Notes: generated by a model from the letters alone, not told the origin. Positions 1 to 63,191 are shown, counted from the first letter of the whole stretch. The stretch: 63,191 bases of DNA, filler included, from Coriobacteriales bacterium (GCA_031263105.1; 6 parts of 6 records of this genome joined end to end with filler, not necessarily neighbours in it); one strand, 5' to 3'. Numbers and translations are program-made.

Positions 1-76
<76 letters not shown>

Positions 77-117
77 TGCCACAGCCGCGCGGCACATGCC
101 CAACCTGCGGGCAGCCG

Positions 118-1455
118 TCACTTCTCGGGTGTGCCCGCCGCCTCGTCGGGCACGGGCTGCGGAAGCCTGGTCACGCGAAGCAGGGAGATCCGGTTGCGGC
201 GCATCGACTGCACCTTGAAGACGTAGCCTTCGACATCGAAGCTGTCGCCGACCCGGGGCACGCTGTCTATCGTGTCGAGCAGCCAGCCGGCGATGGTCTC
301 GTAGTCCTCGTCCTCCTCCACCGGGAAGCCCAGCTCGACCGCGTCGTCCGCCGGGAGCCGTCCGTCGATGAGCCATTCGTTCTCGGACAGCTGCGTCTGG
401 TACTTGTTGTCGGGGTCGTACTCGTCGGAGATGTCGCCGACGATCTCCTCCACGATGTCCTCGACGGTGACGATGCCTGCGGTGCCCCCGTACTCGTCGA
501 CGACGATGGCAATCTGCTGATGGGAGGTCTGAAGCTCGCCCAGCAGCGGCAGGATGTCCTTGGTCTCGGGCACGAAGACCGGGGAGCGCATATAGTCCGT
601 TATCGGCTCGTCCTCGCGGTCGTCGATGAGCGGCACGAGCAGGTCCTTGACCATGGCAACGCCCACGATGCGGTCCGGGACCTCATGGAACACCGGCACG
701 CGCGAGAGGCCCGTGCCCCTCATGCGGTCGACGGTCTGCTTGACGGAGGCATCGTCCTCGATGGAGATCATGTCCACGCGCGGGGTCATGACCTCGCGCG
801 CAACCGTGTCCCCCAGGTCGAATATCTCGTGTATCATGCGCTTTTCCTCGTCAAGCAGGGTGTCCTGCTCGGTGACGAGGTACTTTATCTCGTCCTCGCT
901 TATGCTTTGGCGGTCCTCGGTGCCCTTGATGCCGAAGAGCCGCGCGACGGCATTGGTGGATGCGGAGAGCAACGTGACCAACGGGCTCGCAAGACGCTCG
1001 AAGACGCCGATAGGGCCGGCGACGCTCATTGCCGTCCGCTCGGCATTGGAAAGCGCGATGCGCTTGGGCACGAGCTCGCCGACGATGAGGCTCACATAGC
1101 TGATGACAAGGGTGATGACGACGACTGCAAGACCCGTCGAGATGGCAGAGAGCCAGCCGATGCCGAAGCCCTGAAGCCACGTGGCGATGGGCACCGAGAA
1201 GCTCGTGGCAGCGACCGCAGAGGCGCCGAAGCTCACCAAGGTGATGGCGACCTGAATGGTGGCCAAGAGGCGGTCGCTGTCTTGCGCCAGCTCAATGGCC
1301 CTTTGCGCCTTCCTTGACCGGTCTTGGGAACCCTCCTCGATCTGCTGCTGCAGGACGGCCCTGCGCGCGCTGATGAGCGCCAGTTCGGACATCGAGAAGT
1401 AGCCGTTGATAAGAATGAGCAAGAGCGTGATAAGAATATTGAACAACAGGTCCAT
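118..1455 (-). CDS. HlyC/CorC (CNNM + CBS + CorC) family membrane protein
   Basis: NGYFSMSELAL, GELVPK, VMTPR and VVDEYGGTAGIVTVEDIVEEIVG motifs; ATG at 1455 with upstream GGAGG (the track start at 1566 lies in the repeat). Confidence 0.93.
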   Translation of the reverse strand: MDLLFNILITLLLILINGYFSMSELALISARRAVLQQQIEEGSQDRSRKAQRAIELAQDSDRLLATIQVAITLVSFGASAVAATSFSVPIATWLQGFGIGWLSAISTGLAVVVITLVISYVSLIVGELVPKRIALSNAERTAMSVAGPIGVFERLASPLVTLLSASTNAVARLFGIKGTEDRQSISEDEIKYLVTEQDTLLDEEKRMIHEIFDLGDTVAREVMTPRVDMISIEDDASVKQTVDRMRGTGLSRVPVFHEVPDRIVGVAMVKDLLVPLIDDREDEPITDYMRSPVFVPETKDILPLLGELQTSHQQIAIVVDEYGGTAGIVTVEDIVEEIVGDISDEYDPDNKYQTQLSENEWLIDGRLPADDAVELGFPVEEDEDYETIAGWLLDTIDSVPRVGDSFDVEGYVFKVQSMRRNRISLLRVTRLPQPVPDEAAGTPEK

Positions 1456-1554
1456 CCGTGAAGTGTTCCTCCAAATCGAATGGAACCAGTATAGCAAACC
1501 AGACAGGAAGGGGGCGGCGCGGGGCAGGGCGACTCGTGATACACTGGAGGCATC

Positions 1555-1716
1555 GTTACTGCTCACCCCCCACTGTCATTCCGAGCCCCGCCGAGGAATC
1601 TTTGGACACGCAGTGCCCAACGGCAGGTCGGGGGGCCCTTCGACCTGTGGTCGACCGCTGGCGCGGCCGAGGATCCCTCGACAGGCTCGGGATGACAGTG
1701 GGGGGTGAGCAGTAAC
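1555..1716. mobile_element. Complete MITE-like element (162 bp) with 8-bp TSD GAGGCATC
   Basis: Perfect TIR GTTACTGCTCACCCCCCACTGTCAT/ATGACAGTGGGGGGTGAGCAGTAAC; GAGGCATC at 1547-1554 and 1717-1724. Confidence 0.92.
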
Positions 1717-1755
1717 GAGGCATCTCGTTGCAATCGTGAAGAAGGGAACCTGCCG

Positions 1756-2400
1756 GTGATTCGACCAACAACTCAACAGGAATGGCTCAACCGCGCCGCA
1801 CTCTACGAACTGCTGGCACTCGGGTTGCGTGTGCCGACGGCAGAGCTGGGAGAGGCGGTCTCGTCAGGGGAGTTCGCCGAGGCGCTGGAGGAGATCGGGG
1901 CTGCCAACGGCCTTGCAACCGCTCCCGTCGAGCAGGCGGTCGCGGACCTCGCCGGTTACAAGGGGCAAGACGTCGAGGCGCTGTTCCATCGGCTGCGCGT
2001 GGAGTACACCCGCCTGTTCGTAGGGGCGCCCGAGCCGCAGGTCTCCCCCTTCGCCGGCGTCTGGTGGGCGGGCGACCAGGGCGTCGAGCCCCTGCTGTTC
2101 GTCAACAAGCGCTCCATGGAGGTGGAGCGCTATCTCCGCGCAGTGGGCGTCGGGCGACCCGAAGGGACCAACGAGCCGCTCGACAACATCGCCACCATGT
2201 TGGAGTTCCTGCAGTATGCCGCACTGGTCTGCGCGGGATCGGTCGAGCTGCCTGAGGGCGTCGAGATAGACGCGGAGACCTCTGAGCGCTTCGCCGACGA
2301 CTTCCTGAACGACTGGCTGGGGCGCTTCGCTCTCAAGACCGCCGAGGAGACCCGCGAGCCCTTCTACCGTGCGCTTGCGAAGCTCCTTGGGCTCCTGTAG
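1756..2400 (+). CDS. TorD/DmsD family molybdoenzyme maturation chaperone
   Basis: EYTRLFVG and EPLDNIATMLEFL motifs; start GTG 1756 inferred. Confidence 0.85.
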   Translation: MIRPTTQQEWLNRAALYELLALGLRVPTAELGEAVSSGEFAEALEEIGAANGLATAPVEQAVADLAGYKGQDVEALFHRLRVEYTRLFVGAPEPQVSPFAGVWWAGDQGVEPLLFVNKRSMEVERYLRAVGVGRPEGTNEPLDNIATMLEFLQYAALVCAGSVELPEGVEIDAETSERFADDFLNDWLGRFALKTAEETREPFYRALAKLLGLL

Positions 2401-2425
2401 AATACACAGGTTCGTTATTTGACGC

Positions 2426-2502
2426 GCGCCGTTACCTCAGCTGGATAGAGGGCCTGACTACGAATCAGTACGTCGGGGGTTCGAATCCCTCACGGCGCGC
2501 CA
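2426..2502 (+). tRNA. tRNA-Arg(ACG)
   Basis: Acceptor stem GCGCCGT/ACGGCGC, anticodon loop CTACGAA, T-loop TTCGAAT, encoded CCA. Confidence 0.95.
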
Positions 2503-2662
2503 AACGCCTCATGGGGTCACAGAAACGCTGCGACTAGGCAAACAGTCCGGTGGACTGTTTGCGGGATTCGAATGGGTCAACAGTCCAGTGGACTGTTGAC
2601 AGGCGAAGCCGCGAAGCGGCGTATGAGCCTTTGGACGAGCGCTATGCGCGAACCCATGGAAC

Positions 2663-2684
2663 TCGAATCCCTCACGGCGCGCCA
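2663..2684 (+). repeat. 22-bp duplicate of the tRNA-Arg 3' end (att-like)
   Basis: TCGAATCCCTCACGGCGCGCCA identical to 2481-2502. Confidence 0.85.
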
Positions 2685-2829
2685 TAGCGGTGTAAGCTAT
2701 AAGGATGCTGAGATTCCTACTCACCTTTAGCTGCCAATACATCAGGAGGCTGCGGCTTCCGGTGATGAGAAGGAGTAGTCCAGAGCAACTCCTTTTCGCG
2801 TTTTCATGGCAATCACAGGCTCGGGTATC

Positions 2830-3546
2830 TCCCTGCTTGATGGTTCCCTTGGCGGCGCGGGTGATGCCGGTCGCGCTGCTCGCTGCCTGCCTGCCGGTTG
2901 CAGCGGTGACTTGTTTTGTGGTCGCAGCAGTGCGGGTTACCGTCTTCTGGGCAGCCTGTTTGGAAGCCCCTTGAGTGGTTTGCTGACGGGCAGTACCGCT
3001 GGCGTTTTGGGCAGATTCCACCCCCTGTTTAGCCTCCTTTGCCACATGGCGCACATCGCGGACTTTGCCTACAGCCTTGCTGGCTCCGTCTGTCGCTGCC
3101 CTTCGCACAACTCCGGTGCCGTCTCTCGCAGTCTGCTCAACCTTGCTTTGGGCATAGTCGTTACCGTTGCGGTACTGCGGCTCAGGCGGCTCGCTTCTCT
3201 CCGCAACGTCCTTGACCTTGGCGTGGGCATCGCGCACGGCGGCAAGCCCGGCCTGTCTCTTGTCCAATACCTTGATGTCCTTTACCACGTTACGGGTCGT
3301 TACTGTTCACACCCCACTGTCATCCCGTGCCTGTCGAGGGATCCTCGACCGCGCAAGCGGTCGACCGCAGGTCGAAGGGCCCTGCGACCTGCCGTTGGAC
3401 ACTGCGTGCTCCGTGGGCCTGTCGGCCCGTCCTCGCTGAAAACGCGGTGCGTTTTCCGGGCGCTCGGACCCAAGGATTCCTCGGCGGAGCTCGGAATGAC
3501 AGTGGGGGTGTGAACTGTAACTACGGGTCTTGATAGTCTTGCCCAT
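2830..3546 (-). pseudogene. 5' remnant of an ICE-type gene (resembles the N-terminus of conjugative cell-wall hydrolase proteins), split by a MITE
   Basis: Removing 3299-3521 plus one TSD gives MGKTIKTRNVVKDIKVLDK... with an AGGAG RBS; A/T/K/Q-rich region, then truncated. Family assignment is from memory. Confidence 0.6.
3299..3521. mobile_element. Complete MITE-like element with 8-bp TSD TACGGGTC and a nested ~60-bp repeat
   Basis: TIRs GTTACTGTTCAC/GTGAACTGTAAC; TACGGGTC at 3291-3298 and 3522-3529; extra insert at ~3412-3471. Confidence 0.92.
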
Positions 3547-3914
3547 AGGTACTCCTGTTCTGATTGGGATACGGCATTTGATGCATACTCACGAAGGCAA
3601 CCGTTGATGCTTGGAGACATAACTACCTTTTGAGCAGCCAGCCTTGGTTTCTGGACAATGTGAAGAGTTGGATGTTTTACAGCAACGACGACACGGACGA
3701 CCCCGACGAGTACGTCGCGGAGGATGTGAAGGGCTACTACCTCGACAAGCGCCAAGCCATAGCATGAGCATGAAGACCGTTGAGCGCAAGCAGGTATGAT
3801 GTGACCGACATCGGTCGCGAGTTCGATATGCTCAGCATCATGAGGGAGCAGTTCGCCGCTCAACAATCGCTGGACATCAGCGTCTCAGTTGACTTGGCGA
3901 CTGAGTAGCGGCCC

Positions 3915-5411
3915 TCAGTTTCGCTCGCGCCCCGTTTCGACCATCCTTTGGAGTTCTTCTTTCGAATGTACGGACAGCTTGCGATAAAGCGTCTTGGCAT
4001 ATGATGCGACGGTATTGCGAGAAAGATGCAGCGCCTCTTGGATGTATTGTCTGGATCGACCCTGCGCAAGGTAGACGAGTAATTGTTGCTCGCGTTGGGA
4101 GAGGCCGTGCCTTTCTGCCAACATCCGACAGGAGCTGTCCAGAGGATTTGCCGGAACGCTGTTGCCCTCTGGCCCATCGAGCCGCACCTCCGCATCCCTA
4201 CCATGCAGAGGCAGCATCTCTCTGGCAAAGACAAATGCACCGATCAAAATGAGTGCCGCCAGAGACTCGGAAAACGCAGTGCCGATTGTTGCAACCTGTA
4301 AGCCTCTTGCGATCAATGCTCCGACCACTAGTCCCATAAGGCTTATGCCCTGCGTCAGGCCGACAGCAAAAGAGGGCGAGTGCCATCTTTTCTTTGCGGC
4401 TATCACAAAATAAATGAACAAAAAGATCAAGATGAGGTGGTTGGCCATTACCGACAGAATGCTTGAAGCCAACATCGGATACGTGGAACCGAATACGCAG
4501 GCTATCAACGACAGAACCAAGACGGGAGAAGCAAGGCGATACACTTCAAGGAAGCTCACTCTGATGGACATGAGAATATAACTGCCGGCAATGATTGTCG
4601 CCAGCAGTATCCCCGACACCTCAATCAACGATCCCGTGAAGCCGCTGCCGAACAGGGCATGGCTGGCCACGCTCCCCGTGTAGCCGATGACGGAATACGA
4701 CACAAAGGCCAGTGCCATCGATCTCTTGAAGCTGCTCATGACGATCCGAGGAATATCGCCGGGATTGACGCCCGCAGCCTCCTTTTGGCTCGGACCCCGA
4801 TTGCTGGAAAGCGTCCTTAACAACAATATGCCACAGAGCAGCGGCATCGCAACGATGAGTGTCAAGCGGATGGGTGCATGGACGCAAGCCAACACCAGCA
4901 AGGCCAAAGCCTCGAAAATGACGCAGAGCGGAACCATGTCCTCGATCTCTTCTGTTGAAAGACGGCAGAAGGAGTCAACCCAGCCAAGCAGCAGTATCGC
5001 GTATCCGATTCCTGCTGTGACCCCTCCGATGACCATCAGGGGCAAGACCGCCCTATCCGACACAAAGACTGTGGCCATGAGGGCCGAGCCGACTGTCAGG
5101 GCAGCCGAGGCCATGAGCGTGCATCGCCTTTGCCCGACGCGCTGGGCAGCTTTAGCCCAAAGAGGAGCACAGAGCAGCGCAAGCGCAGCGGCGGCGATAA
5201 CGATGGATTTGCTCTGCAGGGGATCGGAAAACCCCTGCGAGGAGCTTGTCTCCGGATTTGCGACAAACGTCCAGATGGCATTAAGCCAAAGCCAGAGAAT
5301 GCCAAGGCCTATGTAGTCAACCTTGGAGATGCTCAATTGAAGGGGGATGACATCGGCAAAGACCCTCCGGACGGCTTTTCCGGAATCGCCTCCACTTGAC
5401 ATTCCTCTCAT
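3915..5411 (-). CDS. Multi-transmembrane LuxR-family transcriptional regulator
   Basis: About 12 hydrophobic segments plus C-terminal HTH LSQREQQLLVYLAQGRS...TVASYAKTLYRKL. Confidence 0.9.
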   Translation of the reverse strand: MRGMSSGGDSGKAVRRVFADVIPLQLSISKVDYIGLGILWLWLNAIWTFVANPETSSSQGFSDPLQSKSIVIAAAALALLCAPLWAKAAQRVGQRRCTLMASAALTVGSALMATVFVSDRAVLPLMVIGGVTAGIGYAILLLGWVDSFCRLSTEEIEDMVPLCVIFEALALLVLACVHAPIRLTLIVAMPLLCGILLLRTLSSNRGPSQKEAAGVNPGDIPRIVMSSFKRSMALAFVSYSVIGYTGSVASHALFGSGFTGSLIEVSGILLATIIAGSYILMSIRVSFLEVYRLASPVLVLSLIACVFGSTYPMLASSILSVMANHLILIFLFIYFVIAAKKRWHSPSFAVGLTQGISLMGLVVGALIARGLQVATIGTAFSESLAALILIGAFVFAREMLPLHGRDAEVRLDGPEGNSVPANPLDSSCRMLAERHGLSQREQQLLVYLAQGRSRQYIQEALHLSRNTVASYAKTLYRKLSVHSKEELQRMVETGRERN

Positions 5412-5577
5412 CTTAATTCCTTTCAGTTGGCCATAGTTTTAGCTAAGAATAATACTACACCCAAAAGGAGGGTACGAAATTCTCGAAAACCCCTAATTCG
5501 GGTGTAGTGCGATTTCCTTTGGAATTATGAAATTGACGCGGTATTATTTCTATTGACAAATGATGAAGAGGAGTTGA

Positions 5578-6684
5578 ATGAAAGTGACCGACACAAAAAA
5601 GCACCTGGAGGGACTTGCTCTGTTCTTGCTCATGGCGGTTCTGGCCGTCCTCGTCTTTACCATGGGAGGCTGCGCGAAAACAGGGCAGGTGGCACAGGGG
5701 CCCGTTGGATCAGAAGAGGAACAGGAAGCGATTCCAAAGACAAGGACGGTCGTTGACCTCTTGGGAGAATCCATCGAGGTGCCGACACAGGTCGATACCA
5801 TTGCGGCATCCTATGCGGCGGCGGAAGAAATCTTCCTCCTGCTCGGTGTGCAGGACAGAAACGTCGGGGTCAGCGACGACAATATCGAAAACGAGTGGCT
5901 GCTCAAGTTTGATCCAGGCCTTTCCGACAACGCCCGCATCTTTCCTGGCTGGGCCCTTGATCAGGAGGCTTTGCTCAAAGCCAGTCCTGACGTGGTCATC
6001 TGCCATAGCCCTGAGATAGCCGCAGAGGTGAGAAGTCTGGCGATTCCAGCTGTGTATGCTATGGGCACGGATCCTGACAGCCTGATCGCAACCATTGAAC
6101 TGACCGGCGAGATTCTCGGCGGTGATGCCGAGGCAAGGGCCAAAGGGCTGGCCGCATATTATCGAGACAACATGGAGCAGGCGACCAGCAGAACCCGTGC
6201 CCTGGATCAAGACCAGATCAAGCGGGTCTATTACACGACCGGAACCGATCCCTTGAACACAGAAGGCAAGGGCTCTATCGTCACCAGCTGGATCGAGATG
6301 GCGGGGGGCAGGAATGTCGCCGCAGATGCTGGCGTGGAAGGCATGTTCATCGATGTGGACCTCGAGGATCTCCTGGCTTGGGATCCCGAGGTCGTCATTT
6401 CCTGTGACCCTGCCGCTACCGAAGTGTTTTTAACCGACCAACGATTCGCTGAGATGAGCGCGGTAAAGAACAACGCGGTTCGCACGAGTCCTGCCGGTGC
6501 GTTTGTTTGGTGCGTGCGCAGTGCCGATGAAGCGCTGATGACGCTTTGGGCAACAACCGTCATACAGCCAGATCTATGCTCGGATATCAAGTATGAGGAT
6601 ATCGTCAGAGATTTCTACGGGCAGTTCTACCACTACGAACCTACGGATGCCGAGATCCAAGGCATACTTTGGCCTGAGCAATGA
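5578..6684 (+). CDS. Iron-chelate/cobalamin-type ABC substrate-binding lipoprotein
   Basis: Lipobox-like MGGC, TVVDLLG, IEMAGGRNVA and EDLLAWDPEVV motifs. Confidence 0.88.
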   Translation: MKVTDTKKHLEGLALFLLMAVLAVLVFTMGGCAKTGQVAQGPVGSEEEQEAIPKTRTVVDLLGESIEVPTQVDTIAASYAAAEEIFLLLGVQDRNVGVSDDNIENEWLLKFDPGLSDNARIFPGWALDQEALLKASPDVVICHSPEIAAEVRSLAIPAVYAMGTDPDSLIATIELTGEILGGDAEARAKGLAAYYRDNMEQATSRTRALDQDQIKRVYYTTGTDPLNTEGKGSIVTSWIEMAGGRNVAADAGVEGMFIDVDLEDLLAWDPEVVISCDPAATEVFLTDQRFAEMSAVKNNAVRTSPAGAFVWCVRSADEALMTLWATTVIQPDLCSDIKYEDIVRDFYGQFYHYEPTDAEIQGILWPEQ

Positions 6685-6743
6685 GCGCTTCTCTCCAAAC
6701 GGCTTATCCCCGAGATTCACAGTGACAAGCTCTGTCTTGAGGT

Positions 6744-7799
6744 ATGAGCATGCGCTTGGCTACGAAAAACCCACGAACCAAGGAGAGGCCGTCTGCCACA
6801 AAAGGCAAGGCGATTTTTCTCGGTGCTGTAGCGGCAACGGTTCTTTTGGCGGTCGCTGCCCTGTTTGTCGGCAAATACGACGTTGACGCCCTGTCGGTGT
6901 TCAGGATACTGGTATCGCCTTTCGTGGATGTGGATACGACGTGGTCCAGTGGCATGGAAACCGTGATCCTGCAGATTCGCCTGCCCAGGGTACTTGCCGC
7001 CCTGATGGTCGGCGGTGCCCTGAGCCTGTCCGGAGCGAGCTATCAAAGCGTCTTCAATAACCCGCTGGTTGCCCCCGATCTGTTGGGAGCAACCAGCGGT
7101 GCCTGTGTCGGCGCTGCCCTGGGTATCATTGCGCACGCCGGGGCGATAGGTATCCAACTCCTGGCTTTGTCCTGTGGCCTTTTGGCAGTGTTCGCGGCAA
7201 AGATGCTCTCGCAGATACTTGGGGATCGAAGCACGCTGATACTGGTGCTTTCGGGGATCGTGGTCTCAGGATTCGCGATGTCTCTTCTCGGATTGATCAA
7301 ATATGGGGCTGATCCGGAATCCGAATTGACCGAGATCGTCTACTGGCAACTCGGCAGTCTGTCCGGAGTGGAGATGCAAACGGTTCTGGCCACATTGCCC
7401 GGCATGCTCCTGGCCGTGATCTGCCTGTTGTTGATTCGCTGGAGAATCGGCCTGCTCGGGCTAGGGGACAAGCAGGCGGGCACACTGGGGGTCAATGTCA
7501 AGGCAATAAGAAATCTCACGATACTGTCTTCTACGCTCCTGACGGCTCTGGCGGTCTGCATCAGCGGAACCATAGGCTGGATCGGACTCGTGATTCCTCA
7601 TTTGTGCCGCCTGCTCGTGGGTGCAGATACCGCCAAGGTGCTTCCTCTTTCGCTGGTTGTCGGAGCATTGTTTTTACTGGTAACCGATACGATCACTCGC
7701 ACCATAACGACTGCGATACTGCCGTTAAGCGTAATAATCGGCTTCATTGGAACTCCGCTTTTCGCCTGGCTGATCTTCAGACAGAGACATTCATTATGA
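6744..7799 (+). CDS. FecCD/BtuC family ABC permease
   Basis: IRLPRVLAAL, NPLVAPDLLG and GTIGWIGLVIPH motifs. Confidence 0.92.
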   Translation: MSMRLATKNPRTKERPSATKGKAIFLGAVAATVLLAVAALFVGKYDVDALSVFRILVSPFVDVDTTWSSGMETVILQIRLPRVLAALMVGGALSLSGASYQSVFNNPLVAPDLLGATSGACVGAALGIIAHAGAIGIQLLALSCGLLAVFAAKMLSQILGDRSTLILVLSGIVVSGFAMSLLGLIKYGADPESELTEIVYWQLGSLSGVEMQTVLATLPGMLLAVICLLLIRWRIGLLGLGDKQAGTLGVNVKAIRNLTILSSTLLTALAVCISGTIGWIGLVIPHLCRLLVGADTAKVLPLSLVVGALFLLVTDTITRTITTAILPLSVIIGFIGTPLFAWLIFRQRHSL

Positions 7800-8581
7800 A
7801 AGATATGTCCCTTTCAGTGGATTCGATATCCTATGCCTATCCAAAAGGCAGACAGCTGTTTTGCGATTTGTCGTTTTCCCTTTCAGCCGGTGAGATACTT
7901 ACGGTCATCGGTCCGAACGGCATTGGGAAGTCCACCTTGCTCGATTGCCTGGCGGGGCTGATCGAGCCGGGCACTGGCTCGATCCGCTTGGAGGACACCG
8001 ACATCCTTGTGCTGTCGAAGGCGGAGTTGGCCCGACAGATCGGCTATGCCAGACAACAGTTTGTCTCGCTGCCCGGCTATTCGGTACTCGACTATGTGCT
8101 CATGGGAAGGGCGCCGCATATCAGCCTCTTCGCCTCACCGGGAGAAGGTGACCTTGCCGTGGCCAGGGACTGTCTGGATGAGCTCGGTCTTTCGCATCTT
8201 GGGAAATCCAAGCTATCGACCCTGTCTGGCGGCGAGCGCCAGCAGGTCGAGCTGGCCAGAGTGTTGGCCCAGCAACCATCCATCCTCATATTGGACGAAC
8301 CGACTGCGTCTTTGGACTTTGCAAACCAGACAAAGGTGCTGACACAGCTCAAGGAACTGGCAGCACGGAACTATATCGTTATCATAACCACACACAATCC
8401 CAACCATGCCATGGAGTTCGGGTCAAAGGTCGGATTGCTGGGTTGGCCAAAGGGAGGGTTCTCTGAGCTTGATCCCACGCAGCTTACGAGCGAGATGCTT
8501 TCGGACCTCTATGGTGTGGAAGTCAGCATCGTCAAAGCAGAGGGCTCGGAGCGGAGACTGTGCGTTGTCGGGAGCTGCTAG
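7796..8581 (+). CDS. Iron-chelate ABC ATP-binding protein
   Basis: GPNGIGKST, LSGGERQ and LDEPT motifs; ATGA overlap with the permease. Confidence 0.92.
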   Translation: MKDMSLSVDSISYAYPKGRQLFCDLSFSLSAGEILTVIGPNGIGKSTLLDCLAGLIEPGTGSIRLEDTDILVLSKAELARQIGYARQQFVSLPGYSVLDYVLMGRAPHISLFASPGEGDLAVARDCLDELGLSHLGKSKLSTLSGGERQQVELARVLAQQPSILILDEPTASLDFANQTKVLTQLKELAARNYIVIITTHNPNHAMEFGSKVGLLGWPKGGFSELDPTQLTSEMLSDLYGVEVSIVKAEGSERRLCVVGSC

Positions 8582-8666
8582 GGAGGCGCCATGCCGCTGC
8601 TGCAACGACTCAGTGGACGCTCGCAGCTCAGTGGGCGCTCGGCGGCTTCCAAGAATGTGAGGAGCT

Positions 8667-9665
8667 ATGGAAGGATTTGTCAATTGGAGACTTTTGGAAT
8701 CCCTGTCTGGATGGAACAGTAGAAAAACCCAGGAAGAGATCGCATTCTGGGATGACTGGGCCCCGAATTGGGAGAAGCGCTGCGCTCTGGAGACGGCTTT
8801 CACGGACAAACAGGTGGCGGCACTCGATATCAGGGATGAGGATACGGTGCTTGACGCCTGTTGCGGCTCAGGGCGACTGACCATCCCCTTGGCAAAAATG
8901 GCCAAACGGGTCACCGCTCTGGATTCCAGCGAACAGATGCTGGAGCTTTGTAGGCTCAAAGCCGAAGGCGAAGGACTTCACAACATCGATTATCTGAAAG
9001 CGGACTGGCACGAGCTGACACCGGGACAAAACCTGTCGGCACATGATGTCACGGTGGCCTGCATATCCCCGGCATCCTCAGATATCATCAAGCTCAGCAA
9101 GTCGGCGACAAGGCGATGCCACTCCCTGTCCTTCAGCAAGCCCTACGCCTATTGCAACGTGTTGGCGGATCTGTTCTCGGGCGTGAACGCCGAGTGGGCC
9201 GACAGCGACGAGGCACTGAGGAAGTACCAGCTTGGGCCATTCGCAAGCCGTGGATTCGATCTCAATGTCTCATTTAATGTCCTGTATGACAGCGGGGTCA
9301 ATCCGTCGATAGGCTATGTTCGGGGCGGATGGGAATACGAGTCTGACACTTTTGACGGGTTGCTCGGGCATCTCTCTGGCCTTGGCACCATTGAGAGCGG
9401 GAGAGAGGCTCTCTTTGCTGAGAACGTGCGGCGACATACCGTCAGGCTTTCCAACGGCAAACTGCTCTTTCGAACATCCACCGAAATGTACGTGCTCAGC
9501 TGGAATCCGGCGGAACTGGATGGCGCTGCTTTGTTACAGTTCACGCCCCCACGGATACCCCACTGTCATCCCGGCCCCCACTGTCATCCCGGCCCCCACT
9601 GTCATCCCGGCCCCCACTGTCATCCCGGCCCCCACTGTCATCCCGGCCCCCACTGTCATCCCGAG
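8667..9665 (+). CDS. Class I SAM-dependent methyltransferase; 3' end reads into a MITE and the contig end
   Basis: VLDACCGSG motif; no stop codon before the element starts at 9533. Confidence 0.8.
9533..9665. mobile_element. MITE terminus with 6 x 18-bp tandem units (truncated by the contig end)
   Basis: GTTACAGTTCAC...ACGGATA cap, then CCCCACTGTCATCCCGGC repeats. Confidence 0.85.
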
Positions 9666-9765
9666 NNNNNNNNNNNNNNNNNNNNNNNNNNNNNNNNNNN
9701 NNNNNNNNNTTAATTAATTAANNNNNNNNNNNNNNNNNNNNNNNNNNNNNNNNNNNNNNNNNNNN
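9666..9765. other. Artificial contig linker
   Basis: N-run with a central TTAATTAATTAA. Confidence 0.97.
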
Positions 9766-9943
9766 GCGGTCGAGGATCCCTCGGCAGGCTCGGGATGACA
9801 GTGGGGCTCGGGATGACAGTGGGGGCTCGGGATGACAGCGGGGCTCGGGATGACAGTGGGGCTCGGGATGACAGTGGGGGCTCGGAATGGCAGTGGGGGC
9901 TCGGAATGACAGTGAGCTGTCCGTGGAGGGTGTGACCCGTAAC
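9766..9943. mobile_element. MITE half with 7 tandem 18-19-bp units
   Basis: GAGGATCCCTCGGCAGGCTCGGGATGACAGTG repeats ending GTGACCCGTAAC. Confidence 0.85.
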
Positions 9944-9949
9944 CCCGCA

Positions 9950-10963
9950 TCAACGCCCCTCTGTGCTGCCGGTCAGCCTGCGGTACTCGTGTTCGGTCAC
10001 GATGAGGCGGGTCGCGGCGGGCAGGACGCGGGCGGAGAACGGGGTCTTCCCGCCGGGGGCCTCGCCGTCGTACTGGAGGCTGAGGGGCGGCTCTGCGGTG
10101 ATGCGCGCGCATTTTGCCCGGAAGGTCTCGACGGCGTCGGCGCGGTGGGGGAAGCCCCCCGTCCGGTCGAGGAAGGCCGCGAAGAAGGCGGGCAGCAGCT
10201 CGACGGCGCTGTGGGGCTTCAGCACGGCTATCTCGAGCAGCCCGTCGCGGGCGTCGTTCGCGTGAGTGATGGATATGTCGGGGTATATCTTCGAGAAGTT
10301 GAGCACCAGCACGGCTATGCCGTCGAGCTCGACGGTCTGCCCGTCGAGCTCGATGGTGAAGTGGGCGACCGTGGGCGTGGGGTTGGTGAGGGCGGCGGCG
10401 AGGTAGGCGTTCGGCCCGAGCCTCTCCTTGAGTCGGTCCGCGTTCTCCATGATGGTCGCATCGTAGCCCGCGCCGCTTATCACGGCAAAGCCCTTCGTCA
10501 CGGTCCTTGCGCCCGCGCCCTTCGCGGCCGCGCCCCCCTCGTCCGTGTCATCCACGGTCGCGCTCCCCTCGGGCGTCTCCCCCTCGCCCGCACCCTCGAA
10601 GTCGATCTCGCCCAGGTCGAAGTCCAGGTACCGGCCCGACCTCGCCATCTCGGCCAGGGCATGGGGCTCCTCGGGCTGGTCGAGGTTCGTCACCATGAGG
10701 TTGCTGGTGCCGGCGGGGAAGGGCAGGATGGGGATGCCGGTGTTGCGCAGCGCGTAGCAGACGGACGCTATGGTGCCGTCGCCCCCGGCAGCGACCACGA
10801 GGTCGCAGTCTGCGGCACCGGCGAGCAGCGACTCGACGGGGGTGTGCCCGTCGGTGCTGCGGACGATCAGCTCGTCGCCGTCCTGCGCGAGCTTGCGCGC
10901 GAACTCGAAGATGGAGCCGTCGCGCAGGCCGGACTGCAGGTTGTTTACGATAAGCGCCTTCAT
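9950..10963 (-). CDS. Diacylglycerol/lipid kinase family protein
   Basis: IVNNLQSG, AAGGDGT, PAGTSN and QYDGE motifs; start MKALIV inferred. Confidence 0.88.
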   Translation of the reverse strand: MKALIVNNLQSGLRDGSIFEFARKLAQDGDELIVRSTDGHTPVESLLAGAADCDLVVAAGGDGTIASVCYALRNTGIPILPFPAGTSNLMVTNLDQPEEPHALAEMARSGRYLDFDLGEIDFEGAGEGETPEGSATVDDTDEGGAAAKGAGARTVTKGFAVISGAGYDATIMENADRLKERLGPNAYLAAALTNPTPTVAHFTIELDGQTVELDGIAVLVLNFSKIYPDISITHANDARDGLLEIAVLKPHSAVELLPAFFAAFLDRTGGFPHRADAVETFRAKCARITAEPPLSLQYDGEAPGGKTPFSARVLPAATRLIVTEHEYRRLTGSTEGR

Positions 10964-11153
10964 CGAGGCGGCACCCGACCTTTCCATCGGCCTTTCCGTC
11001 GATTCCTCCGCCGTCCCGCCGCTCGCTCGCGCCGTCGCCTGCACAGCCCCTTGTGAGGTCGGCCCGTGGGAGGGATAATGGTACCATGATACCTTACGAG
11101 GGTGCCGTGGCGCATTCTGTGGGCATGAGGTGTTGGGCGTATGCTGCCAGGAC

Positions 11154-11435
11154 GTTACTGTTCACACCCCCACTGTCATTCCGAGCTTGCCGAGGAATCT
11201 TTGGACACGCAGTGTCCAACGGCAGGTCAGGGGGCCCTTCGACCTGCGGCCGACCGCTGGCGCGGTCGAGGATTCCTCGACGGGCTCGGAATGACAGTGG
11301 GGCTCGGAATGACAGTGGGGCCCGGAATGACAGTGGGGCCCGGAATGACAGTGGGGCCCGGAATGACAGTGGGGCCCGGAATGACAGTGGGGCTCCGAAT
11401 GACAGTGGGGTATCCGTGGGGGTGTGAACAGTAAC
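11154..11435. mobile_element. Complete MITE-like element with 8-bp TSD GCCAGGAC and 7 x 18-bp tandem units
   Basis: TIRs GTTACTGTTCACACCCCCAC; GCCAGGAC at 11146-11153 and 11436-11443. Confidence 0.92.
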
Positions 11436-11505
11436 GCCAGGACGTATGTCGCATGCTGCCGCAGTGTGCGCCGCCCTCCTCCCTATGAGACGAAGGAAGC
11501 CGACA

Positions 11506-12690
11506 GTGCAGGTTCCGATACGGTATATCGACACACAGCAGGGCCTTGAGGAGTTCGCCGCCGAGCTCTGCGGCACGCCGCTCCTGACGCTCGACACCGA
11601 GTTTTTGCGGGAGAAGACCTACTACCCCCAGCTCTGCCTCGTCCAGGTCGCCGCCGACGGGCGCGAGGCCCTCATCGACCCGCTCGCCCCTCTCGACCTG
11701 AGGGCGCTCGTCCCCGTCCTCACGGATCCGCGCACCGTCAAGGTGTTCCATGCGGGCGACCAGGACTGCGCCATACTCTACCAGGCGCTCGGTGCCGTCG
11801 TCCGCCCCGTCTTCGACACCCAGCGGGCGGCGCTGCTCCTCGGCCTGCCCCAGCAGGCGAGCCTCGTCGCCCTCGTGAGGCGCTTTTGCGGCGTGAGCCT
11901 CAAGAAGGGGGAGTCCTTCTCCGACTGGGCCCAGCGTCCCCTGACCGAGACCCAGCTCTCCTACGCGATCGACGACGTGCGCTACCTTCCCCTTGCCTAC
12001 ACGAGGATCGTCTCCGAGCTGCAGGAGAAGGGCCGCCTTCCCTGGCTCGAGGACGAGTTCAGGGATATGGAGGACGAGGAGCGGTACCGTGTCGATGCCC
12101 GGGAGGTATGGCAGAGGCTCAAGGGGGTCGCGGCGCTCAGGGGCAGCCAGCTCGCCACCGTCCGCGAGGTCGCTGCATGGCGGGAGCAGGCGGCCCAGGA
12201 GCGCAACCTCCCGCGCAAGTGGGTGCTCCCCGACGACCTCCTGGTCGAGGTCGCCCGGCGCGAGCCGGCCTCGCCCGAGGATCTGTACCGGGTCCGGGGC
12301 ATCAAGGAGCGGCTGGGGAAGCGCTGGTCGCAGGAGGTGCTGGCCGCCGTGGAGAGGGCACAGGGGCTTTCTCCCGACCAGTGGCCGACCCCGAGGCGTG
12401 TGCCTGCGAGGGACGCGCGGTGCGTCGCCAGCCTCGACCTCATGGGCGCCCTGCTCCATCAGAGGGCCAAGGAGCTGCACATCGCGACCTCCTTCCTCGC
12501 GGGCCACGACGACCTGGCGCGCCTTGCCGAAGGCCAGCGGGAGGGCCTGACGATCCTGAAGGGGTGGCGGCGCGACCTTTTGGGCAACGAGCTGCTCCGT
12601 CTGCTCGAAGGGGGCATATCGCTGTCGCTTGACGATGGTGACCTGAAGGTTACGCTCCTGTCACAAGCGGGTGTTCCCGCCCCCTCCTAG
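11506..12690 (+). CDS. rnd: Ribonuclease D
   Basis: LDTEFLREKTYYPQLCLVQ, DWAQRPL and YAIDDV motifs, HRDC region; start GTG inferred. Confidence 0.93.
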   Translation: MQVPIRYIDTQQGLEEFAAELCGTPLLTLDTEFLREKTYYPQLCLVQVAADGREALIDPLAPLDLRALVPVLTDPRTVKVFHAGDQDCAILYQALGAVVRPVFDTQRAALLLGLPQQASLVALVRRFCGVSLKKGESFSDWAQRPLTETQLSYAIDDVRYLPLAYTRIVSELQEKGRLPWLEDEFRDMEDEERYRVDAREVWQRLKGVAALRGSQLATVREVAAWREQAAQERNLPRKWVLPDDLLVEVARREPASPEDLYRVRGIKERLGKRWSQEVLAAVERAQGLSPDQWPTPRRVPARDARCVASLDLMGALLHQRAKELHIATSFLAGHDDLARLAEGQREGLTILKGWRRDLLGNELLRLLEGGISLSLDDGDLKVTLLSQAGVPAPS

Positions 12691-12834
12691 GTCGCTTTTC
12701 CTCTACTATGGGGAAGGAACGCCCTTCGGGAGAGGATGCCTTCGAGGAAAGGATGTCTTCGAGGAGGGCCTTTTGGGGACGTCTTCCTCACAGGGAGGCG
12801 TCGCCTTGCTCGTCCGATACGATGGGAGCCTGCC

Positions 12835-13509
12835 GTGCCGTTTGATATGTCGTACCTCATGCTGATACTCGTCACCCTCGTCCTGGGCTTCGGGACGCAG
12901 GCCTATATCAAGCACACCTACCGCAAATGGGGCAAGGTGCCGATCTCCCTGGGGCTGACCGGCGCGCAGGCGGCCCGCAGGATGCTCGACGCGAACGGCC
13001 TCTCCCATGTCGCCATAGAGCGGGTCGGCGGCGAGCTGACGGACCACTTCGACCCCCGCACGAACGTCGTCGCGCTGTCCGAGGCCGTCTATGGGGGCAC
13101 GAGCGTCTCGGCGTCTGCCATCGCCTGCCACGAGTGCGGGCATGCGGTCCAGCATGCGCGCGGCTACGTCCCGGCAAAGCTGCGCGGCGCCCTGGTGCCG
13201 CCGGTCAACCTTGCAAGCAACCTCTGGATGTTCGTCCTGATCGCCGGCATCTTCCTGCAGATGGTCGGCATGATATACCTGGCCGTCATCCTGTATGCCG
13301 CCGTCATAGTCTTCCAGCTGGTCACCCTGCCGGTCGAGTTCGACGCCTCGCGCCGTGCGCTCGCCTACCTCAACGGCCACGGCTTCCTTCCCAGCGCAGA
13401 GACAGGGGGCGCACGCGCGGTCCTCACCTCGGCAGCGCTGACCTACGTCGCGGCCGCGCTCGTCTCGGTGCTCCAGCTCGTCTACCTGCTCGGCTTCACA
13501 CGCCGCTGA
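12835..13509 (+). CDS. Putative neutral zinc metallopeptidase (YugP-like)
   Basis: LTDHFDP, HECGHAVQ and TLPVEFDASRRA motifs. Confidence 0.9.
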   Translation: MPFDMSYLMLILVTLVLGFGTQAYIKHTYRKWGKVPISLGLTGAQAARRMLDANGLSHVAIERVGGELTDHFDPRTNVVALSEAVYGGTSVSASAIACHECGHAVQHARGYVPAKLRGALVPPVNLASNLWMFVLIAGIFLQMVGMIYLAVILYAAVIVFQLVTLPVEFDASRRALAYLNGHGFLPSAETGGARAVLTSAALTYVAAALVSVLQLVYLLGFTRR

Positions 13510-13527
13510 CCGGCCTCGGAACCGCCG

Positions 13528-14844
13528 ATGGCACAGCCCCTCTCCGTCTCCCAGGCGCTTGCACGCGCAAAGGAATCGCTCGAGCAGATTCACCTGACGC
13601 TCGTCGGGGAGGTCTCGGAGCTCTCGGACAGGCCCGGCTACAAGGCCGTCTACTTCACGCTGACCGACCGGAGCGCGGCGCTCCCGTGCCTCATGTGGCG
13701 CAACAGCTACAAGGGCTGCGGCGTCGAGCTCAGGAAGGGCATGCTCGTCGAGGCCTCCGGCAGCTTCTCGCTCTATGCGGCGAAGGGGCGCATGAACTTC
13801 GACGTGAGGGCTCTGCGCCCGGCAGGGGAGGGGAGCCTTCGGATCGCGGTCGCCCAGCTGGCGGAGAGGCTGCGGGCCGAGGGGCTCATGGACCCCCAGA
13901 GGAAGCGCGTCCTGCCCCGGTACCCCACGAGGCTCGCGTTGGTGACCTCGCCGCGCGGCAAGGCCGTCCATGACGTGCTGAGGACCCTGCGGCGGCGCTA
14001 CCCGCTCGTCGAGGTGCTGGTCGCAGGCGTCGCCGTCGAGGGCGCGGGGGCCGTCGAGCAGATCGCCCGGGGCCTTGCCGCCGCAGCCGAGTCGGATGCG
14101 GAGCTGATCCTCCTCGTCCGTGGCGGGGGCTCCTACGAGGACCTCATGCCCTTCAACGACGAGAGGCTTGCACGTGCGGTGGCCGCCTCGCCCGTCCCCG
14201 TCGTCACCGGCATCGGCCACGAGCCGGACAACAGCATCGCCGACATGGTCGCCGACTTCCGCGCCTCGACCCCCACGGCCGCCGCCGAACATGCCGTCCC
14301 GGACATCGCCGAGCTCGGAGTCGCCCTCGCCCGGACGACCGCCTCCTTCGCGCGCTCGCTCGGCTTGGCGCTCCAGCGCGCCGAGGCCGCCTACGGGAAC
14401 CTGCGCCGCCGCCCCCTGTTCGCGGACCCCTTCTTCTTGGTGCGCCCCTTCATGATGCAGGCGGAAGGGGCGTCTGCGCGCCTCGTGCAGTCGCTCCCCC
14501 TGAGGCTTCGGCAGGACGCGCAGCCCGTGCGCGCCACGGCGGCGCACCTGGCCCTGCTCGGCTCGAACCTGCTCGCGCCCCACCGGGCCGCGCTCGCGCT
14601 CGACGCGGCCCGGCTCGAGGACCTCTCGCCTCCCGCCGTGCTTGCCAGGGGCTATTCCCTCGCCTATGACCGGGAAGGCCGTATCATCGGCAGCGTGGAT
14701 ACGGTAGACTGGGGCCAGCGCTTCGACCTGCGCCTTGCCGACGGCACCCTCGGCTGCACGGTCGAGGGGAAGCGCCGCGAGGCCCTGCCTTGCACGGATC
14801 CGCCTTGCATGGACATCGAGGACAGAGAGGGGCATCATGCCTGA
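13528..14844 (+). CDS. xseA: Exodeoxyribonuclease VII large subunit
   Basis: RGGGSYEDL, GIGHEPD, STPTAAAE and LARGYS motifs. Confidence 0.95.
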   Translation: MAQPLSVSQALARAKESLEQIHLTLVGEVSELSDRPGYKAVYFTLTDRSAALPCLMWRNSYKGCGVELRKGMLVEASGSFSLYAAKGRMNFDVRALRPAGEGSLRIAVAQLAERLRAEGLMDPQRKRVLPRYPTRLALVTSPRGKAVHDVLRTLRRRYPLVEVLVAGVAVEGAGAVEQIARGLAAAAESDAELILLVRGGGSYEDLMPFNDERLARAVAASPVPVVTGIGHEPDNSIADMVADFRASTPTAAAEHAVPDIAELGVALARTTASFARSLGLALQRAEAAYGNLRRRPLFADPFFLVRPFMMQAEGASARLVQSLPLRLRQDAQPVRATAAHLALLGSNLLAPHRAALALDAARLEDLSPPAVLARGYSLAYDREGRIIGSVDTVDWGQRFDLRLADGTLGCTVEGKRREALPCTDPPCMDIEDREGHHA

Positions 14845-15091
14845 GAGCACCGAACGTACCGACCCTGCGGACCTCAGCTTCCGGGAGGCGTCCGAGGAGC
14901 TCGAGGGCATCGTGCGCGTCCTCGAGGGCAGCCAGCTCGAGCTGGAGGAGAGCCTGGAGTCCTACGAGCGGGGCGTCACCTTGCTGCGGGCGCTCCAGGT
15001 GCGCCTGGCCGAGGCCCAGCAGAAGGTGACCGTGCTGCTCGGCGAGCTCGACGCAGACAGCGACGACAGCATAGACGGGACCCTGAGCTAG
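14837..15091 (+). CDS. xseB: Exodeoxyribonuclease VII small subunit
   Basis: FREASEELEGIVRVLE...LEESLESYERG; follows xseA. Confidence 0.92.
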   Translation: MPESTERTDPADLSFREASEELEGIVRVLEGSQLELEESLESYERGVTLLRALQVRLAEAQQKVTVLLGELDADSDDSIDGTLS

Positions 15092-15136
15092 GGAGACGAT
15101 GGTCGGCCATCGTCACGCAAAAGGAGGAGGAACACC

Positions 15137-15484
15137 ATGTCAGATTGCCTGTTCTGCAGGATAGCCGCCCACGAGATCCCGGCGGACATCGTCTATGAGG
15201 ACGACGAGGTCGTCGCCTTCGAGGACGTGAACCCCCAGTTGCCCGTGCACACGCTCATCATCCCCAAGAAGCACTACGCCCATGTCGGCGACGGCGTGCC
15301 GGAGGAGACCTTGGGCAGAGTCTTCAAGACGGTGGAGAAGGTCGCCGCCCTCAAGGGGCTTGAGGAGAGCGGCTATCGTATCGTCGCCAACACCGGGGAG
15401 GACGGCAGGCAGACCGTCCATCATCTCCATGTGCACGTCCTGGGAGGGGCGCGCATGCCCATCCGCATGGGGCCGGCGGACTGA
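15137..15484 (+). CDS. Histidine triad (HIT) nucleotide-binding protein
   Basis: DCLFCRI and HLHVHVLGG motifs. Confidence 0.93.
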   Translation: MSDCLFCRIAAHEIPADIVYEDDEVVAFEDVNPQLPVHTLIIPKKHYAHVGDGVPEETLGRVFKTVEKVAALKGLEESGYRIVANTGEDGRQTVHHLHVHVLGGARMPIRMGPAD

Positions 15485-15676
15485 GGGCCTCCGCGCTGCG
15501 CCGCCCGCTGCACGCACGCACTGCACGCCGCTCGCAGGCGCCGCACGCACGCCCGCCGCACGCCCGCGCCGTCCGCCGCACGCACGCCCGGTTTCCCGGG
15601 TCCCGGCATCCGCCCGCCGCCAAGGGCCACGAGGAACCTCACGGCACAGAGAACACCACAAGGAAACGAGGTCGTC

Positions 15677-16870
15677 ATGTACGTTCTGGTGATAAACGCA
15701 GGGTCGTCGTCGCTCAAGTACCAGTTGCTCGACAAGGACACGCAGCGGCTCGTCGGCAAGGGCCTCTGTGAGAAGGTCGGCTCCGAGGACTCCTTCCACA
15801 GGCACGGGCTCGACGGCGACGAGAGGCTCGACACCCTCCCCCTGAAGGACCACCACGATGCGGTGCAGGCGGCCCTTCGGGCGCTGCTCGACCCCCAGGG
15901 CGGCGCCGTCAAAGGCATCGAGGAGATAGCTGCGGTCGGCCATCGCGTCGTCCACGGCGGCGAGCACTTCAGCGCCTCGTCCGTCATCGACGACGAGGTC
16001 GTGGCACGGATCAGGGAGTGCATACCCTTGGCGCCGCTCCATAACCCGCCCGCGCTCACCGGCATCGAGGCGTGCGCGGACCTCATGCCCCACGCCCTGC
16101 AGGTGGCGGTGTTCGACACCGCCTTCCATCAGACCCTGCCCCCCAAGGCGTACCTCTACCCGCTCCCTTACGAGCTGTACGAACGGCACCGTGTCCGCAC
16201 CTACGGCTTCCACGGGACCTCGCACCGCTACGTCGCCCAGCGCGCGGCGGCCCTCCTTGGGCGCCCCCTCGACGAGCTGCGGCTCATAACCTGTCACCTC
16301 GGCAACGGCTGCTCCGTCACGGCCGTGCGAAACGGCGTGTCGGTGGACACCTCGATGGGCTTCACCCCGCTCGAAGGCCTCATGATGGGGACGCGCTGCG
16401 GCTCCATAGACCCTGCCGTCGTCACCTATCTGATAGGCTCGCTCGGCATGGGCGCCGGGCAGGTCGACGACCTGATGAACCGCCGCTCGGGGCTTTTGGG
16501 CGTCTCCGGCGTCTCGAACGACCTGCGCGACGTCCAGGCGGCTGCCGATGCGGGAGACGAGCGTGCGCAGCTTGCCTGCGAGATGTATGCCGACTCGGTG
16601 AGGAGGCACATAGGCCAGTACGTGTTCGAGCTGGCAGGCGTCGATGCCGTCGTCCTGACGGCGGGCGTCGGGGAGAACAGCGACCGCATACGGCAGATGA
16701 TCTTCTCGGGTCTGGAGCCCCTCGGCTTCCTGCTCGACGGGGAGAGGAACCGGCTGCGCGGCTTCGAGCGTGTCATCTCCTCCGAGGGCTCCCCTGTGCG
16801 CATCCTCGTCGTCCCCACGAACGAGGAGCTGATGATCGCCCAGGATGTCGCCTCCCTGCTCGACGCCTGA
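15677..16870 (+). CDS. ackA: Acetate kinase
   Basis: NAGSSSLK, GHRVVHGG, APLHNP and PTNEELMIA motifs. Confidence 0.96.
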   Translation: MYVLVINAGSSSLKYQLLDKDTQRLVGKGLCEKVGSEDSFHRHGLDGDERLDTLPLKDHHDAVQAALRALLDPQGGAVKGIEEIAAVGHRVVHGGEHFSASSVIDDEVVARIRECIPLAPLHNPPALTGIEACADLMPHALQVAVFDTAFHQTLPPKAYLYPLPYELYERHRVRTYGFHGTSHRYVAQRAAALLGRPLDELRLITCHLGNGCSVTAVRNGVSVDTSMGFTPLEGLMMGTRCGSIDPAVVTYLIGSLGMGAGQVDDLMNRRSGLLGVSGVSNDLRDVQAAADAGDERAQLACEMYADSVRRHIGQYVFELAGVDAVVLTAGVGENSDRIRQMIFSGLEPLGFLLDGERNRLRGFERVISSEGSPVRILVVPTNEELMIAQDVASLLDA

Positions 16871-17039
16871 CACCCGTCCCCCCGCGTTGCGCCTCGTCCT
16901 TCCCGGCGGCGGGCGACCCTAGGCGCCAGCGGTCGGCCCGATTTGTTCTGCAACCTGCGTTGCGCCTCGTCCTTCCCGGCGGTGGGCTACCCCCCCCCCC
17001 CCCCCCCCCCTCCGGTCCGCCCCCAGCTCCCTAAAAGAC

Positions 17040-17074
17040 GCATGGGCCCCCTTTGTGGACAAGGGGGCCCATGC
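17040..17074. terminator. Strong stem-loop downstream of ackA
   Basis: GCATGGGCCCCCTT...AAGGGGGCCCATGC inverted repeat; no clear U-tract. Confidence 0.5.
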
Positions 17075-17180
17075 TGCGTCAGAGGCAGGTCACAAGGAGT
17101 AGGATGATCTGCATATCACACTATATGATAGTCTAGGATTAAAGTCAACTAAGAATAAAAAACTCGACACCGGGGCATCG

Positions 17181-17280
17181 NNNNNNNNNNNNNNNNNNNN
17201 NNNNNNNNNNNNNNNNNNNNNNNNTTAATTAATTAANNNNNNNNNNNNNNNNNNNNNNNNNNNNNNNNNNNNNNNNNNNN
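17181..17280. other. Artificial contig linker
   Basis: N-run with TTAATTAATTAA. Confidence 0.97.
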
Positions 17281-17501
17281 CCCACCCCCCGCACCCAACC
17301 CCCCCCAACACCCCCCCCCCCCCCCCCCCCCCCTGCCGCACGGCAGCGCGCGCCGTGCGCCCGGGGCCCGAGGCATTGGAGAGGGAACGGTACCGCAACG
17401 AGACGATAACGGGGACCCCCAGCGGTTGACAGGAATGCTAATACCGTTAGGCTTTTATACCGTTGGTTATGCCGTCAGCAAGCCTTACGGGAAGGATTGC
17501 C

Positions 17502-17957
17502 ATGCCCACCGACCGTTCCACCGATTATCCCTCAGTCGCAGTCGGGCGCTTCAAGGAGATACTCGGCCGCTACCAGATGAGGGTCTTCGACCGCCTCGCA
17601 CGCTACTCGTCCGGCGAGTCCCTGCTGCTGCGGACGCTTGTGCTGCACGACGGCCCCCTCCATCCCACAGAGCTGCGACAACGGACCTGCACCAGTTCCG
17701 CGAGGGTCGCCTCCGTCCTGAAGAGCCTTGAGGGAAAGGGACTCGTCATGCGCGAGGCGGACGGGCGGGACAGGCGGAGGGTGCAGGTCACGGTGACGCC
17801 CGAGGGCCGCGCCCGCGCCCAGCAGGAGATCGACGAGATGGACGAAGAGGCCCAAGGAGTGTTCGAGAAGATGGGCAAAAGGGATACCGAGGAGTTCATC
17901 CGTCTTCTGGACCGGATGCTGGAGGTATTCGTGAGCCAAGGGACAGGGAGCAGATAG
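17502..17957 (+). CDS. MarR-family regulator
   Basis: LEGKGLVMRE...DRRRVQVTVTPEG winged-helix motif. Confidence 0.88.
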   Translation: MPTDRSTDYPSVAVGRFKEILGRYQMRVFDRLARYSSGESLLLRTLVLHDGPLHPTELRQRTCTSSARVASVLKSLEGKGLVMREADGRDRRRVQVTVTPEGRARAQQEIDEMDEEAQGVFEKMGKRDTEEFIRLLDRMLEVFVSQGTGSR

Positions 17958-20900
17958 ATGACGAAATTCAGCGTCCGCAAGCCCATGACCGTGCTGGTCG
18001 CGGTCGTGATGGTGTTCGCCTTGGGCCTTGCGAGCTTCAGGGGGATGACCCCCGAGCTCCTCCCGAACATCGAGCTGCCCTACGTCATCACCATGACGAC
18101 CTATCCGGGGGCCTCGCCCGAGAAGGTCGAGGAGGAGGTGACCCGGCCGCTCGAAGAGGGCTTCGCCACGCTGGAGGGCCTGGACAGCATCCAGTCGCAG
18201 TCGTCCGAGAACGTCTCGTTGCTCATCATGGAGTTCACGGACAGCGCCGACCTCGACGCGGTCTCCCTGGAGATCGTCCAGAAGGTCAACCAGATAGAGG
18301 GCGGATGGGACGACATGGTCTCGACGCCGGTGATCCTGAAGATGAACCCCGACATGCTGCCCGTCATGATAGCGGCCGTCGAGCAGGAGGGCTTCGACAC
18401 GACGGAGGTCTCCCGCCTCATGGAGGAGTCCCTGCAGACCAAGCTCGAAGGCATAGAGGGGGTCGCGAGCTTGGACGTGACGGGCCTGCGCGCCGAACGG
18501 GTGAACGTCGTCCTGAAGCAGGAGAAGATCGGCGAGCTCAACGCCCGCGTAGGCGATGCGATCAAGGGGAGCTTCGTCGAGAAGGAGCAGGAGCTCCGCG
18601 ACACGCAGACGGACCTCGAGGGCAAGCTCGACGAGGTGAAGGCGCAGACCGCCGAGCTCGATGCGGGGGCCAAGGAGTTCGCCGTCAAGATGGGGGAGGG
18701 CTCCACGGAGCTCGCCTCCTCGTGGGCCGCCCTGTTCGGCGGCCTGCAGGACCAGAAGACCATGCTCGCCGACCTGAAGGAGCAGCTCCAGACCCTGACA
18801 ACGGAGGAGGAGGCCGCCCGTGCCGCCGCGCCCGGCGGCGCCCTCCCAGAGCCTGTGGAGAAGCAGTTCAAGGACGCGAAGGACCAGATGGGCGCGGGGA
18901 TCACGAAGCTCGAGGACGGCATCGAGTCCGTGCAGGAGATGCAGGGCACCTTGTCGGACGCCCAGGGGACGCTCAACGAGACCATGTCCACCACGCTCTT
19001 CGGACTCTCGAACGCCGCCGCCCAGCTGGCAGGCGCCCAGTCCCAGCTGAGCGTCGCGCTCACCCAGATAGAGCAGGGGCTCACCCAGCTCGACACCGCC
19101 CGTGACTCCGCCGTCGAACAGGCGGACATGGGAGGCGCGCTCACCATGGACACGGTGCTGGGCATACTGAAGGCGCAGAACTTCTCGATGCCCGCCGGCT
19201 ATGTCCAGGAAGGCAGCGACGACTACCTCGTCCAGGTGGGCGACGAGATCGCCTCCCTCGAGGAGATGCAGCAGCTCGTGCTGCTCGACCCCGGGATCGA
19301 GGGGATCGAGCCGATCCGCCTCTCGGAGGTCGCCGACCTGTTCATGAGCGACAACCTGAACGACCTCTACGCGAAGATAAACGGGCACGACGGCATACTC
19401 CTGTCCTTCAACAAGCAGAGCGAGTATGCGACGACCGAGGTCGCCGACAACATACTCCAGAAGTTCGACGAGCTTTCCGACAGCAACCCCGGCCTGCACT
19501 TCACCCCCCTGCTCAACCAGGGCGACTATATCTACATGGTGATAAACGGCATCACCAGCGACCTGCTCTGGGGGGCGCTCTTCGCCGTCGTCATACTCCT
19601 GCTGTTCCTGCGCGACCTGCGGCCGACCTTCGTCACGCTGTGCGCCATCCCCATAAGCGTCGTCTTCGCGCTCGTGGCGATGTACTTCTCGGGGGTGACC
19701 ATCAACATCATCTCGCTCTCCGGCCTGGCCATAGCCGTCGGCCGCCTCGTGGACGACAGCGTCGTCGTGATAGAGAACATCTTCCGCCTGCGCTCGAAGG
19801 GCTACTCGCCCGTCAAGGCGGCCGTGAACGGCGCGGGGCAGGTGGCCGGCGCCATCATCGCCTCGACCCTGACCACCATCTGCGTGTTCCTCCCCATCGT
19901 GTTCGTGCAGGGCCTGACGCGGCAGCTGTTCACGGACTTCGCGCTGACCTTCGCCTATGCGCTGCTCGCCAGCCTGCTCGTGGCCCTCACGCTCGTGCCG
20001 ACGATGGCAAGCGGCCTGTTCAGGAAGATGGAGCCGAAGGAGCATCGCCTGCTCGACCGCGCGATAGCCCTGTATGACCGTGCCCTGGTGTGGACCCTGC
20101 GCTTCAAGCCGGTCGTCCTGGTGTTCGCGGCCGTGCTCCTGGCCGCAAGCGTCGCCGTCGTCTGGTCCCGGGGCTTCGCCTACATGCCCGACGGGAACTC
20201 CGGCCAGATAGCCATCAACCTGACGATTCCCAAGGAGGTCCCGGACGAACAGAAGCGCGAGGTGGCCGACGATGCCGCCGCGCGCGTCGCGGCGGTCGAC
20301 GGGGTCGAGACCGTCGGGGCCATGGCGGGCGGCAGCGGCATCGTCGGCGTGGGGGCGCTCTCCGGCATGGGCGGCGGGTCGGGCCAAGGCTCGGCGCTGG
20401 GATCCGTCACCATCTACGCCCTGCTCGACCAAGGCAAGGACATGGACCGGCTGAGCGACGAGATCGAGGCGGGCCTCGAAGGGGTCGGCGCGGAGTACGA
20501 GGTGGGGTCCGCCAGCATGATGGACGCCTCCGCCCTCGGCGGCAGCGGCGTCACGGTGAACCTCTACGGCGACTCGCTCGAGGACATGGTGCGTGCCTCG
20601 GAGGCCGTGCGCGCACAGACGGAGGGCCTGGCGGGAATCGCCGAGTTCGAGGGCGGCGCCGAGGAGGCGACCCCGGTCCTGCACTACACGGTCGACCGAG
20701 AGGCCGCCGCCAAGCACGGCCTGACGACCGCACAGGTCTACCAGCAGGTCAGCTCTGCGCTCTCCAAGGAGAAGAACGCGACGGACGTGCTCTGGGGGAC
20801 GGAAGGCTACGACGTCGTCGTCATGAACGGGGACGCTGCGGACGACCGCCTGACGCCCTCCTACCTTGAGGCCCTGGAGTTCAACGTCACCAAACGCGAC

Positions 20901-21668
20901 GGGAGCACCGAAAAGGTCAGGCTTGCCGACGTGGCAACGGTCACGGAGAGCAAGACCCTGCAATCCATCCAGCGCTCCGAGCAGCGCCGCATGCTGCCGG
21001 TCAACCTCACGATAACGCCCGACGCCAACATCACCCTCGTGACCCAGGAGGTCGAGCGCAGCCTCGTGGACCTGGAGCTGCCCGAGGGCGTGACCTACGA
21101 GGTCACAGGCGAGAACACGACCATCATGGACTCGTTCAGGGAACTGGGCATCATGCTCGTGCTGGGCCTTCTGCTGGTCTACCTCATCATGGTGGCGCAG
21201 TTCCAGTCGCTGAAGAGCCCCTTCATCATCATGTTCACCGTGCCCTTGGCGTTCACAGGGGGCTTCCTTGCCCTGCTCGTCACCGACAAGGTGCTCTCGG
21301 TCATCTCCCTCATCGGCTTCGCCATGCTCATCGGCGTCATCGTGAGCAATGCCATCGTGCTGGTAGACTACATAAACCGCCTGCGCCACGAAGGGATGGA
21401 GCGGGTCGCCGCCATACGCGAGGGGGCGGCCGTCCGCATGCGCCCCATCCTCATGACGGCGCTGACCACGATATTCGCCCTGCTGATGATGGCCTTGGGG
21501 ATAGGGAGCGGCTCGGAGATGATGCAGCCCCTCGCCATCGTCTGCATAGGAGGCCTCGCCTACGGCACGCTGATGACCCTGTTCGTCATCCCCGTCATCT
21601 ACGACCTCCTCAACAAGAAGGACCTCCGCACCATCGACGAGGACGACCTCGCCACCGTGACGGACTAG
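17958..21668 (+). CDS. RND (AcrB/SwrC-like) efflux transporter
   Basis: GASPEKVEEEVTRPLE, GRLVDDSVVVIENI and RMRPILMT motifs. Confidence 0.93.
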   Translation: MTKFSVRKPMTVLVAVVMVFALGLASFRGMTPELLPNIELPYVITMTTYPGASPEKVEEEVTRPLEEGFATLEGLDSIQSQSSENVSLLIMEFTDSADLDAVSLEIVQKVNQIEGGWDDMVSTPVILKMNPDMLPVMIAAVEQEGFDTTEVSRLMEESLQTKLEGIEGVASLDVTGLRAERVNVVLKQEKIGELNARVGDAIKGSFVEKEQELRDTQTDLEGKLDEVKAQTAELDAGAKEFAVKMGEGSTELASSWAALFGGLQDQKTMLADLKEQLQTLTTEEEAARAAAPGGALPEPVEKQFKDAKDQMGAGITKLEDGIESVQEMQGTLSDAQGTLNETMSTTLFGLSNAAAQLAGAQSQLSVALTQIEQGLTQLDTARDSAVEQADMGGALTMDTVLGILKAQNFSMPAGYVQEGSDDYLVQVGDEIASLEEMQQLVLLDPGIEGIEPIRLSEVADLFMSDNLNDLYAKINGHDGILLSFNKQSEYATTEVADNILQKFDELSDSNPGLHFTPLLNQGDYIYMVINGITSDLLWGALFAVVILLLFLRDLRPTFVTLCAIPISVVFALVAMYFSGVTINIISLSGLAIAVGRLVDDSVVVIENIFRLRSKGYSPVKAAVNGAGQVAGAIIASTLTTICVFLPIVFVQGLTRQLFTDFALTFAYALLASLLVALTLVPTMASGLFRKMEPKEHRLLDRAIALYDRALVWTLRFKPVVLVFAAVLLAASVAVVWSRGFAYMPDGNSGQIAINLTIPKEVPDEQKREVADDAAARVAAVDGVETVGAMAGGSGIVGVGALSGMGGGSGQGSALGSVTIYALLDQGKDMDRLSDEIEAGLEGVGAEYEVGSASMMDASALGGSGVTVNLYGDSLEDMVRASEAVRAQTEGLAGIAEFEGGAEEATPVLHYTVDREAAAKHGLTTAQVYQQVSSALSKEKNATDVLWGTEGYDVVVMNGDAADDRLTPSYLEALEFNVTKRDGSTEKVRLADVATVTESKTLQSIQRSEQRRMLPVNLTITPDANITLVTQEVERSLVDLELPEGVTYEVTGENTTIMDSFRELGIMLVLGLLLVYLIMVAQFQSLKSPFIIMFTVPLAFTGGFLALLVTDKVLSVISLIGFAMLIGVIVSNAIVLVDYINRLRHEGMERVAAIREGAAVRMRPILMTALTTIFALLMMALGIGSGSEMMQPLAIVCIGGLAYGTLMTLFVIPVIYDLLNKKDLRTIDEDDLATVTD

Positions 21669-21680
21669 GGGCGTGGGCGG

Positions 21681-21811
21681 GTTACTGTTCACACCCCCGC
21701 TGCCACCCCGGGCCCCCGCTGCCACCCCGGGCCCCCGCTGTCATTCCGAGCTCCGCCGAGGATTCTTTGGACACGCTGTGTCCAACGGCAGGCCAGGGGA
21801 CCTCTCGACCT
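21681..21811. mobile_element. MITE half with degenerate tandem units (contig end)
   Basis: GTTACTGTTCACACCCCC terminus plus core TGTCATTCCGAG...GGACACGCTGTGTCC. Confidence 0.85.
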
Positions 21812-21911
21812 NNNNNNNNNNNNNNNNNNNNNNNNNNNNNNNNNNNNNNNNNNNNTTAATTAATTAANNNNNNNNNNNNNNNNNNNNNNNNNNNNNNNNN
21901 NNNNNNNNNNN
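21812..21911. other. Artificial contig linker
   Basis: N-run with TTAATTAATTAA. Confidence 0.97.
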
Positions 21912-21999
21912 GAAGGGCCCTGCGACCTGCCGTTGGACACTGCGTGTCCAAAGATTCCTCGGCGGAGCTCGGAATGACAGTGGGGGTGTGAACTGTAAC
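21912..21999. mobile_element. MITE half (contig start)
   Basis: Core plus GGAATGACAGTGGGGGTGTGAACTGTAAC terminus. Confidence 0.85.
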
Positions 22000-22119
22000 A
22001 CTATGACAGATGAGAGGCCATGCGAGTCTGCTGCCGCATTGCGAGATAGGTTCACAGATGCGAAAATGACACAGGTCGGCTCACTGTCGGCCTTGTGGTG
22101 AGACGAGAGGGGAGTTGCG

Positions 22120-23139
22120 ATGGGCATACGCACACCGGTCGTCGGTTCCGCCGTCGGCCCTGCCGTCGACTCCGAGGTCGCGGAGCTGGTGGACAAGGCT
22201 GTCTCGGATGTGCGGCTCAGCCGCGACGAGGCTGCGCGGCTCTTTGCCCTCGACGAGCACTCGCCCGAGGCGTTTCACCTGCACTGGGGTGCGCATCGGA
22301 TAGCCTGGCAGGCATCCGGCGGGCAGGCGCTCATCTATGCGCAGGTCGGCATCGACGCCCGTCCCTGCCCCGGCAACTGCGGCTATTGCTCGTTCGCCGC
22401 AGCGAGCTACGCCTGGGAGCGCGAGGCCGAGCTGCCCTTGGAGGATATTCTAGGCTACTGCCGCGCCTTCAGCGAGAACGGCGTGCATCTGGTCTCCCTC
22501 ATGACGACCTCTGTATACGGGTTCGAGCGCTTCTTGGAGACGGCCTCTGCCGCCCGCGCGGCCCTGGGTCCCGAGGTCGCGTTGATGGCCAACATCGGCG
22601 ACTTCGACGCGAGGCAGGCCGAGGCGTTGCGGGAGGCAGGCGTCGACGTCGTCTACCATGCGGTGCGCCTGGGGGAGGGCAGCATCACGGCGATACCCGA
22701 GGAGCGCCGCCGCGAGACGATAACGGCCGTCCTTGATGCAGGACTCGTGCTGATGAGCGGCGTGGAGCCGGTGCATGCGGAGCTTGACGGCGACATGCTC
22801 CTCGACCGGATGATGGAGGTCTCGTCCTGGCCGCAGGTCTGCTCCGGCCTGAGCCGCCTGCGCCACGTGCCCGGCACGCCGATGGACGGCACCAGGCTCC
22901 TCACAGCCCCGAGGTATCGGCAGCTGGGTTCTCTGTTCCGACTGCTTGCAGGTTCGCGCATCCCCTTCGGCTCCGAGAACACCTGCTGGTGCAACGGCGG
23001 CACCAACCCCCGCGACCGGCAGATGTTCCCCGGCAACGAACAGATCGCCCACGACGTCACGCGGCAGCGTCAGGCGCTTGAGGAGAACGGCTGGCAGGTG
23101 CCCGACCGCATCCCTCGGCAGTTCGGGTACCGCCGGTAG
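22120..23139 (+). CDS. Radical SAM protein, loosely BioB/HydE-like
   Basis: CPGNCGYC (CxxxCxxC) motif; specific function not assignable. Confidence 0.8.
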   Translation: MGIRTPVVGSAVGPAVDSEVAELVDKAVSDVRLSRDEAARLFALDEHSPEAFHLHWGAHRIAWQASGGQALIYAQVGIDARPCPGNCGYCSFAAASYAWEREAELPLEDILGYCRAFSENGVHLVSLMTTSVYGFERFLETASAARAALGPEVALMANIGDFDARQAEALREAGVDVVYHAVRLGEGSITAIPEERRRETITAVLDAGLVLMSGVEPVHAELDGDMLLDRMMEVSSWPQVCSGLSRLRHVPGTPMDGTRLLTAPRYRQLGSLFRLLAGSRIPFGSENTCWCNGGTNPRDRQMFPGNEQIAHDVTRQRQALEENGWQVPDRIPRQFGYRR

Positions 23140-23216
23140 CCCGCAAAGGCGCCGACCGTCTCCCACTGTGCCCAACGTGGCGCCGACGGTCTGCGACGAC
23201 ACCCGGCCGTGCGCCC

Positions 23217-24395
23217 TCAGCGCGTCAGCTTCCGCCTGCGGGCGTAGGCGACGGACTCCTCCAAGGCTTCAAGTGCGTAGTCGATCTCGCGCGGCTTCGT
23301 GAAGTAGCCCGGCGAGAGGCGGATGGTGCCAATGGGGAAGGTGCCGAGGCTCCGGTTCGCCCACGGCGCACAGTGGAGTCCGCAGCGGGTCACGATGCGG
23401 TACTTGCTGTCCAAGCGGTAGGCGACGGCGCCGATGTCGAGTCCCGGAACGTCGATGGCAAGGACGCAGAGCGAGCTCTCGGCATCCTGGGTGCCGAGGA
23501 TGCGCAGCCCGTCGATCTGCTGAAGGCCGCCGAGCAGGCGGCGGTAAAGTCCCTGTTCCCTCGCGTGGACCTTCTCTGTGCCCTGCCGCTTCAACCACTT
23601 CAGCGAGGTGCTCAGGCCGTAGAAGCCCATCAGGTTGGGCGTCCCGGACTCGAAGTGCATCGGCAGGGCGTCGGGCACCGCGTCCTGCTCGCTCTCGACA
23701 CCGGTTCCTCCCACGACAAGCGGCTCGATGCGTGCGGCCAGCCCCTCGTCGAGGATGAGGCCGCCGATGCCAGGCGGGCCGAAGAGGCCCTTGTGCCCGG
23801 CGAAGCAGAGCACGTCGATGCAGTCGGCCTGGACGTCGATGGGCAGGACGCCGGCCGACTGCGCGCTGTCGACCACGTACAGCAGGCCCTCCTCGCGACA
23901 GACCCTGCCGACCTCGCGGATGGGAAGGACCGTGCCGCAGACGTTGGAGGCGTGGGTGGTGACGACCATGCGCGTGTTGGGCCTGACGAGCGCCTTGATG
24001 TCGCCGGGGTCGAGCCTCCCTGTGCTGTCGCAGGGTATGAAGCCGAAGCTCACGTCCTGCCGCTCAAGCTGGAACAGCGGCCGGGTCACGGCGTTGTGCT
24101 CCATGCCGCTGACGAGGGCGTGGTCGCCAGGCCCCAGCAGCCCCTTGATGACCGTGTTCAGCGCGAAGGTGACGGAGGGGGTGGTGACCACCTGACGGAG
24201 GTCGGGGCAGTTGAACAGCTCGGCCAGCTGCTCGCGGCAGCTGCGCGCCTTCCTGTTCAGCACGCAGGTGGTGCCGTAGCCGCTGCGCGAGAGGTTGCAG
24301 CCCACGTCGCGGATGTACTCGCTCACGGCCTCGGCCACTCCCGGCGGCTTGGGCCAGGTGGTCGAGCTGTTGTCCAGGTAGGTCTTCTCCCTCAT
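23217..24395 (-). CDS. Class V aminotransferase / cysteine desulfurase family protein
   Basis: YLDNSSTTWPKP, EHNAV, GHKGLFGP and RCGLHCAP motifs. Confidence 0.9.
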   Translation of the reverse strand: MREKTYLDNSSTTWPKPPGVAEAVSEYIRDVGCNLSRSGYGTTCVLNRKARSCREQLAELFNCPDLRQVVTTPSVTFALNTVIKGLLGPGDHALVSGMEHNAVTRPLFQLERQDVSFGFIPCDSTGRLDPGDIKALVRPNTRMVVTTHASNVCGTVLPIREVGRVCREEGLLYVVDSAQSAGVLPIDVQADCIDVLCFAGHKGLFGPPGIGGLILDEGLAARIEPLVVGGTGVESEQDAVPDALPMHFESGTPNLMGFYGLSTSLKWLKRQGTEKVHAREQGLYRRLLGGLQQIDGLRILGTQDAESSLCVLAIDVPGLDIGAVAYRLDSKYRIVTRCGLHCAPWANRSLGTFPIGTIRLSPGYFTKPREIDYALEALEESVAYARRRKLTR

Positions 24396-24569
24396 GTCCG
24401 TCCTCCGATGGTTTCCCGGTCTGGCTTCGCAAGGCCGCAAGGCAGGTCCGCAGGCCCTGTAGTATAGTACCTCAGCTATTTGAGATAATCCAATAACCGC
24501 GCTACACTGATAGGCCACGTGCTACAGATACCACGGACTGCGGCTTACAGGACAGGGGAGAGGAGCGGC

Positions 24570-25433
24570 ATGGAATCGACTCGGAGCGTCGGGCTCTCGG
24601 AGAGCCAGCGGGCGGTACGCGAGCATTACGGGGAGGTCGCCTGCCGTGCGGGGCAGGCGGGCGGGAGCCAAGCGCAGGGTAGCGAGGCCCAGGCCCCTGG
24701 GGGCCAGGCCCCTGGGGGCCAGGCGCAGCTGTATCCCTCCGCCGACCGGGAGGCTCTGCCTGCCCAGGCGTGCTCGGCCTCGCGCGGCTGCGGCAACCCC
24801 CTTGCCCAGGCAGGGCTGCGGGAGGGCGAGCGCGTGTTGGACCTCGGCTGCGGCGGAGGCATCGACGTGCTGCTGGCGGCGCGTCAGGTCGGCGGCAGCG
24901 GCCATGTCTACGGCCTCGACATGACCCCGGAGATGCTTGCGCTTGCCGAGCGCAACGCCGCCGAGGCCGCCGTGAGCAACGTGAGCTTCATCGGCGGCCT
25001 TATCGAGGACATACCGCTGCCCAGCGGCTCCGTGGACGTGGTCACCTCCAACTGCGTCATCAATCTGAGCGACGACAAGGGTGCCGTGCTGCGCGAGGCC
25101 TGGCGGGTGCTTGTTCCCGGAGGCCGCATCGTCGTCGCCGACATCGTTCTGGAGAGGCCCGGGCTTCCCGCCGCGATGCGCAGGGCAGCCGCCTGCATCC
25201 TCGGCTGCACGAACGACGTGCTCACGATTCGCGAGTACGAGGGGCTGATGCGAGAGGCGGGCTTCGGCGAGGTCGTCGTGGAGCCGTATCGTCGCAGCTC
25301 TTGGCAGAGCCTTGAGGCAAAGGCGGAAAGGCGCGGGCAGCAGGCGCTTCTGGCGCAGTTGGACCCGCAACAGGTCGATGACGCTTTGGCCTCCGCCTAT
25401 ATCACAGGCAGGAAGGAGTGTATTATTAGTTAA
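24570..25433 (+). CDS. ArsM-like SAM-dependent methyltransferase
   Basis: GCGNP, LDLGCGGGID, GLDMTPEM and SNCVINL motifs typical of arsenite methyltransferases. Confidence 0.75.
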   Translation: MESTRSVGLSESQRAVREHYGEVACRAGQAGGSQAQGSEAQAPGGQAPGGQAQLYPSADREALPAQACSASRGCGNPLAQAGLREGERVLDLGCGGGIDVLLAARQVGGSGHVYGLDMTPEMLALAERNAAEAAVSNVSFIGGLIEDIPLPSGSVDVVTSNCVINLSDDKGAVLREAWRVLVPGGRIVVADIVLERPGLPAAMRRAAACILGCTNDVLTIREYEGLMREAGFGEVVVEPYRRSSWQSLEAKAERRGQQALLAQLDPQQVDDALASAYITGRKECIIS

Positions 25434-25556
25434 TCATACTTAACTTAAGCAGCTCTGGGGCTTGCCGACAGGTATGGGGTGTGTGCTGACGGACAAGGGA
25501 GACGACGGGCAGCGCAATGACCGACCGTCGTCTTCCAAGGGACAAGGGAGCAGGCC

Positions 25557-25958
25557 ATGGTGAAGGTCGTCTATGACAGCAGGACGGGGTTGGGGAGGAA
25601 GTTCGCCGAGAAGGTCGCGGCTGTCGCCTGCGCAGATATCGCCCGCACGGATGCCGTCCAGCCGGTCTCCGAGCCGGTCGATTCCCCCTGCGTGCTGGTG
25701 ACCCGCAACGTGGGGCGCGGGAAGATTCCCGGCAGCACGAAGAAGTTCCTGAAACGTTACGGCAAGCACGTGACAGGGGTCGTGGTGAACGGCGACCGCC
25801 GCTTCGGCGAGTACTACTGCGCCGCCGGCCCGAGGATCGAGGAGGCCTACCGGGTGCCCGTCATCCGCAACATCGAGGGAGAAGGCAACGACGAGGACGT
25901 GAGGGAGGTCGCCGCCTTCATCCGGGAGAAGTCGTCTCTGTGCGCGAGTCCTCTATGA
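25557..25958 (+). CDS. nrdI: NrdI-like flavodoxin
   Basis: VYDSRTG..RKF and GVVVNGDRRFGEYYCAAG motifs. Confidence 0.7.
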   Translation: MVKVVYDSRTGLGRKFAEKVAAVACADIARTDAVQPVSEPVDSPCVLVTRNVGRGKIPGSTKKFLKRYGKHVTGVVVNGDRRFGEYYCAAGPRIEEAYRVPVIRNIEGEGNDEDVREVAAFIREKSSLCASPL

Positions 25959-27656
25959 GCTCGCCAGGGTCTTGCCTACCCAGTAGCCGAATGTCGAGGC
26001 TGCGCCCAACGAGAACCCGTAGTCGTGCCACTGGTAGTCGGTCGATCCCTGAAGGCCGCCCATCGTGTTGCCCACTGCGTAGAGGCCCTCTATCGGCACT
26101 TGGCCGATGTCGAGCACCTGGCACTGCTCGTTGACGCACAGCCCTCCGAGCAGGGCGCCGATCATGTACTCTATGCGCACCGCGTAGAAGGGGCCCGTTT
26201 GGATCGGGATCAGGTACGGGGCGTCCTTGTAGAAGTCGACGTCGTCTCCCGACGCGCACAGGTCGTTGTAGCGCGCCACCGTCTGGGCGAAGGTCGCCGT
26301 TGCGGAGGCATCCCATCCGATTGCCGTGCCGAGCTCTTCGAGCGTGGCGCCCTTGAAGGCAAAGCCGAGGTCTATCAGGTTGTCCAGTTCCGCCTGGTCG
26401 CCATGCTCGGTCTCGCTGTCGAACACCAGGTTCACGTGGCTCTCGGGGCAATAATAGGTGCCGTTGGGACGATAGGTTCCCAAGCAGTCCTCCTTCATGA
26501 AGCGCTCGCCTCGGTCGTTGACGGCAAGGTAGGGGTCGTTCCAGTTGTTCCAGCGCAGTCCGCCGTCGGTGACGCTCAGGTGCGGGTCGACCTTTTTGGC
26601 GTGAGGCCATTGCTGCATGCAGGCACCGGCCCAGATGCCCATCATGTGGCCGTCGCCCGTATTGTTGTCGCCTGCCTGATAGTTGTCGAAATGAATCGTC
26701 TGCGGGCACCACCGCGCCTTGAGCTGGGCGTTCGCGCCGTAGCAGCCGGTTGCGAGCACCACTCCTTTGGCAGCATTGAGCTGGATGTAGGAGCCGTCGT
26801 CCTTCTGGCCGACGACCCCCGTCACCGCGCCGCCGCCATCCTGCACCAGCTGCACTCCGGGAGTCCCGTGGTAGAAGGTCGCTCCCAAGCCCTCGGCTTT
26901 GGTCGCGAGGTTCTGCGAGAGCACGCCCGCCTGGTCGAGGTACATGACCGCCTGCCCGTTGGAGCGGGACATCAGGCCGGCCTCCTCGGCCTCACGATAG
27001 AGCCACAGGGCCGCCTCGGGGTTCACCTCGAAGAATCGGGAGAAGAGCGGGATGTTCACATTGTACGAGCTCAGTTCCAGGTATTCTGCCTTCAGAGCCT
27101 CGACGTCAACCGGTTCGGGACGGTCGGACTCCGCCAGTATCTCCGGTACGTTGATCGCCGCGAACAGGATGCCCTGCGAATAGGGGGAGGGCGTCTTCGA
27201 CAGGACCCCGACGCGCGCGCCGTTCTCGGCAGCGGCAAGCGCGGCACAGCAGCCGCTTATGCCGGCGCCCACGACCACCACGTCGTAATCCGCCGTCTCG
27301 GCGACGTCGGTGATGGCGGGAGGGGCTGCGAAATAGGGATCATCGGTGATCGTCTGAGGGGTCACCACGGGAATCTCGCCGGAGCCGGTCGAGGCCTCGG
27401 CGACGCCCGCCCCCTCTTCCTCTGGGGCGCTCTCCCCGTCTGCAGCCTTTGCAGGCGCACAGGCCATCAGCGAACCCACTCCGGCCATCGCCAAGGCAAG
27501 CGAGCCTGCCTGCAGGAAGCGTCGGCGTGAGAGGCCGTCTGGCCCCGCCTTGGCACCGCTGGGCAGGGGCCGGGCATTGTCGCCACCCGCTGTGGTTCCA
27601 TGGCCGCCGATCTCTGCTCCGATAGCGTCAAAGTCGTTCCTTGCTCTGTTGTCCAT
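25953..27656 (-). CDS. Tat-exported FAD-dependent oxidoreductase (flavocytochrome c/FAD_binding_2 family)
   Basis: SRRRFLQ Tat motif, VVVGAGISG, VVLATGCY and GLYAVGN motifs. Confidence 0.88.
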   Translation of the reverse strand: MDNRARNDFDAIGAEIGGHGTTAGGDNARPLPSGAKAGPDGLSRRRFLQAGSLALAMAGVGSLMACAPAKAADGESAPEEEGAGVAEASTGSGEIPVVTPQTITDDPYFAAPPAITDVAETADYDVVVVGAGISGCCAALAAAENGARVGVLSKTPSPYSQGILFAAINVPEILAESDRPEPVDVEALKAEYLELSSYNVNIPLFSRFFEVNPEAALWLYREAEEAGLMSRSNGQAVMYLDQAGVLSQNLATKAEGLGATFYHGTPGVQLVQDGGGAVTGVVGQKDDGSYIQLNAAKGVVLATGCYGANAQLKARWCPQTIHFDNYQAGDNNTGDGHMMGIWAGACMQQWPHAKKVDPHLSVTDGGLRWNNWNDPYLAVNDRGERFMKEDCLGTYRPNGTYYCPESHVNLVFDSETEHGDQAELDNLIDLGFAFKGATLEELGTAIGWDASATATFAQTVARYNDLCASGDDVDFYKDAPYLIPIQTGPFYAVRIEYMIGALLGGLCVNEQCQVLDIGQVPIEGLYAVGNTMGGLQGSTDYQWHDYGFSLGAASTFGYWVGKTLASS

Positions 27657-27887
27657 AATCTCCTCGTTTCCCGATGCAGGGAGACTCGTTCTCCCAATCG
27701 ACCGAACGACTCTATGCCCCAGGCATCCGGGCAGCAACGTCCCCTTGGGCCTGTTTGCGGCGGGGCGAGGGCCTATAAATATAGACCTCTGCTTCTGAGC
27801 AGGGAAAACAACGTCCCTTACCTAGGAATTCGCTTTGACCGCCCATTCGTTCTCCACTAGAATCTTTGTGTTAAAAAGAATGAGGGA

Positions 27888-29438
27888 GTGTTGACGACAT
27901 CTAAAACCAAAGCCCGCCGTCACGTCTCGTTGAGCGAGGCCGCCTTGAAGCCGGGGTCGTTTCCCTGTCGGCTTCTCGGCATGGGGTTCTTTTTGGCGTG
28001 GATAGTCGGTTCCCGTTTCAGCGACAATCTGTTCATCGGCGCTCCTTCAAACAATCTTCTGGGCCTGGCCTCGCTTTTCGACAACGGCGCAAACATCGTC
28101 GCCCTGTTGCTGTGTGCGGCTTTCGCGCGCCGTCTCACTCCTTTGCTCCGCAACGCGAGCGGAGTCTACCTTGTCGGTGTCTGTATTGCGCTCGGCACCG
28201 CATTGGGAACCTTCGCCCCCGCGAGCGGGAAGGCCCAACCGATCCTCTCCGTCGTGGGCGCGGCGCTTCACGGCGCGGGGTTCGGCTTCATGTTCCTCCA
28301 ATGGAACGATGTCTACAGCCGTGTCCCCATGCGTCTGGTGAGCATAGCCTATGCGGGCTCCTATCTGATAAGCGCGCTGCTGTTCTTTCTCTGTCTGGCG
28401 CTCGACCCGCTGATTGCAGCGCTCATCGAATGCTCGCTGCCTCTTGTTTCGGCTTTTCTGCTGCTGCAGAACAACAGCCTGCTTGCCAAAGCGGAAGCGG
28501 AGGCAGCGGAAGCGGAGGAGACGGAAGGGGAAGCCGCCCAAGCCGCCGACTCCCCGGCCACGCACTGGCGCTTTCCCTTGCAGCCAGCGGTGCTCATGGG
28601 CCTGTATGCGTTCGCGTACCATTTCTTCCTCCATCTTTCCCGTCCGTCCTCCGTCTCCGACCAGATGGGGGTCGTCCTCATCGCTGGCATCGTCGTGGTC
28701 ATGTGCCTGTTCTTCTTTGACCGTTTCGACCTGCGAATTTTGTTCAAGATCGCCCTGCCCTGCATGACGGGGGGCCTGCTCCTGCATATCCTCAAGATAG
28801 ACGCGGCGGCCACGCTCATCGGGGTGCTCACGAACCTGAGCTTTACGGGCTTCACGCTCTTCACCATGATCATCCTCTGCAATATCTGCTATCGCTACGG
28901 GGTCGTCGCCCTCTGGCTGATCGGCATCATCCGTTTGATAAGCAAGGTCTTTCATCTGCTGGGAAGCTACAGTGCCAACTGGCTCTCAGGCACCTATGCG
29001 GATCAGGCCTTCGTCGCCGATGCGGCTTTGGCTCTTGTGGTGGTCGTGCTTGTGACCGTCTGCATGTTCTCCCTGAACGAGCGTGACTTTGCCGCAACGT
29101 GGGGGATCACGCCCTTGGCGGCTCGCACCAAGGAAGGTGCGGAGGAATCAGGGGCCGTCACGCTCGCAGCCGTCATGGGCCCGCACGAGGAGTTCGCCTG
29201 GCGCCTGGCCCGTGTCGCGCGACACTTCGGCCTCACCCATCGCGAGGAGGACGTGCTTGCGCTGTTGGCCCAGAACCAGAGCGTCGCCCAGATAGAGAAG
29301 ACGCTGTTCATCTCGCATGGCACCGCGAAGGGGCACATCCGCCATATCTATGCCAAGCTGGACATCCATTCACGCGACGAGGCCATCGAGACAGTGAGGA
29401 GCATGTACGGCCCCTCCTCGGCAGGCACGTCGGCTTAA
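27888..29438 (+). CDS. Multi-transmembrane LuxR-family regulator
   Basis: Hydrophobic N-terminal region plus LTHREEDVL...TAKGHIRHIYAKL; divergent from the oxidoreductase. Confidence 0.9.
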   Translation: MLTTSKTKARRHVSLSEAALKPGSFPCRLLGMGFFLAWIVGSRFSDNLFIGAPSNNLLGLASLFDNGANIVALLLCAAFARRLTPLLRNASGVYLVGVCIALGTALGTFAPASGKAQPILSVVGAALHGAGFGFMFLQWNDVYSRVPMRLVSIAYAGSYLISALLFFLCLALDPLIAALIECSLPLVSAFLLLQNNSLLAKAEAEAAEAEETEGEAAQAADSPATHWRFPLQPAVLMGLYAFAYHFFLHLSRPSSVSDQMGVVLIAGIVVVMCLFFFDRFDLRILFKIALPCMTGGLLLHILKIDAAATLIGVLTNLSFTGFTLFTMIILCNICYRYGVVALWLIGIIRLISKVFHLLGSYSANWLSGTYADQAFVADAALALVVVVLVTVCMFSLNERDFAATWGITPLAARTKEGAEESGAVTLAAVMGPHEEFAWRLARVARHFGLTHREEDVLALLAQNQSVAQIEKTLFISHGTAKGHIRHIYAKLDIHSRDEAIETVRSMYGPSSAGTSA

Positions 29439-29603
29439 GGTGTGAATACTCCAACAATGAGGGCAGGAAACCGTGCGAAACTTGCTGATGGATGCCTCTG
29501 TTGATGGTCAGCGCACTGCTATGCGCAGAGCGAGAAGGACCGCTGAGCGGATTGGTCAGGGGCGATATGAAAGGGAAGCCCCTGCAAACAAAGTAGACAG
29601 AGC

Positions 29604-29921
29604 CTAAAGCCCCAAGAACTCCTGAAGTCTCTTCTCCAGAAGGGCGCAGTGCGCGTCGGCAAGGTGGCCGACAACGTCGCGGGCGTTTTGCTTCCGTACC
29701 GTGGTTATCTTGTTGATCATCAGGTATGAGGTTGCACTGAGGCCGTTTTGCTCGTCAGGATCGACTCGTATCCACCACTTTGAGTCTTTGGCCTCGGAGG
29801 TCATCGGGACGACGGTCAAACTGTCCTCATCCGTATCGTCAACAACCTGAACGAATACGCTTGGCCTGTGCTTGTTGGCGTAAATACCGCCAGAGACGAT
29901 GACGACATCGAATCTCCTCAT
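29604..29921 (-). CDS. PemK/MazF family toxin
   Basis: KHRPSVFVQ, VVPMTS and NGLSATSYLMINKITTV motifs. Confidence 0.85.
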   Translation of the reverse strand: MRRFDVVIVSGGIYANKHRPSVFVQVVDDTDEDSLTVVPMTSEAKDSKWWIRVDPDEQNGLSATSYLMINKITTVRKQNARDVVGHLADAHCALLEKRLQEFLGL

Positions 29922-30106
29922 GCCTCATCCCACCATTCGGCGGTTGTCGCCTCGATCCAATCCATGGCCTCCTGCTCGCCTTTGAAGGGTTCGACGGCAA
30001 TCTCTGGCTTCAGAATCAGCCGATACTTGGGGGCGGTCATGGTGCTGTCGATGTCAAAGAGCAGCTGGGCCTGTTCCCTGGTTATCTCTCTTTCTAAAGT
30101 TCTCAT
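29918..30106 (-). CDS. Putative antitoxin
   Basis: 62 aa with acidic C-terminus; ATGA overlap with the toxin; GAGG RBS. Confidence 0.65.
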   Translation of the reverse strand: MRTLEREITREQAQLLFDIDSTMTAPKYRLILKPEIAVEPFKGEQEAMDWIEATTAEWWDEA

Positions 30107-30400
30107 GAGACACCTCGCTTTTCTGGTGCTGCCCCATTGCGGTCAGGCAATGTTGATGAATGCCAGTATATACAATAATCGGCAGCTTTGCTGCATTTCA
30201 CTCATATGGTGTGACGGTCATGCGGGGTGCCCATTCGTTCAAGGTTCTCCTGTGGGCAGCGGAGGTTAGTCCAGATGGAGCATCGTGCCGCCTTCATCCG
30301 GGAGAAGGATGCAGTACAATAAAGGCCATCCTATAAGGCACGAAAACACATGAGCATAGGCGGGGAGGGGCAGGCGACGGTGCGTGAGGGGAGCAGGGCG

Positions 30401-30910
30401 ATGGGCAGAATGCTGATTCTCCATGACCTGGGGCAGGGCGAGGTCGAGCGCCTCCTGCCCCAAGACCCGGCACGCTGCTCGCTCTTCGCGGCGACGCCTC
30501 CGGTACGGCACTGCGTGGGCTGCTTCCGCTGCTGGCTGAAGACGCCGGGAACCTGCGTGATAGACGACCGGGGCGCCACCTTCGTCGGGCTCATGGCGAC
30601 GCACGACGAGGTCGTCTTCCTGAGCCGTCTGGTCTTCGGCGGGCTCTCCCCCGACGTTAAGGCCGTCCTCGACCGCAGCATAGGCTTCGTGCTGCCGTTC
30701 TTCCGCACGCTGAACGCCGAGATGCATCACGTGCAACGCTTCGACACGTCCCCTGCTTTCCGCTACGTGCTGTACGGCCCCGACATGACGGAGCAGGAGA
30801 AGGGGACGGCACGGAGGCTTGCGGCGGCCAACGCGCTGAACCTGGGGTCAGGGCGCTGCTCCGTCTCCTTCTTCCCTTCGGCCCGGGAAGCTGCGGAGGC
30901 ATTGGCATGA
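30401..30910 (+). CDS. Flavodoxin-like/FMN reductase family protein with a Cys motif
   Basis: CVGCFRCWLKTPGTCVIDD motif. Confidence 0.75.
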   Translation: MGRMLILHDLGQGEVERLLPQDPARCSLFAATPPVRHCVGCFRCWLKTPGTCVIDDRGATFVGLMATHDEVVFLSRLVFGGLSPDVKAVLDRSIGFVLPFFRTLNAEMHHVQRFDTSPAFRYVLYGPDMTEQEKGTARRLAAANALNLGSGRCSVSFFPSAREAAEALA

Positions 30911-31533
30911 AGGTCGCCCTCGTGAACGGCAGCCCCAAACGGCAGGGAAGCGCCAGCGGGATACTCGTTGCGGCCCTGCAGGACAGGCTGGGGCCGACCG
31001 CCGAGTGCGTCGTCTGCCATGCGGCGACGCAGGGGCGCGACGAGGCCTTGGCGGCGTTCGCCGGTTGCGGCGCTCTAGTGTTCGTCTTCCCGCTGTATGT
31101 GGACGGCATCCCGTCTCACCTGTTGCGGCTGCTGGACGAGATGCAGGGCGCAATCGTGGGCGTCGCGCCCGATGCGACGGTGTGCTGCGTCGTGAACAAC
31201 GGCTTTTACGAGGCGCATCAGAACAAGGTCGCCTTGGAGATGATGGGCAGTTTCTGCGTCCGCTCCGGGCTGCGCTGGGGGCAGGGCCTGGGAGTCGGCG
31301 CCGGGGGCATGATCGCTGCCGCTCCCATCGGACGCGGGCCGCTGAAGGGCCTCGGCAGGGCGCTCGACGAGCTTGCCGGGAACATTCTTGCCAGCAGGGC
31401 CGCAGATGACCGCTTCGTCGGGCCCGGCTTCCCCCGCTTCCTGTACCAGGCTGTCGCACATCAGAGCTGGCGGCTTGAGGCGAGACAAAACGGCCTGAAG
31501 GCCCGACAGCTCTACGACAGGCCGCAGGGCTGA
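30907..31533 (+). CDS. Flavodoxin-like protein
   Basis: VNGSPK, FPLYVDGIPS and NNGFYE motifs. Confidence 0.75.
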   Translation: MKVALVNGSPKRQGSASGILVAALQDRLGPTAECVVCHAATQGRDEALAAFAGCGALVFVFPLYVDGIPSHLLRLLDEMQGAIVGVAPDATVCCVVNNGFYEAHQNKVALEMMGSFCVRSGLRWGQGLGVGAGGMIAAAPIGRGPLKGLGRALDELAGNILASRAADDRFVGPGFPRFLYQAVAHQSWRLEARQNGLKARQLYDRPQG

Positions 31534-31617
31534 GCCCACAGCTGCGACCCCCCTTGCTTCCTCGATCGGGAGGCCCCGCGATGGCCCCGCGATAGCCCCA
31601 ATAGAGAGGGTGTGGGG

Positions 31618-31656
31618 TTGACCCGTCCGTTCTTCAGTTGTATACTCAGTATACAA
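31618..31656 (+). promoter_or_regulatory. Sigma70-type promoter overlapped by a perfect palindrome (probable MarR operator)
   Basis: TTGACC-17 bp-TATACT; TTGTATACT-C-AGTATACAA at 31638-31656. Confidence 0.7.
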
Positions 31657-31683
31657 TGAAGGCAGGACAGAGGTGAGGGCCCC

Positions 31684-32166
31684 ATGCCCACGGACAGGGA
31701 CACAGACAGGGAGCACGCGGAGCAGCGGGTCATCGTCGGCACCATCGAACTGATAGAGAAGGTCGCGAACAACAGGGTCGAGTACGTCACGCTCGACGAC
31801 GGGCAGCGTTTCTATCGTGCCGAGAGCCATGTCCTTGCGGTCATAGGGGAGGAGCCCGGCATATTCGGCTCTGAGATAGCCCGGAGGTTCCACGTCACGC
31901 GTGCGGCCGTCCAAAAGACCTTGGGACGCCTTGAGGAGAGAGGGCTGCTGCGAAAGGAGACGGATTCCCTCGACAAGAAGCGGATCGGGCTCTTTCTCAC
32001 AGCGGACGGGCACCGCATCCTCGAGCTGTTGGTGCGTCATCAGATGAGGGTCAATGCGGGGTTCTTCGATGCCGTGTCATCCATGACGGCGGAGGAGCTG
32101 GGGGCCGTGGGGCGGTTCCTGTCCATGGCCCACGACGTGCTGGACGGCATGCAGGAGACACGGTAG
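31684..32166 (+). CDS. MarR-family regulator
   Basis: SEIARRFHVTRAAVQKTLGRLEERGLL motif. Confidence 0.88.
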   Translation: MPTDRDTDREHAEQRVIVGTIELIEKVANNRVEYVTLDDGQRFYRAESHVLAVIGEEPGIFGSEIARRFHVTRAAVQKTLGRLEERGLLRKETDSLDKKRIGLFLTADGHRILELLVRHQMRVNAGFFDAVSSMTAEELGAVGRFLSMAHDVLDGMQETR

Positions 32167-32245
32167 GGGCACTGCCGCCCGCTGACCAAGCGGGCGTTTT
32201 TTATGACATTGAGTTAGGTATATCAAACTTTAGGAGGAACGAGAC

Positions 32246-32860
32246 ATGGCTGCCAAGGAAACCGAAGGACATGCCGCAAAGGCCCGTACCAGGAAGTCGC
32301 GTGCGCTGGTGTCCGCCGGGGTGTTCATCGCGCTGTACTTTGTGGTGTTCATGGTCTTCGGCGTGCTCTGTATGCCGGTGCCCGTCCTCTATCTCGTCAT
32401 GCCGGGCCTGATAGCCTTGTTCGCCGCGCCGATATACCGGATGCTTGTGGCCAAGGCCCCGATGCACGGCCCCGTCCTCATCGCCGCCCTGTTGCCTGCC
32501 CTGTTCCTGATGCTGCAGGGCAACATCTGGATCGTGGGGCTCACGGCCGTCGTTGCGGGGGTGTCGGCGGAGGTCGTCTTGGGGATCGTCAGGTTCAAGG
32601 GCAAGGCGGGCACGATGGCGAGCTACCTGTTGTTCACGCAGAACCTGTGGGGCGGTTTTCTCCCTATATGGATCATGCGCGACTTCTTTTTCGAGAAGAG
32701 TGCCGGCATGGGCGGCGAGTTCGTGGAGGTCCTCATGGCCCTTACGCCCACGTGGGTGCTTTTCGCGCAGCTGGGCCTTGTGGCGGTCTGTGCGTTCGTC
32801 GGCTTCGTCTTGGCCGGAAGGCTCTTCAAGAAGCACTTTGAGAAGGCCGGGGTCGTATGA
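32246..32860 (+). CDS. MptD-like ECF S component
   Basis: Hydrophobic protein ending KKHFEKAGVV. Confidence 0.82.
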   Translation: MAAKETEGHAAKARTRKSRALVSAGVFIALYFVVFMVFGVLCMPVPVLYLVMPGLIALFAAPIYRMLVAKAPMHGPVLIAALLPALFLMLQGNIWIVGLTAVVAGVSAEVVLGIVRFKGKAGTMASYLLFTQNLWGGFLPIWIMRDFFFEKSAGMGGEFVEVLMALTPTWVLFAQLGLVAVCAFVGFVLAGRLFKKHFEKAGVV

Positions 32861-33564
32861 GGCGTGGGCGCAGGGGGCCTTCGCCGAGGGGCGCCTGTGT
32901 CCATTTCGACCTACGGACAAAGGCCGTCGTCCTCGTGGCCGTCAACGTGCTGCTCTTTCTCAGCACGTCCCTCGCCCTCGAAGGGCTGCTGACGGGAAGC
33001 TGCCTTGTGATGGTCGCTCTCGGGGGGCGTCGGAGAAGCGCACTGCGCTTCCTGCTGTTCTTCCTTCTGATGCTGCTGATCGAGCTCGTCGCCATGCCCT
33101 ATCTGGGCGGGTTCGCAGGCTCGCTCGTCCTGTTCGTCGCCGTGTCGGTGCGCAAGGTCCTTCCGTGCCTGATCGTCGGCAAGTGGATACTCGACAGCAC
33201 CGAGGTCAGCGAGTTCGTGGCGACCCTGTGGAAGCTGCGCCTTTCGCAGAGCGTCATCATCCCCGTCTCGGTGGTGTTTCGCTACTTCCCCACGCTGAAG
33301 GAGGAATGGCGGTCGCTCCGTATGGCGATGAGGATGCGCGGGATCGGGATGTCGATGGAGCACGTCATGGTTCCGCTGATGGTCTCGGCTGCGAGCATCA
33401 GCGAGGAGCTGTCTGCCGCTGCGCTGTGCAGGGGGCTGGACAGGCCGGACGGCCACAGCTGCCTGCGGCAGGTCAGGCTCGCATTGCCCGATTACCTGGC
33501 GATGGGCTACGTCCTGCTTATGGCGGCATGCGCAATGGCGCTCAAGGCGGGCGGTCTCCTTTGA
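32857..33564 (+). CDS. ECF transporter T component
   Basis: DLRTK, FRYFPTL..E, AMRMRG and AALCRG motifs. Confidence 0.85.
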   Translation: MRRGRRGPSPRGACVHFDLRTKAVVLVAVNVLLFLSTSLALEGLLTGSCLVMVALGGRRRSALRFLLFFLLMLLIELVAMPYLGGFAGSLVLFVAVSVRKVLPCLIVGKWILDSTEVSEFVATLWKLRLSQSVIIPVSVVFRYFPTLKEEWRSLRMAMRMRGIGMSMEHVMVPLMVSAASISEELSAAALCRGLDRPDGHSCLRQVRLALPDYLAMGYVLLMAACAMALKAGGLL

Positions 33565-35048
33565 TCGCACTGAGGGACGTGACCTACACCTATGAGGGGC
33601 AAGGCGTCCCCAGCCTCTCCCATCTGAGCCTGCACATCGACAGGGGCGAATGCGTGCTGCTCTGCGGCAAAAGCGGATGCGGCAAGACGACGGTCACCCG
33701 GCTGCTCAACGGGACGATTCCCGGCTTCTTTGACGGGAGGCTGGAGGGCGAGGTCCTCCTTGGGGGCAAGGACGTCACGGGGCAGGCCATGTACCGGATC
33801 GCGGAGCAGGTGGGTTCCGTTTTCCAGAACCCGCGCACACAGTTCTACACCACGAATACCACCAGCGAGATCGCCTTCGGGTGCGAGAACAGGGGCCTGC
33901 CGCCGGAGGAGATACGGAGGCGGGTCGAGGCCGTGTCCCGTGAGATGGGCATAGGTCGGCTGCTGGACAGGAGCATATTCCAGCTTTCCGGCGGGGAGAA
34001 GCAGATCGTCGCCCTTGCCAGCGTCTGTGCCATGGGGCCGGACGTGTATGTGCTGGACGAGCCGTCGTCCAACTTGGATTCGGCGTCCATACGCAAGGTA
34101 GGGGAGGCCCTTCGGATGCTCAAGGCCCAGGGCAAGACCATCGTGGTCGCCGAGCATCGCATATTCTATCTCCGTGGCCTGGTCGACCGGGCGCTCTATC
34201 TGGAAGAGGGGCGTCTTATGAGGGACTATACCATGGAGGAGCTTTTGGCCTTCGACGAGGGCGAGCGGATGAGGACCGGCATACGGGGCATGGTCGCGGC
34301 AGGGAGCAGCGGCCCCGTCCTTCCTCGGCAGCGCCTGTCTCCCTGTCTCCCCGTCCCTCCTCCGTCCCGTTTGCCCCCTGCCCGCCCCCCTGCCCCAGCG
34401 GCCTCGGCCCCGTCGATGGAGATGCGCGACATCGAGTGCCGCTATGGGAGGACGCCCGTGCTCGACATTGCGCACCTCGAGCTGTCCGCCGACGAGGTCA
34501 CGGCCATGACCGGCGAGAACGGCGCGGGGAAGTCCACCTTTGCGACCGCCCTCTGCGGGCTGCTGAGAAGGCAGAAGGGCGCGTACTCCTTCTCCGGCAC
34601 GCCTCTTGCCGCCAGGCAGCGGATCCGCGAAAGCTATATGGTCCTCCAGGAGGTCAACCACCAGCTTTTCGCGGACAGCGTCCGAAGGGAGGTGACGTTG
34701 GGCGCAACCGGCACCGGCGGGCGCAGCCTACAGGACATCCTGCAAGGGCTCGACCTTGAGGGCCTGGAGGAGCGCCACCCCCTGACGCTCTCGGGAGGCC
34801 AGAAACAGCGGGTCGCCATCGCCGCCGCCCTGTTCTGTGGGAAACGGGTGATGGTCTTCGACGAGCCGACCAGCGGGCTCGACTATACGCACATGGTGCA
34901 GATGGGGCAGCTGTTGAAGCGACTGAAGGACGAGGGCTGCCTCCTGCTGGTGATAACCCACGACCACGAGTTCGTGGCCCGATGCTGCGACCGCGTGCTC
35001 CGCATGGCGGACGGGGGAGTGGCGGAGAGCTTCCGCCCCGTCGTTTAA
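33561..35048 (+). CDS. ECF transporter ATPase with two ABC domains
   Basis: GKSGCGKTT and GENGAGKST Walker A motifs, two LSGG signatures; TTG start inferred. Confidence 0.9.
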
Positions 35049-35171
35049 GCTCTGTTTACATTCGGGCGCTACAATGGCTGAGAGAGCGCCGAGCGCATGC
35101 CTGAGCCCCGGACGGCGGCGGCGGGCATCGGCGTGCGGCGGCGGAGAGGCATCCTCCAGGAGGTGTGCGCC

Positions 35172-35849
35172 ATGGGCAAGGTCATGGTCGTGGACGACGA
35201 CCCGAACATCCGCGAGCTCGTCTGCGCGGTGCTGAGAAACGGCGGCTTCGACGCCTGCGAGGCCGCCTGCGGCCGCGACGCGCTTTGCGTCATCGTGGAG
35301 GAGGGCCCCGACCTCGCCGTCATCGACCTGATGATGCCGAGCATGGACGGCTACGAGCTCTGCCGCAACCTGCGCAGGTACCACGAGGACCTGCCGGTGC
35401 TGATGCTGACGGCGAAGGGCGAGCTGCCCGCGAAGGTCAAAGGCTTCGAGGCGGGCGCGGACGACTACCTGACCAAGCCCTTCGAGGCCGACGAGCTGCT
35501 CGCGCGCGTGAGGGCCCTTCTGCGACGCTACAAGATCGAGGCCTCGCAGGTCGTGCAGGTCGGCGCGGTGACGGTCGACCGCAACAGCCGCACCGTGAGC
35601 GTCGGCGGCGCAAGGGAGGACATACCGCGCAAGGAGTTCGAGCTGCTCTTCAAGCTGGCGGGCTTCCCGGGCAGGACCTTCTTGCGCGAACGGTTGATCG
35701 AGGACGTCTGGGGCTATGACTTCGACGGCAACGAGCGGACGCTCGACGTGCCTGTCGGGCGGCTGCGGGAGCGCTTCCCTGTCGATGCCTGCGGGTTCAG
35801 GATCGTCACCGTGCGCGGGCTCGGCTATCGTTTGGAGGTGCTCCCGTGA
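35172..35849 (+). CDS. OmpR-family response regulator
   Basis: VVDDD, DLMMP and GADDYLTKPF motifs; C-terminal TVRGLGYR. Confidence 0.93.
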   Translation: MGKVMVVDDDPNIRELVCAVLRNGGFDACEAACGRDALCVIVEEGPDLAVIDLMMPSMDGYELCRNLRRYHEDLPVLMLTAKGELPAKVKGFEAGADDYLTKPFEADELLARVRALLRRYKIEASQVVQVGAVTVDRNSRTVSVGGAREDIPRKEFELLFKLAGFPGRTFLRERLIEDVWGYDFDGNERTLDVPVGRLRERFPVDACGFRIVTVRGLGYRLEVLP

Positions 35850-37039
35850 GCTGGCGGGGCGACGAGGGCAAGGGGGCAGGTGGCGGGCTTGATCGCAGGC
35901 GCAATGGCGACAGCGGGCCGGGCCGTCGGCAGGGCGGGGACGGCAGCGGGCCGGGCCGTCGGCAGGGCGGGGACGCCGACATGCCTGACGGTCGCAGGCG
36001 CGGCGGCATGGTGCCGTTCAAGAGGGTGTTCGGCCCTCTTGTGTTCCTGCTCATGTTCAGCCTCGCCCAGTTTGCGGGATACTCCGTGGCGGGACTCGTG
36101 TTCCACCTCACGGGAAGGCCGCCGGACGCCCTCGCGCATATCCTGTCCGCGCTGCTCGGCGTGCTGCTGCTCGCAGTGCCCGTCGTTTTGGCGAACCTGC
36201 TCTCATGGCGCGACAGGCAGCAGATGCACGACACCGTCACCCGTCGTCTCACGGACGCCCTCGCGCAGATCGCGCAGGGCAATTTCAACGTGCTGATCGA
36301 CACGGACGACGCCTACGTGCATCCCGGGCTGGCGACGGCCATCAACGACATGGCGCAGAACCTCGGCAACCTCGAGACCATGCGGCAGGACTTCATCTCG
36401 AACGTCTCGCACGAGATACAGTCCCCGTTGACGAGCATCGGCGGCTTTGCGGAACTGCTCCAGGACCCGGATGTGCCGACGGGGGAGCGCCTGCATTACG
36501 CAGGGATCATCCGCGCCGAGAGCAGGCGGCTGTCGAGCCTGAGCGACAACCTCTTAAAACTGTCGTCGCTTGACGACGCCCCGCTCTCCACGACCGAGTT
36601 CAGGCTCGACAGGCAGCTGCAGGGCGTCGTGCTGATGTTGGAGCCGCAGTGGTCGGCGAAGGACCTGACCGTCGAGGCGCACCTGCAAAAGTGCCTCGTC
36701 AGCGGCGACAAGGACCTGCTGTCGCAGGTATGGGGGAACCTTCTGCACAATGCGATCAAGTTCACGCCGGTGGGCGGGATCCTCCGCGTCTCGCTCGACG
36801 AGGATGCCGTGAGGATCGCCGATACCGGCACCGGCATACCGAAGGAGGGCCTGCCGCATGTCTTCGAGCGCTTCTACAAGGCCGACAAGGCCCGCGACCG
36901 CTCCCTCGGCGGCAACGGCCTGGGCCTGTCGCTCGTCAAGAAGATCGTGGAGCTCCACGACGGGCGCGTGTCGGTCGAGAGCGAGCTTGGCAAAGGCACG
37001 GCGTTCGAGGTCTTCCTCCCCAGTTTGCGCTCCGTTTAA
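35846..37039 (+). CDS. HAMP-domain sensor histidine kinase
   Basis: SHEIQSPL, NAIKFT, DTGTGI, FERFYK and GLGLS motifs. Confidence 0.93.
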   Translation: MSWRGDEGKGAGGGLDRRRNGDSGPGRRQGGDGSGPGRRQGGDADMPDGRRRGGMVPFKRVFGPLVFLLMFSLAQFAGYSVAGLVFHLTGRPPDALAHILSALLGVLLLAVPVVLANLLSWRDRQQMHDTVTRRLTDALAQIAQGNFNVLIDTDDAYVHPGLATAINDMAQNLGNLETMRQDFISNVSHEIQSPLTSIGGFAELLQDPDVPTGERLHYAGIIRAESRRLSSLSDNLLKLSSLDDAPLSTTEFRLDRQLQGVVLMLEPQWSAKDLTVEAHLQKCLVSGDKDLLSQVWGNLLHNAIKFTPVGGILRVSLDEDAVRIADTGTGIPKEGLPHVFERFYKADKARDRSLGGNGLGLSLVKKIVELHDGRVSVESELGKGTAFEVFLPSLRSV

Positions 37040-37166
37040 GTTGACGTTACGTTCCGTTTAAGGCACGGCGGTATGCTGATGCCCTCAGACGGAATGTGGG
37101 ACAAGGGTGCGGGCGGGGACAGCAGCCCCGTCCTCCTGTCCCCCCAACGAAACGGAGGTCACATCC

Positions 37167-37961
37167 ATGAGCAAGGTCATCGAGGTCAACAACCTCGTCA
37201 AGCGTTACAAGGGCGCAAAGGAGCCGTCGGTCGACGACATCAGCTTCTCGGTCGAACGCGGCGAGTTCTTCGCCTTCCTCGGGCCGAACGGCGCAGGCAA
37301 GACCACGACCATCTCCATCCTCACCACGACGCTCTCCAAGACGGGCGGCGAGGTGAGGATCGCAGGGTTCGACGTGGCGAAGGAGGCACGTCAGGTGCGC
37401 GAGAGGGTCGGCATCATCTTCCAGCAGCCGAGCCTCGACCCCAACCTCACGGCGGAGGAGAACATCCGCTTCCACGCCTGCCTCTACGGCATGTGCGGCT
37501 ACCGCCCGACGTTCAAGCTCATGCCCGGCGCGTACCGCAGGAAGGTCATGGAGCTCGCGGAGGTGGTCGGCATCTCGGACGCGTTGTTCCGGCCGATCAA
37601 GAAGCTCTCGGGCGGCATGCAGCGCAAGCTGGAGATAATCCGCAGCCTTATCCACACGCCCGACGTGCTGTTCTTGGACGAGCCCACGCAGGGCCTCGAC
37701 GCGGTGAGCCGCCGCAGCCTGTGGGAGTACATCGACGAGACGCGCAGGCGCTACGGCACGACGGTCTTCCTTACCACGCACTACATCGACGAGGCCGAGA
37801 AGGTCGATACGGTCTGCATCATCAACCACGGCAGGATCGCGGTCTGCGCCTCGCCGGAGGAGATGAGGCGTGCCGTCGACTTCGACCCGGCCCCCAGGGT
37901 CTGCCTGCCGTCGTTGGAGGACGCATACGTCGGGTTCCTGGAGAGAGGGGCGGCGGCATGA
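37167..37961 (+). CDS. ABC-2 type exporter ATP-binding protein
   Basis: GPNGAGKTT, LSGGMQ and TTHYIDEAE motifs. Confidence 0.92.
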   Translation: MSKVIEVNNLVKRYKGAKEPSVDDISFSVERGEFFAFLGPNGAGKTTTISILTTTLSKTGGEVRIAGFDVAKEARQVRERVGIIFQQPSLDPNLTAEENIRFHACLYGMCGYRPTFKLMPGAYRRKVMELAEVVGISDALFRPIKKLSGGMQRKLEIIRSLIHTPDVLFLDEPTQGLDAVSRRSLWEYIDETRRRYGTTVFLTTHYIDEAEKVDTVCIINHGRIAVCASPEEMRRAVDFDPAPRVCLPSLEDAYVGFLERGAAA

Positions 37962-38821
37962 GCGGGATGGGCGGAAGGGGCGGGATGCTCGGGATGGGCG
38001 GGATGGGCGAGGCGACGTTGGAGCGGAGGCGCTCACGGGCCTTCCGGGAGCTGAACACCACGCTGACCGTCATGGCGCGTGAGATCACGCTGCTGCTCAA
38101 ATCACCGAGCACCCTGGTCGTGAGCCTTGCCATGCCGATCATGATGATGGGCATGATAGGCGGGAACCTCATGCAGAACATGGCCGGCGGCCTGGGCTTC
38201 GACTTCGGCGGCTTCATGCTCGTGGGGATGCTCGTCAACATGCTGTTCATGATGGTGTCGATGAACATGACCTCGCTCGTCGAGGATCGCGAGACGGACT
38301 TCAACCAGGAGATGCTCGTGTCTCCCGTGTCGCGCTACTCGCTCGTGGTCGGCAAGATACTGGGCGCGACCTTCGGCGCTATCCTGAGCATGGTGGGAAC
38401 GCTGCTCGTCGGCTTGCTCATGGGCATCACGCTTCCAGTTGGGAAGCTGCTTCTGGTACTCGCGCTGTCGCCGCTGTTCTGCCTGTCGGGCGGCGCGCTC
38501 GCGATGATGCTCATCGGGCTCATCAAAAGCAAGAAGGCCGCGAACATGGCCGTCATGCTCATAACGATGCCGCAGATGTTCCTCTCCGGCGCGATCATCC
38601 CCATCAACAACTCCGACGGCGTCCTGATGGTGCTCTCGCGCCTCATGCCGATGACCTACTGCCTCGACCTGGCGCGTGCCGCCGTCAACGCCGGAACCCC
38701 CGAGTACGAAAGCGTCGTGATGTTCGACCCCGTGGTGAACTTCGCCGCGATTGCCGCCCTGACCCTTGCATGCCTGGTCGCCGGCACCTACTTCTACGCA
38801 CAGAGCGGAAAGAACCGGTAG
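37958..38821 (+). CDS. ABC-2 type exporter permease
   Basis: EMLVSPVSR, FLSGAIIPI and PMTY motifs. Confidence 0.88.
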   Translation: MSGMGGRGGMLGMGGMGEATLERRRSRAFRELNTTLTVMAREITLLLKSPSTLVVSLAMPIMMMGMIGGNLMQNMAGGLGFDFGGFMLVGMLVNMLFMMVSMNMTSLVEDRETDFNQEMLVSPVSRYSLVVGKILGATFGAILSMVGTLLVGLLMGITLPVGKLLLVLALSPLFCLSGGALAMMLIGLIKSKKAANMAVMLITMPQMFLSGAIIPINNSDGVLMVLSRLMPMTYCLDLARAAVNAGTPEYESVVMFDPVVNFAAIAALTLACLVAGTYFYAQSGKNR

Positions 38822-38864
38822 GATGAGATATGAAAGAGAGAACTGGGGCGGATATCGAGAGTCG

Positions 38865-39962
38865 TCAGGCGCCTTTGCCGCAGCGCTCCGCGAGCAGGGT
38901 CTTCAGCATCGGCATATCGAAGGCGACGAGGCCCCTGCCGGCGTCATGGAGGACCCCTCGGTCGATGAGCCGCCGTTTGTAGTGGCTGGCGGATGACGGA
39001 GTGACGCCCATCCGCTCCGCAATATCCGCGACCCTGCTTGTGTCGCCGTCGGGCAGCATTGCGTGCAGGAAGCGCTTCTCGGTAGGGGTCAGTTCCTGAA
39101 GCGAGGCATCGAGCACCATGTGCTCCATGTCCTGCTTCGCATCCTTGATTCCTGCCTGCACGTCAACGAGGGAGACGGCCTTTCTCTGCGACTGGTTGAA
39201 TGCGTGGTATCCGACCAACTGGATGACAAAGGGCAGGCCCATGGTACTGTTCGCAGCCTCGTCCAATGCTTCCGAGCCTATGCTTCTCCCCGACAGCTCT
39301 ATGGTCTTTTTCATGGTGGCCCTGACCTCAGGCAGGGAGACAGGGTCAAGTTTGCGCAGGAACGCCCTCCTGACAAAAGAGATCGTCCTGTCTTGGAACA
39401 TCTGGAGAACCTCATGGGGAAGGCCCGCCATCAGCAAGGCGATGTTCCGCTTCTCTCGAACGAAGAACTGGAAGACGGAGACAAGGCCGATCATGTCCTC
39501 GACATCGGCCTTCACTTCGTCAACGGTTAAGAGCAGCCCTACGTCCTGCCCTTCGAGTACGTCGAGGTAGGAATCCATTTGCGTACGCCAGCCGAGTTCT
39601 CTTTCTGGGGGGAACTCCCTGGTTCCCCCTATCCCCGACACCTGCAGACCGGTGATTCTGCTCTTGCCCCTTTTCGGAAGGAAGTCTGCGGCTTTTCGCT
39701 CCAGCTGGTCTCTGATCTCGTCAAGCATGCCTGGTGCTGCAAGGGTATGGACGGCTATCCACCCCATCTCTTCTGCCAGGTCACCGATTCTGTTGAGGAG
39801 AACGGTCTTGCCGCTTCCGCGCGGCCCCGTGAACACCACCACCCTGTTGGGGTCTCCCGGGGCGTTCTCAAGGCTGCGAAGAACCTCTGAAATCAGGGTC
39901 CCCCTGCCGGCGAGGACGGGGGGCTCATTGCCAAAGACAGGGGTAAAGGGGTTGCGGTACAT
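38865..39962 (-). CDS. AAA-type ATP-binding protein with C-terminal winged helix
   Basis: NPFTPVFG, GPRGSGKT, TVDEV and PFVIQLVG motifs. Confidence 0.85.
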   Translation of the reverse strand: MYRNPFTPVFGNEPPVLAGRGTLISEVLRSLENAPGDPNRVVVFTGPRGSGKTVLLNRIGDLAEEMGWIAVHTLAAPGMLDEIRDQLERKAADFLPKRGKSRITGLQVSGIGGTREFPPERELGWRTQMDSYLDVLEGQDVGLLLTVDEVKADVEDMIGLVSVFQFFVREKRNIALLMAGLPHEVLQMFQDRTISFVRRAFLRKLDPVSLPEVRATMKKTIELSGRSIGSEALDEAANSTMGLPFVIQLVGYHAFNQSQRKAVSLVDVQAGIKDAKQDMEHMVLDASLQELTPTEKRFLHAMLPDGDTSRVADIAERMGVTPSSASHYKRRLIDRGVLHDAGRGLVAFDMPMLKTLLAERCGKGA

Positions 39963-40057
39963 GAGGCGGCTCCGTTTTCGCGTTCACGTTCATTCACGTT
40001 CATTCAACAGACTACGCTACCTGCACATCTTTAGCAAGTATTGCGAGTCTCCTGTGG

Positions 40058-40163
40058 AGACCTCGCGGCCGAAGAGCACCCACTGGTGGTTGACAGGGCC
40101 CCACATCGTTCGCGGGTAGAGGGCGAGCAGGTCGCGCTCCGTCTTGTCCGGCGTGTCCGAGGA
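40058..40163 (-). repeat. 106-bp duplicate of an internal 3' segment of nth
   Basis: Matches 41218-41323 with one mismatch. Confidence 0.9.
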
Positions 40164-40177
40164 CGCAGGGGTGGGTG

Positions 40178-40738
40178 TTACGCGAGCGCCTTTTCAACCT
40201 CATGCATGTAGGTAGACATGGCGTTGCTTGTGATAAAGAAGTCTTTGCCGTCGGATTCAGGTATCACCTCAAACGCCATAGCTTTATAGAAAGCTATGGC
40301 TGATTCCTTCGATTCCAAGCAAAGCAGCTCAGTTTCAGGGTAGTCTGCCAAAACTTGGCGGTACACGAAGTACAGGAGTATCCTGCCGTAGCCGTCGCCT
40401 TCACCACGAAAGTCGCGAGAGTATTTCTCGTCAACAGCAACCCACTCAAGTTTCACACAGGGTATGCTTTGCTCATTGAGCCATTGCGCCGACGTTTCTT
40501 TTGCATCTTCATTGAAGACAACACGATTAGCTATCGAGAAAAACCCAATGACATCATCATTCGTGCTGTCAAGAAGACAATACGTGTCAAACTTGCTGTT
40601 CGCCTTCTTCGCATCCTTAGAGAGCGCGTTGTAAAACTGCTTGTTCAGAAGGCTGTTCGCTGACTTGAAAGTGAGTATCTCGTCTCTGTTGAGCTTTCCG
40701 AGATGTGTGACATTCAATCGGTCGAGCCTTGGTCTCAT
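40178..40738 (-). CDS. GNAT-family acetyltransferase, toxin-like
   Basis: VIGFFSI, IPCVKLEWVAVD, GYGRILL and AIAFYKAMAF motifs; lower GC than flanks. Confidence 0.72.
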   Translation of the reverse strand: MRPRLDRLNVTHLGKLNRDEILTFKSANSLLNKQFYNALSKDAKKANSKFDTYCLLDSTNDDVIGFFSIANRVVFNEDAKETSAQWLNEQSIPCVKLEWVAVDEKYSRDFRGEGDGYGRILLYFVYRQVLADYPETELLCLESKESAIAFYKAMAFEVIPESDGKDFFITSNAMSTYMHEVEKALA

Positions 40739-40902
40739 TGTTTGGCGTTGTCTTTCTTGGAAGTCATCTCGAATAGGAGCGAGAAATCATAGTCTCGCTT
40801 CTGGGCGGCCTTTATCTTGGCATAGAAATCCCTTTGCCCCTGAAGGCTGAGGTTAATGCCCTTGGATTCAAGGAACCCTGTTTTCTCGTTTAGCACCAGC
40901 AT
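40735..40902 (-). CDS. 55-aa ORF translationally coupled to the GNAT gene (candidate antitoxin)
   Basis: Translated by hand: MLVLNEKTGFLESKGINLSLQGQRDFYAKIKAAQKRDYDFSLLFEMTSKKDNAKQ; GGGAG upstream; ATGA overlap. Confidence 0.6.
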   Translation of the reverse strand: MLVLNEKTGFLESKGINLSLQGQRDFYAKIKAAQKRDYDFSLLFEMTSKKDNAKQ

Positions 40903-41149
40903 GGATAATGTGACTCCCGCTTCTTGGCAACTGACACTATGGCCAATAGTCTAGCACATAAGAAGCTCGAGCGTCATTTGCCTCCCCGTTTTGCTGCGCG
41001 TTTGCTGCGCGTTTGCTGCGCGCCGCTGCGGAGCTTGCTGCGGAGACGACCTGGCCGCCTTCCTGGCCGCCCGTGCCCCTTCCCTGTAGTGCATCTGTGT
41101 GCGTATGACATCTACGTTGCTGCTGCATCGTCTGCGGCGACCGTCAGGG

Positions 41150-41806
41150 TCAGGCACGGGCGCTGGGGCAGAGGTCGCTCAGGGGGCACTCGGCGCAGCG
41201 CGGGCGGCGGGCGATGCAGACCTCGCGGCCGAAGAGCACCCACTGGTGGTTGACGGGGCCCCACATCGTTCGCGGGTAGAGGGCGAGCAGGTCGCGCTCC
41301 GTCTTGTCCGGCGTGTCCGAGGAGGCGGGCGAGAAGCGCAGCTTGTGCGCGATGCGGAAGACGTGCGTGTCGACCGCAATGCCCTCCACGATGCCGAAGG
41401 CGTTGTTGAGCACGATGTTGGCTGTCTTGCGGCCGACCCCCGGAAGGCGCCTGAGCTCCTCCATTGTGCGCGGCACCTCGCCGCCGAAGTCCGCGAGCAG
41501 CATCTGTGCGCAGGCGACGCAGTTCCTCGCCTTGACGTGGTAGAAGCCGATCGTGCGGATGACGCCCTCGACGTCCGGGACATGCGCCTGGGCCATGGCC
41601 TGCGGGTCCGGCCAGCGGGAGAACAGCTCGGGGGTCACCTTGTTGACGGCGGCGTCCGTCGTCTGCGCCGAGAGCAGCACGGCGACGGTGAGCGTGAAGG
41701 GGTCGTGGAAGAGGAGCGCGCACTCCGCCTCCGGGTAGCGCTCGTCCATGCGCCGCGCCACCTCCAGCGCCCGCGCCTGCCTTCCTGCCTTCGATTCCCG
41801 TGCCAT
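41150..41806 (-). CDS. nth: Endonuclease III
   Basis: LSAQTTD, LPGVGRKTAN, VDTHV and CIARRPRCAECPLSDLC motifs. Confidence 0.95.
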   Translation of the reverse strand: MARESKAGRQARALEVARRMDERYPEAECALLFHDPFTLTVAVLLSAQTTDAAVNKVTPELFSRWPDPQAMAQAHVPDVEGVIRTIGFYHVKARNCVACAQMLLADFGGEVPRTMEELRRLPGVGRKTANIVLNNAFGIVEGIAVDTHVFRIAHKLRFSPASSDTPDKTERDLLALYPRTMWGPVNHQWVLFGREVCIARRPRCAECPLSDLCPSARA

Positions 41807-42250
41807 CCGTGTCCTCCCTCTTTCGTCCGTGTGTCGTGCCCCTGCCTGCCTCCGCGCCCGTAGATGCTCACCCAAACACCGGTGCACGCTCCGTGCATCC
41901 GGTCGAGGCCTGTCCGCGCATCTCTCGTGCGTCTGTGCGCGTGTTGCTCGTACCGTACCGAGTGTAGCAGGCATATGTCCGATCGTTCACGGGATTATAC
42001 AGAAGTCCATCAGGAAGAAGAGGGGGCGTCATCTTGGGTGCCATCTTCGGAGGGTCAGAATCGACAAAAAGCCTCGATTCACTATTATTACTTGGGGCAG
42101 GTGAGTTCGTTGGGGCGACGGGCAGTGGGAGTATGCTTTTTATAACAAGCAGGAAGAAGGCAGTCGACAGGTGCCACGGGAAGAATCAAAGCTCGTTTAT
42201 CGGGCACGTTATGAGATCGCGCCCTCATCGAGGTCCCTCAATATGGACGC

Positions 42251-42742
42251 ATGGCCCCTGCTCGTCGGCAAGCTTTGCGTGTCACGGAGGTCATATTCTC
42301 CCTGCCGTGCCATGACATCAGATCCGGCAAAGCGGAGCTGACGGGCACCCCGATCGATTTGGATTCCGCAGGGGTGGCTGATTTTGTCGAGGTCCTCGCC
42401 GACCCTGAACGCGATATGCCCGTTGTGCTCTTGGCGTCCTTTCCCTATAGCGTCAGCTATCCCGTCATCCCCTCGGACCTTGCGTCGGGCCTCGAGCAGA
42501 CGGCACCCGTCTACCTGCTTTGTTCCCAGGACAAGGAGGTGATGGCCCGGTACCGGCACCACTTCTCTGACGACAGCAGGAACGTGACCCACAACTTCAG
42601 ATGCCCCGCCGGCTGCGCAAGGCTCTATCTGCCGCAGGTCGATCTGGGCAAACGCAGCGACTCGCGACGTCATCGGCGTTTCTCTTCCGACGTGCTTACG
42701 GATTCTGCTGCATGGAGCACATGCAGTAGGGAAGCTGTCTAA
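42251..42742 (+). pseudogene. Fragment of an uncharacterised gene
   Basis: Protein-like frame with no convincing start; ends abruptly. Confidence 0.35.
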
Positions 42743-42804
42743 ATCTCAGAGGATCTGCGTACATCTTTGGCATCTTCGCGTTTTTTTTGTGGCAGGAACA
42801 AGGT

Positions 42805-43137
42805 TTACCGCCCCGCTCTTGCTAGGAAGGCGAAGTCCATGAAATAGCGTTCGATGTTGTGCGCATCGGCTTCGAAGGTGCCGTCAAAAAACAGTTTGAG
42901 GAACTCGTCACGCGCCCGCAGCACCTCTTTCAAGCGGTAGGCGGAGGGAGTTCCCATCAGGGCCTCCGTCGTTGCGGCGAAGAGGTCGATGGCGCGGTCG
43001 ATGGCGCGCTCTTTTCGCTCCTGTCGCCCGGCTCGATGCGCCGCAATTGCGCGACCGACCTCCGAGCCGATGTTCCCCATCTGCTCCTCAAACGACAGCT
43101 CTGCCCAACGCATGCGATCGAATCGGTGCTCAGCCAT
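42805..43137 (-). CDS. Small helical hypothetical protein
   Basis: RWAELSFEEQMGNIGSEVGRA...KEVLRARDEF; overlaps the upstream gene. Confidence 0.7.
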   Translation of the reverse strand: MAEHRFDRMRWAELSFEEQMGNIGSEVGRAIAAHRAGRQERKERAIDRAIDLFAATTEALMGTPSAYRLKEVLRARDEFLKLFFDGTFEADAHNIERYFMDFAFLARAGR

Positions 43138-43480
43138 GCACTTTCTCCGTAACGATCCCCCAAATGGCCTTTCTGACCTCCGGGTCGCCGACTCCCCGCG
43201 AGCGGTTCCCCTGGGCCGGACGGATGTTTATCATGGAGTCGAACTCCACGAAGTCGTCTGTGCCAAAGCTCTCCGGCCACAGATTGATCCCCCAGAGATC
43301 CTGTTGCCGGGAACCACCTTCAAGCAGGAAAAGCTCTTCGTCTGCATGTAGACCAGCGTCGACTACAAGCGCTCGATGTGCGACATCGACGACAGCTTTT
43401 ACAAGGGGTTCGGACATTTTCTCCGACATCGCTGCGAGTTCGTCGATGCCGATACTCTCCACGGGCTGCATGCGCATCAT
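43130..43480 (-). CDS. DUF5674-like protein
   Basis: VKAVVDV, LHADEELFLL, DLWGINL and SMINIRP motifs (family recalled, not searched). Confidence 0.7.
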   Translation of the reverse strand: MMRMQPVESIGIDELAAMSEKMSEPLVKAVVDVAHRALVVDAGLHADEELFLLEGGSRQQDLWGINLWPESFGTDDFVEFDSMINIRPAQGNRSRGVGDPEVRKAIWGIVTEKVHG

Positions 43481-43596
43481 CCTCTCTTTACCGATTTCCA
43501 GTCATGGCAGCATTGTACTCCAAGCGACGGCTGGCTGATAAAGACTCTCTTGGCGCTCCGTCCCCCGCTCCGTCCCCTGCCGCCCCTCGTCTGCGC

Positions 43597-43830
43597 CTAG
43601 CGCCGCGCAATCTTGCGGTACTCGCTCGGCACGAGCCCGCTTGTCTCCCTGAAGAGCTCCGAGAAATGGTTGGCGTTTCGATACCCCACCATTCGAACCA
43701 CATCGCCAATGGAGAACTCTGTGTGGGCAAGCAGGTGCTCGGCATGGCTTATGCGCCGTTGCTGGATATATTCCGTTATGGTGCAGCCGTGGTACCGTCG
43801 AAAGGCGCTCTTCAGCTTCGTCGTCCCCAT
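43597..43830 (-). pseudogene. AraC-family HTH C-terminal fragment
   Basis: TKLKSAFRRYHG...VGYRNANHFSELFR...PSEYRK; N-terminal domain missing. Confidence 0.7.
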
Positions 43831-43869
43831 GCAGGCGATTTTGGGACGTGACCCTGTGCGCTCTTGATC

Positions 43870-44200
43870 GGCACAAGCAGCCCGTTTTGGAGCACGTCAC
43901 GTTAAGCGCCGCCCGGGGCGAGGTCATCGGTGTCGTGGGGAATAACGGTGTGGGGAAGACGACGCTCTTTCGTGCGTTCTGCGGCCTGCACAAGACGTGC
44001 GATGGCCGCATCCTCCGGGAAGGCCGAACCCAGAATCGACGGGCACGCCTGCGTCGTTCTTATCTGGTCATGTAGGATGTGAACTACGAGTTGTTCGCCG
44101 AGAGTGTCGAGAAGGAATGCGCGTTCGGCATCAAGGGCCCGAATCATGGGCTCGTGGCCTCGACCTTGGAGGAGCTGGGCCTTCTGCCCTGTAAGGACCG
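43870..44200 (+). pseudogene. ECF-type ABC ATPase fragment with an internal stop
   Basis: GNNGVGKTT...SYLVM*DVNYELFAESV, similar to the second domain of 33561-35048. Confidence 0.7.
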
Positions 44201-44209
44201 CAGGTACAT

Positions 44210-46111
44210 TCAGCCCCGGTACTCGTCGGCCTTCTTGCGCCGCCTCCAGTTCAGCAGGAGGGACGAGTTTATGATGACGGCCACCGAGCCGACGTTGTGC
44301 ACGAGCGCGCCGAGCACGGGGTCGAGTATCCCCGTGACCGCCAAGGCGATCGCCACGAAGTTCAGCGCCATCGACGCGGCCAGGTTGAGGTGGATGGTGC
44401 GCATCATCCTGCGCGAGAGCGAAAGCAGGTGCCCGAGCTCTCCGATGTCGTCGCTGACGAGGACGATGTCGGCCGCCTCGATCGCGATGTCGCTTCCGAT
44501 GCCGCCCATCGCGATCCCCACCTGGGCGCATTTCAGCGCCGGGGCGTCGTTGATGCCGTCGCCGACCATGCAGACCGGCCTGCCCTCCTGCTGGGCGCTT
44601 TGGATGGCGGCCAGCTTGTCCTGCGGCAGGCAGCGCGCCCGCACCTCGGCGATCCCGGTGCGCCTTGCGACATGCTGTGCCGCCTGGGCGGAATCCCCGG
44701 TGAACAGGACGGTCTCGAGGCCCGCCTCGCCAAGCTCCCGGACGGTTCGTGCGGCATCGGGACGCAGGGTGTCGGACAGGGCGAGGATGCCGAGGACCTG
44801 TCCCTCGTCCATGACGTACACCAGGGTGGCGCCCTGTTCCCGTGCCGCTGCGACGCCAGGCCCGAGCGAGGGCGGCAACGAGAGGCCACGCTCGGCAAGC
44901 AGGGCCTCGTTCCCGGCGAAGAGCATGTTCCCGCCGATGCGCGCCTCGACCCCACGGCCCGCCAGGAGCCTGAAGTCCTCCGGTTCGGGAAGGGCGTCCT
45001 TTCGGCCCTGTTGCCGGCGCCCGAGCCGCCAGCGCCCGACGATCGCCTTTCCCAGCGGATGCTCCGAGCGCAGTTCCGCTGAGGCGGTCAGCTCGAGCAG
45101 ATGCTCATCGCTCAGGCCATCGATGCAGCTTTCGACCTCCGTCACGGCCGGCTTGCCGAAGGTCAGGGTCCCCGTCTTGTCGAACGCGACACAGCGCACC
45201 TGCGCAAGACGCTCAAGGGCGTCCCCCTGGCTGACAAGGATGCCGTATCGCGTCGCATTCCCGATGCCGGCCATGATCGCCGTAGGCGTGGCGAGCACGA
45301 GGGCGCAGGGGCAGAAGACGACGAGCACGGTCACCGCACGGATGGCCTCGCCCGTCACGAGCCAGGTGACGGCGGCGGCGGCAAGGGCGACCACGACGAT
45401 CCACGTCGCCCATCGGTCGGCAACGCCGACGATCCTCGCCTTGCCGGCATCCGCCGACTCCACGAGGCGTATCATCCTTTGCAGGGAGCTGTCTTCGCCG
45501 ACCTTCTGCGCGACCATGTCGAAGGTTCCGAACTGGTTGACCGTCCCGCTCAAGACCTCGTCCCCCTCGCCCTTGTCGACGGGAATGGGCTCCCCCGTCA
45601 TGACCGACTGGTCGATGGAGGTCTGCCCCATGACGATGACGCCGTCCACGGCGACGGTCTCGCCCGCCAGCACCCTGAGCACGTCGCCGACCTCGACCTG
45701 TTCGGCGGCGACGACATGCTCCGTCCCGTCCTGGACGACGCGTGCGGTGGCGGGCGTCAGATGCACCAGCTTCTCGATGCCGGCACGCGCCTTGCTCACG
45801 GTCCGCTCCTCAAGGAACGCGCCGATCGCCATGATGAAGGCGACCTCTCCGGCGGCGAAGGTCTCTCCGATCACGAGCGAGGCGACAAGGGCGAGGGAAA
45901 CCAGCACGTCGGCCTTGATGTCGAAGGCGGTGACCAGCCCCACGACGGCACCCTTGACGATGGGAATCCCGCAGAGCAGGATGGCGGCCCACGCCGCATC
46001 GAAGGGAAGGATGCCAGGGGCGAAGAAGCTGACGCCCAGCGACAGCGCCGAGAAGCCGAGAAGCAGGAGGGTGCGCTTTTCGCTGTTCTTGAGGAACGCC
46101 GGTAGGGACAT
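44210..46111 (-). CDS. P1B-type heavy-metal ATPase
   Basis: TGEP, CPC, DKTGT, SEHPL and GDGIND motifs; GGAGG RBS before ATG 46111. Confidence 0.94.
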   Translation of the reverse strand: MSLPAFLKNSEKRTLLLLGFSALSLGVSFFAPGILPFDAAWAAILLCGIPIVKGAVVGLVTAFDIKADVLVSLALVASLVIGETFAAGEVAFIMAIGAFLEERTVSKARAGIEKLVHLTPATARVVQDGTEHVVAAEQVEVGDVLRVLAGETVAVDGVIVMGQTSIDQSVMTGEPIPVDKGEGDEVLSGTVNQFGTFDMVAQKVGEDSSLQRMIRLVESADAGKARIVGVADRWATWIVVVALAAAAVTWLVTGEAIRAVTVLVVFCPCALVLATPTAIMAGIGNATRYGILVSQGDALERLAQVRCVAFDKTGTLTFGKPAVTEVESCIDGLSDEHLLELTASAELRSEHPLGKAIVGRWRLGRRQQGRKDALPEPEDFRLLAGRGVEARIGGNMLFAGNEALLAERGLSLPPSLGPGVAAAREQGATLVYVMDEGQVLGILALSDTLRPDAARTVRELGEAGLETVLFTGDSAQAAQHVARRTGIAEVRARCLPQDKLAAIQSAQQEGRPVCMVGDGINDAPALKCAQVGIAMGGIGSDIAIEAADIVLVSDDIGELGHLLSLSRRMMRTIHLNLAASMALNFVAIALAVTGILDPVLGALVHNVGSVAVIINSSLLLNWRRRKKADEYRG

Positions 46112-46155
46112 CGAGTCCTCCTTGGTGGAAGGCCGCCGCTCGATGGCCTCCTTGG

Positions 46156-46209
46156 TACATATGGGGGTATGGGTATCAAGCGGTGAGAGCATGATACCCT
46201 AGGGGGCAT
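46156..46209 (-). promoter_or_regulatory. CsoR-type operator sequences
   Basis: ATACCCTAGGGGGCAT and GGGGGTATGGGTAT G/C-tract motifs upstream of the P1B ATPase. Confidence 0.6.
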
Positions 46210-46319
46210 GCGGGGTCAAGGGGGGGGGGGGGGGGGGGGGGCCAAAACCCGGCGGGCGCGCCCGGGGGGGGGGGGGGTGACACCGGCCGGCGCCGGGTGT
46301 GTGTTTGGTGTAATAAAAA

Positions 46320-46419
46320 NNNNNNNNNNNNNNNNNNNNNNNNNNNNNNNNNNNNNNNNNNNNTTAATTAATTAANNNNNNNNNNNNNNNNNNNNNNNNN
46401 NNNNNNNNNNNNNNNNNNN
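46320..46419. other. Artificial contig linker
   Basis: N-run with TTAATTAATTAA. Confidence 0.97.
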
Positions 46420-46480
46420 TCCGCCAGGACAGTCCTGCCCCCGTAGGACTTGGAGACGTTTACGGCTTTCAGGAGCGTCC
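46420..46480 (-). CDS. Partial ABC ATPase domain cut by the contig end
   Basis: LLKAVNVSKSYGGRTVLA; upstream sequence is unreliable poly-C. Confidence 0.45.
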
Positions 46481-46554
46481 CGTCGGCCGCCGCCCCACCC
46501 CCCCCCCCCCCGGGGCCCCCCCGCCCCCCCCCGCCCCCCCCCCGCCCCCCCCCG

Positions 46555-46602
<48 letters not shown>

Positions 46603-46722
46603 CAGCGGGGGCAGCGGGCGCTACGCCTACCTCCAGGCCACGGGCTTCGTGGACGACCCCCTCGTCGACTGCGCCTTCCGCTCCCACAGGCCCTGAGCGG
46701 CGCGGGAGCGGCAGCGGGAGCG

Positions 46723-48054
46723 CTAGTCCAGCAGGCGGGGGGCGACCTGCTTCTTGCGGGAGAGGATGCCGGGGACCCAGACGCTGCCCTGTGCGCCGAA
46801 GCTGACGTTGAAGCTGTGCTCGACGGTGCGGGGGTTTCCGGCGACGATGAACTGCGAGCCCTCGCGCATGATGTCGGTGACGAGCAGCAGGGCGAACTCG
46901 TGGCCCTGCTCCTCGACGATGCGCCTGAGCAGCTGCCGTATCTCGCCTTGTTTCTCGAGGATGTCGCCCCTGTCGACGGTCTCGTACTGCGAGACCATGA
47001 AGCTCGAGTCCCCCCGCGTGAACACCTTGGCATCGGCACGCACGATGCCCTCGACCGAGCCGTCCTGCTGGGCGAAGCGCGCCTCGAACAGCTCGCGGCC
47101 ATAGGTCTCGACGGCAAGCCCTGCGGCATCGGCGAGCAGCGCGGCCAGCTCGTGGTCGCGCTTCGTTGTGGTGGGCGACCTGAGCAGCACGGTGTCGGTG
47201 AGCAGGGCCGCGAGCAGGATCGCCGCCATAGGCGGCTCGAAGGCGACGCCGTGGCGCAGGTACTCCGTCGCGACGATGCTGGCGGTCGAGCCGAGGGGCA
47301 GGTTGATGAAGGGGATGGGGGCGGCGGTCTGTATGTCGCCGATGCGATGGTGGTCGACGACCTCGACCACGTCCGCCTCCTGTATGCCGCTGACGGCCTG
47401 GGACGTCTCGTTGTGGTCGACGAGGATGACGCGGCGGCGCGGGCTGCGGGCGAGGTCGGTGCGCGTGACGATGCCGAGGGCCCTCTGCTCGTCGTCCAGG
47501 ACGACGGCCTGGCGCAAGGTCGAGGCGAGCACGGCCTCGCGCGCCTCGTTGAGCAGGTCGTCGGCCTCGAGGACGACGACGTCCGTGGAGAGGAAGGCGC
47601 CCACAGGCTGCGCCAGCGTCGCACGGCGCGTCTGCGCGTCCGCCTCCCCGTTATCGAGTTCCGCGAGGTAGAGGTGGGCAAAGGTCGTCGTGTCTATGAT
47701 CCCTGCGTAGCGCCCTTCGTCGTCGTGGACGATCAGGGTGCGGATCTGGCGCCGCTTCAGGGTCTCGCCCGCCTCGCGCATGGTCGTTCCCGTGGGCACC
47801 TGCAGCGGCCTGGGCGTCATGGCGTCGCGCACGCGGCTGTGCACGTGGGTGACGACGGGGGGATACGGGATGCCCAGACGGTCGAGCACGTAGCGCGACT
47901 CGTGGGGCAGCGGCCCCAGACGCATGGCGACGTAGCCCGTCTCGGGGTCGAGCAACCTCTTGAGGTGCGCATAGGCGACCGCCGAGCAGATAGAGTCGTT
48001 GTCCGGGTTGCGATGCCCGACGACGATGACGGGCTCACGGTTCCGCTTGTCCAT
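46723..48054 (-). CDS. ppaC: Mn-dependent family II inorganic pyrophosphatase with CBS domains
   Basis: GHRNPDNDS, LVDHNE, DHHR and LSRKKQVAP motifs. Confidence 0.92.
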   Translation of the reverse strand: MDKRNREPVIVVGHRNPDNDSICSAVAYAHLKRLLDPETGYVAMRLGPLPHESRYVLDRLGIPYPPVVTHVHSRVRDAMTPRPLQVPTGTTMREAGETLKRRQIRTLIVHDDEGRYAGIIDTTTFAHLYLAELDNGEADAQTRRATLAQPVGAFLSTDVVVLEADDLLNEAREAVLASTLRQAVVLDDEQRALGIVTRTDLARSPRRRVILVDHNETSQAVSGIQEADVVEVVDHHRIGDIQTAAPIPFINLPLGSTASIVATEYLRHGVAFEPPMAAILLAALLTDTVLLRSPTTTKRDHELAALLADAAGLAVETYGRELFEARFAQQDGSVEGIVRADAKVFTRGDSSFMVSQYETVDRGDILEKQGEIRQLLRRIVEEQGHEFALLLVTDIMREGSQFIVAGNPRTVEHSFNVSFGAQGSVWVPGILSRKKQVAPRLLD

Positions 48055-48073
48055 TGAAGCTTCCTGTTCCATA

Positions 48074-48243
48074 GTTACCGTTCACACCCACTGTCATTCC
48101 GAGTCCCGCCGAGGAATCCTCGGCTGCGAAGCAGCCGACCGCAGGTCGGGGCATCTTCCGGCCGTAGTTGGCCGCTTCGCGACCAAGGATTCCTCGGCTC
48201 CGCTGCGCTCCGCTCGGAATGACAGTGGGGTGTGAATGGTAAA
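48074..48243. mobile_element. Divergent MITE-like copy with a degenerate 8-bp TSD
   Basis: GTTACCGTTCAC...GTGAATGGTAAA; flanks GTTCCATA/GCTCCCTA match at 6 of 8; different core. Confidence 0.8.
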
Positions 48244-48352
48244 GCTCCCTAGAGTGTTCGACTCCAGTATACCCGAGTCCGCTCCGCCGTCACGCGAAAG
48301 GGAATATAATGGGCCACAGGACAGACCGGGCGAGACAACGGAAGTTGGGACG

Positions 48353-48982
48353 ATGACCGAGGACACAGCCCCTTTGCGTGAGGGGCAAACGCTACGGGAG
48401 ATACGGGAGAAGAGTGGCCCCTTGCCCCCTCTCAGGCTCGCCCAGCAGGAGGCCTGCGAGTGGTTCGACGGCCTTGCGCCCGTGGGGTGCGACGAGCTGC
48501 GGGGGCTCTGGCGGGGCCGCGAGGTGCTCTCCGGGCACCCTTTGGAGGGGCTGCTCGGCACCTGCGGCTGGTACGGCAAGCGCTTCGACGACGACGAGCA
48601 CGTCTATCCGATGGTCTTCGCGAGGCCGAACGGCTCGACCTTCTGCGCAAACCCCGCCCGCATGCCGCTCAGCGTGTGGCTCAACGGCCTGCCGGGGCCG
48701 CTGGTCCGCCTGCTCTTCCGCTGCGCCTACCCCTACGTCGTCACCCGCACGAGCGGCGCGCGCCTGCGCAGGGTCGAGTTCCGCGGCACCGTGGGCGCCT
48801 GCATGGTCTACGACCGCCTTGCGGTGATAGACGCCTTCCGTCGCATCGACGACGACACCCTGCTCTGCATCATGGACCTGAAAGGCGACCCCAGCGGCAA
48901 GGCCTTCTTCTTCCAGCTCCTGCGCGGCCCGTGCGGCCCGTCCGGGCGCTCCGACGTGCCTGGGGGCCATCTGGTATCATAA
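48353..48982 (+). CDS. GXWXG/DUF4334 domain protein
   Basis: GLWRG, GHPLEGLL, GWYGKRF, MVYD and IDAFRRIDDD motifs. Confidence 0.78.
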   Translation: MTEDTAPLREGQTLREIREKSGPLPPLRLAQQEACEWFDGLAPVGCDELRGLWRGREVLSGHPLEGLLGTCGWYGKRFDDDEHVYPMVFARPNGSTFCANPARMPLSVWLNGLPGPLVRLLFRCAYPYVVTRTSGARLRRVEFRGTVGACMVYDRLAVIDAFRRIDDDTLLCIMDLKGDPSGKAFFFQLLRGPCGPSGRSDVPGGHLVS

Positions 48983-49022
48983 GGGGAGCGTTACGGCAGC
49001 TTATGGCAGGAGAGGACGGTCT

Positions 49023-50084
49023 ATGTCGCTTGTGGAGGAAATCGGGGAGCAGCGAGGGCTGCTGCTCGCCCGTGTCGCTGAGGCGGCGGACAGCGCCGCG
49101 CTGGAGCAGGTGCGCGTCGGGGCGCTTGGGAAGAAGGGCTCGCTTACTGCGCTGCTGCGCGGCATGGGACAGCTTCCGCCCGAGGAGCGCGGGGCCGTCG
49201 GGAGGGCTGCCAACCTGTTGCGCGACGAGGTGGAGGCCGCGCTGGCCGCACGCCGCGACGAGCTTCAGGCCGCCGAGCTCGACGCGCGCATCAGCGCCGA
49301 GGCGATCGACGTCACCTTGCCGGGGCGTGTGCGGCCCATCGGCACGCAGCACCTCATCAGCCGGCTGACCGACGAGATCGTCGAGGTCTTCCGGGGCATC
49401 GGCTACCAGGTCGTGGACGGCACGGAGGTCGAGACCGCCTACTACAACTTCGACGCCCTCAACGCGCCGCCCGACCATCCCTCGCGCAGCCTCCAGGACA
49501 CCTTCTACGTCGTCGACCGCTCCGGGGACGCGGCGGCGATGGCAGGGGAGAGCGACGTGCTGCTCCGTCCCCAGACCAGCGCCGCCCAGGTGCACGCGAT
49601 GGAGGAGCGCGAGCTGCCCCTCTACATCCTCGCGCCCGGCCGCGTCTACCGCCGCGACGTCGCCGACCCCACGCACCTGCCCCAGTTCACGCAGATAGAG
49701 GGCCTGGTGGTGGACGAGGGCATCACCTTCGGCGACCTCAAGGGCACGCTCGAGTATTTCTGCCGCCAGGTGTTCGGCCCAGAGCGCCGGACGCGCTTCC
49801 GCCCGCACTTCTTCCCCTTCACGGAGCCCTCGGCGGAGGTGGACGTGAGCTGCGGCATCTGCGACGGCGCGGGCTGCCGCTCCTGCGGCGGCACCGGCTG
49901 GCTCGAGATACTGGGCTGCGGCATGGTGGACCCCAACGTCTTCGGCCATGTGGGCATCGACCCCGAAACGTACAGCGGGTTCGCCTTCGGCCTCGGCATC
50001 GAGCGCATCGCCTGCCTCAAGTACAACGTTCCCGACCTGCGGATGCTGCTGGAAGGCGACATGCGCTTCCTGCGGCAGTTCTGA
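49023..50084 (+). CDS. pheS: Phenylalanine-tRNA ligase alpha subunit
   Basis: NFDALN, HPSR..QDTFY, FPFTEPS and GFAFGLGIER motifs. Confidence 0.97.
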   Translation: MSLVEEIGEQRGLLLARVAEAADSAALEQVRVGALGKKGSLTALLRGMGQLPPEERGAVGRAANLLRDEVEAALAARRDELQAAELDARISAEAIDVTLPGRVRPIGTQHLISRLTDEIVEVFRGIGYQVVDGTEVETAYYNFDALNAPPDHPSRSLQDTFYVVDRSGDAAAMAGESDVLLRPQTSAAQVHAMEERELPLYILAPGRVYRRDVADPTHLPQFTQIEGLVVDEGITFGDLKGTLEYFCRQVFGPERRTRFRPHFFPFTEPSAEVDVSCGICDGAGCRSCGGTGWLEILGCGMVDPNVFGHVGIDPETYSGFAFGLGIERIACLKYNVPDLRMLLEGDMRFLRQF

Positions 50085-50100
50085 GGGGAGAGGGGCACGT

Positions 50101-52941
50101 ATGAGAGTATCTGTCAAATGGCTCAAGACCATGGTGGAGCTGCCCGCCGACCTGCGGGAGCTCACCGAACGGCTCGACCTGACGGGCACGGCCGTGGAGG
50201 GCGTCGAGGTCACGGGGGCGGCGCTCGACGGCATCGTCGTGGGGCACATCCTCACGCGCGAGCGGCATCCCGACGCCGACCGGCTCTGGGTGACGACCGT
50301 CGATGTGGGGGAGCACAACCGTGGGGAGGACGGTGCGCCCGTGCCGTTGCAGATCGTCTGCGGCGCACAGAACTTCGAGGCGGGCGACAAGGTGCCCGTC
50401 GCGCTCGTCGGCGCGACGCTGCCGAGCGGCGACAGGATAAAGAAGGCGAAGATGCGCGGCGTCGAGTCGCGCGGCATGAACTGCAGCGCACGCGAGCTCG
50501 GCTTGGGAGAGGATCACGCGGGGCTGCTCGTCCTGCATCCGGATGCGCCCGTCGGCATGCCGATAGCCGAGCACCTCGATCTGAGCGACGCGGTCATCGA
50601 CCTCGAGATAACGCCCAACCGTCCCGACTGCATGAGCATGCTCGGCATCGCCCGTGAGGTCGGTGCCCTCTACGGGGTGCCCTACGGCCTGGGGCGCGAG
50701 GTGCCTGCGGCGGCGGCGATGCCCACATCGGGGGCGGTGGGGGTCGTGGGGGCGGTGGAGACCACCCCGGCGCTTCGCGCCGCCCAGGGGCCTGTCGGCC
50801 CGTTCTCGCTGGAAACGCGGTGCGTTTCCCGGGCGCTCGAACCCCCTCCGAAGGAGGGGAATTTCGATGCCGCAACGGCGGCGGCTGGCGAGGCGGCGGA
50901 GAGCGTGTGCGCAGCGCCCGTAGGGGGCGGCGTCCCCGACGCCCCGTCTCCTGACGCAGGCGAGCCGACGGGCGAGGGTGCTCCCGCGCCCTGCGACGCG
51001 TCGGCGGACGCGCTCGTCACGGTGAGCATCGACGACCCTGGGCGCTCGGCGCGCTACACCGCGCGCGTCATCAGGGGCGTGAGGATCGGCCCCTCCCCGG
51101 ACTGGCTCGCCGAGCGGGTGAGGGCGGCGGGTGCGCGCTCCATCAACAACATCGTCGACGTGACGAACTACCTCATGTTCGAGATGGGCCAGCCGCTCCA
51201 TGCCTTCGACCTCGACACGCTTGCGAAGGACGCGGACGGCAGGGCGCACATCGTCGTGCGCGCCGCCGCCGAAGGCGAGCGCTTCACGACGCTCGACGGC
51301 ATCGAGCGCACGCTGGACGCCGACGTCACCTGCATCGTCGACGGCAACGCCGCCGACGGGGCGGGGAGGGCCGTCGCGCTCGCGGGCGTCATGGGCGGGC
51401 TCGAGAGCGAGGTCACCGAGGCCACCACGGACATCCTGCTCGAGTCGGCGACCTTCTCGAGTGCGCACACGAGCCGCACGAGCCGCAGGCTTCAGCTGTT
51501 CAGCGAGGCCTCGGCCCGCTACGAGCGCGGTGTGGACGCGGAGCTTTGCGACGAGGCGTCCGCCCGGGCCGCCGCGCTCATGGCGGAGGTCTCCGGCGGA
51601 CGCGTCTGCGAGGGCGTGGTCGACGCCTATCCCGCGCCGACGGCGCCGCCGCTGCTCTCCTTCCGCGTGGGGCGCTTCCAGGACCTCGTCGGCGCCCCCG
51701 TCCCCATCGCAGACATCGTGGGCATCCTCACCCGCCTCGGCTGCCGCATGGCCTGCCACGACCGGGCCGACGGCAGCTACCCCGCCACGTCGCTCTGCCA
51801 CATCATGCACGGCGAGGACTGCGCCGCCGCCCTTGCGGCCGCCGACCTGCGCGACGTCGCCATTCCCGTCCAGCCGCCCAGCTACCGTCCCGACCTCACG
51901 CGCGAGATAGACCTCTACGAGGAGGTGCTGCGCGTCTGGGGCATGGGCCGCGTGGAGCCGACCTTGCCGGGAGGCCGGGGCCGCATCGGCGCAAGGACGG
52001 TGGAGCAGCAGCGCCTTGGCGTCATCGGGCGTGCGCTCAGGGCGAGCGGGCTCAACGAGACGATGACCTACGTCTTTGCCTCTCCGCGCGACGGCGAGGT
52101 GCTTGCCATGCCGTTCGAGGAGCACCAGCAGGCCGTCGAGCTCGTCAACCCCCTGAACAGCGAACAGGGCCTCGTCCGGCGTACCGTCCTGCCGGGGCTG
52201 CTGCGCTCGGTCGCCTACAACCAGAGCCACGGGGTCGAGAACGTGCACCTGTACGAGACAGGGACGGTGTTCTTCGCCTCCGAGGGGCGCAAGCTGCCCC
52301 GCGAACGCCAGATGCTCGCCGCCGTCCTTGCGGGCAGCTGGACGGAGGGCGGATGGAACGAGGGCCCCGAGCCCCTTGGCTTCTTCGACGGGAAGGGCGT
52401 GCTCGAGAACCTGCTTTGCGAACTCAACGTGGCGAAGCCGCGCTTCAGGCCGCTGGAGGCCGCCGCCGCGCCTTGGTTGCAGCCGGGGCGCGCGGCCGAG
52501 GTGCTTGCAGGCTCGCGCCTGCTCGGCTGGCTCGGCGAGGTGCATCCCCGCGTGGCCGCCGCCTTCGAGGCGGCGGCGCCCGTCACCGCCTTCGAGCTGG
52601 ACGTGAAGGCGCTGCTCGCCTCGGCCGAGCAGGCGCGTCCGTACCGGGACGTCCCGCAGTTCCCCGCCGTCGCGCTCGACCTCGCCCTCGTGGTGGAGGA
52701 GGACGTCAGCGCCGAGCGGGTGGGCCAGGCGATCCGCTCGGCGGGCGGCGCCCTGCTTTACGAGCTGCGCCTGTTCGACGTCTACCGCGATGCGGAGAAG
52801 ATCGGCGCGGGCAGGAAGTCGCTGGCCTTCTCGCTCACATACCGGGCGCCTGACCGCACCCTCACCCTCGAAGAGGTCGAGCCCCTGCACCAAAAGGTCG
52901 TCAAAAAGGCCACGGCCGCAACAGGCGGCAAGCTGCGGTAG
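50101..52941 (+). CDS. pheT: Phenylalanine-tRNA ligase beta subunit with in-frame insertions
   Basis: HPDADRL, IVCGA, ITPNRPDC, RPDLTREIDLYEEV and LFDVY motifs. Confidence 0.96.
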   Translation: MRVSVKWLKTMVELPADLRELTERLDLTGTAVEGVEVTGAALDGIVVGHILTRERHPDADRLWVTTVDVGEHNRGEDGAPVPLQIVCGAQNFEAGDKVPVALVGATLPSGDRIKKAKMRGVESRGMNCSARELGLGEDHAGLLVLHPDAPVGMPIAEHLDLSDAVIDLEITPNRPDCMSMLGIAREVGALYGVPYGLGREVPAAAAMPTSGAVGVVGAVETTPALRAAQGPVGPFSLETRCVSRALEPPPKEGNFDAATAAAGEAAESVCAAPVGGGVPDAPSPDAGEPTGEGAPAPCDASADALVTVSIDDPGRSARYTARVIRGVRIGPSPDWLAERVRAAGARSINNIVDVTNYLMFEMGQPLHAFDLDTLAKDADGRAHIVVRAAAEGERFTTLDGIERTLDADVTCIVDGNAADGAGRAVALAGVMGGLESEVTEATTDILLESATFSSAHTSRTSRRLQLFSEASARYERGVDAELCDEASARAAALMAEVSGGRVCEGVVDAYPAPTAPPLLSFRVGRFQDLVGAPVPIADIVGILTRLGCRMACHDRADGSYPATSLCHIMHGEDCAAALAAADLRDVAIPVQPPSYRPDLTREIDLYEEVLRVWGMGRVEPTLPGGRGRIGARTVEQQRLGVIGRALRASGLNETMTYVFASPRDGEVLAMPFEEHQQAVELVNPLNSEQGLVRRTVLPGLLRSVAYNQSHGVENVHLYETGTVFFASEGRKLPRERQMLAAVLAGSWTEGGWNEGPEPLGFFDGKGVLENLLCELNVAKPRFRPLEAAAAPWLQPGRAAEVLAGSRLLGWLGEVHPRVAAAFEAAAPVTAFELDVKALLASAEQARPYRDVPQFPAVALDLALVVEEDVSAERVGQAIRSAGGALLYELRLFDVYRDAEKIGAGRKSLAFSLTYRAPDRTLTLEEVEPLHQKVVKKATAATGGKLR
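50761..50861. repeat. REP-like palindrome with a nested ~60-bp repeat inside pheT
   Basis: 50787-50844 is near-identical to 3414-3471 and to the reverse complement of 55836-55880 plus 56035-56050. Confidence 0.85.
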
Positions 52942-52950
52942 CGGGCGAAT

Positions 52951-53175
52951 CCCCGCAGCCCCACTGCCATCCCGAGCGGAGGCCCCGCAGCCCCCGCAGC
53001 CCCGCAGCCCCCGCAGCGCCCGCAGCGCCCGCAGCGCCCGCAGCCCCGCAGCGCCCGCAGCGCCCGCAGCCCCGCAGCGCCCGCAGCCCCGCAGCGCCCG
53101 CAGCCCCCGCAGCGCCCGCAGCCCCGCCGCGCCCGCAGCCCCCGCAGCCCCGCAGCGCCCGCAGCCCCGCAGCCC
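52951..53175. repeat. Degenerate MITE core followed by an 8-9-bp CGCAGC(C/G)C tandem array
   Basis: CCCCACTGCCATCCCGAGC, then repeats running to the contig end. Confidence 0.7.
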
Positions 53176-53275
53176 NNNNNNNNNNNNNNNNNNNNNNNNN
53201 NNNNNNNNNNNNNNNNNNNTTAATTAATTAANNNNNNNNNNNNNNNNNNNNNNNNNNNNNNNNNNNNNNNNNNNN
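53176..53275. other. Artificial contig linker
   Basis: N-run with TTAATTAATTAA. Confidence 0.97.
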
Positions 53276-53413
53276 CCGGGGCGGCAGCGGGGCCCGGGGC
53301 GGCAGCGGGGCCCGGGGCGGCAGCGGGGCCCGGGGCGGCAGCGGGGCCCGGGGCGGCAGCGGGGCCCGGAATGGCAGTGGGGGTCGGGGTGGCAGTGGGG
53401 TGTGAACGGTAAC
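53276..53413. mobile_element. MITE terminus with about 7 GC-shifted 18-bp units
   Basis: CCGGGGCGGCAGCGGGGC repeats ending GTGAACGGTAAC. Confidence 0.8.
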
Positions 53414-53416
53414 ATG

Positions 53417-54271
53417 TCAGTCGGCATCGAAGAGGGAGGCAAAGGACGGCGACCTGCGGGCAAGGCGCAGGTTCGTCGAGAGCCAGTCCTCGACCGTGCC
53501 CACGTCGTAGCCCTCGTCGGGGCCGATGACGAGCGCATAGACCTCCTCGTGCGCAAGCAGCGCAATCAGGGCGTCGGTGAGCTGCACCTCCCCGCCCGCG
53601 CCCGGCGCGGTCGTGGCGAGCAGGCGCATGGTCAGAGGCGTCAGCAGGTAGCGCCCGAAGATGGCCAAATCCGAGGGGGCCTCCTCGCGCGACGGCTTCT
53701 CGACCATGCCGGTGACGCGCCACACGCCGTCCTCGCCCGGGCCGCCCGCAGGCTCGCCCGCGACGATCCCAAAGCGGCCGACCTGCTCGGGGGGCACCCT
53801 CATGACCGCTATGACGCTCGCGCCCTCATGCGCACGGCTGACAGCGAGCATGCGGGGGAGCAGGGCGCACTCCGGCACGAGCACGTCGCCGAGCAGCACG
53901 TAGAAGGGCTGCTCGTCGGCTGCAAGTGCAGCGGCCGCGCAGTGGACGGCATGTCCCAGCCCGCGCGGCTCGGGCTGCTCGACGAAGGTGACGGGGAGGC
54001 TGCCGAGGCGGCGGACCTCGCGCGCCTGCTCCCCTTTTCCTGCGGACTCGAGAAGGGCACAGAGCCCCTCGTCCGGCGAGAAGTGCCCCTCGATGGAGCG
54101 CTTCTGGGAACTGCTGACGACGACGACCTCGTCGGCGCCTGCCGCAAGCGCCTCCTCCACCACGTACTGGATGGCGGGCCTGTCGAGGACGGGGAGCATC
54201 TCCTTGGGCTGTGCCTTGGTCGCCGGGAGGAAGCGCGTCCCAAGCCCTGCCGCAGGAATGACGGCCTTCAT
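53417..54271 (-). CDS. galU: UTP-glucose-1-phosphate uridylyltransferase
   Basis: KAVIPAAGLGTRFLPATKAQPKEMLP and GEVQLTDA motifs. Confidence 0.93.
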   Translation of the reverse strand: MKAVIPAAGLGTRFLPATKAQPKEMLPVLDRPAIQYVVEEALAAGADEVVVVSSSQKRSIEGHFSPDEGLCALLESAGKGEQAREVRRLGSLPVTFVEQPEPRGLGHAVHCAAAALAADEQPFYVLLGDVLVPECALLPRMLAVSRAHEGASVIAVMRVPPEQVGRFGIVAGEPAGGPGEDGVWRVTGMVEKPSREEAPSDLAIFGRYLLTPLTMRLLATTAPGAGGEVQLTDALIALLAHEEVYALVIGPDEGYDVGTVEDWLSTNLRLARRSPSFASLFDAD

Positions 54272-54337
54272 TGGTTCTCCCCGAGGAGAGGATTGTCGAT
54301 CATTGCATACCGTCTTCCGGCCACTTCGCGACGAACG

Positions 54338-55642
54338 TCAGTCGAGGTACTCGATCTCGGCGTTGTCTATGAGCCACTTGTTCGCCTTGTTGCGCAGGGC
54401 GCCTTCGTGTATCTGGTACATGCGCCCGCTGAGCTCGAACTCCATGCGCGCGTCCTTCTCGTGCCCGGGCGCCATGAGGCGGAAGGTCTCCTCGATGTCC
54501 TCGTCGTCGACCGTGAGGCCGAGATGGCGCGCCAGCGCGTCGAGGCTGAAGCCCTGTGTGAGCACCTCGCGGGTCTGCATCATCAGCTGCATTGAGAACT
54601 GCTGGTCGCCGCCCTGTTCCTGGATGAAGTCCTGCATGGTCTTGCCCTGGGCCCTGAGGTTCTGTTGGAGGTTCTGGAGGATGTCGTCGCGGGTCAGCTC
54701 GTAGAGCTCGTCGGGGATGGAGCCCTTGAAGCGCTTGGCGAACTCCGACGCGGCCAAGAACGAGCGCATGCCCGCAGCCTCCCGCTCCCGCTGGGCAAGG
54801 CCCTGCTCGCGCACCATCTCGCGGAGCTCGGGGACCGTCGCGGCGCCGGGGATGTTCTTCTTCACCCAGGCGTCGGTGATGGCAGGGATGACGCGCTTCT
54901 GTATCTCGAGTACGGTCACCGTGAAGGTGAAGGTCTCCGTCTTCTCGGGATCCTCGAGGTCGCTGCGCTTGAAGTCGGGGGAGGCGACGTCGAAGGTCCG
55001 GGTCTGGCCCGCCTCCATGCCGAGAAGGTTCTCGTCGAAGCCCTTGGGCAGGAAGCCCTGGCCGAGCGTGTAGGCGCGCCTGTCGGCCGTGAGCTGCTTG
55101 ACCTCCTCGCCCTTCGCGTCGACGGTCTTCAGGGCGAAGAGGACGTCGTTGCCGTCCTCGACGGGATGGCCCTCGTCCTTCTCGAAGCTCACGTTGTTCT
55201 CCGCCATCATCACCAGCTGCTGGTCTATCTCGGCCTCGCTGACCTTCACGCGGGGAACCTTCACCTTCACGGGGCCGAAGTCGGCTATCTCGTACACCGG
55301 CTTGACGATGACCTCGGCCGTGAAGGAGAGCTCGCGTCCGGGCACGACCTTCACGCCGGTGGTCGTGACCCTGGGGGCGCCGATGATGCCTATCCCCTCC
55401 TGCGTGACCGCAAAGGGCGCGAGGAACTGCATGACCTGGAAGTCGATGAACGAGTCGTAGTACGCCTCGCCGACCTTCTCCTTGATGGCGGCCACGAGGT
55501 CCTTCTGCTGCTGGGGGTTGATGCCGTTTTGCATCGCGAGCTGGAAGTTGATGAAACGGACGGCCTCCTGGACCTTGTCGGCAGGCGCGACGATCTGAAG
55601 CTCTATCTTCCCCTCGGGGATCTCCTTGCGTTTGACCTTCAT
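54338..55642 (-). CDS. tig: Trigger factor
   Basis: FKBP-like LGQGFLPKGFDENLLGM segment and overall layout; lacks the canonical GFRxGxxP. Confidence 0.78.
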   Translation of the reverse strand: MKVKRKEIPEGKIELQIVAPADKVQEAVRFINFQLAMQNGINPQQQKDLVAAIKEKVGEAYYDSFIDFQVMQFLAPFAVTQEGIGIIGAPRVTTTGVKVVPGRELSFTAEVIVKPVYEIADFGPVKVKVPRVKVSEAEIDQQLVMMAENNVSFEKDEGHPVEDGNDVLFALKTVDAKGEEVKQLTADRRAYTLGQGFLPKGFDENLLGMEAGQTRTFDVASPDFKRSDLEDPEKTETFTFTVTVLEIQKRVIPAITDAWVKKNIPGAATVPELREMVREQGLAQREREAAGMRSFLAASEFAKRFKGSIPDELYELTRDDILQNLQQNLRAQGKTMQDFIQEQGGDQQFSMQLMMQTREVLTQGFSLDALARHLGLTVDDEDIEETFRLMAPGHEKDARMEFELSGRMYQIHEGALRNKANKWLIDNAEIEYLD

Positions 55643-55752
55643 CTATTCTCCTTGCTCGTTCGGACTTCTGCCTCTGGTTCGTACCAGTATACCGCTTCGA
55701 GCTTGGAGGGACGTGCCGATTCGCCCATTGTGCGCCATTCGGCACAGAGGGA

Positions 55753-56181
55753 GTCGCCGGTCACTCCCCACTGTCATTCCGAGCGCAGCGAAGATCCTTC
55801 GCTGCGCTCAGGATAAACTCCGCCGAGGAATCTTCGGGTCCGAGCGCCCGGAAAACGCACCGCGTTTTCAGCGAGGACGGCGCGACAGTCCAGTGGACTG
55901 GGAAACAGCCCAGTGGGCTGTTTCCGGGCGAAGCTGCGTTGGGAAACAGCGCGGTGCGCTGTTTCCGGGCGAAGCTGCGGAGCAGCGGGTGAGCCCCTGA
56001 GCGTATGAGCCCCTGAGCGGATGAGCCCATGGAACCGACAGGCCCACGGGACGCAGTAGGTTGAGGAGTCCTTCGACCTGCGGTCGACCGCTGACGCGGT
56101 CGAGGATTCCTCGGCAGGCTCGGAATGACAGTGGGGACCCGGGATGACACGGTGGTGTCTGTAGAGGGTATGGGCAGTAAC
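55753..56181. mobile_element. Composite MITE copy with nested repeats
   Basis: Degenerate termini and core interrupted by at least three other palindromic modules. Confidence 0.8.
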
Positions 56182-56200
56182 GTACCTGGCGCGCCTGCGC

Positions 56201-58615
56201 TCAGCCGGCGCCCCCCTGGGCGGAGAGGGGCGAGGGGGTCCGAGGGGCGGGGCGGAAGAGCAGGAAGAGGAAGCCGGCGATCAGGAGCAGGGCGACGGCG
56301 GAGGCGGCCGTGAAGCCCGCCCCCGTCACGAGGAGCCCCACCTGGTAGACCGAGAACGCGACGAAGTAGGCGAACACGCACTGGTAGCCGACGGCTATGA
56401 GGGTCCAGCGGGGCGAGGCCATCTCGCGATGGATGGCGCCGATGGCTGCGAAGCAGGGGGCGCAGAGCAGGTTGAACAGCAGGAAGGAGAAGGCCGCAAG
56501 CTGCGTGAACGAGGCCACGAGCACAGGCCAGTAGTCCGCGCCGTCCTCGGCTACCTCGGCGAACCCGTAGAGCACGCCGAAGGTGCCGACGACGTTCTCC
56601 TTCGCGATGAGGCCCGTGACCGTCGCCGTCGTCGCGCGCCAGTCGCCCCAGCCGAGCGGGTCGAAGACGGGCGCCACCGCCCCGCCGATGGCGGCGAGCA
56701 TGGAGTCGTTCGTGTCAACCATCCGCATCGTCCAGTCGAAGGTCGAGAGGAACCACACGAGGACGGTCGCGAGCAGGATGATGGTGCCGGCGCGCTTGAC
56801 GAAGGCGCCGCCGCGCTCGAGCATGACGCGCAGCACGCCGACAGGGCGCGGGAGATGGTAGGCCGGAAGCTCGATGAGGAAGGGAGAGGGGTCGCCGGCG
56901 AACAGGCGAACCTTCTTGAGGATGATGCCCGAGCAGACGATTGCGGCGATGCCGATGAAGTAGGCCGAGGGCGCGACCCAGAGGCTCCCGGGGAACAGCG
57001 CGCCCGAGATGAGCGCGATGATGGGGAGCTTGGCGCTGCAGGGGATGAAGGTGGTCGTCATGACCGTCAGGCGCCGGTTGCTCTCGTTCTCGATGGTGCG
57101 CGAGGCGAGGATGCCGGGGACGCCGCAGCCCGTCCCTATGAGGATGGGGATGAAGGACTTGCCGGAGAGGCCGAAGCGCTTGAAGACGCGGTCCATGATG
57201 AAGGCGATGCGCGCCATGTAGCCGCAGTCCTCCAGAAGCGCGAGCAGGAGGAAGAGGATGAGCATCTGCGGCAGGAAGCCGAGCACGGCTCCCACGCCGG
57301 CGACGATGCCGCCGAGCAGGAGCGAGTTGAGCCACTCGGCGGTGCCCGCCGCCTCCAGTGCGGCTTCGAGCAGCACGGGGACGCCGGGGACCCAGATGCC
57401 GAAGGATGCGGGGTCGGGGGCGTCGCCTTCAGGGGCAGCGGCTTCGGCAGTGTCGGGGGCGCCAGCCGGAAGGGCCGCGTCCTCGTAGGCGCCGAGGGCC
57501 TCCCCGTACTCGACGGCGCCGATGCCGAAGAGGTGCCAGCCGTCGCCGAAGACGCCGTCGTTGGCCCAGTCGGTGGCGAGCGTGCCCACGGAGCTGACCG
57601 CCAGGAAGTACACGAGGAACATGACGAGGGCGAAGATGGGAAGAGCGAGCACCCGGTTCGTGACCACGCGGTCTATCCTGTCCGAGACCGTCGGCGCCCC
57701 CTCGTCCCTGACGGTCAGCGTCGCGGCGACGACCTCGCCGATGAAGGCGTAACGCTCGTTGGCGATGACGGACTCGCTGTCGTCGTCGTAGGCGTCCTCG
57801 ACGGCCTTGACGGCGTCCTCTATCGCGGCCCTCTGCGCGTCGTCGAGCTCGAAGCGCCCTGCGATCTCCTGGTCGCGCTCGAAGAACTTGATGCTGTACC
57901 AGCGGACGTTCGCGTCCTTGACCTGGGACTCGATGACCGCGCCTATCGCGTGAAGCGCCGCCTCGACCGGTGCCGAGAAGCGGGTGGGCGCAACGGGGGT
58001 GCCGGGGGCGTCGTGGCCGACGGGAGCGCCGGGGGCGTCGTGGTCGACGGGAGCGCCGGGGGCGTCGTGGCCGACGGGGCCGGCGCCCGTCCGCAGGCGG
58101 TGCTGCGCCTGCTCTGCGGCGAGCTGCTGCGCCTTCTCGGCCGCGTTGGCGCAGCCCTGCCCCTTGAGGGCCGAGGTCTCGACGACGGCGACCCCCAGCA
58201 TCTGGGAGAGCCGCTTAAGGTCGATGGCGTCGCCGCGCTTCTGCACGACGTCTATCATGTTCAGCGCGAGGACCACAGGGATGCCGAGCTCGACAAGCTG
58301 CGTGGTGAGGTAGAGGTTGCGCTCGAGGTTGGAGGCGTCGACGATGTCGATGACGGCGCTGGGACGCTCCTTGACGAGGTAGGTGCGGCTGATGACCTCC
58401 TCGGGCGAATAGGGGGCCAGCGAGTAGATGCCGGGCAGGTCCTGGACGATGACGTCCTTCCTGCCCTTCAGGCGGCCCTCCTTCTTCTCGACGGTGACCC
58501 CCGGCCAGTTGCCCACCCGCTGCGACGAGCCCGTGAGCTCGTTGAACATGGTGGTCTTGCCGCTGTTGGGGTTGCCGGCAAGGGCTATCGTAACGACACG
58601 GTCCGTCATCGTCAT
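56201..58615 (-). CDS. feoB: Ferrous iron transporter B
   Basis: GNPNSGKTT, GNWPGVTVE, DLPGIYSL, PCSAK and APCFA motifs. Confidence 0.96.
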   Translation of the reverse strand: MTMTDRVVTIALAGNPNSGKTTMFNELTGSSQRVGNWPGVTVEKKEGRLKGRKDVIVQDLPGIYSLAPYSPEEVISRTYLVKERPSAVIDIVDASNLERNLYLTTQLVELGIPVVLALNMIDVVQKRGDAIDLKRLSQMLGVAVVETSALKGQGCANAAEKAQQLAAEQAQHRLRTGAGPVGHDAPGAPVDHDAPGAPVGHDAPGTPVAPTRFSAPVEAALHAIGAVIESQVKDANVRWYSIKFFERDQEIAGRFELDDAQRAAIEDAVKAVEDAYDDDSESVIANERYAFIGEVVAATLTVRDEGAPTVSDRIDRVVTNRVLALPIFALVMFLVYFLAVSSVGTLATDWANDGVFGDGWHLFGIGAVEYGEALGAYEDAALPAGAPDTAEAAAPEGDAPDPASFGIWVPGVPVLLEAALEAAGTAEWLNSLLLGGIVAGVGAVLGFLPQMLILFLLLALLEDCGYMARIAFIMDRVFKRFGLSGKSFIPILIGTGCGVPGILASRTIENESNRRLTVMTTTFIPCSAKLPIIALISGALFPGSLWVAPSAYFIGIAAIVCSGIILKKVRLFAGDPSPFLIELPAYHLPRPVGVLRVMLERGGAFVKRAGTIILLATVLVWFLSTFDWTMRMVDTNDSMLAAIGGAVAPVFDPLGWGDWRATTATVTGLIAKENVVGTFGVLYGFAEVAEDGADYWPVLVASFTQLAAFSFLLFNLLCAPCFAAIGAIHREMASPRWTLIAVGYQCVFAYFVAFSVYQVGLLVTGAGFTAASAVALLLIAGFLFLLFRPAPRTPSPLSAQGGAG

Positions 58616-58929
58616 ATCCTCTCGTTGGGGGCCGTGGGGGCCGCAGGGGGCGCCGCGGCCGCAGGGGGCGCAGCGGCCGCAGGGGGCGCAGCGGCCGCCT
58701 CGGCATCCTCGGCCACCTCGATCATCTCGGCGTCGGCCTTGCGGATGCTCAGCTCGTAGCCGCGCACCCGTACCTCCACAGGGTCGCCGAGCGGCGCGAC
58801 CTTGCGGACGTAGACCTCGACCCCCTTGGTGACGCCCATGTCCATGATGCGCCGCTTGAGCGAGCCCTCGCCGTGCAACCTGACGACCGTCACCGTCTCG
58901 CCCTTGCGTACATCCCTGAGTGTCCTCAT
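58612..58929 (-). CDS. feoA: Ferrous iron transport protein A
   Basis: RRIMDMG...APLGDPVEVRVRGYELSIRK; Ala/Pro repeat tail. Confidence 0.93.
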   Translation of the reverse strand: MRTLRDVRKGETVTVVRLHGEGSLKRRIMDMGVTKGVEVYVRKVAPLGDPVEVRVRGYELSIRKADAEMIEVAEDAEAAAAPPAAAAPPAAAAPPAAPTAPNERI

Positions 58930-59056
58930 ACAACGCCTTTCTTGTTCAATGGAAAGAAAACCATCAGTAAACGCTTTCGGTTTCCTGCACTATATCAGAA
59001 CGTATGTTAGAAGTCACACACTTCATTGTGCGGATGGTCTTGGCAACTTTCCCATT

Positions 59057-59429
59057 GTTACGCGTCACACCCCCACTGTCATCCCGAGCCCCATTGTCAT
59101 TCCGAGCTCCGCCGAGGAATCTTTGGACACGCAGTGTCCAACGGTAGCTCGGGGGGCCCTTCGGCCTGCGGTCGACCGCTGGCGCGGTCGAGGATTCCTC
59201 GACAGGCTCGGAATGACAGTGGGACTCGGGACGACAGTGGGGCTCGGGACGACAGTGGGGCTCGGGACGACAGCGGGGCTCGGGGCGACAGCGGGGCTCG
59301 GGACGACAGTGGGGGCCGGGACGACAGTGGGGCTCGGGGCGACAGCGGGGCTCGGGGCGACAGCGGGGCTCGGGGCGACAGTGGGGCTCGGGGTGACAGT
59401 GGGGTATCCGTGGGGGTGTGCACTGTAAC
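59057..59429. mobile_element. MITE-like element with 11 x 18-bp tandem units
   Basis: GTTACGCGTCAC...GTGCACTGTAAC; full core; no TSD visible. Confidence 0.87.
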
Positions 59430-59512
59430 CCCCGGCTCGCGGTGCTCGCGGTGAACAGTGGGGGTGTGAGCAGTGGCGAATGAATGGTACAATGCCACAG
59501 GACTACAGGACT

Positions 59513-59588
59513 GTCCCCATCGTCTAGCGGTCAGGACACCGCCCTTTCAAGGCGGAGATCGCGGGTTCGAATCCCGCTGGGGATGCCA
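59513..59588 (+). tRNA. tRNA-Glu(TTC)
   Basis: Acceptor stem GTCCCCA/TGGGGAT, anticodon arm CCGCC-CTTTCAA-GGCGG, TTCGAAT, CCA. Confidence 0.95.
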
Positions 59589-59662
59589 AAAAACCAACAG
59601 GTCGGAAGCATCACAAGGCTTCCGGCCTGCCCTCGGTCTTCCCGTCTGCCCCCTCCCGTCCG

Positions 59663-60184
59663 TCAGTGCCAGGTGCCATACTGCTCGAGGTTGCTGCGCA
59701 GCACGTCCTGCTGCGCAAACTCCTTCCATACATACTCGGTCAATTTGACGGAGGCGGTCTTGGCTTCCACCAAGAAGCTCTCCTGCATTTTCCCGTAGGA
59801 GAACTCGATGTCCGAGTAGGGCGCGTAACGCAAGGTTCCGTGCTTGCTGTCCCAGAACCCGATGCCGGTGTCGTAGATGTTCAGCGTGTCGAAGGTTTGC
59901 TTTCTCACGACCGCAAGAACCGTACCGACCACAAGGGGAACGGCAAAGACCCATACTCCATGTATGACGAAATCGACCACGGCCGTAGCCCAGTCTATCG
60001 TCACCGTGTCCAAGTCTACCGCCATCGCGCCACCGAACTGCACCATCGCCTGCTGAGCGGCGGGGAGCCTCGTTACGCCAACAAACACCAGAAAAGCCAT
60101 CCAATACGAAATGACAACCGTGAGCCTCCCCTTCACACTATAATCCGAAGTCAGCTCATGCGTTGATACCAAGGATTTGTTCAT
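59663..60184 (-). CDS. Hypothetical membrane protein
   Basis: Two hydrophobic segments; GGAGGGAG RBS before ATG 60184. Confidence 0.6.
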   Translation of the reverse strand: MNKSLVSTHELTSDYSVKGRLTVVISYWMAFLVFVGVTRLPAAQQAMVQFGGAMAVDLDTVTIDWATAVVDFVIHGVWVFAVPLVVGTVLAVVRKQTFDTLNIYDTGIGFWDSKHGTLRYAPYSDIEFSYGKMQESFLVEAKTASVKLTEYVWKEFAQQDVLRSNLEQYGTWH

Positions 60185-60274
60185 GTTCGGACTCCCTCCA
60201 AGCAGTATTATGATATAAAACGCATCGCAATTCAACAAGAACCCAGAGTCAACGAAAGGTGCTTCGGACACGTG

Positions 60275-60410
60275 GTTACACCCCACTGTCATTCCGAACT
60301 CCGCCGAGGAATCTTTGGACACGCAGTGTCCAACGGCAGGCCAGGGGGCCCTTCGACCTGCGGTCGGCCGCTGGCGCGGCCGAGGATCCCTCGGCAGGCT
60401 CGGGATGACA
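60275..60410. mobile_element. MITE core lacking complete termini
   Basis: Core near-identical to that of 1555-1716. Confidence 0.82.
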
Positions 60411-60719
60411 GATATCGATATCAATAGCTGTGTTCCCCTCTTTGAAGACAAGGGCGGACCATCCCCGACGGGCGGCAGGTGATGAGCATCCTTCTCTCTG
60501 CATTTCAAGCCACTAGTAGACCGTTCGGCAAATAACTGGTCATTACGGGCGAGCATATTCTTTGCCAGGCAAGGCGGAGAAGCGCGGCACTGCTTGCAGT
60601 AACGGCGTGCTTCTCCAACGCAGCATGGCAGAGAACAGGTCGTCCGGAATGGCCAGTTATTTGCCGAACGGTCTACTAGAAAGCGTAAAGAAGAATTTAT
60701 TAAAGAGCGGTGCAAGTTT

Positions 60720-61088
60720 TTGCGCTTCTTCGCAATCCTCCTGCTTATTGTCATCATTGTGGCGTGCGTTTTCCTTCGTGTGCAAGAGCCTTTTGCCTAT
60801 GGAGGGATTGCGTTTCTCTACCTGCTCGCCCTGACATTCAGCGTGAGGGGGATGAACAGGGACTATAGATTGACCCCTCTGTGCGTCAAAATCGAAGGGA
60901 ACGGCATAGACATACAGTACGAGCGCTCACATCTTCAAATAGCATCGGATGACATAGAGTACGTTGAATGGTTCTGTGTGAGCCAACACCCGAAAGCTGG
61001 CTTCGACTATAGTCGGGTGCTACCAAATCGAGCTGCAGCATCACGTCCCCTTCGAGTGGGTGAACGACAGCCATGTGCCTTTCTTTGA
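60720..61088 (+). CDS. Hypothetical membrane protein or fragment
   Basis: Two hydrophobic segments; start uncertain. Confidence 0.35.
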   Translation: MRFFAILLLIVIIVACVFLRVQEPFAYGGIAFLYLLALTFSVRGMNRDYRLTPLCVKIEGNGIDIQYERSHLQIASDDIEYVEWFCVSQHPKAGFDYSRVLPNRAAASRPLRVGERQPCAFL

Positions 61089-61110
61089 ATCAATGATATG
61101 GTGAGTGCCC

Positions 61111-61702
61111 CTATTCATGTAAGGGCGATGGTACGCTCAAATGCCTGGCCTCCTTCGTGGACGAGGAGTTGTACCGTACCAGGCTTTCCCAGTCGATCGA
61201 CCCGTCCTCATTGCAAAACCTGACCGTGAACTCCCTTACCAGACGGTTGCAGGCACTTTGATAGGCCGTCTCCAAGTCCTCAACATACTTCTCTGGCAAT
61301 GCCCCCATGTGCCTGATGATCTTGAGGTAGAACTCGCTGTCTCCTGTCAGCTCGTACCAAAAGTCCTGCCCGGCCAGTTCGCTGTATACACGGGGCTTTC
61401 CTCTGGACGACTCCTTCTTCCTCCCATAGCTGTAACCGATTATGGGGACGAAGACCTGATGGGCCTGTTGGGCCAAAAATGGTCTCTTCTGACGACGACA
61501 GGAACGCAGACATGATGGCGTCGATAATCTGCGAAGCCCCGTTCATCGCTTTCGCTCTGAACAGGTAGGGGTTCTTCCGTTTTGCGATGGTCTGCAAATC
61601 GATTTCATCCATTTTCTTGATCAGGGCCCCGTAGAAATCCTCAAGCCCCTTCGCTATGGCTTGAACGACCCTCTCTTCGTCATAACCGCTATTGACCGGC
61701 AC
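61111..61702 (-). pseudogene. Type II restriction endonuclease (PmeII/EcoO109I-like) with internal deletion and frameshift
   Basis: N-part KRKNPYLFRAK...SSSEETIFG joined out of frame to LAQQAHQVFVPIIGYSYG...AGQDFWYELTGD. Confidence 0.75.
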
Positions 61703-61715
61703 AGCCTTCCCCTCT

Positions 61716-62846
61716 CTACGCAAGCGCCCGTTGGATTCTCCTGTGGACGGCTGTTCCTCGGATCCGCTTTGTCTCAACGTTGGCGGTCTTTTCTGCAACT
61801 GAGACCAGCATGCTTCCCAATGCCGCCCCGAGCCCTAGCGGCACGGCGTTCCCGATTTGCCTGTACTGGCTCGCCGTCGAGCCCTCGAATACCCACTCGT
61901 CGGGGAACTGCTGGATGCGGGCATACTCCGACACGCTCAGGGGGCGATCCTTGGTCGGGTGGCAGAGCATCGACGCCTTTTGGACCGGAGAGGTCACCAG
62001 CGTCGGGGAGGGCTGGCTGTACGACAGGCGACGGAAGAAGCCGACCTTCCCTCCCCCAGAAAGATAGGCGCCGCCCATGGCCTCGGGCTTGACGCGGTCG
62101 GGGAGGCTGCGCCAGTTCCCGCCCTCGGGCACGGCACGCAGGTACTTCAGCCGCTCGGGACTGAACGAGTCGCAGGGCCCGGGCGCGTCCTCCAGGTCGC
62201 CGATGGCGTCTCTGAGGACAAGCCACCTGTGCCCCTTGCTCTGATGGAGCTGGAAGTGGGTCGGCATGGGGATAAAGACGTCCTCCTTGTCCCTGCTGCC
62301 GATGATGATGAAGCGCTCCCTGAACTGAGGCACTCCGTAATTCACGGCATCGACGACACCGTGAATCGTGCGGTACCCCAGGTTCGAGAACTCGGAAAGG
62401 ACGACCTGCAGGGCGGAGCCCTTCTTGGAGTCCTTGCTGCTTGGGTCGAGTTTTGAGGAGACGAGGCCCTTCACGTTCTCCATTATGAAGAAGCGGGGCT
62501 TGATCCGGTCTACCATCCGCACATAATCCATGAACAGGCTGCCTCGTGGATCGTTGATCCCCAGCCGCTTTCCTGCCGTGGAAAACGGCTGGCACGGCGG
62601 CACGGCGCACACAAGGAACGGCTCCTCCGGGCTCATCCCCGCTGCATCCAGAATTGCCTGGGCATCCAGATCCTGAATGCTGCCGCCCACGGCCTTGCGC
62701 CCGTTGGCCTCGATGGTCCTCACACAGTCGTTATCGAAGTCCTGCCCCACGACAACGTCGATGCCGGCCTTCTCAAGGCCCAGGTCAAGCCCCATCGCGC
62801 CGGAAAAGAGCGAGATGGCCTTCCTGTTTGTATCTCCGACGAGCAC
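61716..62846 (-). CDS. C5 cytosine DNA methyltransferase
   Basis: LFSGAMG, PPCQPFS, ENVKG, PQFRER and QIGNAVP motifs; GTG start inferred. Confidence 0.93.
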   Translation of the reverse strand: MLVGDTNRKAISLFSGAMGLDLGLEKAGIDVVVGQDFDNDCVRTIEANGRKAVGGSIQDLDAQAILDAAGMSPEEPFLVCAVPPCQPFSTAGKRLGINDPRGSLFMDYVRMVDRIKPRFFIMENVKGLVSSKLDPSSKDSKKGSALQVVLSEFSNLGYRTIHGVVDAVNYGVPQFRERFIIIGSRDKEDVFIPMPTHFQLHQSKGHRWLVLRDAIGDLEDAPGPCDSFSPERLKYLRAVPEGGNWRSLPDRVKPEAMGGAYLSGGGKVGFFRRLSYSQPSPTLVTSPVQKASMLCHPTKDRPLSVSEYARIQQFPDEWVFEGSTASQYRQIGNAVPLGLGAALGSMLVSVAEKTANVETKRIRGTAVHRRIQRALA

Positions 62847-62955
62847 TGCGGGTCCTTTCCGACATGAGCTTTTTCGCTGTGCGTCAATAGTACCATGCCT
62901 CGCATCGGATTCTCCCCGACGAAGCCCCCGTCCCAGTAGAGCCTGTTGTGCGGGA

Positions 62956-63097
62956 GTCACAGTTCACGCCCCACTGTCATCCCGAGCGCCCCCGGGCATC
63001 GGGGGGCGCCACGGTCATCGCGAGCCCCGACGGGCACGCCGGGCCCCCCCGGGCTCCCCGCGCGGGCTCGGGATGACCGTGGGGCGTGAACTGGGAC
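62956..63097. mobile_element. Degenerate MITE at the centre of a long fold-back
   Basis: GTCACAGTTCACGCCCCACTGTCATCCCGAGC...GCTCGGGATGACCGTGGGGCGTGAACTGGGAC. Confidence 0.7.
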
Positions 63098-63191
63098 TCC
63101 CGCACAACAGGCTCTACTGGGACGGGGGCTTCGTCGGGGAGAATCCGATGCGAGGCATGGTACTATTGACGCACAGCGAAAAAGCTCATGT

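Follow-up and report, generated by a model that had tools for sequence, protein, structure and literature searches.

A short, non-coding repeat recurs along the 63,191-nucleotide stretch of DNA analysed here (the window), and its complete copy at 1555-1716 raises the question of what this repeat is and by what kind of transposase it has been moved. The results described below suggest, with a probability that we put at roughly 85%, that it is a non-autonomous MITE with ISBst12-like IS66 termini, moved in trans by an IS66-family DDE transposase and spread in one lineage.

The window is composed of six contigs of a fragmented Coriobacteriales MAG (G000; 2,905,931 bases in 250 contigs, 64.5% G+C, 86% completeness, 6.5% contamination) that are joined by five N44-TTAATTAATTAA-N44 spacers. 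These joins are artificial, so that gene neighbourhood across the spacers is meaningless and the copies found at the joins are separate truncated elements; the repeat density of the window is inflated as well, because short contigs end in the repeat. All runs that hold the window stretch are labelled termite gut metagenome. The features of the window are as follows.

1-76: right-end piece at a contig start, with a poly-C run before it (cut by the contig end)
1547-1554 and 1717-1724: left and right copies of the 8-bp target duplication GAGGCATC of copy 1555-1716
1555-1585, + strand: left terminal repeat, consisting of the 14-nt IS66-type terminus, a C run and the ACTGTCATTCCGAG motif; its inverted partner lies at 1686-1716
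1555-1716: complete MITE copy of 162 nt, with end-profile E values of 4e-10 and 1e-9 at the two termini
2426-2499 and 59513-59585: tRNA genes (Rfam RF00005), the second 84 nt past the MITE copy ending at 59429
3299-3521: complete MITE copy of 223 nt, with target duplication TACGGGTC at 3291-3298 and 3522-3529
9533-9665: left end and six 18-nt units, cut by the contig end
9557-9665, 9789-9898, 11285-11411 and 59207-59405: arrays of 18-nt units
9666-9765, 17181-17280, 21812-21911, 46320-46419 and 53176-53275: spacers (artificial joins)
9766-9943: right end and unit array at a contig start (cut piece)
11154-11435: complete MITE copy of 282 nt, with target duplication GCCAGGAC and seven tandem 18-nt units in the right arm (11285-11411)
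21681-21811: left end, cut by the contig end
21912-21999: right end at a contig start (cut piece)
48074-48243: complete MITE copy; right terminus decayed, target duplication matching at 6/8
52938 (approximate start)-53175: decayed contig-ending piece, with one motif unit followed by 8-9-nt CCCCGCAG-type arrays
53276-53413: right end at a contig start, its units decayed (cut piece)
55753-56150: degenerate MITE copy whose termini are decayed and whose core is longer and different
59057-59429: complete MITE copy of 373 nt, with unit arrays in the right arm and a tRNA gene after it (59513-59585)
60271-60415: degenerate, truncated copy, its left terminus decayed and its right terminus missing
62956-63097: degenerate MITE copy with decayed termini (GTCAC...GGGAC), flanked by an inverted repeat and not by a direct duplication

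The list thus comprises five complete copies, three degenerate ones and seven pieces cut by contig ends. A reading of the window from the sequence alone (the sequence-only reading) had counted about 14-15 copies, three of them with different exact 8-bp target duplications and one with a 6/8 flank match, in a window free of transposases, and this description holds throughout. All 15 positions that it gave carry a match to the end or end unit of the family profile, and GTGANCNGTAAC with at most one mismatch is found 17 times in the window, compared with 1.56 expected matches and a maximum of 6 in 100 shuffles. The exact duplications GAGGCATC, TACGGGTC and GCCAGGAC are all present, the 6/8 match (GTTCCATA versus GCTCCCTA) belongs to copy 48074-48243, and a Pfam search of the 39 non-nested ORFs of at least 200 aa yielded no transposase family at E<=1e-5. 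Rfam searches at gathering thresholds matched two tRNAs in the window and nothing on the MITE repeat. The genes on either side of copy 1555-1716, which diverge from it, encode by Pfam assignment a CNNM/CorC transporter (- strand) and a TorD-like chaperone (+ strand). The inverted repeat around copy 62956-63097 consists of the 12-nt sequences TGTTGTGCGGGA and TCCCGCACAACA (62944-63109), and the piece ending at 53175 is largely taken up by arrays of 8-9-nt CCCCGCAG/CGCCCGCAG units (52973-53175) which adjoin the decayed motif unit and run to the contig end.

To place these copies in the genome, a family census of G000 was carried out with an nhmmer profile of the 31-nt end, the reversed genome serving as the control. 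The profile produced 1286 matches at E<=1 as opposed to a single match in the reversed genome; the terminus is included in 518 of these (261 left, 257 right), the remaining 768 being internal units or decayed ends, and the matches are spread over 215 of the 250 contigs. Similarly, a 15-nt end pattern occurs 215 times in G000 and its back-to-front control not once. Nearest left-right pairing of the termini defined 133 complete copies of 109-542 nt (median 177 nt, mode 160-169 nt), most typically of about 160-180 nt and reaching 542 nt where units are reiterated. Copies of this size are too short to encode a transposase, and the frames that cross them run in from the flanking sequence. Of the 500 contig ends, 183 have a repeat within 200 nt, compared with 8.7% of G000 as a whole that is this close to one; the repeat is a main cause of the fragmentation of this MAG, and hence the MITE explains its poor assembly.

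The census provides direct evidence of how the copies arose. Among the 126 scorable complete copies, the 8-bp target duplication is exact in 52 and matches at 7 of 8 positions in a further 21, whereas in the shifted control, with the left 8-mer taken 8 nt further out, none of the 126 reaches 6 matches; the flanks of the other 53 copies match at 6 of 8 positions or fewer. All 52 exact duplications are different, and apart from G or C at position 8 (44 of 52) they show no clear target-site consensus. An empty site, represented by one case from assembled contigs, was found in a related strain for copy 3299-3521: a 3744-nt contig from run X2 (same study, different sample) joins position 3290 directly to 3522, matching 2829-3290 with 73 differing letters and 3522-3622 with 5, with nothing between. 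The 231 bases that it skips correspond to the 223-nt copy plus one 8-bp duplication, the 8 letters fitting both sides of the joint. Two of the checks proposed along with the sequence-only reading, namely a genome-wide enrichment of target duplications and an empty site in a relative, thus had a positive outcome, and its designation of the family as a MITE with DDE-type ends and 8-bp duplications is borne out by the census. The 52 different exact duplications and the empty site show that the copies originated by insertion. After in-silico excision, an open frame of at least 600 nt crosses 50 of 114 sites compared with 896 of 1000 random positions, which indicates that the copies are mostly intergenic. 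Copies of the main type (type A) are 81-97% alike; given that the median is only about 89%, the spread of the MITE was not very recent.

Alignment of 25 main-type copies revealed a constant order within each arm: a terminus of 14-17 nt (GTTAC-nnnn-CACAC-CCC), a C run and then the subterminal motif CACTGTCAT-YCCGAG, with which a hairpin begins; next come a short stem that GAGGRATC closes and, further inward, an 8-bp hairpin (TTGGACAC-GCA-GTGTCCAA on one side of the element, TCGACCGC-TGGC-GCGGTCGA on the opposite side). Each arm is the inverted counterpart of its partner, and the two meet in a central stem, the consensus halves being identical at 63 of 84 positions as an inverted repeat; one strand by itself can thus fold up as a long rod. 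In copy 1555-1716 the terminal stem spans 33 bp, and terminal inverted repeats are also visible across the 25-copy alignment. The minimum-energy DNA fold of this copy reaches -64 kcal/mol (z = -10.2) and the RNA fold of one strand has z = -12.1, with none of 200 shuffles as stable in either case. Both hairpins that had been pointed out from the sequence, GGACAC-GCA-GTG(T/C)CC and TCGACC-TG(T/C)-GGTCGA, are recovered in the DNA fold, the latter (TCGACC-TGY-GGTCGA) as an alternative pairing. When the 25 copies were inspected by eye, some of the hairpin variants proved to be compensated (T-A to C-G) and others not. The four variable bases of the terminus set apart subfamilies (TGTT, ACGT, AGTT, TGCT and others), and the same variant is found at both ends of 36 of 60 copies, compared with 11.2 expected and a maximum of 20 in 2000 shuffles, which fits descent from different master copies.

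This architecture bears on the proposal that a REP-like element had been captured between IS66-like ends, for which we found no support. The TGTCATYCCGAG...GAGGRATC hairpin is present, inverted, in both arms of an inverted repeat of about 80 nt and, the halves being so similar, it is part of an extended terminal repeat rather than a central cargo. A free-living source family is absent from the genomes searched as well: of the exact 15-nt motif, G000 has 860 occurrences and the 300 other genomes of the class that were searched have none; the MITE family is confined to one lineage. A sister MITE family in G009, which represents another genus of the same taxonomic family (loci L002-L005), also speaks against capture. 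Its members, 130-150 nt long and with about 15 ends in the genome, share the terminus and carry a GTCATCC.GAG-type stem at the same place, their core being different; of the four copies fetched, two have exact 8-bp duplications and one a 7/8 match. In the REP/RAYT system, a Y1 transposase gene is flanked by repeats in inverted orientation, and the short palindromes are not known to have inverted termini or a duplication. The MITE possesses both, and none of the four Y1 matches in G000 is a gene flanked by inverted repeats in this manner.

An 18-nt unit, CCCCACTGTCATCCCGAG, is reiterated head to tail in either arm. Among the 1286 profile matches, 437 are found in runs of 2-9 units with a spacing of 16-21 nt. 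The core of the unit, ACTGT-CAT, is similar to the terminus ACTGTTCAC, and at some ends (e.g., C78, C47 and C247) the terminus itself is reiterated. Multiplication of the unit, in tandem up to 9 times, would be accounted for most simply by replication slippage, and the units may serve as extra transposase-binding sites. A different kind of array is present in contig C3 of G000, where a 60-nt hairpin module is repeated four times, every unit starting with the CACTGTCATCCCGAG motif; this array is part of the MITE repeat system. Pairs of hairpin repeats of the type AAACAG-YCC-R-GTGG-R-CTGTTT were also observed in the window (2536-2613 and 55899-55979), and this module is found inside some of the longer MITE variants, too.

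The affinity of the termini can be traced through relatives of G000 and through metagenomes. Within G000 itself, PF03050 produced no match to an IS66-family transposase and tblastn with the G020 protein described below gave a best E value of 0.39; given a MAG that is 86% complete and consists of 250 contigs, a repeated IS may simply be unassembled. The profiles of three other DDE families that generate 8-bp duplications, ISL3, IS256 and IS1595, had 0 matches in G000. Of the 40 relatives compared, only G009 contains the 15-nt end pattern in any number (15 matches), the others having 0-2 matches; in G020, a MAG of the same family, the two matches are inverted relative to each other and delimit the following element.

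G020:C41:3703-6004: autonomous element of 2302 bp with GTTACAGGTCACACC at both ends, inverted; the flanks are 7/8 alike

The one sense ORF of at least 80 aa in this element encodes a 575-aa protein which matches NF033517 (IS66 family transposase) with 183.4 bits, the cut-off being 180, and PF03050 (DDE_Tnp_IS66) with 71.8 bits; no ORF of at least 80 aa lies upstream of it inside the element. A transposase of this type is present in 1 of 34 genomes of the family, and a search of genome contigs for related loci returned the G020 record alone. Relatives of the protein nevertheless number 121 at E<=1e-10, mainly on 2-4-kb contigs, and 80 metagenomic loci encoding such relatives were used as a test set, with the reversed end pattern as the control. 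An end within 3 substitutions of GTTACTGTTCACAC was detected at 53 of the 80 loci and an inverted pair of ends 1.8-3.3 kb apart at 24, whereas the reversed pattern was found at 12 loci and never as a pair; at no more than 2 substitutions, the corresponding numbers are 26 loci and 12 pairs versus 1 and 0. Among the 19 scorable IS pairs, 6 have exact 8-bp duplications, two of which apparently represent one insertion, and 13 lack an exact one. At locus L016 both ends read GTTACTGTTCACACCCC, which matches the MITE consensus exactly over 17 nt. In the G020 element and the metagenomic loci, the sequence shared with the MITE ends after 15-19 nt, and the subterminal motif of the MITE, ACTGTCATYCCGAG, is in none of the IS elements seen.

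These comparisons support the assignment of the MITE ends to the IS66 family, and specifically to its single-gene, ISBst12-like kind, by way of relatives rather than through G000. The IS66 inference of the sequence-only reading, with its pointer to the ISBst12 group, is accordingly strengthened; an IS with matching ends, which it had proposed to look for, does exist in relatives and metagenomes, although none was found in G000. Mobilisation in trans likewise gains support as an interpretation from the finding that neither the window nor the assembled genome yielded such a transposase. The published account of ISDge4 from Deinococcus geothermalis (PMC12898284), whose authors place the element in the ISBst12 group, gives its ends as GTAACTGCTCAGCA and GTGACTACTCAGCA, with an 8-bp repeat, and describes a single transposase gene and transposition in laboratory culture. 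The MITE resembles the ISBst12 group, with its single-transposase members such as ISBst12 and ISDge4, in having a GT(T/A)AC-TG-TCA-type terminus and an 8-bp duplication. The autonomous ISBst12-like relatives that we found encode, as in G020, one transposase ORF with a DDE_Tnp_IS66 domain and no ORF of at least 80 aa upstream inside the element. The MITE differs from the group in being non-coding and 160-540 nt rather than 1.6-2.6 kb long; furthermore, the ISBst12-like relatives examined are without its subterminal motif and hairpins, and no partner was found in G000.

Several candidates for such a partner within G000 were inspected and rejected. C191:7115-8525 (1411 nt) consists of two MITEs around a low-GC gene; the 850-bp low-GC stretch between the two copies contains a 235-aa membrane-protein-like frame with a HELIHG motif. 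The first of these copies has a duplication of its own, CCTGTTCC, so that the two inserted independently and do not amount to a proven composite. C101:731-3163 (2433 nt) combines a chance end in a leucine-rich-repeat gene with one MITE, and the odd ends at C72:792 and C109:14340 have no transposase of the IS66 kind beside them. At the end of contig C109 (16800-17473) we observed the C-terminal part of a transposase that by eye is IS4/IS1634-like and is unrelated to the MITE ends.

A second class of transposase does occur in G000 in association with the MITE. Of the four Y1_Tnp matches in the genome, two are IS200-like genes, 58% alike and with end hairpins of their own, each located inside a MITE copy; around the two larger Y1 genes there are no MITE ends. 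The IS200-like elements lie outside the window, at the following positions.

G000:C197:3541-4343 and G000:C168:12380-13300: IS200-like elements, inserted exactly between CACTGTCAT and TCCGAG

In one of the MITE copies that bear an IS200-like element, the motif of the opposite arm holds a 78-nt mini-derivative whose left end begins identically, also at CACTGTCAT|TCCGAG. The MITE motif therefore looks like a preferred target of an IS200-like single-strand element, to judge from these junctions. The IS200-type left end has three copies in all of G000, so that 3 of 1112 motif copies are occupied, and we dropped the idea that the MITE cores were built from IS200-type mini-insertions because that left end follows so few of them. 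In other Coriobacteriia, the left ends and flanks that accompany relatives of the IS200-like transposase are of another sequence, so that these relatives are uninformative with regard to the motif. The nested elements at one fixed motif position constitute a small, testable case for the study of target choice by a single-strand transposase.

Do these Y1 elements, rather than an IS66-type transposase, account for the MITE itself? One could regard the repeat as a REP- or PATE-type element, the substrate of a tyrosine transposase (Y1, HUH) that works on hairpins in single-stranded DNA, and its GTTAC ends as incidental. The four Y1_Tnp matches, the abundance of hairpins in the MITE and the positioning of two IS200-like elements and the 78-nt mini-derivative exactly in the conserved motif would all be in keeping with this explanation. 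To our knowledge, however, Y1 elements have neither target duplications nor terminal inverted repeats, whereas 7 or 8 of the 8 flank bases match in 73 of 126 copies (none in the control) and the empty site retains one copy of the 8 bp; moreover, the left end follows only 3 of 1112 motif copies, the hairpins of the IS200-like elements are unlike those of the MITE, and the two larger Y1 genes lack flanking MITE ends. A Y1 origin of the entire element is already largely refuted by its 8-bp duplications together with the empty site, and we consider it barely credible. A further candidate is a transposase from one of the other DDE families that generate 8-bp duplications (ISL3, IS256, IS1595, IS6 and others), in which case the likeness to IS66 ends would be coincidental or convergent. 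The failure of PF03050 and tblastn to find an IS66 transposase in G000 speaks for such a family, as does the fact that the MITE and IS66-family ends have only 15-19 nt in common. We nevertheless regard it as very unlikely, given that the terminus recurs on IS66-family loci (53 of 80, with 24 pairs, versus 12 and 0 for the reversed pattern), that it is present at both ends of the G020 element and that the ISL3, IS256 and IS1595 profiles match nothing in G000.

A third explanation would treat the repeats as palindromes selected by the host for structural or regulatory roles (terminators, mRNA stabilisers, nucleoid sites), immobile at present and numerous because of selection. The chiefly intergenic location of the copies, their very stable single-strand fold (z = -10 for DNA, -12 for RNA), their age, as implied by a similarity of about 89%, and the lack of a detected IS66 transposase in G000 are compatible with this idea, but the 52 different exact duplications and the empty site demonstrate an origin by insertion, and an intergenic bias is expected for any transposon under purifying selection against genic insertions. 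As an account of the family it appears highly improbable; being about present use and not about origin, it is at the same time compatible with the MITE explanation. Under the preferred reading, a non-autonomous MITE with IS66-type termini, an IS66-family DDE transposase supplied in trans would bind both termini, and insertion at an 8-bp staggered cut would generate the 8-bp duplication without a strong target consensus. In this manner the element would have spread to at least about 260 copies, chiefly intergenic, within one termite-gut Coriobacteriales lineage.

The MITE might, in addition, be tied to two transposition systems. Besides movement of the whole element by an IS66-type DDE transposase, CACTGTCAT|YCCGAG on the hairpin-forming strand could be a dedicated landing site for IS200-type (Y1/HUH) elements, and the 18-nt units could be terminus-like binding sites selected for better mobilisation. 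We view this combination with considerable doubt. If it were true, the swarm of MITEs would offer a second mobile element many copies of its target and would also be a case of a MITE that optimises its own ends.

With respect to known systems, the family can be compared with the BOX elements of pneumococci (boxA-boxB(n)-boxC) and the Correia elements of Neisseria, which are foldback bacterial MITEs with modular bodies. Like these, it is small and non-coding, with inverted ends, a long single-strand hairpin and variable numbers of an internal unit, and is found in hundreds of intergenic copies, whereas the ends, the duplication length and the presumed transposase are different; furthermore, the reiterated unit of the present MITE is subterminal, terminus-like and located in either arm. 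REP/BIME and PATE elements, which depend on Y1 enzymes (RAYT, IS200/IS605), are likewise short, extragenic and hairpin-rich, and here a Y1-type element inserts at CACTGTCAT|TCCGAG. We know of no REP or PATE element with terminal inverted repeats or a target duplication, both of which the MITE has. Our literature search found no description of a MITE derived from IS66 or ISBst12 elements, the ISfinder and TnCentral catalogues being outside the comparison. Collectively, these results establish a real, dense and lineage-restricted MITE family with ISBst12-type IS66 ends, which is a new example of an already known sort of selfish DNA. What distinguishes it is its copy number and density, its subterminal arrays of terminus-like units and the targeting of a single position within the motif by IS200-like elements. 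The family provides a well-documented bacterial case of the little-described MITEs with IS66-family (ISBst12-type) ends. Because the mechanism of the IS66 family is poorly known, the many copies also offer a natural system for the end requirements of an IS66-type transposase. The restriction of the motif to one lineage (860 occurrences versus 0 in 300 genomes) makes it usable as a strain marker.

Some further observations concern the window as a whole. Long poly-C or C-rich runs are present at contig ends beside repeat pieces (1-47, 17290-17335 and 46490-46605) and have the appearance of artefacts from sequencing or assembly, or of arrays that were collapsed. The region 9887-21725 contains five large frames (389, 426, 734, 577 and 1397 aa) without a Pfam match at E<=1e-5, some of which may be spurious in this high-GC DNA. 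Finally, a 115-nt direct repeat unrelated to the MITE is located at 40055-40169 and 41215-41329, its two copies being 97% alike and 1160 nt apart.
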